Positions 1 through 64,000 of a DNA stretch of 64,000 nt are shown here, piece after piece. A program made the translations under genes and the position numbers. The notes below the pieces were generated by a model. It was not told where the DNA came from. It did not search any database and saw nothing but the letters and a program-made list of their open reading frames with translations. This DNA comes from an uncultured Gammaproteobacteria bacterium (lineage in GTDB: Bacteria; Pseudomonadota; Gammaproteobacteria; CAWCPV01), in the NCBI GenBank assembly GCA_963797555.1, contig CAWCPV010000002.1, forward strand, positions 1 through 64,000, read 5' to 3'. Each line of letters opens with the position of its first letter. Position 1 is the first letter of the stretch.

Positions 1-362
1 TCCTGGGTGTGTGCCTGGGGCACCAGAGCATCGGGCAGGCCTTCGGGGGCCGCATCGTGCATGCACGCGAGATCATGCACGGCAAGACATCCATGATTCA
101 CCACAGCGGGAAGGGGGTGTTTGCAGGCTTGCCCAGCCCCTTCGAAGCCACGCGCTACCACTCATTGGTGATAGAGAAGGAGACACTGCCGGAGGTGCTG
201 GAGGTTACTGCCTGGACCGAGCGCGCCGACGGCACCGTGGACGAGATCATGGGGGTACGGCACAGAGACTGGCCTCTGGAAGGGGTCCAGTTTCATCCGG
301 AATCGATCCTTACGCGCCACGGCCACGACCTGTTGGCGAACTTTCTGGCCGCGCGGCTCTGA
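1..362 (+). CDS. trpG: Anthranilate synthase component II / glutamine amidotransferase (5' truncated by window edge)
   Basis: LGVCLGHQ nucleophile motif, RYHSL and GVQFHPES motifs; lies upstream of trpD-trpC. Confidence 0.93.
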
Positions 363-455
363 TCTCCATGTCGTGCGTGCGTCTGCCAGAGCAGCGAGGG
401 GATCGCGTGGGTGAGAAGGGCTCGTCGCCCCCATAGCCCAGAGCGGATGCCGGTG

Positions 456-1472
456 ATGGACATGCCGAGCGCGATCCGCGCACTCATCGACGGTCGCGAC
501 CTGGCCGCCGCCGAGATGCAGCAGGCCATGCGCACCATCATGACTGGCGGGGCGACGCCCGCGCAGATCGGCGGTTTTCTGGTCGCCCTGCGGATGAAGG
601 GCGAGACCGTGGAAGAGATCGCCGCCGCGGCAACGGTCATGCGTGAGCTGGCCATGCCGGTGCAGGTGCGGGGGCCGCACCTGGTGGATACTTGCGGCAC
701 CGGCGGCGACGGCGTTCACACGTTCAACATCTCCACCACTTCGGCTTTCATAGCGGCCGCCGCCGGGGCCAGGGTGGCCAAGCATGGGAACCGCTCCGTA
801 TCCAGCAGCTCCGGCAGCGCAGACGTGCTGGAGGCGGCCGGCGTGAACCTGGATCTGACGCCGGAGCAGGTCGCTCGCTGCATCGAGCAGGTGGGTGTGG
901 GGTTCATGTTCGCGCCGAAGTACCACGGAGCCATGCGGCACGCCGTCGGTCCCCGGCGCGAGATGGGGGTGCGCACGCTGTTCAATCTGCTCGGCCCTCT
1001 CACCAACCCGGCGGGGGCTCCCAACCAAGTGCTGGGCGTGTTCGGCAGGCAGTGGGTCGAGCCCATGGCCCGGGTGCTGGGACGGCTCGGAAGCGAGCAC
1101 GTGCTGGTGGTGCACGCGGACGACGGTCTGGACGAGGTGAGCATCGGTGCCCCGACCTATGTCGCCGAACTGCGAGACGGCGAAGTCTATACTTACTCGG
1201 TCGTCCCCGAGCAATTCAGGCTCGTGCGTGGCAATGTCGCGGAACTGGCGGTGGACGGTATCGCTGAGAGCTTGGCGATGGTGCGGTCGGCCTTGGGCGA
1301 CCAGCCCGGTCCCGCCCGCGATGTGGCGCTCCTGAATGCGGCAGGCGCCATCTATGCGGCCGGCATCGCGTCGAGCCTGGCCGAGGGCGTGGAGCGCTCC
1401 CGCCTCGCGGTGTCGTCGGGCGCGGCGCGGGCGCGGTTGGAGGCCCTGGTCGATCTCACCAGGAGCCTCTGA
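456..1472 (+). CDS. trpD: Anthranilate phosphoribosyltransferase
   Basis: [15 protein letters not shown] and [16 protein letters not shown] motifs; ATG at 456 preferred. Confidence 0.97.
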
Positions 1473-1475
1473 TCC

Positions 1476-2282
1476 ATGAGTCAGATGCCCGACATCCTGG
1501 AGCGCATACTGGCTCGGAAGGTCCGGGAGGTGGCTGCGCGCGCCGAGGCGGTTCCTGCGGTGCGCCTACGGCGACAGCTCGGCCAGGCGTCGCCGCTACG
1601 CGGATTCCTCTCCGCCATCTCCGGCCGCCTCCAGCAAGGGCGCCCGGCCGTCATCGCGGAGATCAAGAAGGCGTCTCCCAGCAAGGGGGTACTGCGGGAG
1701 GACTTCCAGCCAGCCGCCATCGCCGCTTCATACGAACGGGCAGGCGCGACGTGCCTGTCCGTGCTCACCGACCGCGACTTTTTCCAAGGCGCACCGCGAT
1801 ATCTGCACGAGGCAAGGGACGCCTGCGCTCTTCCCGTGTTGTGCAAGGACTTCATCATCGATCCGCACCAGATAATCGAGGCCCGCGTTTGGGGCGCGGA
1901 CTGCGTATTGCTCATCGTGGCGGCGCTCCAGGACCCACGTCTCGCGGAGCTGGCTGCGCAGGCCGAGGATCTGGGGATGGACGTGCTGGTGGAGGTCCAC
2001 GACGCCGAGGAGTTGCAGCGGGCGCTCTGCCTGTCGGTGCCGCTCATCGGCATCAACAACCGCAACCTTCGTACCTTCGACACCCGCCTGGATACCACTC
2101 TCGGTCTTCTGCCCGGAATTCCCAAAGACCGTATCGTAGTCACCGAGAGCGGCATCCATAGTCCGGAGGACGTCGCGCTGATGCGGTCCAACGGCGTGCA
2201 CACCTTCCTCGTGGGAGAGGCTTTCATGCGCGCTCCCGACCCGGGTGGGCGCCTTGCCGAGCTTTTTCCCCGAGTCGGCTGA
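1476..2282 (+). CDS. trpC: Indole-3-glycerol phosphate synthase
   Basis: [25 protein letters not shown] and VTESGI motifs. Confidence 0.97.
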
Positions 2283-2329
2283 ACGGACGTGTGCCACCCC
2301 CTGCCCCAGCCGAGATTGCGGCGTTGTCC

Positions 2330-2750
2330 ATGAAAGCGCGGATAAAGCTGATCGAAGGTGTGACCCTCCTGGGTGAGTCCGAGAGCGGCCACAGTGTGGT
2401 CATCGACGGCGCCCCGGAGATCGGGGGCCGGGGCCTGGGTGTGCGGCCCATGGAAATGGTGCTCCTCGGGCTCGGCGGCTGCACTGCAATGGACGTTCCT
2501 GGCTATCTTGCAGAAGGCGCGCCAGGACGTGGCCGACTGCGTGATCGAGCTGAGCGCCGAGCGGGCCGAGTCGCCCCCTAGGGTATATACCGCTATTCAT
2601 GTGCATTACGTCATCTCCGGCAGGGACGTCGAGGAGAAGCACGTGGCCCGTGCCATCAAGCTCTCCATGGAGAAGTACTGTTCGGTGACCGCGATGCTGG
2701 CAAAAACGGCCGAAGTGACCCACGACTTCGAGCTTATCCAGACGCCGTGA
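2330..2750 (+). CDS. OsmC/YhfA family protein with one frameshift near 2495 (possible sequencing error)
   Basis: N-half RPMEMVLLGLGGCTAMDV in one frame; C-half ...LSMEKYCSVTAML in the next frame. Confidence 0.85.
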
Positions 2751-3145
2751 CGCGTCCCCCCTCGCGGCCTGTATTGCGCCACGTGGCGCTCAACGTCCGG
2801 GACCTGGCTGCGTGCGAGCGCTTCTATGTGGATTTGGTGGGGCTGGAAGTGGAGTGGCGTCCGGACCCCGACAACGTCTATCTCAGCTCGGGATCCGACA
2901 ACCTGGCGTTGCACCGAGGCAATCCAGGCCCCGCTCCCGGGGCGCTGGATCATATCGGCTTCACCCTGGATAGCCCCGAACAGGTGGACGCCTGGTACGG
3001 CTACCTCGCCGCCCATGCGGTGGCTATCAAGGCGCCGCCGCGCACACACCGGGACGGCGCCCGCAGCTTCTACTGTGCTGACCCGGACGGCAACCTCGTT
3101 CAGTTCATCTTCCACCCGCCGCTGCAGCCAAGCCCCGTGCGTTGA
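2747..3145 (+). CDS. VOC/glyoxalase family protein
   Basis: LRHVALNVRDL, LDHIGF and SFYCADPDGNLVQF motifs. Confidence 0.88.
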   Translation: MTRPPSRPVLRHVALNVRDLAACERFYVDLVGLEVEWRPDPDNVYLSSGSDNLALHRGNPGPAPGALDHIGFTLDSPEQVDAWYGYLAAHAVAIKAPPRTHRDGARSFYCADPDGNLVQFIFHPPLQPSPVR

Positions 3146-3214
3146 GAGCTGGTGCAGGAACATCGCGAGCGGCCCGAGGGCAAGGCACACGGAACGAGGA
3201 CCGCGCAGCGCCGT

Positions 3215-3300
3215 TAGCCCGACTTCGCGGATTCGTGGGGTAGGGATAGCCTAAGTGATTGAAATCGCGAGAGGCCATGTGGCAACGTCTGCACTACGTG
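3215..3300 (-). mobile_element. Isolated terminal remnant of an IS1634-family element
   Basis: TAGCCCGACTTCGCGGATTCGTGGGGTAGGGATAGC closely matches the end of the IS at 60796. Confidence 0.8.
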
Positions 3301-3386
3301 GCGCCCGGCGGCGTGCGGAAATTCACTGGTACGAAGCGACCGGCATCGATAGGAAAGAGTTGAAGATCAAACGATACATCGACTGA

Positions 3387-3617
3387 ATGCCCATGAACGA
3401 GAAACGAGGCTTCGTCGTCTGCGTGCGGAATGACGAATACGTCGCGTCCTTGGAGCTCAGGAAGATCTATGAGCTTCTTCCTGACCCCGACGCGGAAGCG
3501 CACGGACAGGTTCGGGTAGTCGACGAATCCGGCGAGGATTACCTTTATCCGGCAGAGTATTTCGTACGCTTGGACCTCCCGAGTGAAACCGAGAAGGCGG
3601 TGATCACGGCAGTCTAA
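3387..3617 (+). CDS. Small acidic protein, putative antitoxin/immunity (copy 1); only the 3' end of its partner gene (3302-3386) precedes it
   Basis: 76 aa, RVVDESGEDYLYP motif; near-identical to 10938-11168. Confidence 0.7.
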   Translation: MPMNEKRGFVVCVRNDEYVASLELRKIYELLPDPDAEAHGQVRVVDESGEDYLYPAEYFVRLDLPSETEKAVITAV

Positions 3618-3911
3618 CCGCGCGCTAGACCACGCGCCGGTCGTGGAAGGTTGAGACATGCCTGCCGGGGTGAGCGGCCGGGAAAACCGAGATCGGAAAG
3701 CTGAAGCGCGAGGGTCCTCCCGCACCGGCATTCGGCCACCGTGCCTGGCGCGGATGTCCTGAGCGCCCGAGCACCTCTAGGGCATCCCCCCAGACGTAGG
3801 CGAAGCCACCGGCCACGGATCGGGCCGTGCGCGGTTTCTGCCAGCTCGAGGTAGCCCAGCGCCGACTTCAGATAGGGTTCGTGGATGTTCGGGGCCGAGG
3901 GAGACCTTACG

Positions 3912-4220
3912 ATGACCGAGAAACTGGAAACCGTCAGAGGCAGCGGCAACGTGTTCGCCGATCTCGGCCTGGCCGACGCCGATGTGGAGCAGACCAAGGC
4001 GCTGTTGGCCGCTGAAATCATCAAACTCCTGGACGAGGAGGGGCTGTCCGTGCGCGAAGCCGGAAGGCGCACCGGCGTTGCCTACACGGATTTTTCCCGT
4101 ATCCGCAACGTCGACCTCGACCGCTTCACCATCGACCGGCTGATGAAAATTCTTGGCCGCTTCGACCGGCACGTCGAAGTTCAGCTCCGCGTAACGCCGC
4201 GCACACTTGAACCGGCGTGA
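3912..4220 (+). CDS. XRE-family HTH protein (HigA-like antitoxin) with no adjacent toxin
   Basis: GSGNVFADLGL...DFSRIRN...FTIDRLMKIL signature. Confidence 0.85.
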   Translation: MTEKLETVRGSGNVFADLGLADADVEQTKALLAAEIIKLLDEEGLSVREAGRRTGVAYTDFSRIRNVDLDRFTIDRLMKILGRFDRHVEVQLRVTPRTLEPA

Positions 4221-4223
4221 CCG

Positions 4224-4532
4224 ATGCTCACGAAAGCCGCGCGGTTCATGGACTCCGCGCTGCTGGCACTGTGCGTCGTCGTGTCGGGCATCTTTTTCTT
4301 CAGCTTCTGGGGGCGCAACGCCGAGGGACTGGGACGCGGTGACGCCGGCATGGCCCTGGCGCTGTCCTTCCTCGTGCCGGTCGCGGTCTACACCTCGCTC
4401 GCCCTCGCTCTCTTGGCCGCTGTGACTGCGCTCACCGCCCGGCGCCGCGGTCGCGCGCTGCACCTGAGGCTCGCCGCAGTGGTCGTCGCCTTGCTGCCGG
4501 CGGCCTTTCTGCTACTCGTCGATTTGCTATAG
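4224..4532 (+). CDS. Small hydrophobic membrane protein (about 3 TM segments)
   Basis: Hydrophobic stretches; starts 3 nt after the HTH gene; its second copy is split by IS21. Confidence 0.6.
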   Translation: MLTKAARFMDSALLALCVVVSGIFFFSFWGRNAEGLGRGDAGMALALSFLVPVAVYTSLALALLAAVTALTARRRGRALHLRLAAVVVALLPAAFLLLVDLL

Positions 4533-4799
4533 CCTTGCACCAGCCCCATAGGGCGTCGCCATCGCCCGCCTTTACGGTCCCCGGTCCCCGGACACCGATC
4601 CCCATGCTTGCAACCGCCCCATAGGACCTCGCTATCGCCCGCGACCTGCGCCGGCAGGCGAGGGGAGCGACTGGAACGACGTGCTGATGGGCGGCAAGCT
4701 CAACGGGATTTCGCGTCCCGCTGACCTGGCTGCCGTCGGGGGACAGGCTCCCGGGCGGAGGGCGCCGGGGGCGCCTATCGAGGAGGAGCGCGTCGGCCG

Positions 4800-5290
4800 C
4801 TATGAAGCGCCCCGCCGCCACCGGCAGCGTCAGGGTGCCTTCCTCGGTCAGATCCACGCGGCTGCCGAGCGGGTGGCATTCCCGGTCCAGGGTATCCCGC
4901 AGCCAGCGGCTGTCCTCGTCCACTGCGCGGTTCAGCCTGAAACGCCGGATCTGGAAGGGCCTCATCTCGAGTCGGACCAGACGCCCGTTCGACGGATCCA
5001 AGGCCGCGAGGAACGCCAGGGCGAGGTCGCCGCGATACTCCTCGTACCCCGCGATGCCCTCGTAGTCGTTCAGGAAGTCGCCGCAGCCGTAGAGGACGGG
5101 TTTGTCCCGGTAGACCTCGCTGCCGAGCCGATGGTGGGAAGAATGGCCGTGCACGAGGTACGCCCGCCTCGTGGACGAGCTTGCGGGCGAACGCCCGGTG
5201 GCTGCGCGGAATGGCGTAACCCCAATTGCCGCCCCAGTGGAGGGGGGCGACCACCGGCGAGCTGGCGCACGGTCTCCTCCGAGAGATCCG
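4800..5290 (-). pseudogene. CapA/PGA_cap metallophosphatase family, 3' fragment
   Basis: HWGGNWGY, HGHSSHH and LYGCGDFLNDYEGI motifs. Confidence 0.82.
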
Positions 5291-5309
5291 TCGGTACGGG
5301 TCGGCGATG

Positions 5310-5566
5310 CTATTTGCGGTAGATCTCGCGCCGGTGGCCGATGTCCACGACCAGAATTACAAGCCGTTCGTCATGGATCTCGTACAGCATGCGGTAGTCC
5401 CCAACGCGGATTCGCCAGGCCTCCCTGCCGCTGAGCTTCTTGACCCCAGGTGGCCTAGGCTCATCGGCTAGCCGGCGGATGGCGTCGGCTAGCCGCTCCC
5501 GGTCCTGTCTCGCGATTCGCGATAGTGTCTTTGGGCGCGCTTTTCGATAAAGAGGGCGTACGTCAA
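5310..5566 (-). CDS. RelE/ParE family toxin (N-terminus probably frameshifted)
   Basis: PRPPGVKKLSG..WRIRVGDYRMLYEI...IGHRREIYR. Confidence 0.88.
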
Positions 5567-5766
5567 TCGGTCTCCGCACCGATCTCGGTCATGGCCTCCT
5601 CGAACGGCACCGGCTCCGAGGGATGCCGCTTCGCCTCGTCGTAGGTGCGGATGTCGTCAAGCTCCTCGAGCTCTTCCTTGATCTGTTGCCATTCGGCCAG
5701 CGGCACAACGACCGCTTTACGGTTACCTGCTTGGTCGACCAGATACTCTTCGTGGACATTTATCAT
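5563..5766 (-). CDS. Acidic antitoxin cognate to the adjacent RelE toxin
   Basis: KAVVVPLAEWQQIKEELEELDDI; overlaps the toxin start. Confidence 0.8.
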   Translation of the reverse strand: MINVHEEYLVDQAGNRKAVVVPLAEWQQIKEELEELDDIRTYDEAKRHPSEPVPFEEAMTEIGAETD

Positions 5767-5909
5767 CGCATGACCCGCCTTGATCTGGGTTCTCCTTGCC
5801 ATAGGCTACGTGTCCCGAACACACCCCGCAACCCGCAGGTCAGCCCGAGTGAGGCGGAACCAAGGACGGTTCCGCCTGGCCGGAACCTCGACCCCAGAGT
5901 CACCCCGGC

Positions 5910-6021
5910 CACGCGAGCGTGCAGGGCTGGAGCAACCACGTCCGTTACGCTGACACCTGGCACCTGCGCGAGCGCATGCCCGAGCCCTTGGCGTGGTGCC
6001 CCCGGTGCCTATCGCAAGTGA
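5910..6021 (+). pseudogene. C-terminal fragment of a DGR-type reverse transcriptase
   Basis: Translates HASVQGWSNHVRYADTWHLRERM, resembling the thumb tail of DGR RTs; adjacent to an FGE/CLec target. Confidence 0.65.
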
Positions 6022-6026
6022 CCGCG

Positions 6027-6047
6027 TGCCGCCGCTGTGCGGCGGCA
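6027..6047. other. GC-rich hairpin TGCCGCCGC-TGT-GCGGCGGCA just downstream of the VR-like gene end (DGR target-recognition hairpin candidate)
   Basis: Perfect 9-bp stem with a 3-nt loop. Confidence 0.6.
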
Positions 6048-6048
6048 A

Positions 6049-6420
6049 TCAGTGAATCAAGTGCTCAGCGGGAATGGGCGAGGAGCAACACAACCGAAAT
6101 CCACGGCTCCCTGGTCCGCGATCCGGGTAGCGCCGCCAACGAGAGAAGACACGTCCGTCGCGCGGGCCGCTCAGCCAAGATCCGCCCCGCGGCACGCGAA
6201 GGTTTGTGCTCAGTTCGGGGTGCTCCGGGCGCTCGTCCTGTTTCAGACACCACTCCCATACGTTGCCCGCCAGGTCCTGTACTCCGTAGGGCGAAGCCGC
6301 CTGCGGGTACAGCCCCACGGCTACTGTCTGCTCCAAATAGCTGGGTCCGTCCGCGTTTTCCTTCTCGCCCACATTGGTGTAACCGGGTTGGTAACCATCT
6401 CCCCAGGGGTACCAGCAAGC
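6049..6420 (-). pseudogene. FGE-sulfatase (CLec-fold) domain C-terminal fragment, typical DGR target
   Basis: YPWG...SPYGVQDLAGNVWEW...RGGSW...GFRLCCSSPI. Confidence 0.85.
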
Positions 6421-6581
6421 CGGGTCGTCGCCAATGCACGATAAGGCGACTGTCGGCGTCAACTATGAGCTCGATGGCCGGAGCCGTCACACGGTACGGT
6501 GGTTCCGGGTGCGAACGGCCGCGAAACGGGACCTCGTCGAACTCGTTGGCCTTGCCGACACCTTCCGGGCGACCGAATGCC

Positions 6582-9201
6582 CTATGAAGCGCCCCGCCGC
6601 CACCGCAGTCTCAGAGCCTGTGAAAAAATCCCCCGAAGCCGCCAGCGCTGGTGTAAAGTTTCGCCATTTATTTGTCCACCAGGGGGCGGAGCGAAGTGGA
6701 CATCCCACTCTTTGACGAACAGCAGGCACCGGTTCCGCGGCCTGAAGAGCGTAGGGAGCGAGTCGCGCAGGGTGGCCCGCCGCGCTACCAGCGGCCCAAT
6801 CGTGCCCAGGTCGAGCTGCGGCCCTGTAACTTGGATGCACTGATCCCCGAGGACCATGCGGTGCGCACGGTCTGGGCGTTCGTGCAAGGGATGGATCTTT
6901 CACCCCTGTACCACAGTATCCGGGCGGTGGAGGGCGGGGCGGGACGCCCGCCGATTGACCCGGCCATCCTGATAGCGCTGTGGCTGTATGCCACCTTGGA
7001 GGGGGTAGGCAGTGCGCGGATGCTGGAGCGGCTGTGCCAGCAGCATGATGCCTACCGCTGGCTGTGCGGTGGTGTATCGGTCAACTACCACACCTTGGCG
7101 GACTTTCGGGTGGCCCATGGGGCGTTTCTCGACCATCAGCTCACCGTGGGGGTGGCCACCCTCCTGTCGGAGGGGCTGGTCAGCATGAAGCGGGTGGCGC
7201 AAGATGGCGTGCGCATCCGCGCCTCGGCCGGGGCGGCCTCCTTCCGTCGCCAACCGAGCCTGGAGAGCTGTCTCGAAGAGGCTCATGCGCAGGTCGAGAC
7301 GTTGCGCCAAGAGCTGCAAGACGCCCCGGCAGCGAGCGCCCAGCGTGAGCGGGCCGCCCGGCTGCGGGCCGCTCACGAGCGCGAGCAGCGGGTGCGCCAG
7401 GCCCTGGAGCATCTGCCTCAGGTCGAGGCCAAGAAGAAGGCCGCGGAGAAGGCCAAGGCGCGGGTCTCCACCACCGACCCCGAGGCGCGGGTGATGAAGA
7501 TGGGCGATGGCGGCTTCCGCCCCGCCTTCAACGGCCAGTTTTGCACCGACACCGACACCCAGATCGTGGTGGGGGTCGCGCTCAGCAACGAAGGCAGCGA
7601 CCAGGGTGAGCTGATACCGATGCTGGAGCAGCTTGTCGAGCGTTATCAAGCGCTGCCTGAGGAGACCTGGTCGATGGGGGCTTTGCCAACAAGCAGGCCA
7701 TCGAAGCGGCCACCGCCGCCGGCACCACGGTCTACGCCCCGGTACAAAAGCCCAAAGACCCCAACCGCGACCCCCATGCCCCGCTGCCCGAGGATAGTCC
7801 AGCGGTGGCCGCGTGGCGAGAACGCATGGGCACCGAACAGGCCAAAGAGATCTACAAGCAGCGGGCCTCTACCGCCGAATGCGTCAATGCCATCGCGAGA
7901 AACCGGGGACTGCGCTAATTCACCGTGCGTGGGCTGCAGAAGGTGAAAAGCGTGTTGTTATGGTACGCGCTTGCCCACAACCTGATGCGGGCAGCCTTCC
8001 TGCGCCTGCACAAGGCCAGCCAGCCGCAATACAGTACGGCATAGAGCCTCGAGACAAAGGGTTTGAACGTCCCCCGCGGGCGTCTCGGAACCCCCGTCAC
8101 GCCGCTTGGGAGGCAAGTCCGGGTCGGGACCCAGATCCAACAAGAGCTATATCACAAGCCGCTAATATTCTCTCGGCATCTTTTCCCCATGAGCAACGAT
8201 TTCTCCGCGCCCGAGCCGCCGAAATTCGATAAATTCACAGGCTCTCAGGGTGCCTTCCTCGGTCAGCTCCACGCCGCTGCCGAGCTTGTGGCATTCCCGG
8301 TCCAGGGTATCCCGCAGCCAGCGGCTGTCCTCGTCCACTGCGCGGTTCAGCCTGAAACGCCGGATCTGGAAGGGCCCCATCTCGAGTCGGACCAGACGCC
8401 CGTTCGACGGATCCAAGGCCGCGAGGTACGCCAGGGCGAGGTCGTCGCGATACTCCTCGTACCCCGCGATGCCCTCGTAGTCGTTCACGAAGTCGCCGCA
8501 GCCGTAGAGGATGGGTTTACGCTGGCGGCGATCCGGCGCACGGTCTCCTCCGAGAGATCCGCAAGAAGGTTCACGCCGGCCTGCTCCCCGGTGGCGGCCC
8601 ACTCCTCCGGAATGCCGCTCGTCTGCAACCCGAACGAGAACACGAGCGTCCGTCCCTTGCCGGGCACCTCCAGCAGGGCCGGGGCTTGGGCTTCCGGCAG
8701 GTCGCGCCGGCGCCCGCCGTCCTGATCCCCGCCCGGTGCAGCGCCTCCAGCGTCTCCAGCAGGCCGGCCGCGCCCCAGTCCAGCATGTGGTTGTTCGCGA
8801 GCACGCAGCAGTCGATCCCGGCGGCCCGGAGGCAGGGGACGCTGTCGGGATTGCATGCGGTAATTGATGCCCTTGGCCTCCCACTGCCCGCTCGCGGTGA
8901 CGGCGGTCTCCAGGTTGACGATTCTCGCATCGGGCGCCGAGCGCCCGAGCACCTCCAGGGCATCCCCCCAGACGTAGGCGAAGTCCACGGGCCGCGGAAT
9001 CGGGCCGTGCGCGGTTTCTGCCAGCTCGACATAGCCGAAGGCCGACTTCAGATAGGGTTCGTGGAGGTTCGGGTCCGAGGGGTGGGGCAGCACCTGGTCG
9101 ATGCCTCTGCCCGTCATCACGTCGCCGCACAGGAGCAGCTTCACGGCGGCCTCGTTGTTCGACCCGCCATGCCAGTCCTCGATGAAAGCTCCTCGGTCCA
9201 T
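6582..9201 (-). pseudogene. CapA/PGA_cap family gene interrupted by IS1182, with internal deletion and frameshifts
   Basis: LCGDVMTGRGIDQ, IVNLETAVT and LANNH motifs; the last codons continue left of the IS (6582-6613). Confidence 0.82.
6614..8244 (+). mobile_element. IS1182-family element; transposase frameshifted near 7668 with a stop near 7916
   Basis: TIR GAGCCTGTGAA...TTCACAGGCTC; GRPPIDP..L.ALWLY, QDGVRIRASA and TDPEARVMK motifs. Confidence 0.88.
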
Positions 9202-9551
9202 AGTCACCCTGCCCGTCCGGGGCGGTCTCGGACACAGGGCCGGGATAAGCCGTGCCTTGAAGTGGACCTCTGCCCACAGGTAAACCCTGTCCGGTAGGGG
9301 TGTAGATGCGTCAGCATTTAAGCTTCGCCGGCTATGGGAAGGCCGTGGGGGGATATGCCAAGGTCAAAACCGGACTCGGGAGATGGTCCGGGATCGCAGG
9401 GGGGCTTGCGGAAACGTGATGCAGGGTCTGATGGCCATTTGCCACGCAGATGGAAACGGCGGATACATCGGAAGTCATCGACCTCACCGTGCGCGCGCCG
9501 CATTTCTATCCCGACATCGTGAATGTCAAGCTCCGCGCGAGGGGCTGTGGT

Positions 9552-9863
9552 TCAAACGACATCCCAAGGCTTGACCTCCTTGGCTGCGAGATGCCGGCTG
9601 CCGTGGAGGATAGTGACGACAAAGACCCGCTCGGGCCGGGTCAGATAGATGATTCGATAGCCCTGATAGATCAGCTCGCGCACATCGTCCCGGCCTTCGG
9701 CCTCGGGCACGGCGCGGCCGATCTTCGGAAACTCCGCCAGTTTCTCCACCGAGGCGATGATGCGCTCGACGAAGCGCCGGGCGTAGTACGGCGAGTCCTT
9801 GGCGATGTAGGCCTTAAGGTCCCGGATATCGGTTCTGGCCCGGTGCGACCACTCAATCACCAC
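9552..9863 (-). CDS. RelE/ParE family toxin
   Basis: WSHRARTDI..YIAKDS...FPKIGRAVPE..RELIYQGYRIIY. Confidence 0.88.
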   Translation of the reverse strand: MVIEWSHRARTDIRDLKAYIAKDSPYYARRFVERIIASVEKLAEFPKIGRAVPEAEGRDDVRELIYQGYRIIYLTRPERVFVVTILHGSRHLAAKEVKPWDVV

Positions 9864-10038
9864 GGCCCAGCAGCTCAGCCTTGACCTCTTCGTGCGGGAC
9901 CGTGCGGCCGGCCTCGACATCGGCCAGGCCTTCCTCGATCTTCTGCTTCACGTACAGCTCGTACATGATGTCATCCCAGGTGGCTTGCTCCGGCATCTGC
10001 TCGATGATCTGCCGGGCGGCGTCTTTGGCGCTTGGCAT
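9853..10038 (-). CDS. Antitoxin paired with the ParE toxin
   Basis: TWDDIMYELYVKQKIEEGLADVEAGRTVPHEEV; overlaps the toxin start. Confidence 0.85.
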   Translation of the reverse strand: MPSAKDAARQIIEQMPEQATWDDIMYELYVKQKIEEGLADVEAGRTVPHEEVKAELLGRGD

Positions 10039-10329
10039 GATTCGGTTCTCCGTCGGTGATTAGCGGCTCATTTGGCGGCGATTCCAGGCAGTGCCGGGCC
10101 TGGTACTTCAGCCCCGCCAGGACCTTCATCACCACGCGCTGCTGGTCTGGCGGCAAGTGGCTGACCGCCTCGAACTGAGGCGCCAGCGCGTCGCCCGGGC
10201 CGCGCGAGACTAAGTCAGTGGTTTTATTTTACAGCAGGCCCTGTTGCTGTATTCCCCGCTTTGCGGACCAGACCGCGGTTTTCTCTATTTACCACGAGAC
10301 CGGCCACACGGGCGGGGTCTCCCGGCCCA

Positions 10330-10425
10330 ACTTCCTGACCGGCATCCTCGACGAGAACGGCACGCGTTACGCCACGTACCAGTATGACGCACAGGGCCGC
10401 GCCGTCTCCTCCGAGCATGCGGGAG
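10330..10425 (+). pseudogene. RHS/YD-repeat protein fragment
   Basis: LTGILDENGTRYATYQYDAQGRAVSSEHAG. Confidence 0.7.
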
Positions 10426-10703
10426 AGTGCCAATCGGACCACCTTCGCGTATCCGGCCCCTGTACCGCCGGGCGTCACCCTTCTCGCGGAGAGGTCAGCC
10501 TTCGCTCGAGAGCGAGCCCTCGTGGAGTGGCGTACGAGCCTCGGAGTCTCGTGTGCGTCGGGGCCGAGTAAACGTCACCGCGGCTTTAGAGAATCCTTGT
10601 CGCAGCGAGAATCTGTGGATGTTGGAAGACATGGCCCCATCGAGGGTGTCAACGTCATGTTCCGCTGCATGCGACAATCGAGGGGTCGATAAGCTTACCG
10701 AAA

Positions 10704-10937
10704 GTGGACTTCGAGGTCATTGGAGAGATTACAAACGTCCAGACGTTCGCGACCGGGCGCGGAATACGGGAGCTGCCGCGACTACGGCGGATATATGGGA
10801 AAGGCCACTGGAGAAAGCGAAAAGGGATCGCAACCGTGCGCTTAGGGGACGGATCCCGGCGGCGTGCGGAAATTCACTGGTACGAAGCGACCGGCATCGA
10901 TAGGAAAGAGTTGAAGATCAAACGATACATCGACTGA
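10704..10937 (+). CDS. Small basic protein, putative toxin
   Basis: 77 aa with WRKRKG...AEIHWYE motif; directly followed by an acidic partner gene. Confidence 0.7.
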   Translation: MDFEVIGEITNVQTFATGRGIRELPRLRRIYGKGHWRKRKGIATVRLGDGSRRRAEIHWYEATGIDRKELKIKRYID

Positions 10938-11168
10938 ATGCCCATGAACGAGAAACGAGGCTTCGTCGTCTGCGTGCGGAATGACGAATACGTCGCGTCC
11001 TTGGAGATCAGGAAGATCTATGAGCTTCTTCCTGACCCCGACGCGGAAGCGCACGGACAGGTTCGGGTAGTCGACGAATCCGACGAGGATTACCTTTATC
11101 CGGCAGAGCATTTCGTACGCTTGGACCTCCCGAGTGAAACCGAGAAGGCGGTGATCACGGCAGTCTAA
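10938..11168 (+). CDS. Small acidic protein, putative antitoxin/immunity (copy 2)
   Basis: Abuts the stop of the upstream gene; RVVDESDEDYLYP. Confidence 0.7.
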   Translation: MPMNEKRGFVVCVRNDEYVASLEIRKIYELLPDPDAEAHGQVRVVDESDEDYLYPAEHFVRLDLPSETEKAVITAV

Positions 11169-11249
11169 CCGCGCGCTAGACCACGCGCCGGTCGTGGTAG
11201 ATTGAGACATGCTTGCCGGGGCGAGCGGCCGGGAAAACCGAGATCGGAA

Positions 11250-12699
11250 GTAACTATTCACCTACCCCAACCGCGGCATAGGCGGCGCCCCCTGGAAGGT
11301 CATGACCAAGGCATGGAAGAGGTCGGCGGATTGTTTGCGCAAGGTGGAGAGGTAAGAGCGGATGGTGGCGAATGCTGCAGCGCCCTCGGAGGAGCGAAAG
11401 CCTCCGGAGACCTTCTGTTTGACCTTGGGCATGCGCACATCGCGCTCAGCTTGGTTGTTATCGAAGGGGACGCGGAGATCCGTGAGAAAGCGCAAGGTAT
11501 CGTCGCGGCGCTCGCGTAGGCGCCCGAGCAGATTGTAGGCGGGTGAGTGCTTGATTCGCCCGCGGGTGCCGGTGCGCTGGGTGTTGCGGGGGTTGAGTGC
11601 CGCGCCTTGGGTGAGGATCGTGTCATAGCGCGCCTGAAACTGCTCCAGGGCGGGTGTGGGCAGGGCCGCGAGTCCCTGAGCGCGGGCTTGATCGGCGGCC
11701 TCTTTGGCCTGGCACAGGAGATCGATCATCGGTGCCGCCCAGCTCTGCTCGGGGAAGCCCTCGATGAGGCCGATCAACTCCCGCAGGGGATGAGCGTTGC
11801 AGAAGGCGTGCAGGCCCGGGTAGCAGTCGTAGGCACACCAGTGGTCATGGACCAGAATGCCGGTGTAGTGCGCCAGCAGACCGAAGGCATCCAGGGCGGC
11901 CTGGCCGCGCTTGGCAGGGACAAAGCAGGTGGTGAGCGTATCGGTGCTCAGAACATGCAGCCAGTTGAGCTTGCCGTCGACGCGCACACCGGTCTCGTCG
12001 GCGTGGGCCACCGCGGCACGCGCGAGCGCTTGGCCGATGGTCGCTACCTGCGCCTGCACCCGCATGGCCGCAGACCTCACTGCGGCATGGATGGTAGCAG
12101 GAGAGATGGCGATGCCGGCCAGCTCATCGAGCAACGCAGCGGTGCGCTGGTAGGGCAGGAGCTGGTATTGGGTCAAGTGCACCGCAAGAGCATACACTCC
12201 CGGTCCATACTGCACCGCAGCGTCCATCCCCGGCGGAAACGCGCTACGGTGCACCTGGCCGCAGATGCACACCCCTTCGAGGATACGGTACTCGGTAACC
12301 TCACGGCGGATCACCCGTTCGGTCACTTGGCGTCGCTCGGGCAGCGCCGAGGCGAGGATCCCCGCACGGCAGCACCCGCAATCGCAGTGCCCAGTCAGCG
12401 GCAGGAACACGGTGCGGTCGGGTTCGTCCACCAGCCCCATCGTCGCGCCAGGATTGAACGGGGGATCCGATGACGGTGGTTTGCTGGAGTTGTGGCTGTC
12501 CTTGGCCAGTCGGGCCTCCAAGTCTTGGACCCGTTGCAGCAGTTGCGCCACCTGGGCGCGCAATGCGGCGTTCTCCGCACGCAGCCGCTCTAGCTCGCCG
12601 AACAGGGCGGCATCGAATGGGGTTGCACTCTGTTTCTCATGCATGCACTAAAGTGTCACGCATAATCAACTGTCCTGCAAGAGATACCTGAATAGTTAC
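11250..12699 (-). mobile_element. IS66-family element (single-ORF type), transposase 11262-12644
   Basis: GTAACTATTCA...TGAATAGTTAC ends; 8-bp TSD GATCGGAA; HADETG and PFDNNQAERD motifs. Confidence 0.93.
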
Positions 12700-14154
12700 G
12701 ATCGGAAAGCTGAAGCGCGAGGGTCCTCCCGCACCGGCCTTCAGCCACCGTGCCTAGCGCGGATGTCCTGAGCGCCCGAGCACCTCTAGGGCATCCCCCC
12801 AGACGTAGGCGAAGCCACCGGCCACGGAATCGGGCCGTGCGCGGTTTCTGCCAGCTCGAGGTAGCCCAGCGCCGACTTCAGATAGGGTTCGTGGATGTTC
12901 GGGGCCGAGGGAGACCTTACGATGACCGAGAAACTGGAAACCGTCAGACGGATCTTCCCCCAAGGATCGCACTGCGAAGTGGCGTGAAAGCTGCTGGCTG
13001 AGCGGGCTTCAGGGTAGTTTCGCACATCGTGAAGTACCCATGGAAGTGGTCGGTATCGTCAGGTGAGTACATTGACATGCTGGTAAGTATGTGGAATAGT
13101 CGTGGCCATGTACATCGAACGTCGTGCCCAATCGACAATCGCCTCCCGCCGTGCTGCTGCGCGAGTCCTATCGCGAGCAGGGCAAGGTCAAGAAGCGCAC
13201 TTTGGCGAATCTGAGCAAACTACCGAGGGAGGTGATCGAGCACATTCGCCAGGCCTTGGCAGGGCAGGCCATGGCGGTCAAGGAAACGATCTGTGGCGCC
13301 ATCTATGGGCTGTTATTCGTGCTGAGGGAGCTGGCCCGCCAGGGCGCAATACAGGAGTCTTTGGGCGACTCCCGGATGGCGAAACTGGTGCTGTTTTTGG
13401 TGCTGGCGCGCATTGGGCATCAGGGCTCGCGACTGTCCGCTGGGCGCTCGATCACGCGGTGCAAGCCGTGCTTGGGCTAAGCGCTTTCGATGAGAACGCA
13501 CTCTATGAGCATGGCGTTATACACATCTCCCCGTAGCTAGGGCTGCTGCCCCTCTGGACACAGCCCCCGGAAGCTGATTCAATGCCCCCATCGTTCACCA
13601 GGTGACGAGGGGGAGCAGATGGAGAAGGGGTTGCCGAGGTGGTTGGGTGGGCGCGTGCTGAGCGCGGGGGAGCTTGAGAGCATACGGCGGGAGGCTCGGC
13701 TGGCGGAGCCCCCAGTGCGAGCCGAGGTGGCGCGGCGGGTGTGTCGGGTGCTGGGGTGGACCGATGCAGCCGGTAGGCCCAAGCTGATGAGCTGTCGAGT
13801 CGGGCTGCTGCGGCTGCATCGGGCAGGCTGGATCGAGCTGCCGGCGCCGCGTAACGGCAATGGGAAGGGGCTGTCGCGCGAGCCGCAAGATTGGCCCGCT
13901 GTGTAATTCCACCGCTGGTTTGACAAATTTCCACCCGGTTTGACAGATTTTTGCGGACCTTCGCCGCCGGGGCACATGGCGAGATACGGCGCAGAGCGTT
14001 GTGCGACAAGGAAGGAGGGTCTTACCGCATGGTCGCAGATTGAGGAACCCCCCTCATCCGCCCGGTCGAGCCTTTGCCATAACCCCTCCGGGCCACGACG
14101 ACGCGAAGGGTTGGCAAGGCTAGGAGAACCCGATCAGAAACCACTCAAGCGGAA

Positions 14155-14491
14155 TTCGGGGGTCCCGGGTTCTCCGACGTATCTCTTCCTGCATGCCACG
14201 GCCTGAAGACTCCGGCGGGCTTCCACACCCTCGCCTAAGCGGGTGCTTCCTGTTGCCTTCGGGCTGTTCAAGACCCTCGGCGCCCGCAACGATCCATTTC
14301 GAAGCTGTACCAGCACTTCAGTGTGCGCGTCACCCCTACGGCCTACAGGATGCTCTGTCTACGCTTCGCCTGTCTTGTTCGCCGCTCCCTCGGCTCCGCC
14401 ACAGCCGCAAGACTCGATACGGGTGGGTGGCTAGCCCTTACCCGACGGGGACTCTCACCCCGCAAGATACGCCGAGCTTGTCCCGGCGCGA
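14155..14491 (-). ncRNA. Group IIC (attC-type) intron 5' remnant, roughly domain I only, no RT ORF
   Basis: Minus strand reads CGCGCCGGGACAAGCTCGGCGTATCTTGCGGGGTGAGAGTCCCCGTCGGGTAAGGGCTAGCCACC...GTGGCATGCAGGAAGAGATACGTCGGAGAAC; begins 2-3 nt after TTGTT of an attC bottom strand. Confidence 0.8.
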
Positions 14492-14493
14492 TG

Positions 14494-14545
14494 AACAATG
14501 GATTGAAACGACCCCTCGGGTCGCCTCAATCCTTATTGGTTAGGT
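14494..14545 (+). other. Integron attC recombination site, with its R'' end disrupted by the intron
   Basis: AAC-AATGG-ATTGAAAC-GACCCCTCGGGTC-GCCTCAAT-CCTTATTG-GTTAGGT, an imperfect hairpin ending in GTTRRRY. Confidence 0.75.
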
Positions 14546-14551
14546 CTCACG

Positions 14552-15304
14552 CTAGAAGTCTTTGACTTCGCCATCCTCGAAGAGGACGTGCTTTAGCAGG
14601 AAATTGACCCTGGTGTTCTGTATGTCTGCGTTTCTCAGGCTTTCGTGCTTCGCAATGAATTGGTTGTAGTCAAGTTTCCCTTTCCATTCGATGGACTGGC
14701 CTGAACTTACCGGATCGTTAACGGCCAAGTTCGCGCCGAGGATTTCGTTACCTAGAAGGTCAGTGAAAACGAGTGTGCCATCAAACGCGCGAACATTCTT
14801 GCCGGTTGTATTAGCAAAGGTGACGGTAAAGGTGATCGCATTGCGTCCGTACTCGCCTTCAAACCACCCTTTATTCGTGAGAGTTGCTGTAATCGGAAAT
14901 GTTTGTTTGACCTTCTTGGGTGGCTCACGATCTTCTGACTTCTTTGAGTCACCTCCTCCGAGGGCGGTACCAAGACTCTTCGAAAATCCGGCGGCCGCAT
15001 CCTGAAATGCAGAGCGCAATTCATACTTTATGTGTTCGCGACCAGCAAAGTAGCCAACAAGAAGCCCCACGGCAAACGCCGCGGCCACGAGTTGCTTGTG
15101 GCGCCCTGCTGCCCTTGTTGCAGGCGTGGTCTGTGCGTTCGGTGGAAACGCCGACATTTGCTCAGGGTTTGTCTCGCCTCTTGTCTGTGTGTTTGCCCGC
15201 TGCATTACCTTCGCGTAGATGACTCCGCACTTAGGGCACTCGTAGTCCGGAGCTGTGTCTGTTGGCTTGCGGGTGTAGCCGCACTTCGGGCATGTGATCT
15301 GCAT
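14552..15304 (-). CDS. Zn-ribbon plus single-TM hypothetical protein in an integron-like cassette
   Basis: CPKC..CPKC N-terminus, TM segment, lower GC than flanks; bounded by GTTAGGT (14539) and ACCTAAC (15334). Confidence 0.75.
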   Translation of the reverse strand: MQITCPKCGYTRKPTDTAPDYECPKCGVIYAKVMQRANTQTRGETNPEQMSAFPPNAQTTPATRAAGRHKQLVAAAFAVGLLVGYFAGREHIKYELRSAFQDAAAGFSKSLGTALGGGDSKKSEDREPPKKVKQTFPITATLTNKGWFEGEYGRNAITFTVTFANTTGKNVRAFDGTLVFTDLLGNEILGANLAVNDPVSSGQSIEWKGKLDYNQFIAKHESLRNADIQNTRVNFLLKHVLFEDGEVKDF

Positions 15305-15346
15305 GCAGGAAACTCCCTCGTGTTTGCCGTAAAACCTAACGCTGTT

Positions 15347-15940
15347 TTAACCGGCGCGGACCGCGGACCCTACAGGGTGCAGTTCCCCGGAGGGAGCGCG
15401 CTGCAAACTAGGCTGGGTCTGCTGGGTGCTAACCGGACTGTCAAGGCTGGTGGGCGCGGCGGGGGCTTCGCCGCTGCGGGTGCGGGCGCGGCCGGGGAAG
15501 CGCTTGCGCAGGTCGTTGGCAATGGTCTCGGCCCCCTGCACCCGCGCCCGGGCGGCGCCCTTGACCGCCTGGTAATAGGCAAGCGCCCCGCTGTAGACCT
15601 CGCTGCCGGCGGCCAGCACCGAGTCGTCCAGACCCGCCAGAAGCTGGCCGAGGGGCCGCTGCATGCTGGCGAGAATGTCCACCGCCTGGAGGTCGCCCTC
15701 CATCTCTTCCACGTCCAGGTAGCTGGGACGGAGGCTCGCGTCGGCGCGGGCATACTCGACCGCTTTGCGCACGAAGGCGACCGTCTTATCTCCCATCTTG
15801 GGCAGTTCCCGGCGCTCGTCCGGTACGGGCGCGAGGAGGTGCGGCAGGAGCTTGTCCTGCAGGACCTGCAGGGCGTCGCGGACGGCTTGCAGGTCCGCCT
15901 CGGGGATGTCCAGAGAGATGCGGTTGAGGCTGCTGTTCAT
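15347..15940 (-). CDS. Conserved-looking alpha-helical hypothetical protein
   Basis: ERRELPKMGDK..FV...AGSE.Y..AL.YY pattern; plausible codon usage. Confidence 0.65.
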   Translation of the reverse strand: MNSSLNRISLDIPEADLQAVRDALQVLQDKLLPHLLAPVPDERRELPKMGDKTVAFVRKAVEYARADASLRPSYLDVEEMEGDLQAVDILASMQRPLGQLLAGLDDSVLAAGSEVYSGALAYYQAVKGAARARVQGAETIANDLRKRFPGRARTRSGEAPAAPTSLDSPVSTQQTQPSLQRAPSGELHPVGSAVRAG

Positions 15941-16850
15941 GGTCGGTTCTTCTGATGGCTTCAGTGCACGGCCCACCCTGCTTTACAGGATTCGCGGGCG
16001 GGCCACGATGGGGAAGCGTCGAAACTCAGGGGCAGGCTCAACCGTTGTCGTTCTTCCCCCCTGTCAGCCTTCACCAGCCTCTTTGTCCTTCGGACCGCCC
16101 CTGCGGTCACCGGCCGGCATCTGGCTGAACGAGCGCTGCAGTCCCTGCTCGCAAGCGCTCGTGGCGCACGAGGATAGCGGGTCCGACTGGATTTTCCAAT
16201 CCCATCTTGTACCCTCCCAAAGTTCCACGCCTCCCCAACCACGGCGCCGCTGCCTCGGTTCCGACTCGGAACATCGGCCCGCGTCGCCCACGTGTAGCGA
16301 CGCACCCGCGGAAACTTATCGAGCTGCGGGATCGGCCAGCCGAGCAGCTCGTGGCATAGCTGTCCCGCCTGGGGCACCGATGCCTTCATTATGTCGGTCG
16401 ATTGGCGTTGGAATTGTTTCCAGCGCAAGCGTAGCAAGCGCCGCACGGCAGGTCTAGTCAGCCCGTGGACTCGACTGGCGTCATGTCTCCCCCACCCCAC
16501 CCCCGCACCCCGCACTGGCGCTCGGGGTCGCACAACGATATGCCTGCGCCTCATCGCCCCATGTCGTTTGCCATACTCGCAGCGACGCACCCATGCCGCT
16601 CGGTCATTCGCTGGTACCCGGCCGGGGTACAGGGTAAGGGGTCGGGTGAGATCGTGGCTCCTGGCGCCCCAGGTGAAGCGCGTTGCCGTCAGCCAGACTT
16701 AGGAGTTGCCCCCGGCCATCTTTATCTCTTACACCCGATCAGCGCGCCATGACAATGACCCTTTACGGGCCTTTGCATGCCCCTTAAAGGGCCGCGGTGA
16801 ACTGTAACGGTGTTACGGTGCTGTCACGCACTCCGGGAGGCGAAGCTCAC

Positions 16851-17156
16851 TCACAGTTCTAAGGCTTTCTCATGCTTCGCCAGATCTCCGGGCGCCTCAT
16901 ACCCATTGATCACAAGCCAGCGCGCTGCTTCTATGGGATCGACCAGGCGCCATAAGTGCTCCGGCTCGGCCGCCAGGTCGGACATGACGTGCACTATCCA
17001 TGTCCCGTTCGCCGTCCTGTAGAGTTCCTCGTGCCTTTGGCGAGACCCCGTGACATCGCTCACGCGATCTTTGCCGTCCAAATGCGTGCTCTCTCCCCAT
17101 CGCGTAGCGAGATCCCCGTCAAACCAACGTCCATCAGGCAATACAATGCGTTTCAC
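16851..17156 (-). CDS. Phage-like hypothetical protein
   Basis: Overlaps the protease stop; HEELYRTANGTW motif. Confidence 0.6.
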   Translation of the reverse strand: MKRIVLPDGRWFDGDLATRWGESTHLDGKDRVSDVTGSRQRHEELYRTANGTWIVHVMSDLAAEPEHLWRLVDPIEAARWLVINGYEAPGDLAKHEKALEL

Positions 17157-17977
17157 TGGTCAGTCCTCATGGCGCCCGTCACGTAGCGCACGGCCTGCGC
17201 CGTGCTGATGATGATCCCCCGCCGGCGCTGCTGCTCGCGGTAGGTAATGGCGGCATCGGCGATCTTCTCGGGAGACCAGCTTGCCGGCAGCCTCGATACA
17301 AATGCGCGGAACCACGCAGCCGGCTCAGCCCTGACCGTTGCGCCGCCTGATTCAACGAACTCGATCATGCCTGCCTCGTTCGGCCCTGCCATGAACGCGG
17401 CGAGCCCGGCCTGATCGCGCGGCGACACGCGGCCAGCACTGACCAGCTCGCCCACGAAGGCCGCGATCTCCTTGCGTTGCGTCAGGCTGGCCAGTCCGAT
17501 CCGGGTAACCTTTTCGCGTTCGACGAGTTCTTCGACCTCGATCACCCCACTCTTCTGCTCCCCCCAATCGACTGGCTTGAGGCCCTTGAGAGCCGGCGCT
17601 TGCGCCCCGAGAAACCCCACGTGGCGCAGATAGTAGACGCCTGGTTTCGGGTTGTCGGGGGAACTGGGGACGTAGAAGCTTGCGGAGACGCGGGAGAAGC
17701 GCTTGGCCCGCACCAGCTCGGCGAAGGACGGCTCCACATTGCACGGGTGCGCGTACAAATCCGGCGCCGCGAAGGCAAGCCGCCCCACCGCACCGTAGGC
17801 CGGCGCAGCGTGCTTGGGGTGCCCTATTACGAGCGGCGCCTCGTGCAGTGCCGGATTATAGCCCGCCGCCGAAGCAGCCAGGTGCGTATCCGTCACGGTG
17901 TACAGCGAGCCGTCCGAGGCGCGGTGGATCCCGGCGCGGAATAAATGAATGGGCGCGAGGCTGCAGTCTGGGTTCAT
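17153..17977 (-). CDS. Mu-like head protease with scaffold-like C-terminus
   Basis: HEAPLVIGHP..PAYG, VSASFY..P.NPKPG.YYLRHVGFLGA.APA.KGL; C-terminal helix IADAAITYREQQRRRGIIISTAQAVRYV. Confidence 0.85.
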   Translation of the reverse strand: MNPDCSLAPIHLFRAGIHRASDGSLYTVTDTHLAASAAGYNPALHEAPLVIGHPKHAAPAYGAVGRLAFAAPDLYAHPCNVEPSFAELVRAKRFSRVSASFYVPSSPDNPKPGVYYLRHVGFLGAQAPALKGLKPVDWGEQKSGVIEVEELVEREKVTRIGLASLTQRKEIAAFVGELVSAGRVSPRDQAGLAAFMAGPNEAGMIEFVESGGATVRAEPAAWFRAFVSRLPASWSPEKIADAAITYREQQRRRGIIISTAQAVRYVTGAMRTDQ

Positions 17978-18336
17978 GGTTTACCCGCGGCGCGCCGGCT
18001 CCGGCCCTCCCTGATAATGCGGTAGATCTGCTGCTCGGAGAGGCGAAACTGTTTCATGAGGTCGATGATGGTGCGGCGCTCCGGGCGCAGGCGATGCTCG
18101 TTCCGTATCTTCTCATGGACCTCTTTCACCCGTTGGCGCCTGCCCAAAGGCACATAAATGGCTCGACCGCCCATACTGCAATAACGCCGCTCGATGAGCT
18201 TGACAGCAAAGGCGTCCGCCTCCTCGGCTTCCATGCCAGATCGAAGCACATCAGCGACGTGAGCGGCGAGATCATCCAGAAACCCTTCGGCATCATCGCC
18301 TACGCTCAGTGTTGGAGCTTGATCTTCGATGGACAT
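17974..18336 (-). CDS. Mor/C-family transcription activator
   Basis: GGRAIYVP motif plus C-terminal HTH FRLSEQQIYRII. Confidence 0.82.
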   Translation of the reverse strand: MSIEDQAPTLSVGDDAEGFLDDLAAHVADVLRSGMEAEEADAFAVKLIERRYCSMGGRAIYVPLGRRQRVKEVHEKIRNEHRLRPERRTIIDLMKQFRLSEQQIYRIIREGRSRRAAGKP

Positions 18337-18542
18337 TCGCTGTGGGCGCCTTAATGCTCGAACGTTGCGAAACCTGGGGTCCAGTCTTCGAGGAGCTTCC
18401 GCTCCAGTTCCGCCAGCGCAGCCTTCTGACGCGCGAGGCGCGCAGCGCGCCTCTTCAGCCCCCGCTCGCGCCGAAGTAATTCCGCCACCCGGAGAGGATC
18501 TGCCTCGTTCGTGTCCATGACTCTCACTCTCCCCGCCCGGCG

Positions 18543-19168
18543 CTACCCGAGCTGAATCCCCAGCCTCCGAATCCGTTCCAGCTCTTGGGCTTCCGCCTCG
18601 CTATAGCCAGCCACATACTTTCTGGCCAGGGCGATCTCGCTGGGATGATTGGGGTCGGCATGCGGCACGCCGCTCGGAAGGGTCGGCACGGGAAGATGCG
18701 CGGTGTTAATCCCCAACGGAAGGAAACCACGTCCCCTGCGGACGGACGGCGCATGTTTCCCGGCCAGGCTATCCAATATTTGGAGCCGGCGCAGTAGCTC
18801 CATCGCCCCGAAAGCATATTCGACGTATTCACCGGTGGTCCGATCGGCTTCGGCTCGGAAGAATGCCAGAAGCACATCCGGAGTCATGGCCTCCAGGCGC
18901 CGCACTTCGGCCTGGGCTTCCTCGGCACGCAACTCCAATCCGGGAATGGCGCGCCTCGCCTGGGCCACCTGCTTGCACGCTGCGGCGCTTTCCGTCTCGG
19001 CTTCCGCCGTCTTTTCTGCGAGCGCCGCCCCGGCTGCGTCGACATCAGATTGTTCCGTCTCAGTTGCGAAAGCGCTTGGACCAGAAATCCAAGATCGGCA
19101 AGCCGCGGTAATCGCTTCGGAAGTCCGGAGACAGACCACCGCGTTTCGAACGTCCTTGTTTGAGTCAT
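18543..19168 (-). CDS. Coiled-coil hypothetical protein (5' end probably frameshifted)
   Basis: Ala/Glu-rich heptad-like region; operonic position between DUF3486 and Mor genes. Confidence 0.55.
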
Positions 19169-19169
19169 C

Positions 19170-19520
19170 TTAGGTTTCCCTTTGGCCCGTTTCGCATCGT
19201 TCGCCCTCTCTGCTCCTGGAGGATTCTTCATCCTGTCTCCAGGCGAACTCTGCCGGTACGGACACCCCTAATGCGGCGATAGCCGCATCGAGCACGCTCC
19301 GCCAGGCTTTTAGAACCTCGATCAGGCCGGCATTGGACGTGATGGCCGTCTTGAGCCGCTTGCCATGCCGCGCGACGGCAGATCTGGATACGGGGTAGCC
19401 TTGGCTCGCGAGCCAGGCGGCGTGCTCGTCGTAGCGGAAAAACCCGGATGTGACAATCCGCGCGTCGATCTCGCGCAGAAGGGCGGGCGGCAATAGTGAC
19501 AGGACGTTACGCCGGGGCAT
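19170..19520 (-). CDS. DUF3486 / Mu gp27-like protein (putative small terminase), short form
   Basis: LPP...ID..I..SGF..Y....WL...GY.VSRSAVARHG pattern; GGAGG RBS upstream. Confidence 0.72.
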   Translation of the reverse strand: MPRRNVLSLLPPALLREIDARIVTSGFFRYDEHAAWLASQGYPVSRSAVARHGKRLKTAITSNAGLIEVLKAWRSVLDAAIAALGVSVPAEFAWRQDEESSRSREGERCETGQRET

Positions 19521-19544
19521 GGGTCGTTTCCTCCGGGTTCATAC

Positions 19545-20709
19545 TAGTGTAGTGCTTGGTAATTAACGGAACATATATGATCTATCGCTGTCCAGGGCTA
19601 TGAAGCCAAGACAGGAGAGCACTGATGCGAGTAGCCCCGATGGTCCGACTGAGCGCGGAAGAACAGCGGAGCCTGAGGCGTGTGTCGCGTTCGAACACCA
19701 CGAGTGTGAGGCTGGCCCGCCGAGCGCGCATTGTGCTGTTGGCGGCGGTGGGCATGGAGAACAAGGCCATCGCGGCGGAACTCAAGATTGGGCGTGTGCA
19801 GGTTGGGCGTTGGCGGGAGCGCTATGCGCAAGGCGGGCTGGCGGCCATCGAGTGTGACCTGCCGCGCGGAGGTCGTCAGCCCAAGGTGGATGCCGCCGAG
19901 ATCGTGCGACGCACGACTCAGACCCAGCCCTTAGCAGCGACACAGTGGAGTACGCGGACCCTGGCTAAGGAAATGGGAGTGAGCGACACCACGGTGCTGC
20001 GCGTGTGGCATGCCCATGGGCTGAAGCCGCATCGTGTCGAATCCTTCAAGGTATCGCGCGACCCGAAATTCACCGAGAAGTTGGAGGACATCGTCGGGCT
20101 GTATCTGTCCCCCCCGGAGCATGCTTTGGTGTTGTGCTGCGACGAGAAGAGTCAGGTTCAGGCGCTGGATCGTACCCAACCTGGCCTGCCGCTGAAGAAG
20201 GGGCGGGCTGCGACCATGACCCATGACTACAAGCGCCATGGCACCACGACACTGTTTGCTGCCCTGAACACCTTGGAGGGTTCCGTGATTGCCCGCTGCG
20301 AGCCGCACCATCGCCACACGGAGTGGCTCACCTTCCTGCGCCAAATCGACCGCGAGACGCCCAAGGACAAGGAACTGCACTTGGTCTGCGACAACTACGC
20401 CACCCACAAACATCCCAACGTTCAGAAATGGCTGGGAAAACACCCGCGTTTCCACATCCATTTCACGCCCACCTCAGCATCCTGGTTGAACATGGTCGAG
20501 CGATTCTTCCGCGACCTGACTGTGGATCGGTTGCGCCGTGGCGTGTTTCGAAGCGTCCCCGAGTTGATCCCTGCCATCAACCGCTATGTCGATGCCCACA
20601 ACGCCAATCCCAAACCCTTCATCTGGACCGCCAAGGCTAAGGACATCCTGCAGAAGGTCATCCGCGCCAACGCACGTTTAAGTTCTAAACAGAATGAAGC
20701 ACTACACTA
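19545..20709 (+). mobile_element. IS630-family element, intact transposase 19625-20710
   Basis: TAGTGTAGTGCTT...AAGCACTACACTA ends in a CTAG target; DEKS, THDYKRHGT, DNYATHK and SWLNMVERFF motifs. Confidence 0.95.
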
Positions 20710-21264
20710 GCTGCCCACGGCTCCTGATATCCCATCGTCATCTCTTGCCCCGTAGCTCAGCATGTCGAACAGTTTCCGCGTCCCGTCCTCATCGAGGCCA
20801 TACTTGCCGACAATCTGCACCAATAGAAGCATCCGCTCCGCGTCGAAATCGACGTCACTGCGGCTCTGCTGCACCCGCTGGATCAGATCTATCGCTAGGG
20901 ATACCTTGGTAACTGCGGAATCCATCCTGTCGATCTTGGCCGGCTCCGACGCGGTCGGTCTGGGCGCGCTCCGGCATTCTGCGGCAGCCGCCAGCTCCTG
21001 GATGGCCCCGTCAAGCACCTCCAAGGTCTCCTCGGCTGCCTTGGCCCGCTCCTCGGCGATGAGAAGCAGATTGCCAGCGTGCAGGCAGTCCGTGGGGTAA
21101 TCGCTGTCGTCGCCAGAGAAGGCTGGTATGATATTGGTCACATGCGCCAGAGTTTGCAACTCCAGGATCTGGCAATACAGATCATGAGAGGCTTTCCTCG
21201 CTTTCTTCTTGGCAGACAGGCCGGCTGCGCCTTCCGATGGCCCGTTATCCGGGGTGTTGCTCAT
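20707..21264 (-). CDS. Hypothetical protein of the mini-Mu early operon
   Basis: ORF with AGGAG RBS downstream of gemA. Confidence 0.55.
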   Translation of the reverse strand: MSNTPDNGPSEGAAGLSAKKKARKASHDLYCQILELQTLAHVTNIIPAFSGDDSDYPTDCLHAGNLLLIAEERAKAAEETLEVLDGAIQELAAAAECRSAPRPTASEPAKIDRMDSAVTKVSLAIDLIQRVQQSRSDVDFDAERMLLLVQIVGKYGLDEDGTRKLFDMLSYGARDDDGISGAVGS

Positions 21265-21349
21265 CTGAGTTATCTCCTGCCGCGCATCGCGGCTCCTTGT
21301 CCACAACATCCGCTCACGCGGGTTCACTCGGCGGCCCCGCCCGGCATCC

Positions 21350-21811
21350 CTAAGCCCGTTCAGCTTCCGCACTGCGCCGCGCCAGCGATCTCTCGGCGGA
21401 CTGCTCTAGCGCGATAAGCAGGTCCCTCATCCCGTGTTTGGTCAGGAAACGGGGGCTCGAAACCTTGGCCACGCGCCGGCTCACCGTAGCCAGCCGGGCA
21501 TCCGAGAGGCCGGTCCAACCCAGCTCGCGGGCGAGCCAGGCGAGCTTGTCCCATTGCCCATCGCTCGGGCGGTCTTCCTGGTGAATGCCCCGCCCGCCGC
21601 GGTTTTTCCCATCCAGCGTGCCGCTTTCCCGGACGGCTCGCGCCACCATTTCGAGTTCGGCGTCCGTCAGGTCCCCGGCCGAGCGCTTGCCCGTAACCTC
21701 TTCCAAGAAATCACGGTACTGCTTCTCGGTGATCCGGCTCCGTTTCAATCCGATGTGGATCTGGGCAAGCAGCGATTGCCGGCGAGATTTGCCCGCCTTA
21801 TCGGTTGGCAT
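21350..21811 (-). CDS. gemA: GemA / DUF1018 family protein
   Basis: LAQIHIG....EKQYRDFL..VTGKRSAGDLT..EL motif. Confidence 0.82.
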   Translation of the reverse strand: MPTDKAGKSRRQSLLAQIHIGLKRSRITEKQYRDFLEEVTGKRSAGDLTDAELEMVARAVRESGTLDGKNRGGRGIHQEDRPSDGQWDKLAWLARELGWTGLSDARLATVSRRVAKVSSPRFLTKHGMRDLLIALEQSAERSLARRSAEAERA

Positions 21812-22760
21812 CGCTTTCCCCTCCGAGGTCGCGCCAGGCTGCGCGCAGGTATCGCGTATCGACCGGAGATCCCTCCGCGCCAGCGAGTATGGCGGCGAGG
21901 CGTAGCGTCTTGGTGACTGCGCGCAGAGATCCAGGTGTCTTCGCGATGGACCCAAGAAAGTCGCGCTCGGCCTTGCCGTGGACCCGCCAGGCATCAGCCA
22001 CGGCCTTGACATCATCTGCCAGCGCCCCCGCGAGATAGAGCCGTTTCCCGATGCGCGAGAAGAGCTGAGCGAACTCCGCGGCGCGAGAGCCGCCCCGCAG
22101 GCGATGGTACACGGTCTCGTTGCCCGCCAACGCCAACCCAATGCCGCACGCATCATGGAGCGCCCGCAACTCTTCCAGCGCAGCCACGCTCAGGTGCTGG
22201 CACTCGTCGACGATCAGCAGGCCGCGGGTATCACGCATGCGGCGGAGCAGTTCCCGCCGGAGCCTGGAGGTCCAGCCGGGCAGCTCGCGCATGCCTACCG
22301 CTTCGGCGATCTCTTCGAGAACAGCCTTACAGCCGCTGATTGCTGGGCTAACCGTTGCGGCCCACGTACTGGGGCTCGTCGCGGCATAGCGGCGCAAGGA
22401 AACGGTCTTCCCCACTCCGGCCGCGCCGTATACAACGGCGAGATCCCCGGCCATCTGAGCGAAGCTCAGTGTGATGAGTATCTTGCCGGCGGTGGGTGTT
22501 TCTATCCAATCGGGGCTGACCGGAAGTGCCGTCTGAGCCCGTTGGCGCCGGCTCACCAGCCAGGTCTCGATCTTTCCCTCCACGGCTACGCTGTCGCCCT
22601 CGTATTCGCCCTTCAGCCAGCGGCTCAGGGCGGATCCGGAGATCCCTGCCTCACGGGCAATGCGAGCCTGGGTCTCGCCTTCCTCGAGAAGAGCCTGGAT
22701 ACTGGCTCTCAGGCCCCCTTCAACAGGCGTTTCAAGCAGTTTGATTACGGCGTTGCTCAT
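21798..22760 (-). CDS. MuB-like AAA+ transposition ATPase
   Basis: N-terminal HTH, Walker A GAAGVGKT, Walker B LLIVDECQHL, AQLFSRIG. Confidence 0.93.
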   Translation of the reverse strand: MSNAVIKLLETPVEGGLRASIQALLEEGETQARIAREAGISGSALSRWLKGEYEGDSVAVEGKIETWLVSRRQRAQTALPVSPDWIETPTAGKILITLSFAQMAGDLAVVYGAAGVGKTVSLRRYAATSPSTWAATVSPAISGCKAVLEEIAEAVGMRELPGWTSRLRRELLRRMRDTRGLLIVDECQHLSVAALEELRALHDACGIGLALAGNETVYHRLRGGSRAAEFAQLFSRIGKRLYLAGALADDVKAVADAWRVHGKAERDFLGSIAKTPGSLRAVTKTLRLAAILAGAEGSPVDTRYLRAAWRDLGGESDANR

Positions 22761-22845
22761 GGTAAAGTAACCTCGTTCTCTGTTGGCGGCATGCGCCGCC
22801 GGGTCGCCTCCACCCTGGGCATGGTGTCCGCCCTGCCCAGGGCAC

Positions 22846-24818
22846 CTAAAAACCTATTACCCTGCGAAGGGTGGCGTCGACATCAATGTCGGAACCATCC
22901 TCTGCAGGATCGTCAGTGCGCTGCAGCCTGGGGCGAAAGATTTCGGCGACATTGGGTGGCGGAATGTCAGGCGTCTCCGGCTCGCATTCCGGCCACCGCC
23001 TGGTAGCCGCCATGTCGCGGCGAGCCCGGTCCTCCAGTTTGCGGGCTTTCTTGTAAGCGCCTTGGGCGCGGGCGTGATCCTTGCCAGCCTGTTGATCTCG
23101 AAATCCCGCAGGATCTATAAGCGGTGCCTCGCAGATGAATCTTCCGCCGTCGTAAAGAGCTATAGGGACCGTCGCATCCTCCGGATCAAACCGCGCAGTA
23201 TAGGGTCCGCGGCTGCGGATCTCCGAAAGTTTTGGGCTCCAGTAGTGATTCTTGAGTAATACGATGCGGTGGTCTTTTTGCCTCAGCCTGACGCTTTCAG
23301 CGGCGAGCAGGCAGAGGCGCATTTGCTCCTTCGTCGGTTGACGCACGGTGGTGTGAGGAAGGAGATCCTTATAAACCTGCAGGGGGCTGCACCCATTCAT
23401 GCCCTGGCCGCGATGGGATTCATCGGCGTAGAATGAGATCTCGCGCTCCAGCCGTTTAACATAGGCTTCTAGCGGAACCGCGTTTTTCACATCGAATTCT
23501 TCTGGCCGATCTGTTGGTGAGTTACCGCAGAATGAGCCAGCAAACTCCGGATGTCTGTCAACCCGGTCGGCCATGATTCTGAACCAACTTTCCACAGGTT
23601 TTGCGGCGCCACGTTCCGGCTTTACGAAGACAACCTGGATTGAAAGGCTCGCGAAAATTCCCAGCGGATCGTCTGGCCTGATTTTGCCGCGGTAGCGGGT
23701 CGGTTGCCCGGAGCTGAGCAGGCGCCCGGCGTAGCCGCGCCCATTGTCCACGAGAACCTCATTCGGCAGTGCCCGCGAATACGCAATCGCCTTGCGAAAG
23801 GCGAGCCGAATAAGATCAGCGGACTCCGTCCGCCCGACGACGAATCCAAGCACCAAACGAGTCCGAACATCGCGCCAGAGCACCACGGTGGGGCGCGCCC
23901 GAGAGCCATCGGGCCAGCGGCAAAACACATCGGCTCGGCGCCCATCGGACTCCCACAAAGAATGCAGCCCCAGCGCCGTGTAATCGCGCCTCTGCGCAGG
24001 AAAAGTCTCGGCAAGCGCCTTGGGTCCGTGCCGTCCCAGCATGACGCGCCAATGAGGAAGCTGCCGAAGCCGGCGGCGGGCAGACTCGTAGGTCGGGACC
24101 ATCAAGCCGAGCGGCTGCGCCCAACGCTCGACCTGGCGAGGCACTGCCTTAACGATTGCCGGCTCTGCCGCAAATACAGGTCCTCGATCCGGAGCCACAC
24201 ATCCGAGGGAATCTCCTGGCGCGTTGCGCAGCCCCGATATCGTGGAGCCAGAGCGGGCAGCCAGTCCGCTGGGTCAAGGTGTTCCACCACTTTCACCCAG
24301 CGCCATATCGACGATTCGCTCGTTTCAAAGAGACCCGCCACCGCGAGGTATCGCGCCCCCTTCGATCCCTCGATCTCGTGAAATTTCAACACGGCGCGGT
24401 GCCGTTTCTCGGCAGTGGCCTTCGCCCTCGCCAGAAGCCCGTCAAACCACTGCCAACAATTTGCATTTTGTTCTGGGGTGAGGCGCTGGAGATCGGCTTC
24501 CGGCCGCTGATCGTTGACGCTGGCATCCGCGGCAATCTGAGAGCCCGGCGTGAGCACATCGTGCTTTCCGATCTGGTGGGCAGCCTGGACCGCGACTGGA
24601 AGAGATGACACCAACACCTCGTAGCGCCTGCCAGCCCGGCCGCTTCCGCGAACCTCGCGAACCCGCAGCCGCGCCCCGCCGCGCCATATCTGCCCCCGCT
24701 GCGCCGCGCGGAGAGCCTTATGGGCTGCTTGCCGCGTGATGCCCGCGAGATTGGCAAGGTCCGACGTTCCAATCCAGGCGGCCCGTTCGGGTGGTCGAGT
24801 GGGTGAATGGCGGATCAT
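22846..24818 (-). CDS. MuA-like DDE transposase with one frameshift near 24190
   Basis: N-terminal Mu DNA-binding domain (RYEVLVSSLP), W.PALAP, WESDG, VDNGRGY and AKPVESWF motifs. Confidence 0.9.
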
Positions 24819-25051
24819 CCCGGCAGGGCGGGCTCCAAGGAAGCCTCCGGAGAACCTCGGATAGGCGAGGCACCGGCGCGTTTCATGCCAAGAGCGACGG
24901 CTATCTGATGCCCTTTGCCGCGCGTGGCCTTGAGCTAGCCGCTCATCACGGCGTAGACGGTCCGCACCGCGTATCCGTGTTGATGCGCCCAACTGGCGAT
25001 GGTCTCACCACGCCTGGCGAAGCCAGCCTTGATCTGGCGCCTGCTTTTCAT
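24815..25051 (-). pseudogene. Ner-like (BcepMu gp16-type) DNA-binding protein with an internal TAG at 24935-24937
   Basis: F.RRGETIASWA..HGY...VYAVMSG*LKATRGKGHQIAVALGMK; divergent from the repressor. Confidence 0.75.
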
Positions 25052-25140
25052 TCTTGAGCAAACCGTGTCATGATGGTGCACAATTTCTGACAACCAGACG
25101 ATAGAATACTCACGAATCATGTATTGTGCAAGAAGTCTCC

Positions 25141-25782
25141 ATGTTTTCTGAACACACCTTCGAGGGCGTGGCTCAGAGGCTCAAGGATGCTCTGGGACTC
25201 AAGAGCTTCAACGCACTCGCCCGCGCGTTGGGGATATCGTCTAGCTCGTTCTCGAACAGGAAGCAGACTAACTCTCTGCCCTACAAAGCCATCGTGGATC
25301 TAGCACTGTCGCGCAACGTCAGCCTCGATTGGCTGTTCTATGGCCAAGGGCAACCGTTCCGAGGGGGCGATGAAACGGAGGTCTCCCCCGGCTCCGAGGT
25401 CCGACCGCGGTTGCTGATGGAAATTTACGCTCAGTTGGTCCCCCCGTTGCGCGCGCCTGGTAAGTGGCAAAGCGAGATCGGGTTGGATAAGGCGGATGCG
25501 GAGCTACTGGAAGACCTTCAGTTCGAAGCGTTAAGGCGTGATCTCTTCCAAGTCGCCAGGGCTGGCGATATCTACAACAAGGTGGCGACCATTTCGAGCG
25601 AGAAGAAGCGCAACGAAATAATCCGGCGGGAAGTGAAGGCCACGTGGGACGCCTGGGACTTGTACTTGCTCGCCGCGGAGCTTCAGGGAGCTGGGCGAGT
25701 GCCGCCAGCACAACCGAACGCCGATAAAGACAACCATGTTCGCGAGGACCGCCCGGCGAAGGCAGCTGATGAACCAGAGTAG
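25141..25782 (+). CDS. Phage CI-type HTH repressor
   Basis: RLKDALG....ALARALGISSSSFSN...NSLPY...VSLDWLFYG. Confidence 0.82.
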   Translation: MFSEHTFEGVAQRLKDALGLKSFNALARALGISSSSFSNRKQTNSLPYKAIVDLALSRNVSLDWLFYGQGQPFRGGDETEVSPGSEVRPRLLMEIYAQLVPPLRAPGKWQSEIGLDKADAELLEDLQFEALRRDLFQVARAGDIYNKVATISSEKKRNEIIRREVKATWDAWDLYLLAAELQGAGRVPPAQPNADKDNHVREDRPAKAADEPE

Positions 25783-25849
25783 CGGAGCGGGAGGTGCAGC
25801 CCTCCGGCGCGGTATCCGCGGAGACGCCTGACATTCCGCCACCCCAATG

Positions 25850-26410
25850 CTGGGAGCGGGGAGAAGAGCAACACTGGCAGGCGCGGCTGTGGCACCGGCT
25901 GGTGCAGTAAGGTCCCGCGGACCACTGGGTGCGGGTGCATGATGCCTTCCTGCAAGCCCTGAACGCGCAAGGTATGGCGGACCGGCTATCGCGGCGGGTG
26001 TCCATGTTCGCCGTGCCGGGCGCTGTCGCCGAGCTACCTGGATCTGCTCGCCCGCATCGCCGAGCGCACCGAAGTGCACCTGTTCTGCCTCACGGCATCA
26101 GAGGATTACCCCGCCGACCTGGACGATCCGCGGCGGCTCGCCCGGCGCAGGGACCGGCGGCGGCGCGCTGGAGGGGTCGACGACAGCGCCTAACGCCGAT
26201 CTGGGGAATCCGCTCCTGGCCTCGCTCGGGCGCATGGCCCAGGCATTCGTCTCCCAGCTTCAGGACTACCCGCACCAGGACGTGGACGCCGGCCCGACTT
26301 GGAGGCCAGGGCATGGCCTGCTGGCTGTCCGCTCGCTCTCGCCGAGCGCCTGGGCGTCTGCGCCAACGTGGCCTTCCCGCTCCCCGCCGGCTTCCTCTGG
26401 GAGGTGTTTC
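25850..26410 (+). pseudogene. recC: Fragments of exodeoxyribonuclease V gamma subunit captured inside the mini-Mu
   Basis: WQARLW, YLDLLARIAERTEVHLF, GNPLLASLG and LGVCANVAFPLPAGFLWEVF motifs. Confidence 0.75.
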
Positions 26411-26412
26411 GG

Positions 26413-26651
26413 GGTTTACCCATAGGTTTACCCAGGTCTTTGGGCCTGGCAGCTAGAGCCGCAATGGTTTCCGGCTTTAGTTGTAAACCACGGGTAAACT
26501 ACGGCTTCGTGGTTGTAAACCAATTCTCGTGTCCCGGCGGGGCCTGGCAGCTAGAGCCGCAATGGTTTCCGGCTTAGTTGTAAACCACGGCTTCGTGGTT
26601 TACCCATAGGTTTACGCGACTTGTAAACCAATTCTCGTGTCCCGGCGGGGC
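26413..26651. repeat. Interleaved direct-repeat array with about nine GTAAAC/GTTTAC boxes
   Basis: ~50-bp repeat at 26442 and 26540; 30-bp repeat at 26513 and 26621; GGTTTACCCATAGGTTTAC twice. Confidence 0.85.
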
Positions 26652-27494
26652 TTCTCGGGCCGCCGAAGCACGCTAACCTATTGTTTGAAGCGGATTGCAA
26701 AATTTCTGCAAGACCCTTGCAACGTTGGGCGCGATCTGTCAAACCAGCCGTGTAAAATGGCCGGGGCCATCTCTCTAAGCTGCCTTGCTGCCTGATTCGC
26801 GGGTGAACTCATTTCCATCCGAACGCTCACCAGCACAACGCTGTTCCTGATTGTCCCGCGATGGCTCGCTTCGTCCCCATCTTTCAGTCAAACCTGAGGT
26901 GGAATCTCACGCTGAGGTACCGGTGGTGGGCGCAGTGCGGGATTTGCAGGGTCTGCACTTGGCGCCGGTTGCTGACCCGGCGGACTCGGCGCTGTGGAAT
27001 GGGCTCATCGACCGGTACCATTATTTGGGCTACCGGCCGCTGCCCGGTGCCCAGCTGCGCTATCTGATTCGCTGGGACGCGGGTGTGGTGGGGGCCATGG
27101 GCTTCGGGGCCGCGGCCTGGAAGGTGGGCGTGCGCGACCGCTGGATTGGCTGGGATGCGCCAAGCCGTGCGCAGCACCTGGGGCAGGTGCTGAACCATGC
27201 GCGGTTTCTCATTCTGCCGTGGGTGCGGGTGGCGAACCTGGCCTCCAAGGTCCTCGGGCGGGCCGCGCGGCAGGTGCCGGGCGAGTTCGAAGAGCGCTAC
27301 GGGGTACGCCCGGTGCTGCTGGAGACCTTTGTCGAGGCCGGCCGGTTCGCGGGCACCTGCTACCGGGCGGCCAACTGGCATCATCTGGGGCAGACCACCG
27401 GGCGGGGCAAGCTCGACCGTGAGGCGCTGCCCATCAAGGATGTCTATGTGTATCCGCTCGATGGCCGCTTTCGCCGGGCGCTCGGGGGAGCCGC

Positions 27495-28829
27495 ATGAAT
27501 GCCCTGGCCGAGGAGCTGGCCGCCATCGACTTGGGTGATGCGCGCCTCAACCGCCGGGCGCGACGCACCCTGGAGAAGCTGGGAGCCCATCCCATGCAGA
27601 GCATTCCCACCGCCTGTGGCGGCTGGGCCGAGACCTTGGCGGCTTATCGGCTGTTCGACCATCCCCAGGTCACCGCCCAGGCGGTGCTCGAGCCCCATTA
27701 CGCCTGCACCGAGCAGCGTATGCGCGAATACTCGGTGGTGCTGTGCATCCAAGACACCACGGAAGGGGACTATAGCGGCAAGAACGACATCGTCGGGCTG
27801 GGCCCGCTCAACTACGAGACCCGCCGTGGATTGTACCTGCACCCCACCCTCGCCGTGACCCCCGAGCGGGTGCCCTTGGGGCTATTGGATCTATGGAGCT
27901 GGACCCGCGAGGCGGGCAGTCTGGGCAAGGAGCAGGGCCGCCGGCCCATCGAGGAAAAAGAGAGCCTGCGCTGGCTGGAGGGTTATCGACGCGTCTCGGA
28001 GCTCATCGAGTCCCTGCCCGAGACCCAGTTGGTCTATGTCGCCGACCGCGAGGCCGACATCTACGAGGTGCTCGCGGAACGCGCCGCCACGCAGCCCTGC
28101 GCCGAGTGGCTCATCCGCGCCGAGCGCGCCCGGCTCGCAAGCGCGCCGGTGCTGGCCGAGGCCGAATTCGACCTGCCCGCCACCGCTAGGCGTCCGGCGC
28201 GGCGCATCCACCAGCAACTGCGCGTCGCACGCCTCACTTTCAAGGCCCCGCATCGCTCGGACCGCACCCTGGCGGACATCGAGGTGAGCGCCGTGCTGGC
28301 CCGCGAGGTGGACCCGCCCCAGGGCGAGGAGCCCATCGAGTGGCTGCTCCTCACCAGCCTCCCCGTCGAGACCGCCGAGCAGGCCCTGGAGAAGCTCCAA
28401 TGGTACCTCTGCCGGTGGCAAATCGAGGTGTTCTTCAAGATCCTCAAAAGCGGCTGCCGCATCGAGAAGCTGCAGCTCGAGACCCTCGAACGCCTGGAGC
28501 CCGCGCTCGCCTTCTACCTCATCATCGCCTGGCGGGTGCTCTACCTCACCCTGCTCGGGCGCGACTGCCCGCAGATGCCCTGCAACGTGGTGTTCGCCGA
28601 GGAGGAATGGCGCGCGGTGTATATCGTCACCAAGCGCCAGCCCCCGCCTGAGACACCCCCCTCGCTCGATGCGATGGTGCGTATGGTGGCGAGCTTCGGC
28701 GGCTTCCTCAATCGCAAGGGCGACGGCTTCCCGGGTCCGCAAAGCCTGTGGATCGGGCTGCAGCGAACCCGCGACTTCGTGCTCGCCATGGACGCACAAC
28801 GGGCCTCACAGAGCCCGAGATGTGTATAA
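27495..28829 (+). CDS. IS4 (IS50-group) transposase
   Basis: LGDARLNRR, IQDTTE, VADREADI, YLCRWQIEVFFKILKSGC. Confidence 0.95.
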   Translation: MNALAEELAAIDLGDARLNRRARRTLEKLGAHPMQSIPTACGGWAETLAAYRLFDHPQVTAQAVLEPHYACTEQRMREYSVVLCIQDTTEGDYSGKNDIVGLGPLNYETRRGLYLHPTLAVTPERVPLGLLDLWSWTREAGSLGKEQGRRPIEEKESLRWLEGYRRVSELIESLPETQLVYVADREADIYEVLAERAATQPCAEWLIRAERARLASAPVLAEAEFDLPATARRPARRIHQQLRVARLTFKAPHRSDRTLADIEVSAVLAREVDPPQGEEPIEWLLLTSLPVETAEQALEKLQWYLCRWQIEVFFKILKSGCRIEKLQLETLERLEPALAFYLIIAWRVLYLTLLGRDCPQMPCNVVFAEEEWRAVYIVTKRQPPPETPPSLDAMVRMVASFGGFLNRKGDGFPGPQSLWIGLQRTRDFVLAMDAQRASQSPRCV

Positions 28830-30572
28830 CGACATGACTCTATGAGGCGTTGGATTGGGCGGCCTCACAGCAGCAGGCCATCGAGGATCGACTGTATCAG
28901 GACGCGGTGCGCCGCACGGGCGAGACGCCGGCTCTGATGTTATACGATGTCAGCTCCTCTTACTTGGAAGGCGAGCAAAATGAGCTCGGGGCCTATGGCT
29001 ATCACCGCGACGGCAAGAAAGGCAAGCCGCAAATCGTCATCGGCTTGCTCACCGCCAAAGATGGCGAACCGCTTAGTGTAGAGGTCTTCGAAGGCAATCG
29101 CACCGACCCCCAGACGCTCGGCTCTCAAGTCGAGAAGCTCACCGAGCGCTTCCACGTGAAAGAGGTGGTTCTAGTGGGCAATCGGGGCATGATCAAGGCC
29201 CAAGGCAAGGAGCGCCTGAATCAAGCGCATCTGAAGTACATTACGGCGCTCACCGACCCGCAGATCCGAAAACTCATTAAACAGGACGTCCTTCAGCCCG
29301 ATCTCTTCGATGAGCATGTGGTGGAGGTCCATCACCAGGGAAAGCGCTTGGTACTTCGCTGTGATCCGGCCACCCAACGCAAGGAGCGTCATCGCCGCGA
29401 GGATAAGCTGCAGCGGTTGAGGGGGCTCATTGAAGAGCGCAATGGCTTCGTCGCGCAGTCGCCCCGAACCAAGCCCGAGGCGGGATTGAAAAACCTGCAG
29501 GGCTGGGCACGTCGCCATAAAATCGCCGGGTGGGTCCACTTGACACTGAACGGTAGAACCCTCGAACTGCAAATCGATGCGCAAGCCAAACAGGACGCTG
29601 AGTTGTTGGACGGCTGTTATTGTATTGAAAGTGATGTGCCGTCGGCTGACCTCACCAAAGACGAGATCCATGATCGCTACAAAGATCTGCAAACCGTGGA
29701 GCGCAACTTCAGACGACTCAAGACCGGCTTCTTGGAAGTCAGACCCATCTCTGTGCGCAAAGCCCCAGAACGCGCGGGCATGTCTTTATCGCCATGCTCA
29801 GCCTCAAGGTCCTGCGCTTGATGGAACAACGACTGCACGCCGCCTTTGGCACTACCCACGACAATGACCAGGCCGAAACCGTCGACAGCGCCGTAACGGC
29901 GCTGTCGCGATTGTGTCTACAACACTACCAAATCGGTGAGCAGGAGATCGTCGGCCTGCCCCGCCCCGATCCCCGCCAGCAACAAATCCTCTCCGCCCTG
30001 CAAGTCACACTCACCGCTCCTTGATCTCCTTTTGATCTCCTTGTAGCCAGGCAAAACCTCCTGCTGTTTGGCTAAAGTCCTTTGTTCCCAGTCTGTTAGA
30101 CCCATTCGCCGGCTCTACGCTGGGGGAAGATCCGTCAGAGGCAGCGGCAACGTGTTCGCCGATCTCGGCCTGGCCGACGCCGATGTGGAGCAGACCAAGG
30201 CGCTGTTGGCCGCTGAAATCATCAAACTCCTGGACGAGGAGGGGCTGTCCGTGCGCGAAGCCGGAAGGCGCACCGGCGTTGCCTACACGGATTTTTCCCG
30301 TATCCGCAACGTCGACCTCGACCGCTTCACCATCGACCGGCTGATGAAAATTCTTGGCCGCTTCGACCGGCACGTCGAAGTTCAGCTCCGCGTAACGCCG
30401 CGCACACTTGAACCGGCGTGACCGATGCTCACGAAAGCCGCGCGGTTCATGGACTCCGCGCTGCTGGCACTGTGCGTCGTCGTGTCGGGCACCTTTTTTG
30501 TCTGACGTCAATTACTCTGTCCGGTTGACGACAACTAGAATGGCCGCTCTGTAGTGTAGGCGGTAGTTGTCG

Positions 30573-31338
30573 TCAGCTCTTGTTCGATACCTCCTGGTTG
30601 CGGGTTGCTTGGCGCTTTCGGTAGCTCTGCCCGTTGAGCTCGATGATGTGGGCATGGTGGACGAGCCGGTCGATGGCGGCGACGGCCATCATGTTGTCGG
30701 GGAAGATCGCATCCCACTCGCTGAAGGGGTGGTTGCTGGTGATCAGGAGACTGCCGCTCTCGTAGCGGTGGGCGATGAGCTCGAAGAGCACGGAGCTTTC
30801 CATCTCGGTGCGCTTGACGTAGCCGATGTCATCGAGGACGAGCAGCGGGTACTTGTCGAGCTTGGCGAGCGCATCGCTGAGCCTGAGGGCCTGTTTGGCG
30901 GTTTGAAGCTCCTGGACGAGGCTGGTTGCCGAGGCGAAACGCACCCGCACCCCTTGGCTGATGAGCCCGTGCCCAATGGCTGCGGCGAGATGGGTTTTGC
31001 CGACGCCGGAGGGCCCGAAGAGCAGGAGGTTGTCGGTGCGCTCGACCCAGGTGGCATCCTCGGCGAGCTGCACGATCTGCTGGCGGTTCAGCCCGGCGCT
31101 GGCCGTGAAGTCGAAGTGCTGGAGCGTCTTGCCCGCGGGCAGGCGGGCATCGTTGAGGTGGCGCTCCAGGCGCCGCCGCTCGCGTTCGGCGAGACTCGTG
31201 CTCGCAGAGCGCGGCGAGATAGTCGGCGAGGCTCCAGTGGTGCTCGAGGGCCCGGGTTTGCAGCGGTTGATACAGCCGTGCCATGGTCGGCAGGCGCAGC
31301 TCCCTGAGCAGCAGGGGCAAGGTGGCGGCGTTAGCCAT
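30573..31338 (-). CDS. istB: IstB ATPase (frameshift near 31195)
   Basis: GPSGVGKTH, LLVLDDIGY and AIDRLVHH motifs. Confidence 0.9.
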
Positions 31339-32828
31339 GGCACACCTCCTCGGCGGCACTGCGGTGGGTGGCGGGCAGGAGCGCGTCATAGTCGGCCAGC
31401 GGGTGCTGAGCAGTGGCGCCGAGAGGGAGCGTCGCGGGGGCTGGCGGTGCGAAGCGTTGTTGCAGGGCGCTGAGCGTGGGCGATAGGCCTCGCTCCAGGG
31501 CGGCCAGCCAGTGGGTCCCCAGGGCCTCCTGGCACTCGTGCTCGGCGGCGAGCTTGAGTGCGCCGACCATGCGCTTGCAGGCGTCGGCGGGCGCAAGGGT
31601 AGCGTCCAGATGCTGCCAGATACGCTGATAGGTGGCATCCGGAAGCAGGGCGTCGCGGTACTGGAGCCGATAGAAGGCGCGGGGCTTCTTCACCAGCCAT
31701 CCCACGAGATGGCGATAGTCGATGCGGCTCGCCCGGCGCTTGCCCGGGGCCGGGTAGACCCGCGGGAGGATGAGCAGGGCCTCGGTGCCGAGGAACAGCT
31801 CCAGGCGGGCGTCATAGAGGTGCACCCGCAGGCGCTCGCCGATGAGCCGCGCGGGGACCGAGTAGACCACCAAGCGCACGGTGATGGTGCTGGCGGTGGT
31901 GACCTTCACCCACAGCTCGGTGTAGTCGGCCGCGAAGGTCACCGGCAGGGGCCGCAGATGGGGGCGCTCGGCCTCGATGGCGGTGGCGTTACGCCGGTTG
32001 ACGGCGGCGGTGACGGTGTCGAGAAAGTCCTGGTAGGACGCCACCGAGGGGAACTCGGCACTGCCCCGGGCCAGAAGGCGCTGCACGATACGGCGCTTCA
32101 AATGCCCGTGGGGTGACTCGATGCTGCCGTTCTCGTGGCAGGCCCCGGGGTTGTTGCGCGTCGGCCTCATCCCATAATGGGCGCAGAGCGCCGCGTAGCG
32201 CGCCGCAAGGTCGTGCTGGGCCTCAGCCGAGAGGTTCTTGAACGCCGCCGAGAGGCTGTCAGTGCGGTGCTCGGCCGGTGCACCGCCCAGGCGCAGCAGC
32301 GCCTGGCTCAGCCCCTCGGCGAGCGCCGTGAAGCTCTCCCCGCCCAGCACCACCCGCACCGTGCACCAGCCGCTGTAGGCCAGGCGGAAATGGTAGAGGC
32401 GGTGGGCGAGCGGCTCGCCGGCGATGGTGACGGTGACGTCCTTGAGCACGGTGAAATCCGACAAACCCCGCAGTCCCGGGACCTGCTGCTGTGGGAACAT
32501 CACCTCCTTCTCGGGTCCATGCGCCGCCCGCCAGGCCTTCACCCGGCGCTGCAAGGTGCGCAATAGCTTGTCCGGGTACTGGCCCGGATGGCGCTCCTGG
32601 AGCCCTTCCAAGAGCGTCAGCGCGTGCAGTGCCGGGGTGTGCTCAAGCAGTGGGACCAGCTCGCTGTCCCACACGGTGTCAAAGGGGTCGCGGCGCGTTC
32701 GATACCGCCGCGCGCCCCGCGGTGCTCGACGCTCGTCCCGCTCGTCAAGACGGCGCGCCGTGCGCTCCGAGAAACCCGCCTTGGCGGCGGCGGTTACTTG
32801 GTTCTTACCTGCGGTTCTCTGTGACATA
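31331..32828 (-). CDS. istA: IstA transposase
   Basis: RTLQRR, HRTDSLSAAF and HENGSIESPHGHLK motifs; start approximate. Confidence 0.9.
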
Positions 32829-33467
32829 TAGACCTTGACCTTTGCGGTGTGACGGCCATCCCTCCCCCCGAAGCATCGGATGTCAGAACGCCGCCAGTGT
32901 GGCCGATCAACCGGACAAAGTAGTTGTCGCCAACCGGTCAACGTAATTGTCGCTCTATACCTTTTCCTTCGGCTTCTGGGGCGCAACGCCGAGGGACTGG
33001 GACGCGGTGACGCCGGCATGGCTCTGGCGCTGTCCTTCCTCGTGCCGGTCGCGGTCTACACCTCGCTCGCCCTCGCTCTCTTGGCCGCTGTGACTGCGCT
33101 CACCGCCCGGCGCCGCGGTCGCGCGCTGCACCTGAGGCTCGCCGCAGTGGTCGTCGCCTTGCTGCCGGCGGCCTTTCTGCTACTCGTCGATTTGCTATAG
33201 CCTTGCACCAGCCCCATAGGGCGTCGCCATCGCCCGCCTTTACGGTCCCCGGTCCCCGGACACCGATCCCCATGCTTGCAACCGCCCCATAGGACCTCGC
33301 TATCGCCCGCGACCTGCGCCGGCAGGCGAGGGGAGCGACTGGAACGACGTGCTGATGGGCGGCAAGCTCAACGGGATTTCGCGTCCCGCTGACCTGGCTG
33401 CCGTCGGGGGACAGGCTCCCGGGCGGAGGGCGCCGGGGGCGCCTATCGAGGAGGAGCGCGTCGGCCG

Positions 33468-34599
33468 CTATGAAGCGCCCCGCCGCCACCGGCAGCGTCA
33501 GGGTGCCTTCCTCGGTCAGATCCACGCGGCTGCCGAGCGGGTGGCATTCCCGGTCCAGGGTATCCCGCAGCCAGCGGCTGTCCTCGTCCACTGCGCGGTT
33601 CAGCCTGAAACGCCGGATCTGGAAGGGCCTCATCTCGAGTCGGACCAGACGCCCGTTCGACGGATCCAAGGCCGCGAGGAACGCCAGGGCGAGGTCGCCG
33701 CGATACTCCTCGTACCCCGCGATGCCCTCGTAGTCGTTCAGGAAGTCGCCGCAGCCGTAGAGGACGGGTTTGTCCCGGTAGACCTCGCTGCCGAGCCGAT
33801 GGTGGGAAGAATGGCCGTGCACGAGGTACGCCCGCCTCGTGGACGAGCTTGCGGGCGAACGCCCGGTGGCTGCGCGGAATGGCGTAACCCCAATTGCCGC
33901 CCCAGTGGAGGGGGGCGACCACCGGCGAGCTGGCGCACGGTCTCCTCCGAGAGATCCGGAAGAAGATTCACGCCGGCGTGCTCCCCGGTGGCGGCCCATT
34001 CCTCCGGGATGCCGCTCGTCTCTGACCCGAACGAGAACATGAGCGTCCGTCCCTTGCCGGGCACCTCCAGCATGGCCGGGGCTTGGGCTTCCGGTCGGTC
34101 GCGCCCGGCGCCCGCCGTCCTGATCCCCGCCCGGTGCAGCGCCCCCAGCGTCTCCAGCAGGCCGGCCGCGCCCCAGTCCAGCACATGGTTGTTCGCGAGC
34201 ACGCAGCAGTCGATCCCGGCGGCCCGGAGGCAGGGGACGCTGTCGGGATTGCATGCGGTAATTGATGCCCTTGGCCTCCCACTGCCCGCTCGCGGTGACG
34301 GCGGTCTCCAGGTTGACGATTCTCGCATCGGGCGCCGAGCGCCCGAGCACCTCCAGGGCATCCCCCCAGACGTAGGCGAAGTCCACGGGCCGCGGAATCG
34401 GGCCGTGCGCGGTTTCTGCCAGCTCGACATAGCCGAAGGCCGACTTCAGATAGGGTTCGTGGAGGTTCGGGTCCGAGGGGTGGGGCAGCACCTGGTCGAT
34501 GCCTCTGCCCGTCATCACGTCGCCGCACAGGAGCAGCTTCACGGCGGCCTCGTTGTTCGACCCGCCATGCCAGTCCTCGATGAAAGCTCCTCGGTCCAT
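33468..34599 (-). pseudogene. CapA/PGA_cap family gene, most complete copy (several frameshifts)
   Basis: All CapA motifs present across the reading frames. Confidence 0.82.
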
Positions 34600-34902
34600 A
34601 GTCACCCTGCCTGGGTCGGATGCCGGAGGCGCGCGGTCGCCCGCAAAGCACGGAAAGCTGGGCGCGCTGCACTGCGGTGTGACCAGGGTGGGACTGGTGG
34701 TGGTCGCGGGAGAGCAGAAGCAAATCGCGGACGGCCAGGAGGTGATCATGGAAAGGACCCAGGTCCGAGTGTCGCGAAAAGGCGAGGAGTATACCTTCAG
34801 CCGGCACGCGGCCGCGGCCGCCTAGAGGCTGTCCCGGTTCCCCCGGTTCGCCGACGTGGCCCGGGGCGTGTCGGATGGCGGGAGGAGGGAGATGGGAGCG
34901 TA

Positions 34903-35507
34903 TTGGACAAGTCGGAAATCACCGGGGCGATCCTTGCGGGTGGACGCGCACGGCGCATGGGGGTGAGGACAAGGGGCTGATGGTGCTCGACCGCCGGCCC
35001 ATGATCGAGTACGTCGTGCAGGCTCTCCGTCCCAGGTGGCTGCGCTTCTCGTCGCCGCCAACCGCAACCAGACGGGTTATCCATGGCTGTGCGGTTCCCC
35101 TGTGGTCCCGGACCGGGTGGAAGGTTTCGCCGGGCGCCTGGCCGGCGTGGCCAGCGCGCTGCAGGCCCACGACCCTCTATGCGCTTGCCGTGCCCTGCGA
35201 TTCCCCGTTCGTGCCGCCGGACTTGGCGGACAGACTGCTGGACGCCTTGCTGGGGCGCGCTGCCGAGGTCGCCGTGCCCCACGACAGCGAGCGATTGCAG
35301 CCGGTGTTCGCCCTGATGAGACGCGATTTGTTGCCCAGCATCGACGCCTACCTGCAGGCTGGGGAGCGCAGAGTGGATCGCTGGTACGCCCGGCATCGGA
35401 GGGTCCCGGTGCACATGTCCGACGTTCCCGAGGCGTTCGTAAACGTCAATACGCCGGAGGACATGGCTGCGCTGGAGCGTCGCCTCGCGCGGGCCTCCGC
35501 ATGCTGA
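34903..35507 (+). pseudogene. mobA: Molybdenum cofactor guanylyltransferase (frameshifted)
   Basis: ILAGGRARRMG.DKGL, VPCDSPF, LQPVF and FVNVNTPED motifs. Confidence 0.88.
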
Positions 35508-37134
35508 GACACGCGACGGTACCGGTCCTCGGGCTCGCGGCCTTCAGCGGTACTGGCAACACCACCTTGCTGCGGAAGCTCATCCCGCTGCTGCGCGCGC
35601 AAGGTCTGCGCAGAGCTATGCTCGAATCTGGTGTACGGGGTTTGAGTGAGGCGGCGTATCCGGCTGGAATGTGAAGGGACCAGAGACACAAGCCAGCCGT
35701 GGAGGATACGCCGATGGATAACGATAGACCGATGGACGGCAGAGTGCCAGAGGGCGAGACGAGCGACCTGCTGACCGAACTTCTGAGAACGGGAGCGCGG
35801 CAACTGATTGCGCAGGCGGTGGAAGCGGAGCTGACCGAATTCCTGGGGCAGTTCCAGGGCGTGAAGTCGTTGGATGGCCGGGCGGCTGTGGTGCGAAACG
35901 GCTACCTGCCAGAGCGTGAGATCCGGACGGGTGTGGGGCCGGTCGCGGTGAAGGTGCCCAGGGTGCGAGACCGCAGTGGGTCAGGCATTCGGTTCCACTC
36001 CCGGTGCGGCGCACCAGGAGCTTGGAGGAGTTGCTGCCTTGGCTGTATTTGAAGGGAGTCTCCACGGGCGATTTTCAGGAGGCGTTGGCTTCATTGCTAG
36101 GCGAGCAGGCCGAGGGGCTGTCGCCTTCGACCCTCAGCCGGCTGAAACGTCAATGGGAAGAGGAGCACCAGCGCTGGGCACGCCGGGACCCCTCAGGCAA
36201 GCGCTACGTGTATTGGTGGGCCGATGGGGTGTACTTCAATGTGCGTGGGGAACAGGCGCGCGAATGCCTGCTCGTCATCGTCGGAGTGACCGAACAGGGC
36301 ACCAAGGAGTTCGTGGCCATTGAGGACGGCTTCCGGGAGTCGGAGCAGAGCTGGCTGGAGGTCCTGACGCGGCTCAAGCACCAGGGGCTGAAGGTCGGTC
36401 CCGAACTCGCCGTCGGCGATGGCGCTTTGGGCTTGTGGAAGGCGCTCACCAAAGTCTACGGCCAAACACGCCATCAGCGCTGTTGGGTGCACAAGAGGCT
36501 AACGTGCTGAACAAGCTCCCCAAGAGTCTCCAGCCGAAGGCCAAGAGCGCTCTTCACGAGATTCGGATGGCTGAAAGCCGCCACCAGGCGCAGAAGGCCT
36601 TTGAGGCGTTCCTCGACACCCACCGTGACAAGTATCCCAAGGCGGCACAGTGCCTGGAGAAGGACCGCCAGCAACTGCTTGCCTTCTACGACTTTCCAGC
36701 CGTGCATTGGCAGCACATCCGCACCACCAACCCCATCGAGTCGACCTTCGCCACAGTACGGCTTCGCACCGACAAGACGCGGGGTTGCGTGTCACGCCAG
36801 AGCTTCCTGGCGATGGTCTACAAGCTCGGCCAGAGCGCGGCCAAACGCTGGCGTCGACTCAGGGGCTTCGAACGCTTGGCCGAGGTCATTGCCGGGGTGA
36901 AATTCAAAGATGGAGTGCGTGTGGAAGCTGCGGAAGCCAACCGGATCGCCGCCTGATTCAGCCCATGCTCATACACCAGACTTGACTATATCTCGTCTGC
37001 GCATCGGAGCAATCAAGCACGCGCATTACACCTTCGACGTCGACCGTCCCGGGAAGGACAGCTACGAGCTGTGCAAAGCCGGTGCCTCCCGCGTGCTGGT
37101 GGCCTCCCGGCTGGGGCGGGCGTTGATTTGCTAG
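35501..37134 (+). pseudogene. mobB: MobB interrupted by IS256 and truncated
   Basis: AAFSGTG.TTLL before the IS; IKHAH..FDVDRPGKDSY after it. Confidence 0.85.
35613..36994 (+). mobile_element. IS256-family element (transposase frameshifted)
   Basis: 9-bp TSD GTCTGCGCA; VRNGY, WADGVY, GDGALG, QRCWVHK and RTTNPIES motifs. Confidence 0.93.
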
Positions 37135-37296
37135 GTGTTGGTTGCGAGGTTATGCTGAGCGGTGGTTGCTAGACTTTCGCGGCAACCGGGGTGGTCGCCG
37201 CGGGCGGCGGGAATGATTTTAGTGTAACAGGTATGCGGGAGGCGGCAAGGCGGCTATACTCGCGAATCATCAAAAGCGGGGGGAGGTGTCTTCAAG

Positions 37297-37818
37297 ATGA
37301 CGGTTAAGCAACTTTTTAGGATAAAGCAGTTTCGTGATATCAACGATGGAGACCTATTTATAGGCCGACTGGGAGACGGGGCCGTGATTCACGCAATCAA
37401 GGCGTTCCTGCCGGGTGAAGATGATGACCCGCCAAAGCCATTTATAGTGTCCGTCGGGCCATTTGCTAATGGGGATCAGCCTACAATCTACGAAGCATCT
37501 ATCTTGCGAGCTTCACCCGTCCTGGACGTGTCCTCGTACTACTCGTTCACCCCATCGCTTGCATCGGCTGACCTGGAGGGGTTGAACGGATACGCCGAGA
37601 GGGACTTGTTGGGCAAGGTGGTGCTACTTGACCAGGGTATGTATCTTGGTGCCATGTACCGCAGGGTTATGCAACTCGGCTTTCTTAATGTGGAAAGCGG
37701 GGCATTGGCCGTTAATCGACTTCCTGGAGAGCCAGCGATGGTGTCTTCCCGATGGCGGATAGAGGCAGCCGTGGAGAACTCGGCGCCGGAGATCATATTG
37801 GAGCACCGCGTAGAGTAG
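37297..37818 (+). CDS. Hypothetical protein (lower GC)
   Basis: 173-aa ORF with GGAGG RBS. Confidence 0.65.
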   Translation: MTVKQLFRIKQFRDINDGDLFIGRLGDGAVIHAIKAFLPGEDDDPPKPFIVSVGPFANGDQPTIYEASILRASPVLDVSSYYSFTPSLASADLEGLNGYAERDLLGKVVLLDQGMYLGAMYRRVMQLGFLNVESGALAVNRLPGEPAMVSSRWRIEAAVENSAPEIILEHRVE

Positions 37819-37838
37819 GTAGGATACCCGAGTATCCC

Positions 37839-38798
37839 ATGTGCGAGGTACTTTTCTCATATTCCCACCGGGACGAGGGGCTGCGCAACGAGCTGGAGAT
37901 CCATCTTTCCAGCTTGAAGCGTCAAGGTGTCATCACTACATGGCACGACCGGCGCGTAGGGGCTGGAGAAGAGGTACATGACGAGGTCAGCAGGCGCGTC
38001 GAGACTGCGGACATCATTCTCCTTCTGGTCAGTCCCTATTTCCTCGCTTCAGACTATTGCTATGAAGTGGAGATGCAGCGGGCCATGGAGCGGCACGAAG
38101 CGGGCGAGGCTCGGGTGATCCCGGTGATTCTCCATCCCTGTGACTGGCAGAGGGCGCCTTTCGGCAAGTTGCTGGCAGTCCCAACGGATGGCAAACCGGT
38201 GTCGAAGTTCCCGAACCAGCACGATGCGTTCCTAGAGATTACGCAGGCTATCCGCCAGGTGGCCGAGGACATGGGACGCCCAGTTGTACAGGCGCAATCA
38301 GGCAGCGAGCGACCTGCAGAACCGCCACCTGTCCCAATCGTCTCCGACATTCGGTCTAGTAACCTGCGTATGAAAAGGACGTTTTCGGACCGCGACAGAG
38401 ATCGTTTCCTCGATGAGGTATTCACTTACATCGCAAACTTCTTCGAAGGGTCCCTGGAGGAGCTTAAGAGGCGCAACCAGCAGGTAGATACCGCGTTCAA
38501 GCGGATCGACGCAAACCATTTCACAGCCGTGGTATACCGAAACGGCTCTATGGCCTCCAGCTGTAAGATCTGGCTAGGGGGCAGGCATTCTTTTGGTGGA
38601 GGAATTTGTTACTCGACGTTGATTACGTCGAACGATAACAGCCTCAACGAATCCTTATCGGTGAAAGATGACGGATACATTCTTTTTCTCCAGCCCTTGG
38701 GCATGCTGTCGCGTACCTATGGGGAGGAGCAGCAGTTCACCCCTGAGGGTGCTGCCGAGTACTTCTGGGCGGTCTTTATTGGGACGTTGCAGGGTTGA
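37839..38798 (+). CDS. TIR-domain protein with uncharacterised C-terminal domain
   Basis: FSYSHRDE, WHDRR, LLLVSPYFLASDYCYEVEM and VIPVILHPCDW motifs. Confidence 0.88.
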   Translation: MCEVLFSYSHRDEGLRNELEIHLSSLKRQGVITTWHDRRVGAGEEVHDEVSRRVETADIILLLVSPYFLASDYCYEVEMQRAMERHEAGEARVIPVILHPCDWQRAPFGKLLAVPTDGKPVSKFPNQHDAFLEITQAIRQVAEDMGRPVVQAQSGSERPAEPPPVPIVSDIRSSNLRMKRTFSDRDRDRFLDEVFTYIANFFEGSLEELKRRNQQVDTAFKRIDANHFTAVVYRNGSMASSCKIWLGGRHSFGGGICYSTLITSNDNSLNESLSVKDDGYILFLQPLGMLSRTYGEEQQFTPEGAAEYFWAVFIGTLQG

Positions 38799-38905
38799 GT
38801 TGAGGCGATGGGTCAGGTCCATCGTTGTAGCAGGTGCTCCGATGCGAGAACTGGCCCCAAATACCCCCCCCGAGCCTGCGAGCCCCCGTGCTTCGCCTGC
38901 CTCAT

Positions 38906-39155
38906 CCCTGAATCCGCAGCCTGACTCGGCGAAACAACTAATAACAAGTTGATATATTTGGTATAATCCGGTTTTGCGAGTTTCACCCAATTGGTGCCAT
39001 GGCTCAAAATGTCCTCCACCCTTCTCGCGACCCGATTCCCACCTTTAAGCTCAAGCAAGGCAACGAACTGCTTACCGACCACGCCGGGCTTTCGCTGGTG
39101 GGTCTGGCCTTGGCGAAATTCGCCAAGGTCTGCCAGACACTGAGGGATTAAAGGG
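38906..39155 (+). mobile_element. IS1380-like remnant (left end plus start of transposase)
   Basis: CCCTGAATCCG end; FKLKQGNELLTDHAGLSLVG. Confidence 0.55.
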
Positions 39156-39280
39156 GCCAGGCTCGGATATCTCTCGATTTAGCGAAACCCCAGCTTCATA
39201 AGCGGCTTGCCCGGTCATTCCCGGCCTGGGGTCCTAGCAGGATGCCCTGCTCCATAGTAGCCCCATGCGCCCGATACACC

Positions 39281-40015
39281 TCAGCGGGACACTCCGCCCA
39301 CAGACGACGGCGGGGCTGAGGTCGTAGCGGGGGTCACGGATAGTAGTTCCAGCTCGTAGGTCAGCACGCTGTTGGGCGGCAAACGCCCGAAGGCGTGGGC
39401 ACCATAGCCCAAATCCGGCGGCACGTAGAGAATCCACTTTGCCCCTGGCCGCATCCTCTGCAGGGCCTCCTGCCAACCGCGTAACGACCCGACCACCCGC
39501 ACCGTCACGGGCCGGCCTCGCGCGTTGGAGTTAGCGAAACCGGTGCCATCGGGTAGGGTGCCGCGGTACTGCACGGTCACCGTGTCGGCGAGCGTCGGCA
39601 TCGGGCCGCTGCCCTCCTTCAGGACCTTGTACTGCAAGCCGCTCGGCAGGACCTGCACTCCCGGCTTGTTCTTGTTCGCCGCGAGAAACGCCTGGCTCTT
39701 GTCGAGTTCCTTGGCCGCGAACGCCCGGGCGCGGAGGTTCTGCCGAACCGCCACGCGCTCGCGCAGCTCGACCAGCGTGCGGGTCATGGCCTGCGGGCTG
39801 AGCGCGGGTGTCTTGCCCTGCAGCCCGTCGCGCACGGCATCGAGCAGCATCTGCGAGTCCACCTCCACCTCCTGGCGCCGGATGTTGCTGCCGAACTCGT
39901 AGCCCAGGCTGTAGCTGTCCTTGGCCTTTTGACTTCCAGGCGGCACCTTCTCGGCAGCCCAGGCCGCCGGCCCCAGCAGACTCACCCCCAGCACAATCGC
40001 CACGGCTCGTCGCAT
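39281..40015 (-). CDS. FKBP-type peptidyl-prolyl isomerase (FkpA/Mip-like)
   Basis: Signal peptide, SYSLG, LPSGLQYKVL and YRGTL..G motifs. Confidence 0.92.
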   Translation of the reverse strand: MRRAVAIVLGVSLLGPAAWAAEKVPPGSQKAKDSYSLGYEFGSNIRRQEVEVDSQMLLDAVRDGLQGKTPALSPQAMTRTLVELRERVAVRQNLRARAFAAKELDKSQAFLAANKNKPGVQVLPSGLQYKVLKEGSGPMPTLADTVTVQYRGTLPDGTGFANSNARGRPVTVRVVGSLRGWQEALQRMRPGAKWILYVPPDLGYGAHAFGRLPPNSVLTYELELLSVTPATTSAPPSSVGGVSR

Positions 40016-40108
40016 TGCGGTCCTCCAAGCGATTGCCAACCAGCGTCTTCCCAAACAAGAAGGCCGCGCAGGACGCGGCCCTCTTGCCGGGACTTTGCTC
40101 CCTCTACC

Positions 40109-42377
40109 CTAGTTTGTGACCTTGTAAGGCCGCATCATCTCGTTGTCCTCGTGGTCGATGATGTGGCAGTGCCACACGTAGCCGGGACCCTGGGTGGGGT
40201 CGAACGGATAGAAGTTCCTTCCCGCCTTCGCCGGTCCGACGCCCGTGCTGGTGGGGGTCCACCGCACTAGGATGCGTAGCACCTGGCCTGGCAGCGCCTT
40301 CGCGGTGTCCTTCCAGCCGGACTCCTCGGGGGCTGGCGGCATCGGTGCTCCCACCAAGTAGGGGGTGGGGTCGGGGTTGCCCCCGATAACAGGGACATGT
40401 TTATTGCCGTAGGGCAGGTTGGTCGTTGCCCCGCTGTTGTACGGCAGAGGCGGCCCGTAGTCGGGGCAGTACTCGCCGGCTGTGCAGCCCGGCGGCAGCG
40501 GCGCCGCACCAGGACTGCCGAAGGCAGCTGCCCATGCCGCGGGGTAGCCGGTCTCCTCGTCCGTGTTGAACGCCTGGCGGTTCAGGATCTGGAACTGGCT
40601 GAGATGCGTGTGCATGGGATGGGCATCCACCGTGAGATTGATGATCTCCCAGAGCCTCGGTGGAGCCCACCCGCGGCAGCTCGCTCACGCCGTCGGTCGG
40701 GAAGCTCGCCGCGATGTTGGGAGACTCCAGGCCGTCCCACTTGGTGTTGTTGACCAGCACCTCTAGCGGTCCCTCCGGCCCCTCGTTCTCCTTGAGCACC
40801 AGCCGCCGCACCCGATCGATCTTCGCAGGAGGGGAGAGAGCGCCGGCGCCGTTCGTCAGGCGGACCATGGGAACCTGCCTGGTGCAGCCGCCCTTCTGGA
40901 TCGGATCACAGCTCGTGTCCTTGCTGGTCGCCTTGGCAGCCACATGGAACTGCATGATGTTGGCCATGCCCGGCTGATCGACGCCCGGGACAAGCCCGTC
41001 CGGGAAGGGAACCGGCGCATCGTTGGTCACCGTGACGGTCTGCCCTTTGAGGGCTGTGAAGTCGACGATCAGGTCCGCCCGCTCCCCCGGCGCAATGAAT
41101 ACCGTCTGGACCGGCACCGGCTTATCCAGGTAAGCGTCGTCTGCGCCGATCTGATAGACCGGGGCGCCGCCGAAGCTCAGGTTGTAGAAGCGCGCATTCG
41201 ACCCCTCGATAATACGGAAGCGGTAGCGGCGCGGCTCGACGTTGTAGTACGGCCAGGGGGCGCCGTTGACGACCGCCACGTCCCCGATGAACTCCGGGAT
41301 CCAGAAGGGGTGCACGTCGGGGTTGGGCGGGGGCCCGTTCAGGCATGGGGGAGGGGGGGTCTCCTCGCTATCTCCGCAGCCCGGGTCGGAGCCGTCCGGA
41401 AAGTAAAGCTGGCTGTTGGTGTCGAACTGGCGGTCCTGGATGGCCATCTCGATCTGGTAGGGTCCGCTGGGGAGGTTCTTGGGCGCCACGGTGGGATCCT
41501 CGATGAAGTAGAAGGCCGCCATCCCACCGTACACGTTGGTGCGCGTGGCTCCCAGGGCGTGGTCGTGAACCCAGTCAGTTCCTGGCTCCTGGCTGTTCGG
41601 GTACCAGTACGTGGCCGTTCCCGGTGCCGGAGCGCCTACCGTGGAGTATCCAGGTCCGGTCAAGCCGTCGGAGGTGAACCACGAGTCCGGCCCGCCGTCG
41701 GACTGGGAGGGCACCTCGCCGCCGTGCAGGTGCGCCGTCGCCGGCGGTGAACCTCCAAACGGGACCCCGCAGGGAGTGTTGCCCGTGGTGATCGGCGCCG
41801 GGCAGTTCTTCATCCCGGAGTTTTGCAATGGATCTGCCCAATGGAGGGACTGGTCCACCGTCACCAGCCCCTGGACCAGACCTGTGCCCGCCGAAGGCAC
41901 GCCGGGGGCGGAGTTGGTCGGAGGGGTCGCGATCGGAGCAAGGTAAGCGGGCAGCTGGTTTACGTACGTGATGGTCGTCGAGACGTTGCGTGTGATCTCG
42001 AGGGTCACCGCCGGCCAGTTCGCCGGACCGAGCAGCGCGCCGGTGACGGCGTTGTTGGTCTGGTACGCCCAGACCCGAGTCGGGCCGAAGGTGACTCCAA
42101 GACCACAAGTATCCGAGGCGCCCTGCGGGAGCACCGCCTGATCGATCTCCCTCAGTGTCACTTGCAGATTCGGGTTCGCCGCAGCGTTCACGCGGGGAAT
42201 GGGCCCCGCCGGACCAAACACCGGCAGCGGCACGGCGAACTGGAGTATGCAGTCCCCGGGCAGCGCCGTCTGCGGCACCAGGTAACTGGCGGACGCACCG
42301 GGGGCGTAGCACGCGAGCCCGGCCAGGGTCGCGACGACCATGCATCTCATGTTCCATGAAACCGTCCTAATGGACAT
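40109..42377 (-). CDS. Multicopper oxidase (CotA/bilirubin oxidase-like), frameshift near 40655
   Basis: HLHG, HDH, HPMHTH and HCHIIDHEDNEMM copper motifs. Confidence 0.92.
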
Positions 42378-42675
42378 ACACTTAGCTCTTCCTCCTTAGC
42401 GCTTCTTTTCCGAGAACGGGACCCCGCACTCCACCCGCTGCGAATGCTGAAGCAGCGCAAAGCGAGAATGGCGCGGGTACGCGGTCGCCATGGCCGCGAT
42501 GGTCACTAGCTAACACCCGGCAAGTTTAGTGCAGTGAGGACAAATTTGCAGCACACGAGGATTTTCTTGCGCTGACGGAACTTTACCGAGGCGTCGGGCG
42601 CCGAGGGGCTCCGTAGGAGGGGACACGCCCCCCGGTGGGCGGCGGCGGGCCAGGTGAGAGGCGCGGACACCAGGC

Positions 42676-42915
42676 TCATGGCCTCAGCAAACGAGAGGAA
42701 TGGAGAGGCCCGCGAGAGTCGAAAGGAGCACCGACAATAATCCGGCGACGGAGGCGCCGGACGCCGCCGCACCGTTGCCGCGAAACGCCGAGGGGGTCAA
42801 CCCCGACAGCCGGCGGAGCACTCGGGCGAAATAGGGGGGTTGGCAAATTCCACGGCGTAGGCGATGTCGCCCACGGCCGCGCCGGGATTGCGGAGCATCT
42901 CCTGCGCCCTGACGC
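42676..42915 (-). pseudogene. AraC-family HTH C-terminal fragment
   Basis: AQEMLRNPGAAVGDIAYAVEFANP / YFARVLRRLSGLTPSAFR. Confidence 0.65.
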
Positions 42916-43750
42916 CGGCTGGGGAGGGGAGGCCGAGAAGCAACATGAAGAGGAAAGCATCGACACCAATACCTCGACCCGCCGCAACGATGTGCCCGCC
43001 CGCCAGCGCGACCGACGCTCGGCTTGGCCGGTTACGTCCGTTCCCGCTCACGAGCACCAGGGGGCGGCTCGTAGTTCTCCATGTCCGGGCGTCTCGCCAA
43101 AGCTTCGGTCCAGATATAAACACGCCCGGTTGCGATTTGTCGCAGGTAACGCTGGCCTGCGTAGAGGTGGGGTGCTCCCCGCGGGCGGCTGTTACCAAAG
43201 GCGGGAGCGGGCTCTGCGGCTGAGAGGTCGAATGCCGGGCTCTAGTCGAACAGTGCCGCCCACTCCGGTCGGCTCATACGGCGGGGGCTATCGTCGTTGA
43301 ATGTCCGGCCTCGAACGCATTTTTGCATTCCGCTGGGTGCACTGCATCCCTATGTCCGCTGTCCGCCACACTGCTGCCGATGTCGTGGCCGACGCGAATG
43401 GCGGTTGTGGGTCGGAAGCGGTCATCAGAGAAAGAGAGCCAAGCAGGCTGCCAGAAGTTTCTCTCCGCCGGCAGCCACTACCGAGTGCGCCACCAAGCGG
43501 CTCACGTGAATGATTCCCCTTTGACGGGGTTGCCAGCGCATGAATTGGCGTTTCTCGCTGCAGCACTGCACGACCGTCCTCCCACGCCGGTCCTGGCTAG
43601 GCACCCGACGCTCACAGGCCCTGGCAGATTCACACCCGGCAGATGCGCGTTGACCCCAGAGCGGTCGTTTGCCATAGTCCGCTGGTAAAGTCGTCCACGA
43701 CGGGCCGGGGGGCCGTGGCGTCCCCCCTCGCATTCTGGTGCTGGAACCAC

Positions 43751-44349
43751 ATGGTCAATATTATCTCCATGGTGAACCACAAGGGCGGCGTCGGTAAGAC
43801 AACGTCCGCAATCAACATCGCCGCAGCTCTGGCGGAGATCGACGGTGCTGTGCTGGTCGTGGACTTCGACCCGCAGGGCAGCGCGAGAGCCTGGCGTTGG
43901 GTGCTGACCTTTTGGCACGATGCCTGAAGCGCACGCCGGGCGACTGGCATTGGGTGATCGTCGACTGCCCGCCGAACATGGGGGTGCTTACCGTGAGCGC
44001 GCTCAGGGCCAGCCACCGCGCACTGTTTCCGGTGGAGGCAAGCTACCTGGCGCTGACCGGGGTGGTTCAGATGGTCGATGCGCTGCGGTCCATGCGCTCC
44101 CAGATTCCGGATCTGGAGATAGCGGGCGTCATCCCGTGTCGCGCTCACCCGCGGCGCCGGGTCCACGCTCGGGTCATGGAGAAACTGGAGCACATGTTTC
44201 CGGGAAAGGTCGGCCCGGTGGTCCGGGAGAATGCTTCCCTGGCGGAGGCGCCGGGCAGCGGACAGCCGGTGACCCGCTTTGCGCCCCGGTCCCACGGGGC
44301 GGAGGATTATCGAAGCGTGGCAGCATGGTTGGCCGCTCGGTCTCGTTGA
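43751..44349 (+). pseudogene. ParA/Soj family ATPase with internal deletion or frameshift near 43900
   Basis: KGGVGKTT, DFDPQG, IVDCPP and EAPG.G.PV motifs. Confidence 0.85.
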
Positions 44350-44617
44350 AGGCCGTGCGATCTGCGGCGCAATGCAATCGGGAAGCGTCCTCCAGCCGCT
44401 TTGGTTCAAGGCTCGTGACCGTGTCTTTCTTCCTGCCGTTCGCCACAGCAGGCGTCTCAAAAGGCAGGGACCGGCGCGGGCTTCGCCGGCCACACCCGCC
44501 GACATGTCGCCCCGCGGCCGTCAGCGGTCGGCGTATGCTAGGATTAAGAACGAGCAGAAGCGTTGGGGGGTCGACACGAGGGTTTGTCCGGCCGGTGAGC
44601 CGGAGGAGGTTAAGGCA

Positions 44618-45274
44618 ATGGTCGAGGAGAAGAAGGCCCGAGCGGTCAAAGCCCCCACTACGAAAGAGCGGCCAGGAACTCCCGAGCAGGGAACAGCAGC
44701 GCCGCAGCCCAGCGCCACGGTGAAAACGGGGTTGGTGAGGACGTTGCACGGGGTCGACGAAATAGAGCAGGAGATTGTCGCGCTCGTGAGGAACACTCTC
44801 ACCGGCACTTTGCGTGCGACCGGCAACGTCGCCACCGAAGGCGTGAATGTGACCCGCGAGGTGGTCGGTGGCGCAGTGGCCGCCACTGAAGAGGTGGGCA
44901 CTGGGCTGATCCTGAGCGCAAAGAGCGTGGCCAAGGGGATGGTGCTCGGCGTGGGCGACGTCGGTGGTGATGTGGTTGATGTCGCGCGGGTGACCGTCAA
45001 GGCGCTCGTGACCGGCGCCTCGGACGTCGGAGCGGACGTCGCGGCGGCAGCGCGGCGAGCCGTCGATGGCGTCGTAGAAGCGGTCACCGAGACCGGCGGC
45101 AACGTCGGCCGGACGGCCACCGCCGCCGCCGAAGGAGCCCTGGATGCCGCAGGACGCGTCGGCAGCGCTGCAGTTACAGCCGTGAGGGATACCCTCGTTC
45201 TCGCAGTCACTGGCATCAAGGACATCCTCTCTGCCCTCCTGCCTCAGCGCACAGACCGCGAAACTACGGTGTGA
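44618..45274 (+). CDS. Ala/Val/Gly/Thr-rich 22-aa-repeat amphipathic protein
   Basis: GGAGG RBS; five 22-residue repeats; paralog at 52397-53053. Confidence 0.8.
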   Translation: MVEEKKARAVKAPTTKERPGTPEQGTAAPQPSATVKTGLVRTLHGVDEIEQEIVALVRNTLTGTLRATGNVATEGVNVTREVVGGAVAATEEVGTGLILSAKSVAKGMVLGVGDVGGDVVDVARVTVKALVTGASDVGADVAAAARRAVDGVVEAVTETGGNVGRTATAAAEGALDAAGRVGSAAVTAVRDTLVLAVTGIKDILSALLPQRTDRETTV

Positions 45275-46240
45275 CCCCGTCATGGGTATGGCCGGGCAGG
45301 CGCGCAGTGGCCCCCACACGCTACTGCGCGCCGACCGCACTTGACTCGGCACGCGGGGTCGATTCAGTTAGTGCCAGAGATCCTCTGGCTTTGCATTCGT
45401 GGTGTGCTCTGCGCCGAGCACGGCGCTCAGCCCTTCGTCGAGTCCCTCTTGCCCCTGGCGGAGTCCGCTCGCACCGCCTCGCGCCCATGACGAGTTGCAA
45501 GGAACGCTGCGCCGGCGGCAGGCGCTGTCGAAATTCGCTTGTGCATGGCTCTATCTCCTCTATCTCCGATCGTGGAGCATCATTGGGCGCCGCTTCGTTT
45601 CGACTATTCCTCCAAAGTCGTAATGAGCTCCTTGCCGACGGCCAACTATGCCCGTACCACATCGATACGCGCACAGGCGCCTGGGAAAAAGATCCCCTTC
45701 GGAGTTGAAAGGCTGGTCAATTCGGCTGCTGCGATGGGGGATCGTTTGCCGGGCGCACCGCCATACGTCGTGCCTGAATGAGTGCCGTCACATGGAGCAT
45801 GACGAATAGCGGCACGAGGCAGGCCGGGATCAGCACGAGCGGCAAGTGCGCCATCGGGCGGGCGGTCACCTCCCCTGCGGCGCTGCACCGGTCCCGGCGG
45901 GTAATCTCGATTCAGGATGCCGATCACGGTGGTCAGGACCATGGCGAACGCAATCCCTTGTCCGATGCGTCCGGGGGCGTGCGCCATCGTGGACGACGTG
46001 GGCAATGGGGCGTACTGCAGTGGGCCGCGCTCACTTGTCCAATTAGGACTTTACAGGGCGTGAACATGGGCGCCACCGTGTCCCCCGTGACGATGGGCGT
46101 TTGGCTGAATGCCGCCTACAACTTTCAGACCGTCAGAGGCCCAGAGGCTCGTACCCGAAGGCATGGTGGAGATTTTAACATCCTGCTGGACGTCGATGTC
46201 TAGGTCATCCGAGAAATTGGAACAGAAGGAGACAACTCGG

Positions 46241-46892
46241 ATGCATATAGTGGTTCTCGTCCTATTGGCGAGCCCATTCTATCTGAACGATTTCGCGAAT
46301 ATCTACATCAAAGACTGGCTCCTGTGGTTGTTTCTGGACTATATCGGCGTGAAGTTGTTTCCGCTGGCGCTTATGCTGTGGTTGATGCGAAGCGGGAAGA
46401 TGCGACCGGCAGAGTTTGGGCTAACGATCCAGAGCATGCGGTCATTTCTCCTTACCTTTATGGCTCTGACACTCGTTGGCACGATAATAGATCAAAATGG
46501 GTATCACTGGATAGCAAAGCTTCCTGGCTACCCGCCTCTTGGCGCTATGCCGGTCATTGGGAGCCCTGCCTGGAACTGGATTGACCTTACGTTGGGGCTG
46601 CTTCTGGTTGCGGCAGTCGAAGAACTCGTTTTTCGCGGCTATATGCGAACCTTTATAGGCAGGTTCACCGAAAACTGGTTTGCGATCGTTGTAATTTCGT
46701 CTGCCGCTTTCGGTCTTATCCACTGGAGTCTTGGTCTGCATGCAGTCCTGATCACCTCGATTATCGGCGCCGTGTTCATGATCGGGTACTTGAGGACGTT
46801 CCGCGCTGCCACCTGTCATACTAGCGCACTTTGCGGTCGACTTTATCGACTTCGCTGGTGTCATTCCAAAATCGATATTCAAATTATCCTGA
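46241..46892 (+). CDS. CPBP (CAAX/Abi) intramembrane metalloprotease, frameshift near 46800
   Basis: VEELVFRG, FGLIHW and ILAHF..D motifs. Confidence 0.85.
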
Positions 46893-46929
46893 GAGAAACA
46901 TGGCGGCTGGCTGTTTCCGGGCTTGAACC

Positions 46930-48344
46930 CATCCCATTACACACAACTCAAAGGACTTGAGCCTCACGCGCGTAGTGCAGTCCTGCCGCGAAGTCCATGA
47001 CGCGCGTGAGCCCTTGCCAGAGGGTTTTCACGCCGGGCTCGCCGTCGCCCTTGCGCCCCAGGAAGCCGCCGAGCCTGGCGATGAGATGCACCACTTGGTT
47101 CAGTCGGGGTGGCGTCTTCGGTGGGCGTTTCTTGTTCAGGAGGAAGGCTGCCTCCCACTCCTCGCGCTCGAACAACCACTCGGCCTCCAAGTCCGGACAG
47201 GTGCGCCCCAGGCGCATCAGCCGGGCGATGCGCCAGGCGACCACCATGAATAGCGCCAGCGCCCGTTCCAGGCGTTCCATGGTGCTGAGCTGCAACGCCT
47301 CCACGCGGCAGGCGTTCTTCAGCACGTGGAAGAAGAGTTCAATCTCCCAGCGGGCGCGATACCAGTCGATGAGCTCGGCCGCCGCCTCCAAGCTGGCGGC
47401 CTCACGGTTGGTGAGCAGGCGCCATTCGACGGGCTTCACGCCTGCTGGCGCGTCCACTTCCCGGGCCACGATGCAGGTGGCCTCCAACCGACCCCCCTTG
47501 CCGTCGGAGAGCTTCACACGCCTCGCCCACACCTGTTGGCAGACTTGCCGCGCTTTTTGTCCGTGGCGCGACGGCATCGTGAAGCGTATCCCGCCCAGGC
47601 ATTCGCCTCGGGTCACCTCCTCCCACAGCTTGCCGCCCTCGGGCAGCGCACGGTTGTGCCGGGAGCGGACCAACCAGTCGGCCGGCTGCCCCAGGTCGCG
47701 CGCTTTGGCCATCAGGGCTACGATGTCAGCCTCCCGGTCGGCTACATACACCAGGCGGGTCTGTGGAAGTTCGGACGCCAGCTCTGCCATGCGCTCATAG
47801 CCCTCCACCCAGCGGGTGCTTTCCAGAACACCTCCCCGAGGGCCTTCGGCGTCCTTCGGCTCGCGTGCCCACATCCACGCATCCAGCACGCCCAAGGGCT
47901 CGCGCGCGAGCGTCACGGCATACGTCGGATGCAGGTACATACCGCGTTGCGCCTCATAGCTCAACGGCCCCAGGCCAGCGATGTCCTGCCCGTTGAAGTC
48001 CACCTCCGTGGTGTCTTGGATGCACAGCACGATTTCGTGCTCCCGCATCCGGGCCGCAGAACACTGCCAGTGCGGCTCCAGGATGTCCCGCCAGTCCATC
48101 CCGTCGTGGGCAAAAAACCGGTAAGCTCCCTGGGTCTCGGCCCAGCCCCCACACGCTCCGGGAATGCTCGCGCTCGGCTTCTCCGCCAGCCGCTCGGCAA
48201 GCAACACGGCCCGCTTGCCCAGCCGCTTGTCGCCCAAATCGATGCCCCTAAATTCCTCCGCCGCCCAGCTCATCCCGACACCCCATCTTGTGACGTTATG
48301 TCAGGATGTTACACGATTGTCATCAAGTTGTGTGTAATGGGATG
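46930..48344 (-). mobile_element. IS4 (IS50-group) element, intact transposase 46948-48273
   Basis: 19-bp TIR CATCCCATTACACACAACT; 9-bp TSD GCTTGAACC. Confidence 0.95.
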
Positions 48345-48524
48345 GCTTGAACCTTATCGACCCTCGGCGGCGGCATGCACGGCACGGTTGAGCTGCCGGG
48401 TGCTCAGGGGGGTGTTCCGTCGAGCCCGCCGGCAGTGCGGGCAGACAAGCGGGAACGTCCTAAATACGCCCCCAAGCGGCACCCTCCAAGGGGCGGCGGG
48501 CCGACACCCAAGACGCGTTGCGTC

Positions 48525-49060
48525 GGGTCGGTAGTGCTCCACCTCGAAGGTACCACCAAAAGCATCCGGCATCAGGCAATAGACGCAGCCGTGGTGGAAC
48601 TCCTCGGCGAGAGCGTCGATGTAGTCCCGTGGATTCGAGCAGCAACCACTGGCGACACCATCAAGGGCTGCGAGCGCTGTTTCGAGCTTCTGCTTCATCC
48701 CGGCATCCTTCTCGCCACTGAGCACCTTGACCAGCTTCTTACGGCGTCTTCCTTGGATCGCGTAGCGTCGTCCAAACCTCAGTGATCACGAGTCTCAATG
48801 TGCTCTGAACTTCACGCTGGCCGAATCGTTTGGGCGCAACGTCTCTTCTGTGAGCGCACCCGCCTTCGAGCGGGGCTTCGCTCGCTTGGCCTCGAACCAG
48901 AGATGCTCGGCCATCGAATCCTGGCAGGGATTGACGATGTACACGCCTCCGGGCTCGGGCTCGAACCACTTCTTGCCCTTTCTCCCGTTGCAGGCGCGAC
49001 AGGCGTAGAAGAGGTTCGAATACTCGGTGCGCAGATCCTCGAACTTGATCGAGGGGCGGG
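48525..49060 (-). pseudogene. HNH endonuclease with its halves in permuted order
   Basis: YSNLFYACRACNGRK half lies upstream of the CVYC...FEVEHYRP half. Confidence 0.7.
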
Positions 49061-49284
49061 CGTCAGGTCTCTCAACGTTGGCTTGTCCGGCGGGCGATAC
49101 CGGCCAGGCCCGCTGGGCCGAGTGCTCTTGGTGGGTTGGCATGAGCGCAGCGAACCCCAACGAATTCCGGCTACTGGCCGCGACCGTAGAGGACAAGGGT
49201 CGCTGTCGGGCTTCACGTCGTTCACCCCAATCTAACGCTCGACGGCTCGCACTGTCACGGCCTGGCTTCAGCACGGGGACCTTC

Positions 49285-49790
49285 TCGATCACGTTGCGCG
49301 TGGTTAATCCGGGCGCTAGCACGTGCAGCGTGACACGGAGACAATAAGCAAAAAAGGCGATCCGAATGGCCAAAACACCCTTAAAATTCTTGAACGCTTC
49401 TTCCACCGCGACCAGTTGCAGGTAAAACGCCCATAGCTTGGCGGGATCGGTGTCGTGAGATTGGTGCGCAGCAGATACCACCGCACCTCGCGCAGTTTAT
49501 CGCGGCGCAACCGGTAGGTAGACGTGGCATCCTTGGGGTCGACCATACTGGCGCTCAATGCCCGCGAGGAACTCCCTCAACGTCGTATTGTCTGCCTGCC
49601 CGCCAACACTTCATGCGCCAGTGGCAAGCCTTCCGGCGTCACCACTAAGGCGATCACCACCTGCACACAATCCCTGCGCTTATCACGCAAGTGGCCAAAT
49701 CGTCGTTTGTCGTCCTCCGACTGGAGGTCCCTGGGTGGCGGCGTGAAAAGCCTTCGCAAGCCGGTTCGCTCCACTTGGCGAGAATCGGAG
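49285..49790 (-). mobile_element. Internally deleted IS1634 transposase relic
   Basis: Patchwork similarity to 60876-62100 (RFGH.RDKR.DC.QVV and QLVAVEEAFK). Confidence 0.8.
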
Positions 49791-49937
49791 CTGCTCGCGG
49801 GCCGATGACCCGCGAAGCAGGTGGTCCGGCTCGGACGCACACCGGCCACATCTCGCTGGCCTCCCCCGGTTGGGGAGTCGGCGTTCTCGCGCCTCAGGTG
49901 ACGGCTCGCCGGCAGCGCAGCTCGGGCCGAGACGTGG

Positions 49938-50756
49938 CTATCCGCCGGACGGTAAGAGACCGGGCAGTTCCGCTCTGCGGTAGCCGTCTGGAATCAGGAA
50001 CAGGCTCTGCGCGAGTGCGCCATGGGAAACGTTGGCGAGCCGAGCCGATCCACCCGTGGCGACGTCGGTTGCCGCGATGGGCAGCCCTTGCAGGCTTTCC
50101 AAGGCATAAGCCCACGCGTCCCCCTTGAACCGGTGCAGCAAGGGACCTGCGTGTTGTGCGAGCTCCCGGGCGAAGCTCGCGAGGGACTTGAAGGTTCTAA
50201 AGTCCGCGGCGGAGACCGGGACGTCTCCCGGATCGGCGTCGCACACCTCGCCGACCTCGTCCGGGCCCTGGATGATCCTGTAGACCCTGCAAGGGATTCC
50301 ATTGACGGTCCCGGTTGCAGACGTGCCGACTACATGCGGGTGCGTGACTTCGCCGCGCTGCACCAGGCCCGAGAGGCCCCAGCGCGCGAGCTGCTCCTCG
50401 ACCGCTTGGCGCTGTGAGGGGGACAGCTCCTGCGTCTGCCCCTGCAACAGGCCCAACGCTTGCTGCCCGTAACTGATCAGACCCTGAAGCTGCGCAGCCG
50501 TCGACTCGTCCGCCTGGTAATACTCTCGGTGCCGCTGGTCTACGGCGCGCAGCATTCGGTGCGCCTCGTCGTAGACGGCGTAGCCGGCGCCCGCCTGACC
50601 GGCCGGCCCCAGCCGGACCTTGCCCGCACTGATGTAGACCGCCCCGGATGGGACGCCGTGGCTGCCCTGGAATGTGAGCTCAGTGTCCGACCAAGCAGAC
50701 GACGCTTGGCCTAGCCCGACCAGCATAGCGATCATCGTGACGCGTGGGGGAGTCAC
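49938..50756 (-). CDS. Exported DUF4412-like protein
   Basis: Signal peptide; TGTVNGIPCRVY motif; SLFLIPDGYRR C-terminus. Confidence 0.6.
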   Translation of the reverse strand: MTPPRVTMIAMLVGLGQASSAWSDTELTFQGSHGVPSGAVYISAGKVRLGPAGQAGAGYAVYDEAHRMLRAVDQRHREYYQADESTAAQLQGLISYGQQALGLLQGQTQELSPSQRQAVEEQLARWGLSGLVQRGEVTHPHVVGTSATGTVNGIPCRVYRIIQGPDEVGEVCDADPGDVPVSAADFRTFKSLASFARELAQHAGPLLHRFKGDAWAYALESLQGLPIAATDVATGGSARLANVSHGALAQSLFLIPDGYRRAELPGLLPSGG

Positions 50757-51289
50757 GTCTGGCCTCCTGAAGGCAAGCGCCGATGCACAGGGTTGCGCGC
50801 CCCAACGAGGGGCGGTCGCCCGAACAGAAACCGGCCCGTTCGCGCAGCTTACAGAGTAGACCACCTCGGCGCGGGTGCACAACCGGACGCGCCGCGGCGG
50901 TGCGGCCACACTGAGGGAGCGAAAGCACCGCAGGCAAAGGGCTACCATACCTGACTATGTGGTGGCCTTCCAACGCCTGAAGATGCGAGGCAGCGTTCGG
51001 GTGCCCCAGGCGATACACCGGGGACGCCCTGTGCGCGGTAAGATCAGCGCTGCGGCCGCGAGCCGACCGAAGGCTGGTTCGGGCTGGCATGCGGAGATCG
51101 GGCCCGCCACGGGGCGCCGAGCCTGCGCGGAGGAGGCCGTCCAGGTGTGACTGCCCGCGCGGCTCCCATGGCACCGTGCTCGTGACCTCGTGGGCCCCCC
51201 AAAAGGGGATGCAGTCCTGGCAGCGGGATTGGCCGACCGTCACGGTGACCCGGCGCCGACGACTGATTCTCCTCACAGGAGGCAGTGAG

Positions 51290-51685
51290 ATGACTTACGA
51301 CCAACTGATGGAGATATTGCATCGAGCCGCTCCCGGGGACTGGCTCCACGACAAGCAGAGGGGGATCTTCACGAATCGATACGACTTGGATATCCGCATC
51401 GAGCGTCAGTCATCCGCCGGAAGAGACGATGCGTACATCGAGCATTGGGCGTGTCCCTCCCCCGGCTCCAAGGCCCGCACCGTGCAATACAGCCTCTATT
51501 ACCGCAGCTCGCTGGTAGAGCACTTCATGCTGGTGGATATCGAGGGAGGGGAGGCGCAATTACCCATGCCCCGCCACGGTGTCAAGCTTACGGTGTCGCC
51601 GAAGGATTACGCGCTGGCCAAGGCCGTGGACACGACTGGTCGCCTCGACCAATACATGAGTCAGTGCGACATCTCGGTTTCCTGA
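51290..51685 (+). CDS. Hypothetical protein
   Basis: AGGAGG RBS; plausible globular 131-aa sequence. Confidence 0.65.
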   Translation: MTYDQLMEILHRAAPGDWLHDKQRGIFTNRYDLDIRIERQSSAGRDDAYIEHWACPSPGSKARTVQYSLYYRSSLVEHFMLVDIEGGEAQLPMPRHGVKLTVSPKDYALAKAVDTTGRLDQYMSQCDISVS

Positions 51686-51904
51686 CCGTCCCCCCTCTCT
51701 CCAACACATTGCCTCGGCAGGGGCAACGGACCGACTTGGGCCGATGCGCTTCGGGAGTTGCTGCAAGAGGCTCGCCGGTATTTCGAGATGGTGGACTCAC
51801 GAGGCTGAAGGTTTATAAGGTCTATAGAGAAGACGAGCGGAAGGTGCGCCAATACGGCATCGGCAAGCGTCGGACAGACGCGTTCCACAAGGGTTGCGAC
51901 GTGG

Positions 51905-52075
51905 TTGCTCGGCTACGAGCGCGTCCTCGGCGACGCCAGGAGCGGCGATTGCACGCTGTTCCAGCGCGTGGACTACGTCGAAGAGGCGGGGGCGCAACGT
52001 CGACCCGGTGTCAAAAGCGGGTGCACGCCGGTCTGCAAGTGCGAGCCCGGCACGTGGGGCCGAAGGAGGTGGGCG
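51905..52075 (+). pseudogene. zwf: Degenerate glucose-6-phosphate dehydrogenase C-terminal fragment
   Basis: GYERVLGDARSGDCTLFQRVDYVEEAG...PGTWG. Confidence 0.55.
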
Positions 52076-52396
52076 AAAGCGTCACTCCGCCGGGCGGCTG
52101 GCAAAACCCGACACTCGGGCCGTAGCCCGCCCGCAGTCTACCCGGACTCCGTGGAGCGGCTGCTCTTCTCGCAGGCCGTCGCCGAGCCCCAGGAGCTGGT
52201 CGGCGGAGTGCGCGAGGCCCTCGCGAGCTTCGGTGGCGGCGCGCCTCTGGCCGACGATTCTCAGCGTCCTCGCGATGCATGACCGCGGCAACGTTGAAGC
52301 TGTCCCTCTCGCATGAAAGGCCAACGGCGGCCTGGAACACCCGAAGCCGTTGCCGACCTGCTCCCAGAAAACCATCCCGAAATCATCGGGCGTCGT

Positions 52397-53053
52397 TCAC
52401 TTCTCAGGCGGTCGCTTCGCCGCTTCGGGCAGGACCGCCGAGACCACGTCTTTCACCCCCGTGGCGGCCAAGACCAAGGTATCTCGCACTGCGCTTACCG
52501 CGGTGGCACCGATTCTGCCGGCGGCGTCGATGGCGCCCTCGCCGGCTGCGGTCGCAGCTCGGCCGACGTTGCCGCCGGTCTCGGTAACGGCCTCCACCAC
52601 CCCGTCGAAGGAGCGCTTGGCAACGGATACCACGTCCGAGCCCAGTTCGTAGGCACTGGCGACCAAAGACTTGACGGTCACTCGGGCAACATCGACGACG
52701 TCGCCGCCGACTTCCCCGACGCCGAGTATCACGCCCTTAGCAACGCCCTTGGCGCTCAGTACCAGCCCAGTGCCCACCTCTTCCGAGGCGGCAACGGCAC
52801 CCCCCACCACCTCTCGGGTGACGTTCACACCTTCGGTGGCCACATTTCCCGTGGCCCTGAGGGCGCCGACGACCGTGTGTTTTACCAGAGCCACGATCTC
52901 GCGCTCCACGTCGTCGATGCCTCTCAATGTATTGATCATGGCAAGCTTGATCGTGATGCTTGCCCCGGAATCCATTGCCTCACGTTCCGCCCTGGCTGCC
53001 GGGAGGTCGCTCCGCGCGGCCTCGCCTGGTTCGGTCTCGTGTTCTTCGTTCAT
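52397..53053 (-). CDS. Paralog of the 22-aa-repeat protein
   Basis: AGGAGG RBS; shares ATGNVATEGVNVTREVVGGAVAA with 44618-45274. Confidence 0.8.
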   Translation of the reverse strand: MNEEHETEPGEAARSDLPAARAEREAMDSGASITIKLAMINTLRGIDDVEREIVALVKHTVVGALRATGNVATEGVNVTREVVGGAVAASEEVGTGLVLSAKGVAKGVILGVGEVGGDVVDVARVTVKSLVASAYELGSDVVSVAKRSFDGVVEAVTETGGNVGRAATAAGEGAIDAAGRIGATAVSAVRDTLVLAATGVKDVVSAVLPEAAKRPPEK

Positions 53054-53717
53054 CGTTCACCTCCTTGTCCGCGCAGGGGCCAGATACTCTGCCGCCGGCC
53101 TCTGCTTGCTGGCCAGAAACCTGCTCGTGACGTCATCTCGTCGCCACAAACATTCATATTAGTTGACTCCCAATGAGCATGCCCACCATGATCGGCATTG
53201 TCGCGGCCCGCAGGATCGAAAGCGGGTCCAGCGACCCAGTGCGTCGTCTTCGCTCCGCGGTCCGCCTTTGGCACCAGTGTCGGGGCTACTTCGACCGAAA
53301 GGGGGCACTGCCCGCCACGGCTGCGCGACTGGCCCTTTTGGCCGGGTGACGCGCCCGTTCGAGCTTTCTCCCTCTGGGTCCGCTAGACACGCTTGGCATA
53401 CTGCACCATAGGTTGCTCTCCGACTGTGACTGAAGCGTCAAGGCCGGGTGACGCAATTTGCTGCGAAGCCGCAACGCCTCAACCGCGTTGGACTGGGCTG
53501 GCACACCTTCGATCGCGCGGCTAGGAAGGCAGCGCGCTTACACCCCGACCAGCACATGTTCACAGCCCTGTAACAGCAGTCGGATAAGGTCGACATGGCG
53601 GCGGCTTCCGACGAGTGAGCGGGCGCTGCGGAGCCCCCGCCAGACGCCGCGCCTCGCCGAGTCGGTCTTGCAGCGTTCGCCACTGCAGCATGGGAACTCC
53701 GCCCTTTGGAAATCGAG

Positions 53718-54900
53718 ATGCCGTCCGATTGCGATGACGTGAATCGCCTGTTGGCCCGCATCAACGCCGCACCCATCGACCGCAGGAGCTTCCTCGCTGC
53801 CGCCGCATTCCATTGCCGGCTCCGCGGCGCGAGCCGTCGCCTCCGATGGGACGACGAAGCCGCGCTTCATCGCCTATCCCTTCGCTCTCGGCGTGGCGTC
53901 GGTGGAGGGCGTGCACACGGCAAGCACGGAGCTGGCCCACAGCGTGCACGTCGACGTAAACGGGCTGCGGCTTCGCCTCCTGCCAGGATTACGAGCACGG
54001 CTATTACTCGGCCTATCGACACATGGCCGAAGGGAATCTGGACCTCGTCGTCTTCCTCGGCGACTACATATACGAGGGCACCTGGGGCACCACCCTGGTC
54101 CGCCGTCATGCGCCCCCAGGGGACTGCGTCACCTTGGCCGACTATCGCATCCGCCACGCCCAGTACAAGAGCGACCGGGACCTTCAACGCATGCACGCCG
54201 CAGCGCCGTGGCTGTGCACCTGGGACGACCACGAGGTGAGCAACGACTACGCCGCGGACCAGTCGGAGTTCCTCGACCCGCACTTTCTGCTGCGTCGGGC
54301 CGCAGCCTACCAAGCCTATTTCGAGCACATGCCCTTGCCTAACCACATGGTGCCCAGAGGGCCGAACGCGGCTATTTACACCCACGTGGACTTTGGCACG
54401 CTGGTGCGATTCTATCTGCTGGACGACCGGCAGTACCGCAGCTACCAGGCATGTCCCAAGCCCGGCCAGGGCGGGTCAAACGTCGTGGGCCCGGACTGCA
54501 AGGAGCACGAAGATCCCGACCGTACCCTGCTCGGGCATGCCCAAGAGCAGTGGCTTTACGCGCGGTTCGCGGACTCGGGCGCCCGGTGGAACGTGTTGGC
54601 CCAGCAGTCGCTCATGGCCTATCTGGACAACAAGCCCGGCCCGGAGGAGGCGGTATGGACTGACGCCTGGTCGGGCTATCCGAGCTCGCGCCGCGCCCTC
54701 CTGGAACGGCTCGTCAAGCACAAGACGGCCAATCCCGTGGTCATCGGCGGTGACATTCACGCGAACGTGGTCGCGGACTTGCGCCTCGACGCTCGAGACC
54801 GCAGCTCTGCGCTGGTCGCCGCCGAATTTTGCGGCACTTCGATCAGCTCGGAGGGTCGCTCCAACGCCAGCTTCTGGGATCCCGTCCGCGTGGAGAAATC
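53718..54900 (+). pseudogene. phoD: Alkaline phosphatase D, deleted and truncated
   Basis: Tat motif RRSFL, FLGDYIYE, WDDHEV and GGDIH motifs. Confidence 0.85.
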
Positions 54901-56473
54901 CTACCCTGAGCGACTCGTAGAGAACCTTGTCCCCCCGGATCAGCTCCTCGCGCAGATGATCTACGGCGAGGGCGAACCGCCTGCGCAGATTCTCACCCTC
55001 TGCCACGCCAGTTCCGTTCGGTGAGACCGGCGCGAATTCATCTGGTCGAATGAGGGTCACGTCGAGGGGCTCCAGGAGCGATTGGATTTCCGAGAGAGAT
55101 GAGAATCCCGACCTCCATACCGGGGCCTTCTCGGCGACCTGAGCAGCTAGGGAATCGTCTTCGACGACGTACACGGGGCGCTTGCTCGTCCACCTCGAAC
55201 CAATCCATAGGGGGAGCCGGCGCAGTTGCGTGCGGAGCTGCGGCGACATGTTTTGGAGCTGCCCAGCCAGGGCCCGCATGGTCTCCAGCACCACGCCTCG
55301 GCCCTCAACGTCAAGCGGTCTCTTCGAAAGCTCGCGCAACACCTCGATGCAGTCGTGAGCACTGGGCGCTGGAATCGCCAGCGTGCGCCAGAGCGCTTCC
55401 AGCGGTGTCAGACCTTCGCGCCGCCTTCGACGGTGGTCAAAGGGTGCGGGGGCTCCTCTTCATCGATAGCTGCTGGCGTTCGCGACGCGATGCGTTTCAG
55501 GGTCCGCGAATCTTCGGGACGCGACGGCCGTTCGTCCCCTCCTCCCCGACGGTGAGACGCACCTTCTCCTCCATCCCCTCCCGCGCGAGCACGTCGAGCG
55601 CGGCGTCGGTGGAATCTAGCTCGTCGAGGAGCACGCCGGCCCTCTTGAGTGCGTCGATGACCGACTGGCTGTCGTCATCATCGTTAAGGTAGGAAGGATG
55701 GAGTTGGAGCGCGAGCCCGAGCCGAGCGGCAAGGCTCTCGTCATCAACGCGGCACACGAGCGATTGCGGGTCGGCATGAGCAGGAGGCTCGACGCGACGT
55801 CCGTCTGCGAGGAGGATGGCGCGCTTCCGAAGAAAGTCCTCGATGAGAATCCGCATCAATCGCGGCCCTGGCAAGCCGCACGTACCAGGAGGGATCGCGT
55901 TGTCCGAGCTGCTCGTCGGTGAGGTCAAGGATCGCCAAGGCATCGGCAACGGTGATGCGATGTGATTGGCCAAGCTCGTCCAGCACCTCTCGCCACCGCC
56001 CCTCCTCATCACGAGTGGTCGATGTCAGCGGGTACTTGCCGGGTGCGAGCCTCATCTGGTCGTCTGATGTCAGGAGACCATCGAGGGGCAGTGCCTCGTA
56101 CACGATCTCTGCGATCGGCCTGGCCTCACTGTCCGGCGCGGTTGGGACACGCAAGGCATGGGCGACCAGGAGCTGACACCCCTGGATGACCAACTCCCGG
56201 ACGTGAGCCTGAACCCACTCGTCGGCTCCCTTATCGGCGCTGATCTCGTCGATTAAGGGGACGGCCCACCATCCGTCCGCCGGGCGCGACAAAAAGCGGT
56301 CGAGCGCGACCGCTGCCGAAATCGAGCCGAGATCACCCAGTCGGCGCTCGTTCCATTTTCTATGCAGCAGCGTCGTTCTGGCCGCGTCGGGATCGAACTG
56401 GGCGTTCACACTGAACGGCAAGCCAGTCTTGATCGGCAGTGGGAGCCGATCGTAGAAGCCACCGAGGGATTCA
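54900..56473 (-). pseudogene. Internal fragment of a large sacsin/NO-VEIN-like ATPase protein
   Basis: LPLPIKTGLPFSVNAQFDPDAART...WN motif; both ends missing. Confidence 0.55.
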
Positions 56474-56480
56474 TGAGCCC

Positions 56481-56740
56481 GCCGTGCAGATGGTCGACGC
56501 ACAGGTGCCGACCACCGATGGGCGCGAATTGACGTTCACCCGCTACACCCAACCTGAGCCAGAACTGCAACTGCTCTTCGCGCAGTTGAAGCTCGAACTG
56601 CCCGCACAACCAGCTCCGAAAATCAGCACCGCCCACACTGCCTCAGCCGCCGCGATGTAGCGCAGACCTTGCCAGGCGCCCTCTCGCAATTTCAACCACT
56701 TACGCTATCCCTACCCCGCGAATCCGCGAAGTCGGGCTAG
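56481..56740 (+). mobile_element. IS1634 3'-end fragment
   Basis: Near-identical inverted copy of 60796-61055. Confidence 0.9.
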
Positions 56741-56808
56741 TGCAGTGCGGTACGCGTCTGGTCGCTGCCTTGATATTTAGCAGCTCAAGCACGATCGACA
56801 GCGCCAAC

Positions 56809-57670
56809 CTACTCCAAGAGCCTGACGCGCTCCGCATCCCGCCCATTCAGCCAGCTCAGCGCTAGCGGGTCCCCGGTCGCTTGGAGCGCCTTCTCGTCCG
56901 CAAACAGGAACATCCGGGAGCCCTGACCGTCGTTGAGCTGCTTATTGGCCTCGATGAGGTTCTGGACCCGCTGAGGCGAGCTGGTCACACTGAGCACGCG
57001 AAAGTTCTTGAAGCCGTACACCTTCGTGTGAATGGCCTGCTTCCAGGTCTCGTGGTAGGCCAGCATCTTGCGGTAAAACGAAGTCTGCCGCAGGTCCGAG
57101 CGGAACACCGGCATCGTAGCCCGATCCGCCTCCAGGAAGAAGTAGGCTTTGTTCTTCCCCTCGGGTCTGTCCGTGAAGTGGAGCCCGAACATCTTGTCCG
57201 GGATCACCCCCAGCGTGAGCGCCTGGCCGCGGTGGGTGCAGGTGACATTCCACTTGAGGGGCGCCCTCCTTCTGCGGGTCACCTCCAGCGCCTGCTCCAG
57301 AATCTCTGAAGACCGGATCATCTTCACGGTACCGGCCGGCCGGCACGAAGCCTCGATCGCCACCATGAAGTCCGCCACCAGGAGCGTGTGGTCGAGATCG
57401 AACTTTCCCCGCGGAACGTGGTAAAGCTCTGCCAGCAGATCCGCACCCTTATTTCCGAGCGCATAGACCATGGGCTTGGAGCCCACCCGGCTGTAGAAGT
57501 CGATCTGCTCCTTCAACCGGTCCAGGTAGTGATGGTGGTAGAGAAGACCCAGCCGTCGGACAAGTCCTTGCCCGCCGCCAACAAGCGTAGCAAGGTGGGT
57601 GGACCGCAGGAACCGATGACGGAAGACATGGAGCAGGATCTCGACATCCCGCTCGGTGAGCTGGATATGC
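56809..57670 (-). pseudogene. Replication-relaxation (Replic_Relax) family protein, 5' truncated
   Basis: LTERD..IL..VFRHRFL, LDHTL, IPD and FFLEADRATMP motifs. Confidence 0.78.
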
Positions 57671-57688
57671 CCCTCCGGGGCTCGCCGG

Positions 57689-57942
57689 ATGGAGGGCGAG
57701 GTCGATCACACCATGCAACTGGATGGCACCGGCCCGGGTGACTACCGCTCCGTCGTTGCTTTCTTTGCCCGGCAACTGCTCAAGGACTTGCGCCTGGTCG
57801 GCGGCTACGACCAGATCTATCCCAAGGTCAAGGTGTTCATCCGCGACCACCTCTTCACCCAGCCGGTCGATCTCGAAGACCCGGTCATCCTGCGCAACCT
57901 GTCCGAGCCGGAAGTCGGCAAGGTGCTGTTCGACCACTTGCG
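57689..57942 (+). pseudogene. Probable fragment of a type III restriction Res-like protein
   Basis: DYRSVVAFFARQLLKDLRLVGGYD..Y.KVK.FI...LF..PVDLED...LRNLSE, recognised from memory. Confidence 0.5.
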
Positions 57943-57944
57943 TG

Positions 57945-58696
57945 AGCCGGCGATATGCCCCAGGTCGCCCACGTAGTCCGCCGGGGGTCGGACGTCCAGC
58001 ACCAAGAGGTCCTGTTGCTTGTCGAGGCGCGACTTCAGGGCTTCGACGTTCAGGCTCGGGCCGCGCCGCAGGCGGCTGACGAGACGCGGCAAGAAGGCGA
58101 GTGCGACCAGCAGGGCCAGGGCCAGCAGAACCTTCCGGATCAAGCCCTGCTCACCGGTGACCGCCTCACGTCCCGCGTAGCCGACGTAGGTGAAAGCGAT
58201 CGATCCGGCAGCATGAAGACGTAGGTGGCCGCGAGGTAATGGAGGAAACGCCCGCGGGTCAGGCCGAGCGCATAGTTGAGAAGGTTGAAGGGGAATAGCG
58301 GGACCAGGCGCACGAATGCCACGAAGCGCCATCCTCCCGATTCCGCTCCCTGAATGAGTTGCTGCAGCTTCCCCCGACTTTGCGTTCTACCCAGCTCGCG
58401 GCGAGATAGCGGGCGATCAGAAAGGCCGCTGAGGCGCCGAGCGTAGCCCCGCCGAGGTTGTACAATATGCCCCAGAAGGCGCCGAACAGGGCGCCCCCAG
58501 CCAGGGCCAGCACCGAACCCGGCACGAACAGCACCGTGGCCAGCGCATAAAGCACCACGAAAGCGACCGGCGCTGCAACTCCCGCCTGCTGGACCCAATG
58601 CTCCACGGTGGCCGCATCGAAGTCACCGCGGTGCAAGACCGTCCATGCGATACCTCGCGCCGAGGACAAGGAGCAGAGCGAGCCGCAGCAGATCAA
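57945..58696 (-). pseudogene. TVP38/DedA plus rhodanese membrane protein (frameshifted, 3' truncated)
   Basis: GATLGA..AFLIARY, RLVPLFPFNLLNYALGLT and LDVR....GHIAG motifs. Confidence 0.82.
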
Positions 58697-59553
58697 CGCG
58701 CCTCACCGGTTCCTCCCCAGCGGCGACGGTTGATAACATAGTCGGACACGTTGCCGATGAAAGGCAGCGCAAGCATCCCGGGAAGGGTGCAACAGCGCCT
58801 GGGGTCTCGGAAGGTCCAGATGCCGATGGTCATCTGCTCGTGGCTGGCCCGCGGCTGGCTGCGATAGGTGCCGAACAGCCGGTCCCACCACGGGAGGTTG
58901 AAGCCGAAGTTGCTGTTGGTCTCGTCGTCCTCCACCGAGTGGTGCACGCGGTGCATGTCGGGCGTCACCACGAAGAGCCGCAACATCCGGTCCGCCGCCA
59001 CGGGAATGCGCACGTTCCCATGGTTGAATAGGGACGTGGCGTTGAGCAGGACCTCGAAGAGGAGCACCGCAACGGCGGGTGGACCCAGTACCGTGACCGC
59101 CGCGAGCTTGACGAGCATGGAGAGGATGATCTCGATGGGATGGAAGCGGGCGCCGGTGGTCACATCGAAGTCGAGATCCGCGTGGTGGACGCGGTGCAGC
59201 CGCCAGAGGGCCGGGATCGCGTGGAACATCACATGCTGCAGATAAATGGCGAAGTCGAGGGCAAGGATCGAGCCGACCGCGGCCGCCCAGTGGGGCACGG
59301 ACACATTGTTGAGAAGTCCCCAGCCGCGCTCCGTCGCGAACAGGGCCATGCCGACCGCCGCGGCGGGAAACAGGAGCCTCAGCAAGACGCTGTTGAGCAG
59401 CACGACGCCGAGGTTGGTCACCCAGCGCATGGCCTTGGATATCGCGAGGGCCCGACGCGGCGCAAGCAGCTCCCAAAGCGCCATCAGCAGCAAGATGCCG
59501 AGAAAGCCTCCGAGCCGGATTGCTGGCTCGTGATTGATGATAAGCTCGTCCAT
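58693..59553 (-). CDS. Sterol desaturase / fatty acid hydroxylase family protein
   Basis: HVMFH, HRVHH, RFHPIE, HRVHHS and WDRLFGTY His boxes. Confidence 0.92.
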   Translation of the reverse strand: MDELIINHEPAIRLGGFLGILLLMALWELLAPRRALAISKAMRWVTNLGVVLLNSVLLRLLFPAAAVGMALFATERGWGLLNNVSVPHWAAAVGSILALDFAIYLQHVMFHAIPALWRLHRVHHADLDFDVTTGARFHPIEIILSMLVKLAAVTVLGPPAVAVLLFEVLLNATSLFNHGNVRIPVAADRMLRLFVVTPDMHRVHHSVEDDETNSNFGFNLPWWDRLFGTYRSQPRASHEQMTIGIWTFRDPRRCCTLPGMLALPFIGNVSDYVINRRRWGGTGEAR

Positions 59554-59619
59554 CGGTTGACCGCTGGCCAGGCACCGAGTAATGCTCAAGTGTTCCATTG
59601 AATACATTCCGACAGCGCC

Positions 59620-60312
59620 ATGTCAAGTAGCTCGTTCAAGCAGCGCCTGTTCGACCAATTCGCCCTGATCGCCAAAGCCCTCGCCAGCGGACGCCGGCTG
59701 GAGTTGCTGGAGTACCTGGCACAGGGTGAGCGCAGCGTGGAGGCCTTGGCCGAGGTATCGGGCCTCAGCCTCGCGAACGCCTCCCAGCACCTGCAGCAGC
59801 TTCGCCGCGCCGGGCTCGCCGCCCCGCGCAAGGCCGGTCAGCACGTGTACTACCGGCTAGCGGACGCCAAGGTCATCGAGCTGATGAGCGTGCTGCGGGC
59901 CATCGCAGAGAAGAACTTGGCCGAGGTCGAGCGACTCGTGAGGAGCTACCTCGCCGTGAAGGACGACTTGGAGCCCGTCCCGGCCGAGGAGCTGCGCGAA
60001 CGCATGCGGCACGGTCTGGTAACGGTGCTGGATGTGCGTCCGGCGGAGGAGTTCGCGGCGGGCCATCTGCCCGGCGCCATCAACATCCCGCTCAAAGTGT
60101 TGGAGGAGAACCTGGAGCGGCTGCCGCGCGATTCCGAGATTGTGGCCTACTGCCGCGGTCCTTACTGTGTGCTCGCCTTCGAGGCGGTTTCGAGACTGCG
60201 GGCAAAAGGCTTCCAGGCGAAGCGACTGGAGAACGGCTATCCCGAGTGGAAGGGCGCCGGCCTGCCGGTGGAAGAGTCCATCCACGCGAGCGCTGCTCGG
60301 GACAATACCTAG
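59620..60312 (+). CDS. ArsR-family regulator fused to a rhodanese domain
   Basis: KALAS.RRLELL, ASQHL, LDVRP..EF..GHLPGA and YCRGPYC motifs. Confidence 0.93.
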   Translation: MSSSSFKQRLFDQFALIAKALASGRRLELLEYLAQGERSVEALAEVSGLSLANASQHLQQLRRAGLAAPRKAGQHVYYRLADAKVIELMSVLRAIAEKNLAEVERLVRSYLAVKDDLEPVPAEELRERMRHGLVTVLDVRPAEEFAAGHLPGAINIPLKVLEENLERLPRDSEIVAYCRGPYCVLAFEAVSRLRAKGFQAKRLENGYPEWKGAGLPVEESIHASAARDNT

Positions 60313-60795
60313 GCTGTACGAGGCAGACCCACCGCGTCGCAAGGCCGCGGCGCCGCCACTCGTTCCCGGAATGACCTTAACGCCTGAAGTCGGCGCGGCG
60401 CGTTCGACGGGGACTGCCGGCGACCCGGCCGAAGCCTCGTGGTCGGTTACGAGCGGGCCCGTCGGGACCCAATAGTCACCTCTCCGACTTCCGAGGGCAA
60501 CTCCGTGTTGCCACGGTATATGCCTCGCTGGACAGGCTCAAGCTCCAACGCAAGCTCGACGAGATCGGTCGGACCCGCCTGAGTGACGCGGAGGGGGGTA
60601 CGTGAGCATGCGGTCGCGGCCGTATGCTGTCCTCGCCGGGCTGGGAGCGGCCCTTCTGATCCGCAGGGAGGAGCAGACCCAGCAGCGCTTCGTCCGCACC
60701 CCTGCGGGATACACAGGCCGCACGCCCGCTCTTCACCGACGAGTCGAACCGCGACCAAGCGGACGATCCGCCCGTTCCTCGATGCACCATAGACC

Positions 60796-62502
60796 CTAGC
60801 CCGACTTCGCGGATTCGCGGGGTAGGGATAGCGTAAGTGGTTGAAATTGCGAGAGGGCGCCTGGCAAGGTCTGCACTACATCGCGGCGGCTGAGGCAGTG
60901 TGGGCGGTGCTGATTTTCGGAGCTGGTGGTGCGGGCAGTTCGAGCTTCAACTGCGCGAGGAGCAGTTGCAGTTCTGGCTCAGGTTGGGTGTAGCGGGTGA
61001 ACGTCAATTCGCGCCCATCGGTGGTCGGCACCTGTGCGTCGACCATCTGCACGGCGGCGAATTTCTCCAGCACGCTGCGCGTGGTTAATCCAGGCGCGAG
61101 CGCATGCAAACGTCGCCCGAGCGTGACATGCAGACAATAGGCAAGAAAGGCAATGAAGATATGGGCTTCGATACGCTCGATGTGTTGATGAAAGATTGGC
61201 CGAATGGCCAAATCCCCCTTGAGATTCTTGAATGCTTCTTCCACCGCCACCAGTTGCAGGTAAACCCCCATAGCTTGGCGGGATCGGTGTCGGTGAGATT
61301 GGTGCGCAGCAGATACCGTCCTTCGCGCCGGCGCACTTCACGCAGCTTATCGCGGCGCAGGCGGTAGCTAAACGTGGCGTCCTTGGGGTCGACCTCCAGT
61401 TGAACCAAGCGCCATACCGCCGGGCCGTGTTGGCGCGCCGCACCGAGCTTCATCAGCAGTTGCTCGCGGGTGAGCTGCATGGTCGCGAGTTTCTTCAACC
61501 GCGCCCATAACCACTTCAGCTTGCGCCGTCGTATCGCACGCTCCTTCGCCACGCGCTGTTCACTTTGCGCGTACACATACAGCTCCCCATCCTGCGCCAA
61601 CAGTTTCACGGCTACGCCGGGGCGCGCTTCCCGCCACGGCTTGAGCAGCAGCGCGCTCTCCAATTTGCTGAGCCGCCCCTTGGGCGTGCCCACCAGGTCA
61701 GTGCACTGGCGGGCGACTTGCGCGCATCTCTTCCAGCACCGCTTCGGTCGGAATGCCGCGGTCCATCACCCAAATCCGCTGCGCTCTTCCGTACTGACGC
61801 TCAATGCGCGCGAGGAACTCCTTCAACGTCGTCTTGTCGGCCGTATTGCCCGCCAACACTTCATAGGCCAAGGGCAAGCCTTCCGGGGTCACCACCCAGG
61901 CGATCACCACCTGCACACAGTCCCTGCGCTTATCGCGCGAGTGGCCGAATCGTCGTTTGTCCTGCTCCGACTGCGGGGGCTCACACTCAAAGTAGGTGCT
62001 CGTGAGGTCGTAGAGCAGCACCTCGAAGGTGGCATTGAACAGATCCCGCCACCGCCGCACCAGATGGTCAAAGACCGCCGCCTTGTGCTCCAGCAAGCGG
62101 TCGTGACAGACATACAGCCGGTGGCTGTCGGAGAGCGCCGCATCCGCTCCGAGCAAATCCGTCAAGGCCGTACGGCCAAACCACTCCCGGTGCAACCGCC
62201 ACTCGCTGCCCGGTGCCAGCAACCGATAGGCCACGAGCACGAATAACACCTGATCCCACCGAGTGCCCTTGCGACTCGGCGTTAACCGTTCCCACCAGAA
62301 GCTCCTTGCCGTCTTTCTTCCGAGTCGTGGCCCGTAGAAACATGATGGAACATCATTATCCGCAGATTTTTCCCCTTGAAAACAAGCAAGGTCTTCACTA
62401 CAGCGCGTTTCAACCCTTTTTGGCTCACCACGGTCCCCACAAACAATCACTTACCCCTGGCCAGCGGGCCAATCGCCGTGCGAATCCGCGAAGTCGGGCT
62501 AG
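60796..62502 (-). mobile_element. IS1634-family element (frameshifted transposase, 5' part deleted)
   Basis: TIR CTAGCCCGACTTCGCGGATTCGC at both ends; LYDLTSTYFE, VMDRG and EEAFKNLK motifs; no TSD seen. Confidence 0.9.
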
Positions 62503-62664
62503 GCTACCGCCCCCGCCAGCCCGTGGTCTGATCCCGGGACAGCCCCATCGGCGCACCCTGCAGCTCTTTCCTGTTCAACCGGCAAGCCCTCTCGCGACGC
62601 TCACGCCTTGCGATCCGCTGCAATGGAGCGACCGCAGAGGGAGTGACCGGACACGACCGCCTAG

Positions 62665-64000
<1,336 letters not shown>

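What the first reader, a model, noticed from the sequence alone, without database searches (positions are those of the whole stretch)
13902..26909. Precisely bounded 13 kb mini-Mu with no virion genes: candidate transposable phage satellite
Seen: TG...CA termini and a 5-bp TSD (CGCTG) that splits a DUF4338 ORF in frame. There are two tandem TTCCACC..GGTTTGACA sites at one end and two sites about 130 bp apart at the repressor end. Gene order is repressor | ner-A-B-gemA-hyp-DUF3486-coiled coil-mor-protease-hyp. No portal, large terminase, major capsid, tail or lysis gene lies between the ends. Known: this end architecture, the 5-bp TSD and the early gene order match phage Mu, whose genome is about three times longer. 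The classical satellites (P4, PICI, PLE) integrate via integrases, not MuA/MuB. Inference: the compact, tightly coupled operon suggests a streamlined unit that replicates by transposition and borrows particles from a helper Mu-like phage.
Basis: partly seen in the sequence, partly recalled or inferred. Interest (0 to 1): 0.9.

Follow-up and report, generated by a model that had tools for sequence, protein, structure and literature searches.

The report
Broken natural mini-Mu, satellite role unproven
This is a 13-kb relative of phage Mu that kept its ends and its copying genes but lost all particle-building genes and is now broken; nothing found here shows that it rides in another phage's particles.

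Summary
Window 13902-26909 is a Mu-family element with TG...CA ends, matching terminal sites and a 5-bp CGCTG duplication. Ten uninterrupted copies of the target IS in the same genome act as empty sites.

- MuA is split by a frameshift.
- A host IS630 copy sits in the operon.
- A 3'-truncated group II intron piece lies at one end.
- Scrambled recC fragments lie at the other end.
- About a quarter of the element is non-coding.

No portal, large terminase, capsid, tail or lysis gene is present. An intact gpI-type protease/scaffold gene and a gp27 N-terminal domain remain.

The element is single-copy. The genome (84.6% complete) shows no other Mu transposase, Mu portal or Mu-type (gpT) capsid gene. 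No relative closer than about 55% protein identity turned up in any collection. The satellite idea therefore has no positive support.

The internal recC junk is much more diverged than the very young IS that the element interrupts. The element was thus already rearranged when it last moved.

Best reading: a defective natural mini-Mu, recently inactivated. A dedicated satellite lineage remains possible, at about 0.2.

The parts
13510..13901 (+). Left part of the interrupted host IS (DruA/DUF4338-like ORF plus IS4/Tn5-type transposase). Its last 5 bp, CGCTG (13897-13901), are one copy of the target duplication.
   Evidence: 10 uninterrupted copies elsewhere, with flank matches overlapping by 5 bp; 7 private alignment columns in 399.
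13902..13945 (+). Mu-type end distal to the repressor (attR-like). It begins with TG and carries two tandem TTCCACC..GGTTTGACA sites.
14155..14492 (-). 5' fragment (338 nt) of a group II intron, truncated at its 3' side.
   Evidence: Rfam RF02005, 116.7 bits, E 5.6e-33; other genomic copies run on for 690 to 1379 bp or more, and the nearest is 89% identical.
14552..15304 (-). p250: N-terminal zinc ribbon, a hydrophobic stretch (my reading of the sequence) and a C-terminal domain of unknown function. GC is lower than the rest. Probable accessory gene.
   Evidence: (phrog_16659, E 8e-5).
15347..15976 (-). p209: hypothetical protein. Pieces of related genes lie on contig C14.
   Evidence: (GC3 0.84).
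15977..16850 (.). About 875 bp with no credible gene. It contains pieces 85-90% identical to unrelated places in the genome. Candidate deletion scar.
16851..17156 (-). p101: a whole small protein of a phage-associated family, translationally coupled to the protease gene.
   Evidence: 307 representatives at E<=1e-3, colinear; pLDDT 91; no fold match. GTGA overlap.
17153..17977 (-). gpI-type head protease/scaffold. The N and C domains are present and the middle linker is short.
   Evidence: phrog_976, E 3.7e-64; best relatives 55-57% identical and about 370 aa; alignment colinear, with G52-H53-P54 and S98 in invariant columns.
17974..18336 (-). Mor/C-family late transcription activator. Its stop overlaps the protease start.
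   Evidence: Pfam Mor, E 7.6e-15; phrog_532..
It has no relatives and lies in the same frame as gp27N, separated by one TAA.
19170..19520 (-). gp27N: only the N-terminal DNA-binding half of a Mu gp27/DUF3486 small-terminase-like protein.
   Evidence: Pfam positions 3-75 of 173; phrog_426; relatives are 182-210 aa.
19544..20710 (+). IS630-family insertion sequence. It lies between the stop of hyp221 and the ribosome-binding site of gp27N, flanked by TA.
   Evidence: DDE_3; at least 19 other full-length copies at 98-100% identity..
20707..21372 (-). hyp221: ORF without relatives.
21350..21811 (-). GemA.
   Evidence: Pfam GemA, E 1.7e-13; the ATG at 21811 overlaps the MuB stop.
21798..22760 (-). 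MuB AAA+ transposition protein, intact.
   Evidence: Phage-MuB_C, E 7.6e-23, and AAA_22; 40% identical to Mu B.
22846..24992 (-). MuA transposase in two frames. The frameshift lies between 24120 and 24186, inside the I-gamma DNA-binding subdomain.
   Evidence: HTH_Tnp_Mu_2 split 3-59 and 54-109, DDE_2, Mu-transpos_C; 5 of 5 relatives are single ORFs of 576-687 aa that match in frame 2 and then frame 1; a contig covering 24085-24235 is identical.
24935..25120 (-). Ner-like HTH (BcepMu gp16 family). Only the first 36 of 55 profile positions are matched.
25126..25782 (+). CI-type repressor, reading towards the near end.
   Evidence: Phage_CI_repr, E 1.2e-18.
25819..26413 (.). Junk: a 31-nt inverted copy of MuA coding sequence (25819-25849), then two permuted fragments of the host recC gene (25849-26288 and 26304-26413).
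26442..26651 (.). Two direct repeats of about 100-110 nt, 82% alike. Role unknown.
26738..26909 (-). Mu-type end next to the repressor (attL-like). The inner site is at 26738-26755 and the terminal site at 26887-26904. The element ends in CA.
26910..28836 (+). Right part of the interrupted host IS. It begins with the second CGCTG (26910-26914).
   Evidence: 0 private differences in 1927 columns.

Best explanation
The element is a defective derivative of a Mu-family transposable phage, a natural mini-Mu.

How it arrived. It entered its present site by MuA/MuB transposition, which made the 5-bp duplication. The target was a very young copy of a host insertion sequence.

What it keeps. It retains the two ends, the repressor/Ner switch, A, B, GemA, a Mor/C-type activator, a gpI-type protease/scaffold gene and a few small genes.

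What it lost. It has lost lysis, large terminase, portal, capsid and tail genes, so it cannot make particles.

When it was rearranged. The junk between repressor and end is far more diverged than the IS that the element interrupts. The element was therefore already rearranged when it last moved. I infer that it moved as a short or shortening unit driven by its own A and B.

What disabled it since. A frameshift now splits MuA. An IS630 copy has also landed in the operon, and I infer that it is polar on the genes downstream. This copy is therefore immobile unless a related transposase acts on its ends.

Shown: the anatomy, the duplication, the breaks and the order of events. Inferred: loss of the virion genes by deletion, and past self-driven transposition.
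For: - Mu-family identity: Pfam DDE_2, Mu-transpos_C, HTH_Tnp_Mu_2, Phage-MuB_C, GemA, Mor and CI repressor. MuB is 40% identical to Mu B.
- Ends and duplication: and 10 of 10 empty-site copies.
- MuA frameshift: 5 of 5 relatives are single ORFs. A contig of a public run agrees with the sequence there.
- IS630: at least 19 other full-length copies at 98-100%.
- Group II intron: only the 5' 338 nt are present. From what I recall of retrohoming, incomplete copies are cut at the 5' side. A 3' cut therefore means a later deletion.
- recC pieces: they are permuted, and carry 14 substitutions spread 6/3/5 over codon positions, 4 synonymous and 10 not, plus 5 gaps in 551 columns.
- gp27: only the N-terminal half is present.
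- Non-coding share: 25% is neither own gene nor IS630.
- Canonical relatives carry the missing modules. The annotated map of YPCBV-1 shows them. Mu portal genes lie 10-12 kb from MuA in 3 of 5 relatives' genomes. In two full-length viral records, Mor lies 12 kb from the protease, or gp27 lies 5.4 kb from it.
- Timing: recC junk has 14/551 substitutions, against 2/2319 in the interrupted IS, Fisher p 7e-9.
- Copy number and helper: one copy. No Mu portal, gpT or second transposase in the genome.
Against: - Three junctions are too neat for fresh random deletions. MuB/GemA, mor/protease and protease/p101 overlap like long-standing operon neighbours.
- The remaining genes are whole. At the recC fragment's level of substitution, unconstrained coding sequence of 8.5 kb would gain about 7 stop codons (1 of 2000 simulations had none). 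For the five genes checked against relatives, 214 of 2000 simulations had none. The genes therefore seem to have been kept by selection after the rearrangement. That fits a persisting mobile unit better than a rotting remnant.
- No remnant of any virion gene was detected in the gaps.
- Replicative transposition should leave a second copy, and none is seen. The assembly is only 84.6% complete.
Confidence: 0.62

Rival explanations
1. A dedicated satellite lineage: a mini-Mu that replicates by its own A/B and relies on a full-length Mu-like helper for particles. Mor would switch on the helper's late genes. The gpI-like protease/scaffold (with p101) and the gp27-like DNA-binding domain would bias head assembly or packaging towards the element.
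For: - Virion genes are absent while a head protease/scaffold gene is intact and coupled to mor and p101.
- Mor directly upstream of a protease-like gene is rare. It was seen in 1 of 109 other protease loci by tblastn with three Mor queries. It recurs in the short, portal-less Mu-like cluster L015.
- A second short Mu-like cluster without virion genes, L016, spans at most 12.3 kb between host genes. Its genome has no Mu portal.
- The junk is older than the last insertion.
- Laboratory mini-Mu units are mobilised by helper Mu. The passages I read cover their engineering. Packaging by a helper is recalled, not read here.
Against: - No helper in the genome, no second copy, and no close relative anywhere.
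- L015 still carries a tape-measure gene, and its protease-like ORF lacks the GHP histidine. It looks like a remnant.
- The mor-protease order also occurs in a full-length, roughly 38-kb prophage, where capsid and tail genes follow (G418). The order is therefore no satellite hallmark.
- This copy is broken.
Confidence: 0.2
2. A full-length prophage that lysogenised this site recently and then lost its virion modules here within a short time, in a genome with very active IS elements and introns.
For: - The genome is crowded with mobile DNA. There are at least 19 IS630 copies, at least 10 copies of the target IS, and several intron copies. Transposases fill the neighbourhood.
- The two junk-filled gaps sit where a G418-type phage has its packaging and capsid/tail modules.
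Against: - The interrupted IS has 0 private differences in 1927 bp. The internal recC junk differs from the resident recC by 2.5% in a neutral pattern, and the intron piece is only 89% like the nearest resident copy.
- Material acquired after arrival should be near-identical to its source, as the IS630 copy is.
Confidence: 0.15
3. Assembly artefact or chimera.
For: None found. The genome is a 20-contig assembly rich in repeats.
Against: - The junctions are exact to the base, with a 5-bp duplication and 10 empty sites.
- Contigs from four public runs match unique parts of the element without differences. Those runs may come from the same source as the assembly.
Confidence: 0.02

Closest known systems
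Bacteriophage Mu and Mu-like transposable phages (for example Chromohalobacter phage YPCBV-1)
   Same: - Transposase A, ATPase B, GemA, Mor, and a CI-type repressor reading towards the near end.
- TG...CA ends with several transposase sites, and a 5-bp duplication.
- MuB is 40% identical to Mu B and 44% to that of YPCBV-1.
   Different: - 13.0 kb against 35-37 kb.
- Compared with the annotated YPCBV-1 map, several blocks are missing. These are the early accessory block between B and GemA, the lysis genes, large terminase, portal, F, G, capsid and tail genes.
- MuA is frameshifted.
Laboratory mini-Mu (Mud, mini-D3112) elements
   Same: Two Mu ends plus A/B, with or without a few early genes and no lethal or virion functions. 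They transpose on their own. This element would work the same way if MuA were whole.
   Different: Those are engineered (passages read in PMC8705779). This one arose naturally and also keeps Mor and a head protease/scaffold gene.
Phage satellites P4, PICI/SaPI, PLE (recalled, not tested by any search)
   Same: No structural genes. Possible hijacking genes, namely an activator of late genes, a scaffold-like protein and a small-terminase-like DNA-binding domain.
   Different: - Those integrate with integrases and have known helpers and many family members.
- Here mobility is by MuA/MuB, no helper is known, and there is a single broken copy.
Defective Mu-like prophages reported in bacterial genomes (recalled: the partial Mu-like prophages compared with the Mu genome sequence)
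   Same: A Mu-like gene set with missing modules and pseudogenes.
   Different: Here both ends and the duplication are intact. Every virion structural gene is gone, while the transposition and regulatory core stays coupled.

Membership tests
Mu-family transposable element | MuA-type DDE transposase with Mu end-binding domains | tested here: met
   Pfam DDE_2 (E 2.1e-29), Mu-transpos_C and HTH_Tnp_Mu_2. The gene is split by one frameshift.
Mu-family transposable element | MuB-type AAA+ target-capture protein | tested here: met
   Phage-MuB_C (E 7.6e-23) and AAA_22. 40% identity to Mu B.
Mu-family transposable element | TG...CA termini with repeated transposase sites in inverted orientation, and a 5-bp target duplication | tested here: met
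   Ten empty sites overlap by 5 bp.
Mu-like phage (complete virus) | Portal, large terminase, major capsid, tail and lysis genes between the ends | tested here: not met
   No such family in any ORF scanned. No remnant by blastx.
Phage satellite | Lacks virion genes yet is packaged in a helper's particles | not testable with these tools
   The lack of virion genes is shown. No particle data were on hand. The four runs found are soil metagenome contigs at low depth.
Phage satellite | A helper phage of matching type is present or known | tested here: not met
   No second Mu transposase, Mu portal or gpT in the genome, which is 84.6% complete. Element proteins find nothing else Mu-like by tblastn.
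Phage satellite | A family of similar short elements at independent sites | tested here: not met
   - One copy in the genome.
- Best MuB relatives are 50-55% identical in genome, viral and metagenome collections.
- In 400 other genomes of the class, 1 had a match, at 36%.
- The best protease relative is 57% identical in 5.8 billion proteins.
Phage satellite | Genes that redirect helper assembly or packaging | tested here: inconclusive
   An intact gpI-type protease/scaffold and a gp27 N-domain are present. No function was tested.
Defective prophage | Pseudogenes, insertions and deletion scars inside a phage-derived unit | tested here: met
   MuA frameshift, IS630, 3'-truncated intron, recC fragments, truncated gp27.

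The most novel reading that the evidence does not exclude
The element represents a lineage of self-replicating mini-Mu elements that shed all virion genes long before their last move. These elements persist under selection and spread as satellites of full-length Mu-like phages. They would use Mor to turn on the helper's late genes and a retained gpI-type protease/scaffold (with p101) to exploit or remodel its heads. That would make them the first satellites that integrate and replicate by transposition.
Probability: 0.18. Interest if true: 0.85.

Novelty: new member of a known kind. Interest (0 to 1): 0.45.

Why it matters
Known phage satellites integrate with integrases. Three literature searches here found none described that moves by Mu-type transposition (listings only).

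A natural mini-Mu that stayed mobile after losing its particle genes would be a step from phage to transposon or to satellite. It would also move neighbouring host DNA, as laboratory mini-Mu units do.

This copy gives a clean anatomy and a relative dating of events. It is single and broken, so it is a lead for targeted searches rather than a demonstration.

Tried and rejected
A second call sent in the same turn failed for a missing field. The tool was not tried again.
- Sequencing runs. No RNA holder is listed. Parts of the element without cover in the four runs say nothing.
- Apparent excision joint. The joint 13896 to 26910, seen in all 4 runs, comes from the roughly ten uninterrupted copies of the target IS. 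It is no sign of excision.
- End motif in viral contigs. There were 64 single matches, and 0 of the 64 loci encode any relative of the element's proteins. I take these as chance.
- End look-alikes in the genome. Two lie on C12 and C13, inside a 352-bp repeat that runs on across the supposed end. Rejected.
- gp27 C-terminal remnant. One was suggested at E 0.04. Rejected as too weak.
- cc198 against the L015 coiled-coil protein. E was 6e-5 in a search of 13 sequences, at 22% identity. Not relied on, since low-complexity sequence can give this.
- Ends of L015 and L016. None were found, so I call these clusters rather than bounded elements.
- p101. The model is confident (pLDDT 91.2). There is no fold match in PDB (best E 0.56) or BFVD (best E 0.039). 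The Atlas gives only hypothetical phage proteins.
- p209. The Atlas gives only hypothetical proteins.
- PADLOC. It gave only a zinc-ribbon hit and DruA on the flanking IS.
- NCBIfam. Of the 8 element proteins it scanned, it named only the Ner-like protein.
- Programmed frameshift in MuA. I saw no slippery heptamer in the sequence printed. Rejected by inspection only.
- Mor-protease adjacency counts. They rest on tblastn with three Mor queries. I ran no positive control, so distant Mor genes may have been missed. The upstream ORFs listed were not scanned against Pfam.
- Literature. In searches I saw listings and abstract starts only. In PMC8705779 I read three passages. No supplements were consulted.

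Full report
**1. The observation**

The element runs from TG at 13902 to CA at 26909, with CGCTG on both sides. The 18-nt site TTCCACC-N3-GGTTTGAC occurs without mismatch only twice in the window. The copies lie 5 nt inside each terminus, in inverted orientation. A 2-mismatch copy lies at 26738-26755, and a second tandem GGTTTGACA lies at 13937.

The target is itself a multi-copy insertion sequence, made of a DruA/DUF4338-like ORF followed by an IS4/Tn5-type transposase. Ten uninterrupted copies lie elsewhere in the genome. In all ten, the matches to the left and right flanks overlap by exactly 5 bp. The duplication and the exact limits are therefore shown by empty sites, not only by eye. The two pieces of the split ORF fall in one frame by arithmetic.

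**2. What lies between the ends**

Reading from the repressor end:
- a CI-type repressor on the + strand;
- a short Ner-like HTH, then MuA, MuB and GemA;
- an ORF without relatives (hyp221);
- the N-terminal half of a gp27/DUF3486 protein;
- a Mor/C-family activator;
- a gpI-type head protease/scaffold;
- a small conserved protein (p101);
- two hypothetical proteins (p209, p250).

These assignments rest.

No portal, large terminase, capsid, tail or lysis family appears in any ORF scanned. blastx of the gaps against all ORFs of 112 related loci finds no remnant of one.

The protease/scaffold is colinear with relatives of about 370 aa over its N and C domains. It lacks only their variable middle part. 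It shares the columns that are invariant in the alignment, among them G52-H53-P54 and S98.

**3.

- MuA is in two frames. The Pfam I-gamma domain is split between the two ORFs. Five of five relatives are single ORFs of 576-687 aa, and they match this DNA first in one frame and then in another. The switch lies between 24120 and 24186. A contig of a public soil run covers 24085-24235 without a difference. That run may share its source with the assembly.
- A 1167-bp IS630-family element sits at 19544-20710. At least 19 other full-length copies at 98-100% identity lie in the genome. Without it, the stop of hyp221 is followed 21 nt later by the gp27N start, behind a GGAGGA. It is thus a plain insertion and no deletion scar.
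- The 338 nt at 14155-14492 are the 5' part of a group II intron. Other copies run on for 690 to 1379 bp or more. The piece is cut at its 3' side, which needs a later deletion (recalled mechanism of retrohoming).
- The 1.1 kb between repressor and end holds a 31-nt inverted copy of MuA coding sequence and two permuted pieces of the host's recC gene.
- About 875 bp at 15977-16850 have no credible gene. They contain pieces 85-90% like other places in the genome.

The element's own genes cover 66% of it, the IS630 covers 9%, and the rest is 25%.

**4. Order of events**

The interrupted IS copy has 0 private differences in 1927 columns on the right. On the left it has 7 private columns in 399, which are a 6-bp indel and at most 2 substitutions. 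The IS, and hence the Mu insertion, is very young.

The recC pieces differ from the resident recC by 14 substitutions and 5 gaps in 551 columns. The substitutions are spread 6/3/5 over codon positions, 4 synonymous and 10 not, which is the pattern of a decaying pseudogene. The contrast of 14/551 against 2/2319 gives Fisher p 7e-9.

The junk was therefore inside the element well before it landed here. The IS630 copy, at 100% identity, and the single frameshift came last.

At the recC level of change, 8.5 kb of unconstrained coding sequence would gain about 7 stop codons. One of 2000 simulations had none. For MuB, GemA, Mor, protease and p101 alone, 214 of 2000 had none. This suggests, but does not prove, that the genes were kept by selection after the rearrangement.

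**5. Copies, helper, relatives**

- The element occurs once in the 5.35-Mb assembly, which has 20 contigs and is 84.6% complete.
- The assembly has no other Mu transposase, no Mu portal and no gpT capsid. tblastn with the element's proteins finds nothing else Mu-like.
- The genome is the only one of its family and order in the collection.
- In 400 other genomes of its class, one had a MuB match, at 36%.
- Scans of genome, viral and metagenome contigs gave MuB relatives of at most 53-55% identity.
- The protease's best relative among 5.8 billion proteins is 57% identical.
- cc198 and hyp221 have no relatives.

The test for independent short copies therefore comes back empty. Nothing at all is close enough to compare.

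**6. Distant relatives**

Of five relatives' genomes, three carry a Mu portal 10-12 kb from MuA. Viral records of 37-40 kb are full-length. In one, Mor lies 12 kb from the protease, and in another gp27 lies 5.4 kb from it. The annotated phage YPCBV-1 shows the canonical order.

Two relatives have no Mu portal in their genomes.
- L016 (Geomonas) is a cluster of at most 12.3 kb between host genes. It holds repressor, A, B, an S24 peptidase, GemA, a Mor fusion and a 545-aa DDE_3 protein.
- L015 has A, B, GemA, Mor, then a 149-aa protease-like ORF without the GHP histidine, a coiled-coil protein, a tape-measure gene and a related DDE_3 protein. Its leftover tail gene marks it as a remnant.

Mor directly before the protease is rare. 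It was seen in 0 of 80 viral loci and in 1 of 109 loci in all. The counts rest on tblastn with three Mor queries, and I ran no positive control.

The one case, in genome G418, is a roughly 38-kb prophage. There the packaging genes lie on the other strand, left of the early genes, and Mor is followed by protease, capsid, gp36 and tail genes. The mor-protease order can thus be the native order of a full phage. The two junk-filled gaps of our element lie just where that phage keeps its virion modules.

**7. Reading**

The best-supported account is a defective Mu-family derivative that lost its virion modules by deletion. It kept a working transposition and control core for some time, moved once more into a young IS, and was then disabled by a frameshift and an IS630.

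The satellite reading needs a helper, packaging and a family, and none of these was found. What keeps it alive is the following:
- the neat junctions MuB/GemA, mor/protease and protease/p101;
- the intact protease/scaffold;
- the age of the junk;
- the two other short Mu-like clusters.

I put the defective mini-Mu at 0.62, the dedicated satellite at about 0.2, loss entirely after arrival at 0.15, and an artefact at 0.02.

**8. Comparison and verdict**

The element is a member of the Mu family by transposase, B protein, ends and duplication. It is not a complete Mu-like phage. It works, or worked, like a laboratory mini-Mu. It fails two testable satellite criteria, helper and family, and two others could not be settled.

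Three literature searches (listings only) turned up no described satellite that moves by Mu-type transposition. If the novel reading proved true it would be new. As it stands, this is a new member of a known kind, the defective Mu-like prophage, with an unusually clean anatomy and a useful internal dating. Interest is 0.45.

Noticed in passing
window 13510-13901 plus 26910-28836, and 10 other places in the genome: The target is an insertion sequence of about 2.3 kb. It pairs a DruA/DUF4338-like ORF with an IS4/Tn5-type transposase and is present in at least 11 copies. DUF4338 is better known from the Druantia defence system, but here it travels as part of an IS.
   Followed up: partly
window 12900-13509 and 28837-29200: The target IS copy is itself inserted into another repeated sequence. 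The matches to copies on C3 and C17 overlap by about 10 bp. The locus is thus nested four deep: repeat, IS4-type IS, Mu-like element, IS630.
   Followed up: partly
window 14492-14551: The 60 bp just upstream of the intron's 5' end recur at 94-98% identity at four other places in the genome. They may be the intron's preferred target motif.
   Followed up: no
window 26442-26651: Two direct repeats of about 100-110 nt, 82% alike, rich in GTAAACC/GGTTTAC words, lie between the recC junk and the inner end site. They could be operator or enhancer-like sites, or an old duplication.
   Followed up: no
window 31331-33019 (-) and 37752-38798 (+): A 562-aa ORF with a Mu-transposase C-terminal-like domain (Mu-transpos_C_2, E 3.6e-6) and a TIR-domain protein lie 4-11 kb beyond the element. 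They sit among IS66, DUF772 and further Tn5-type transposases, so the whole window is a mobile-DNA dump.
   Followed up: no
L015 18998-20668 and L016 15160-16797: Two distant short Mu-like clusters each carry, at their far side, a long (545-556 aa) HTH plus DDE_3 protein. The two are 43% identical over their full length. This may be a shared component and not a chance IS.
   Followed up: partly
G418:C4:187700-225800 (L212, L146, L213): A roughly 38-kb Mu-like prophage with an unusual layout. gp27, large terminase and portal lie on the minus strand, left of the early genes. Mor is followed directly by protease, capsid and tail genes on the plus strand.
   Followed up: partly
genome-wide (family and order level): The genome is the sole representative of its family and order in the collection searched. 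It carries very many IS and group II intron copies.
   Followed up: no
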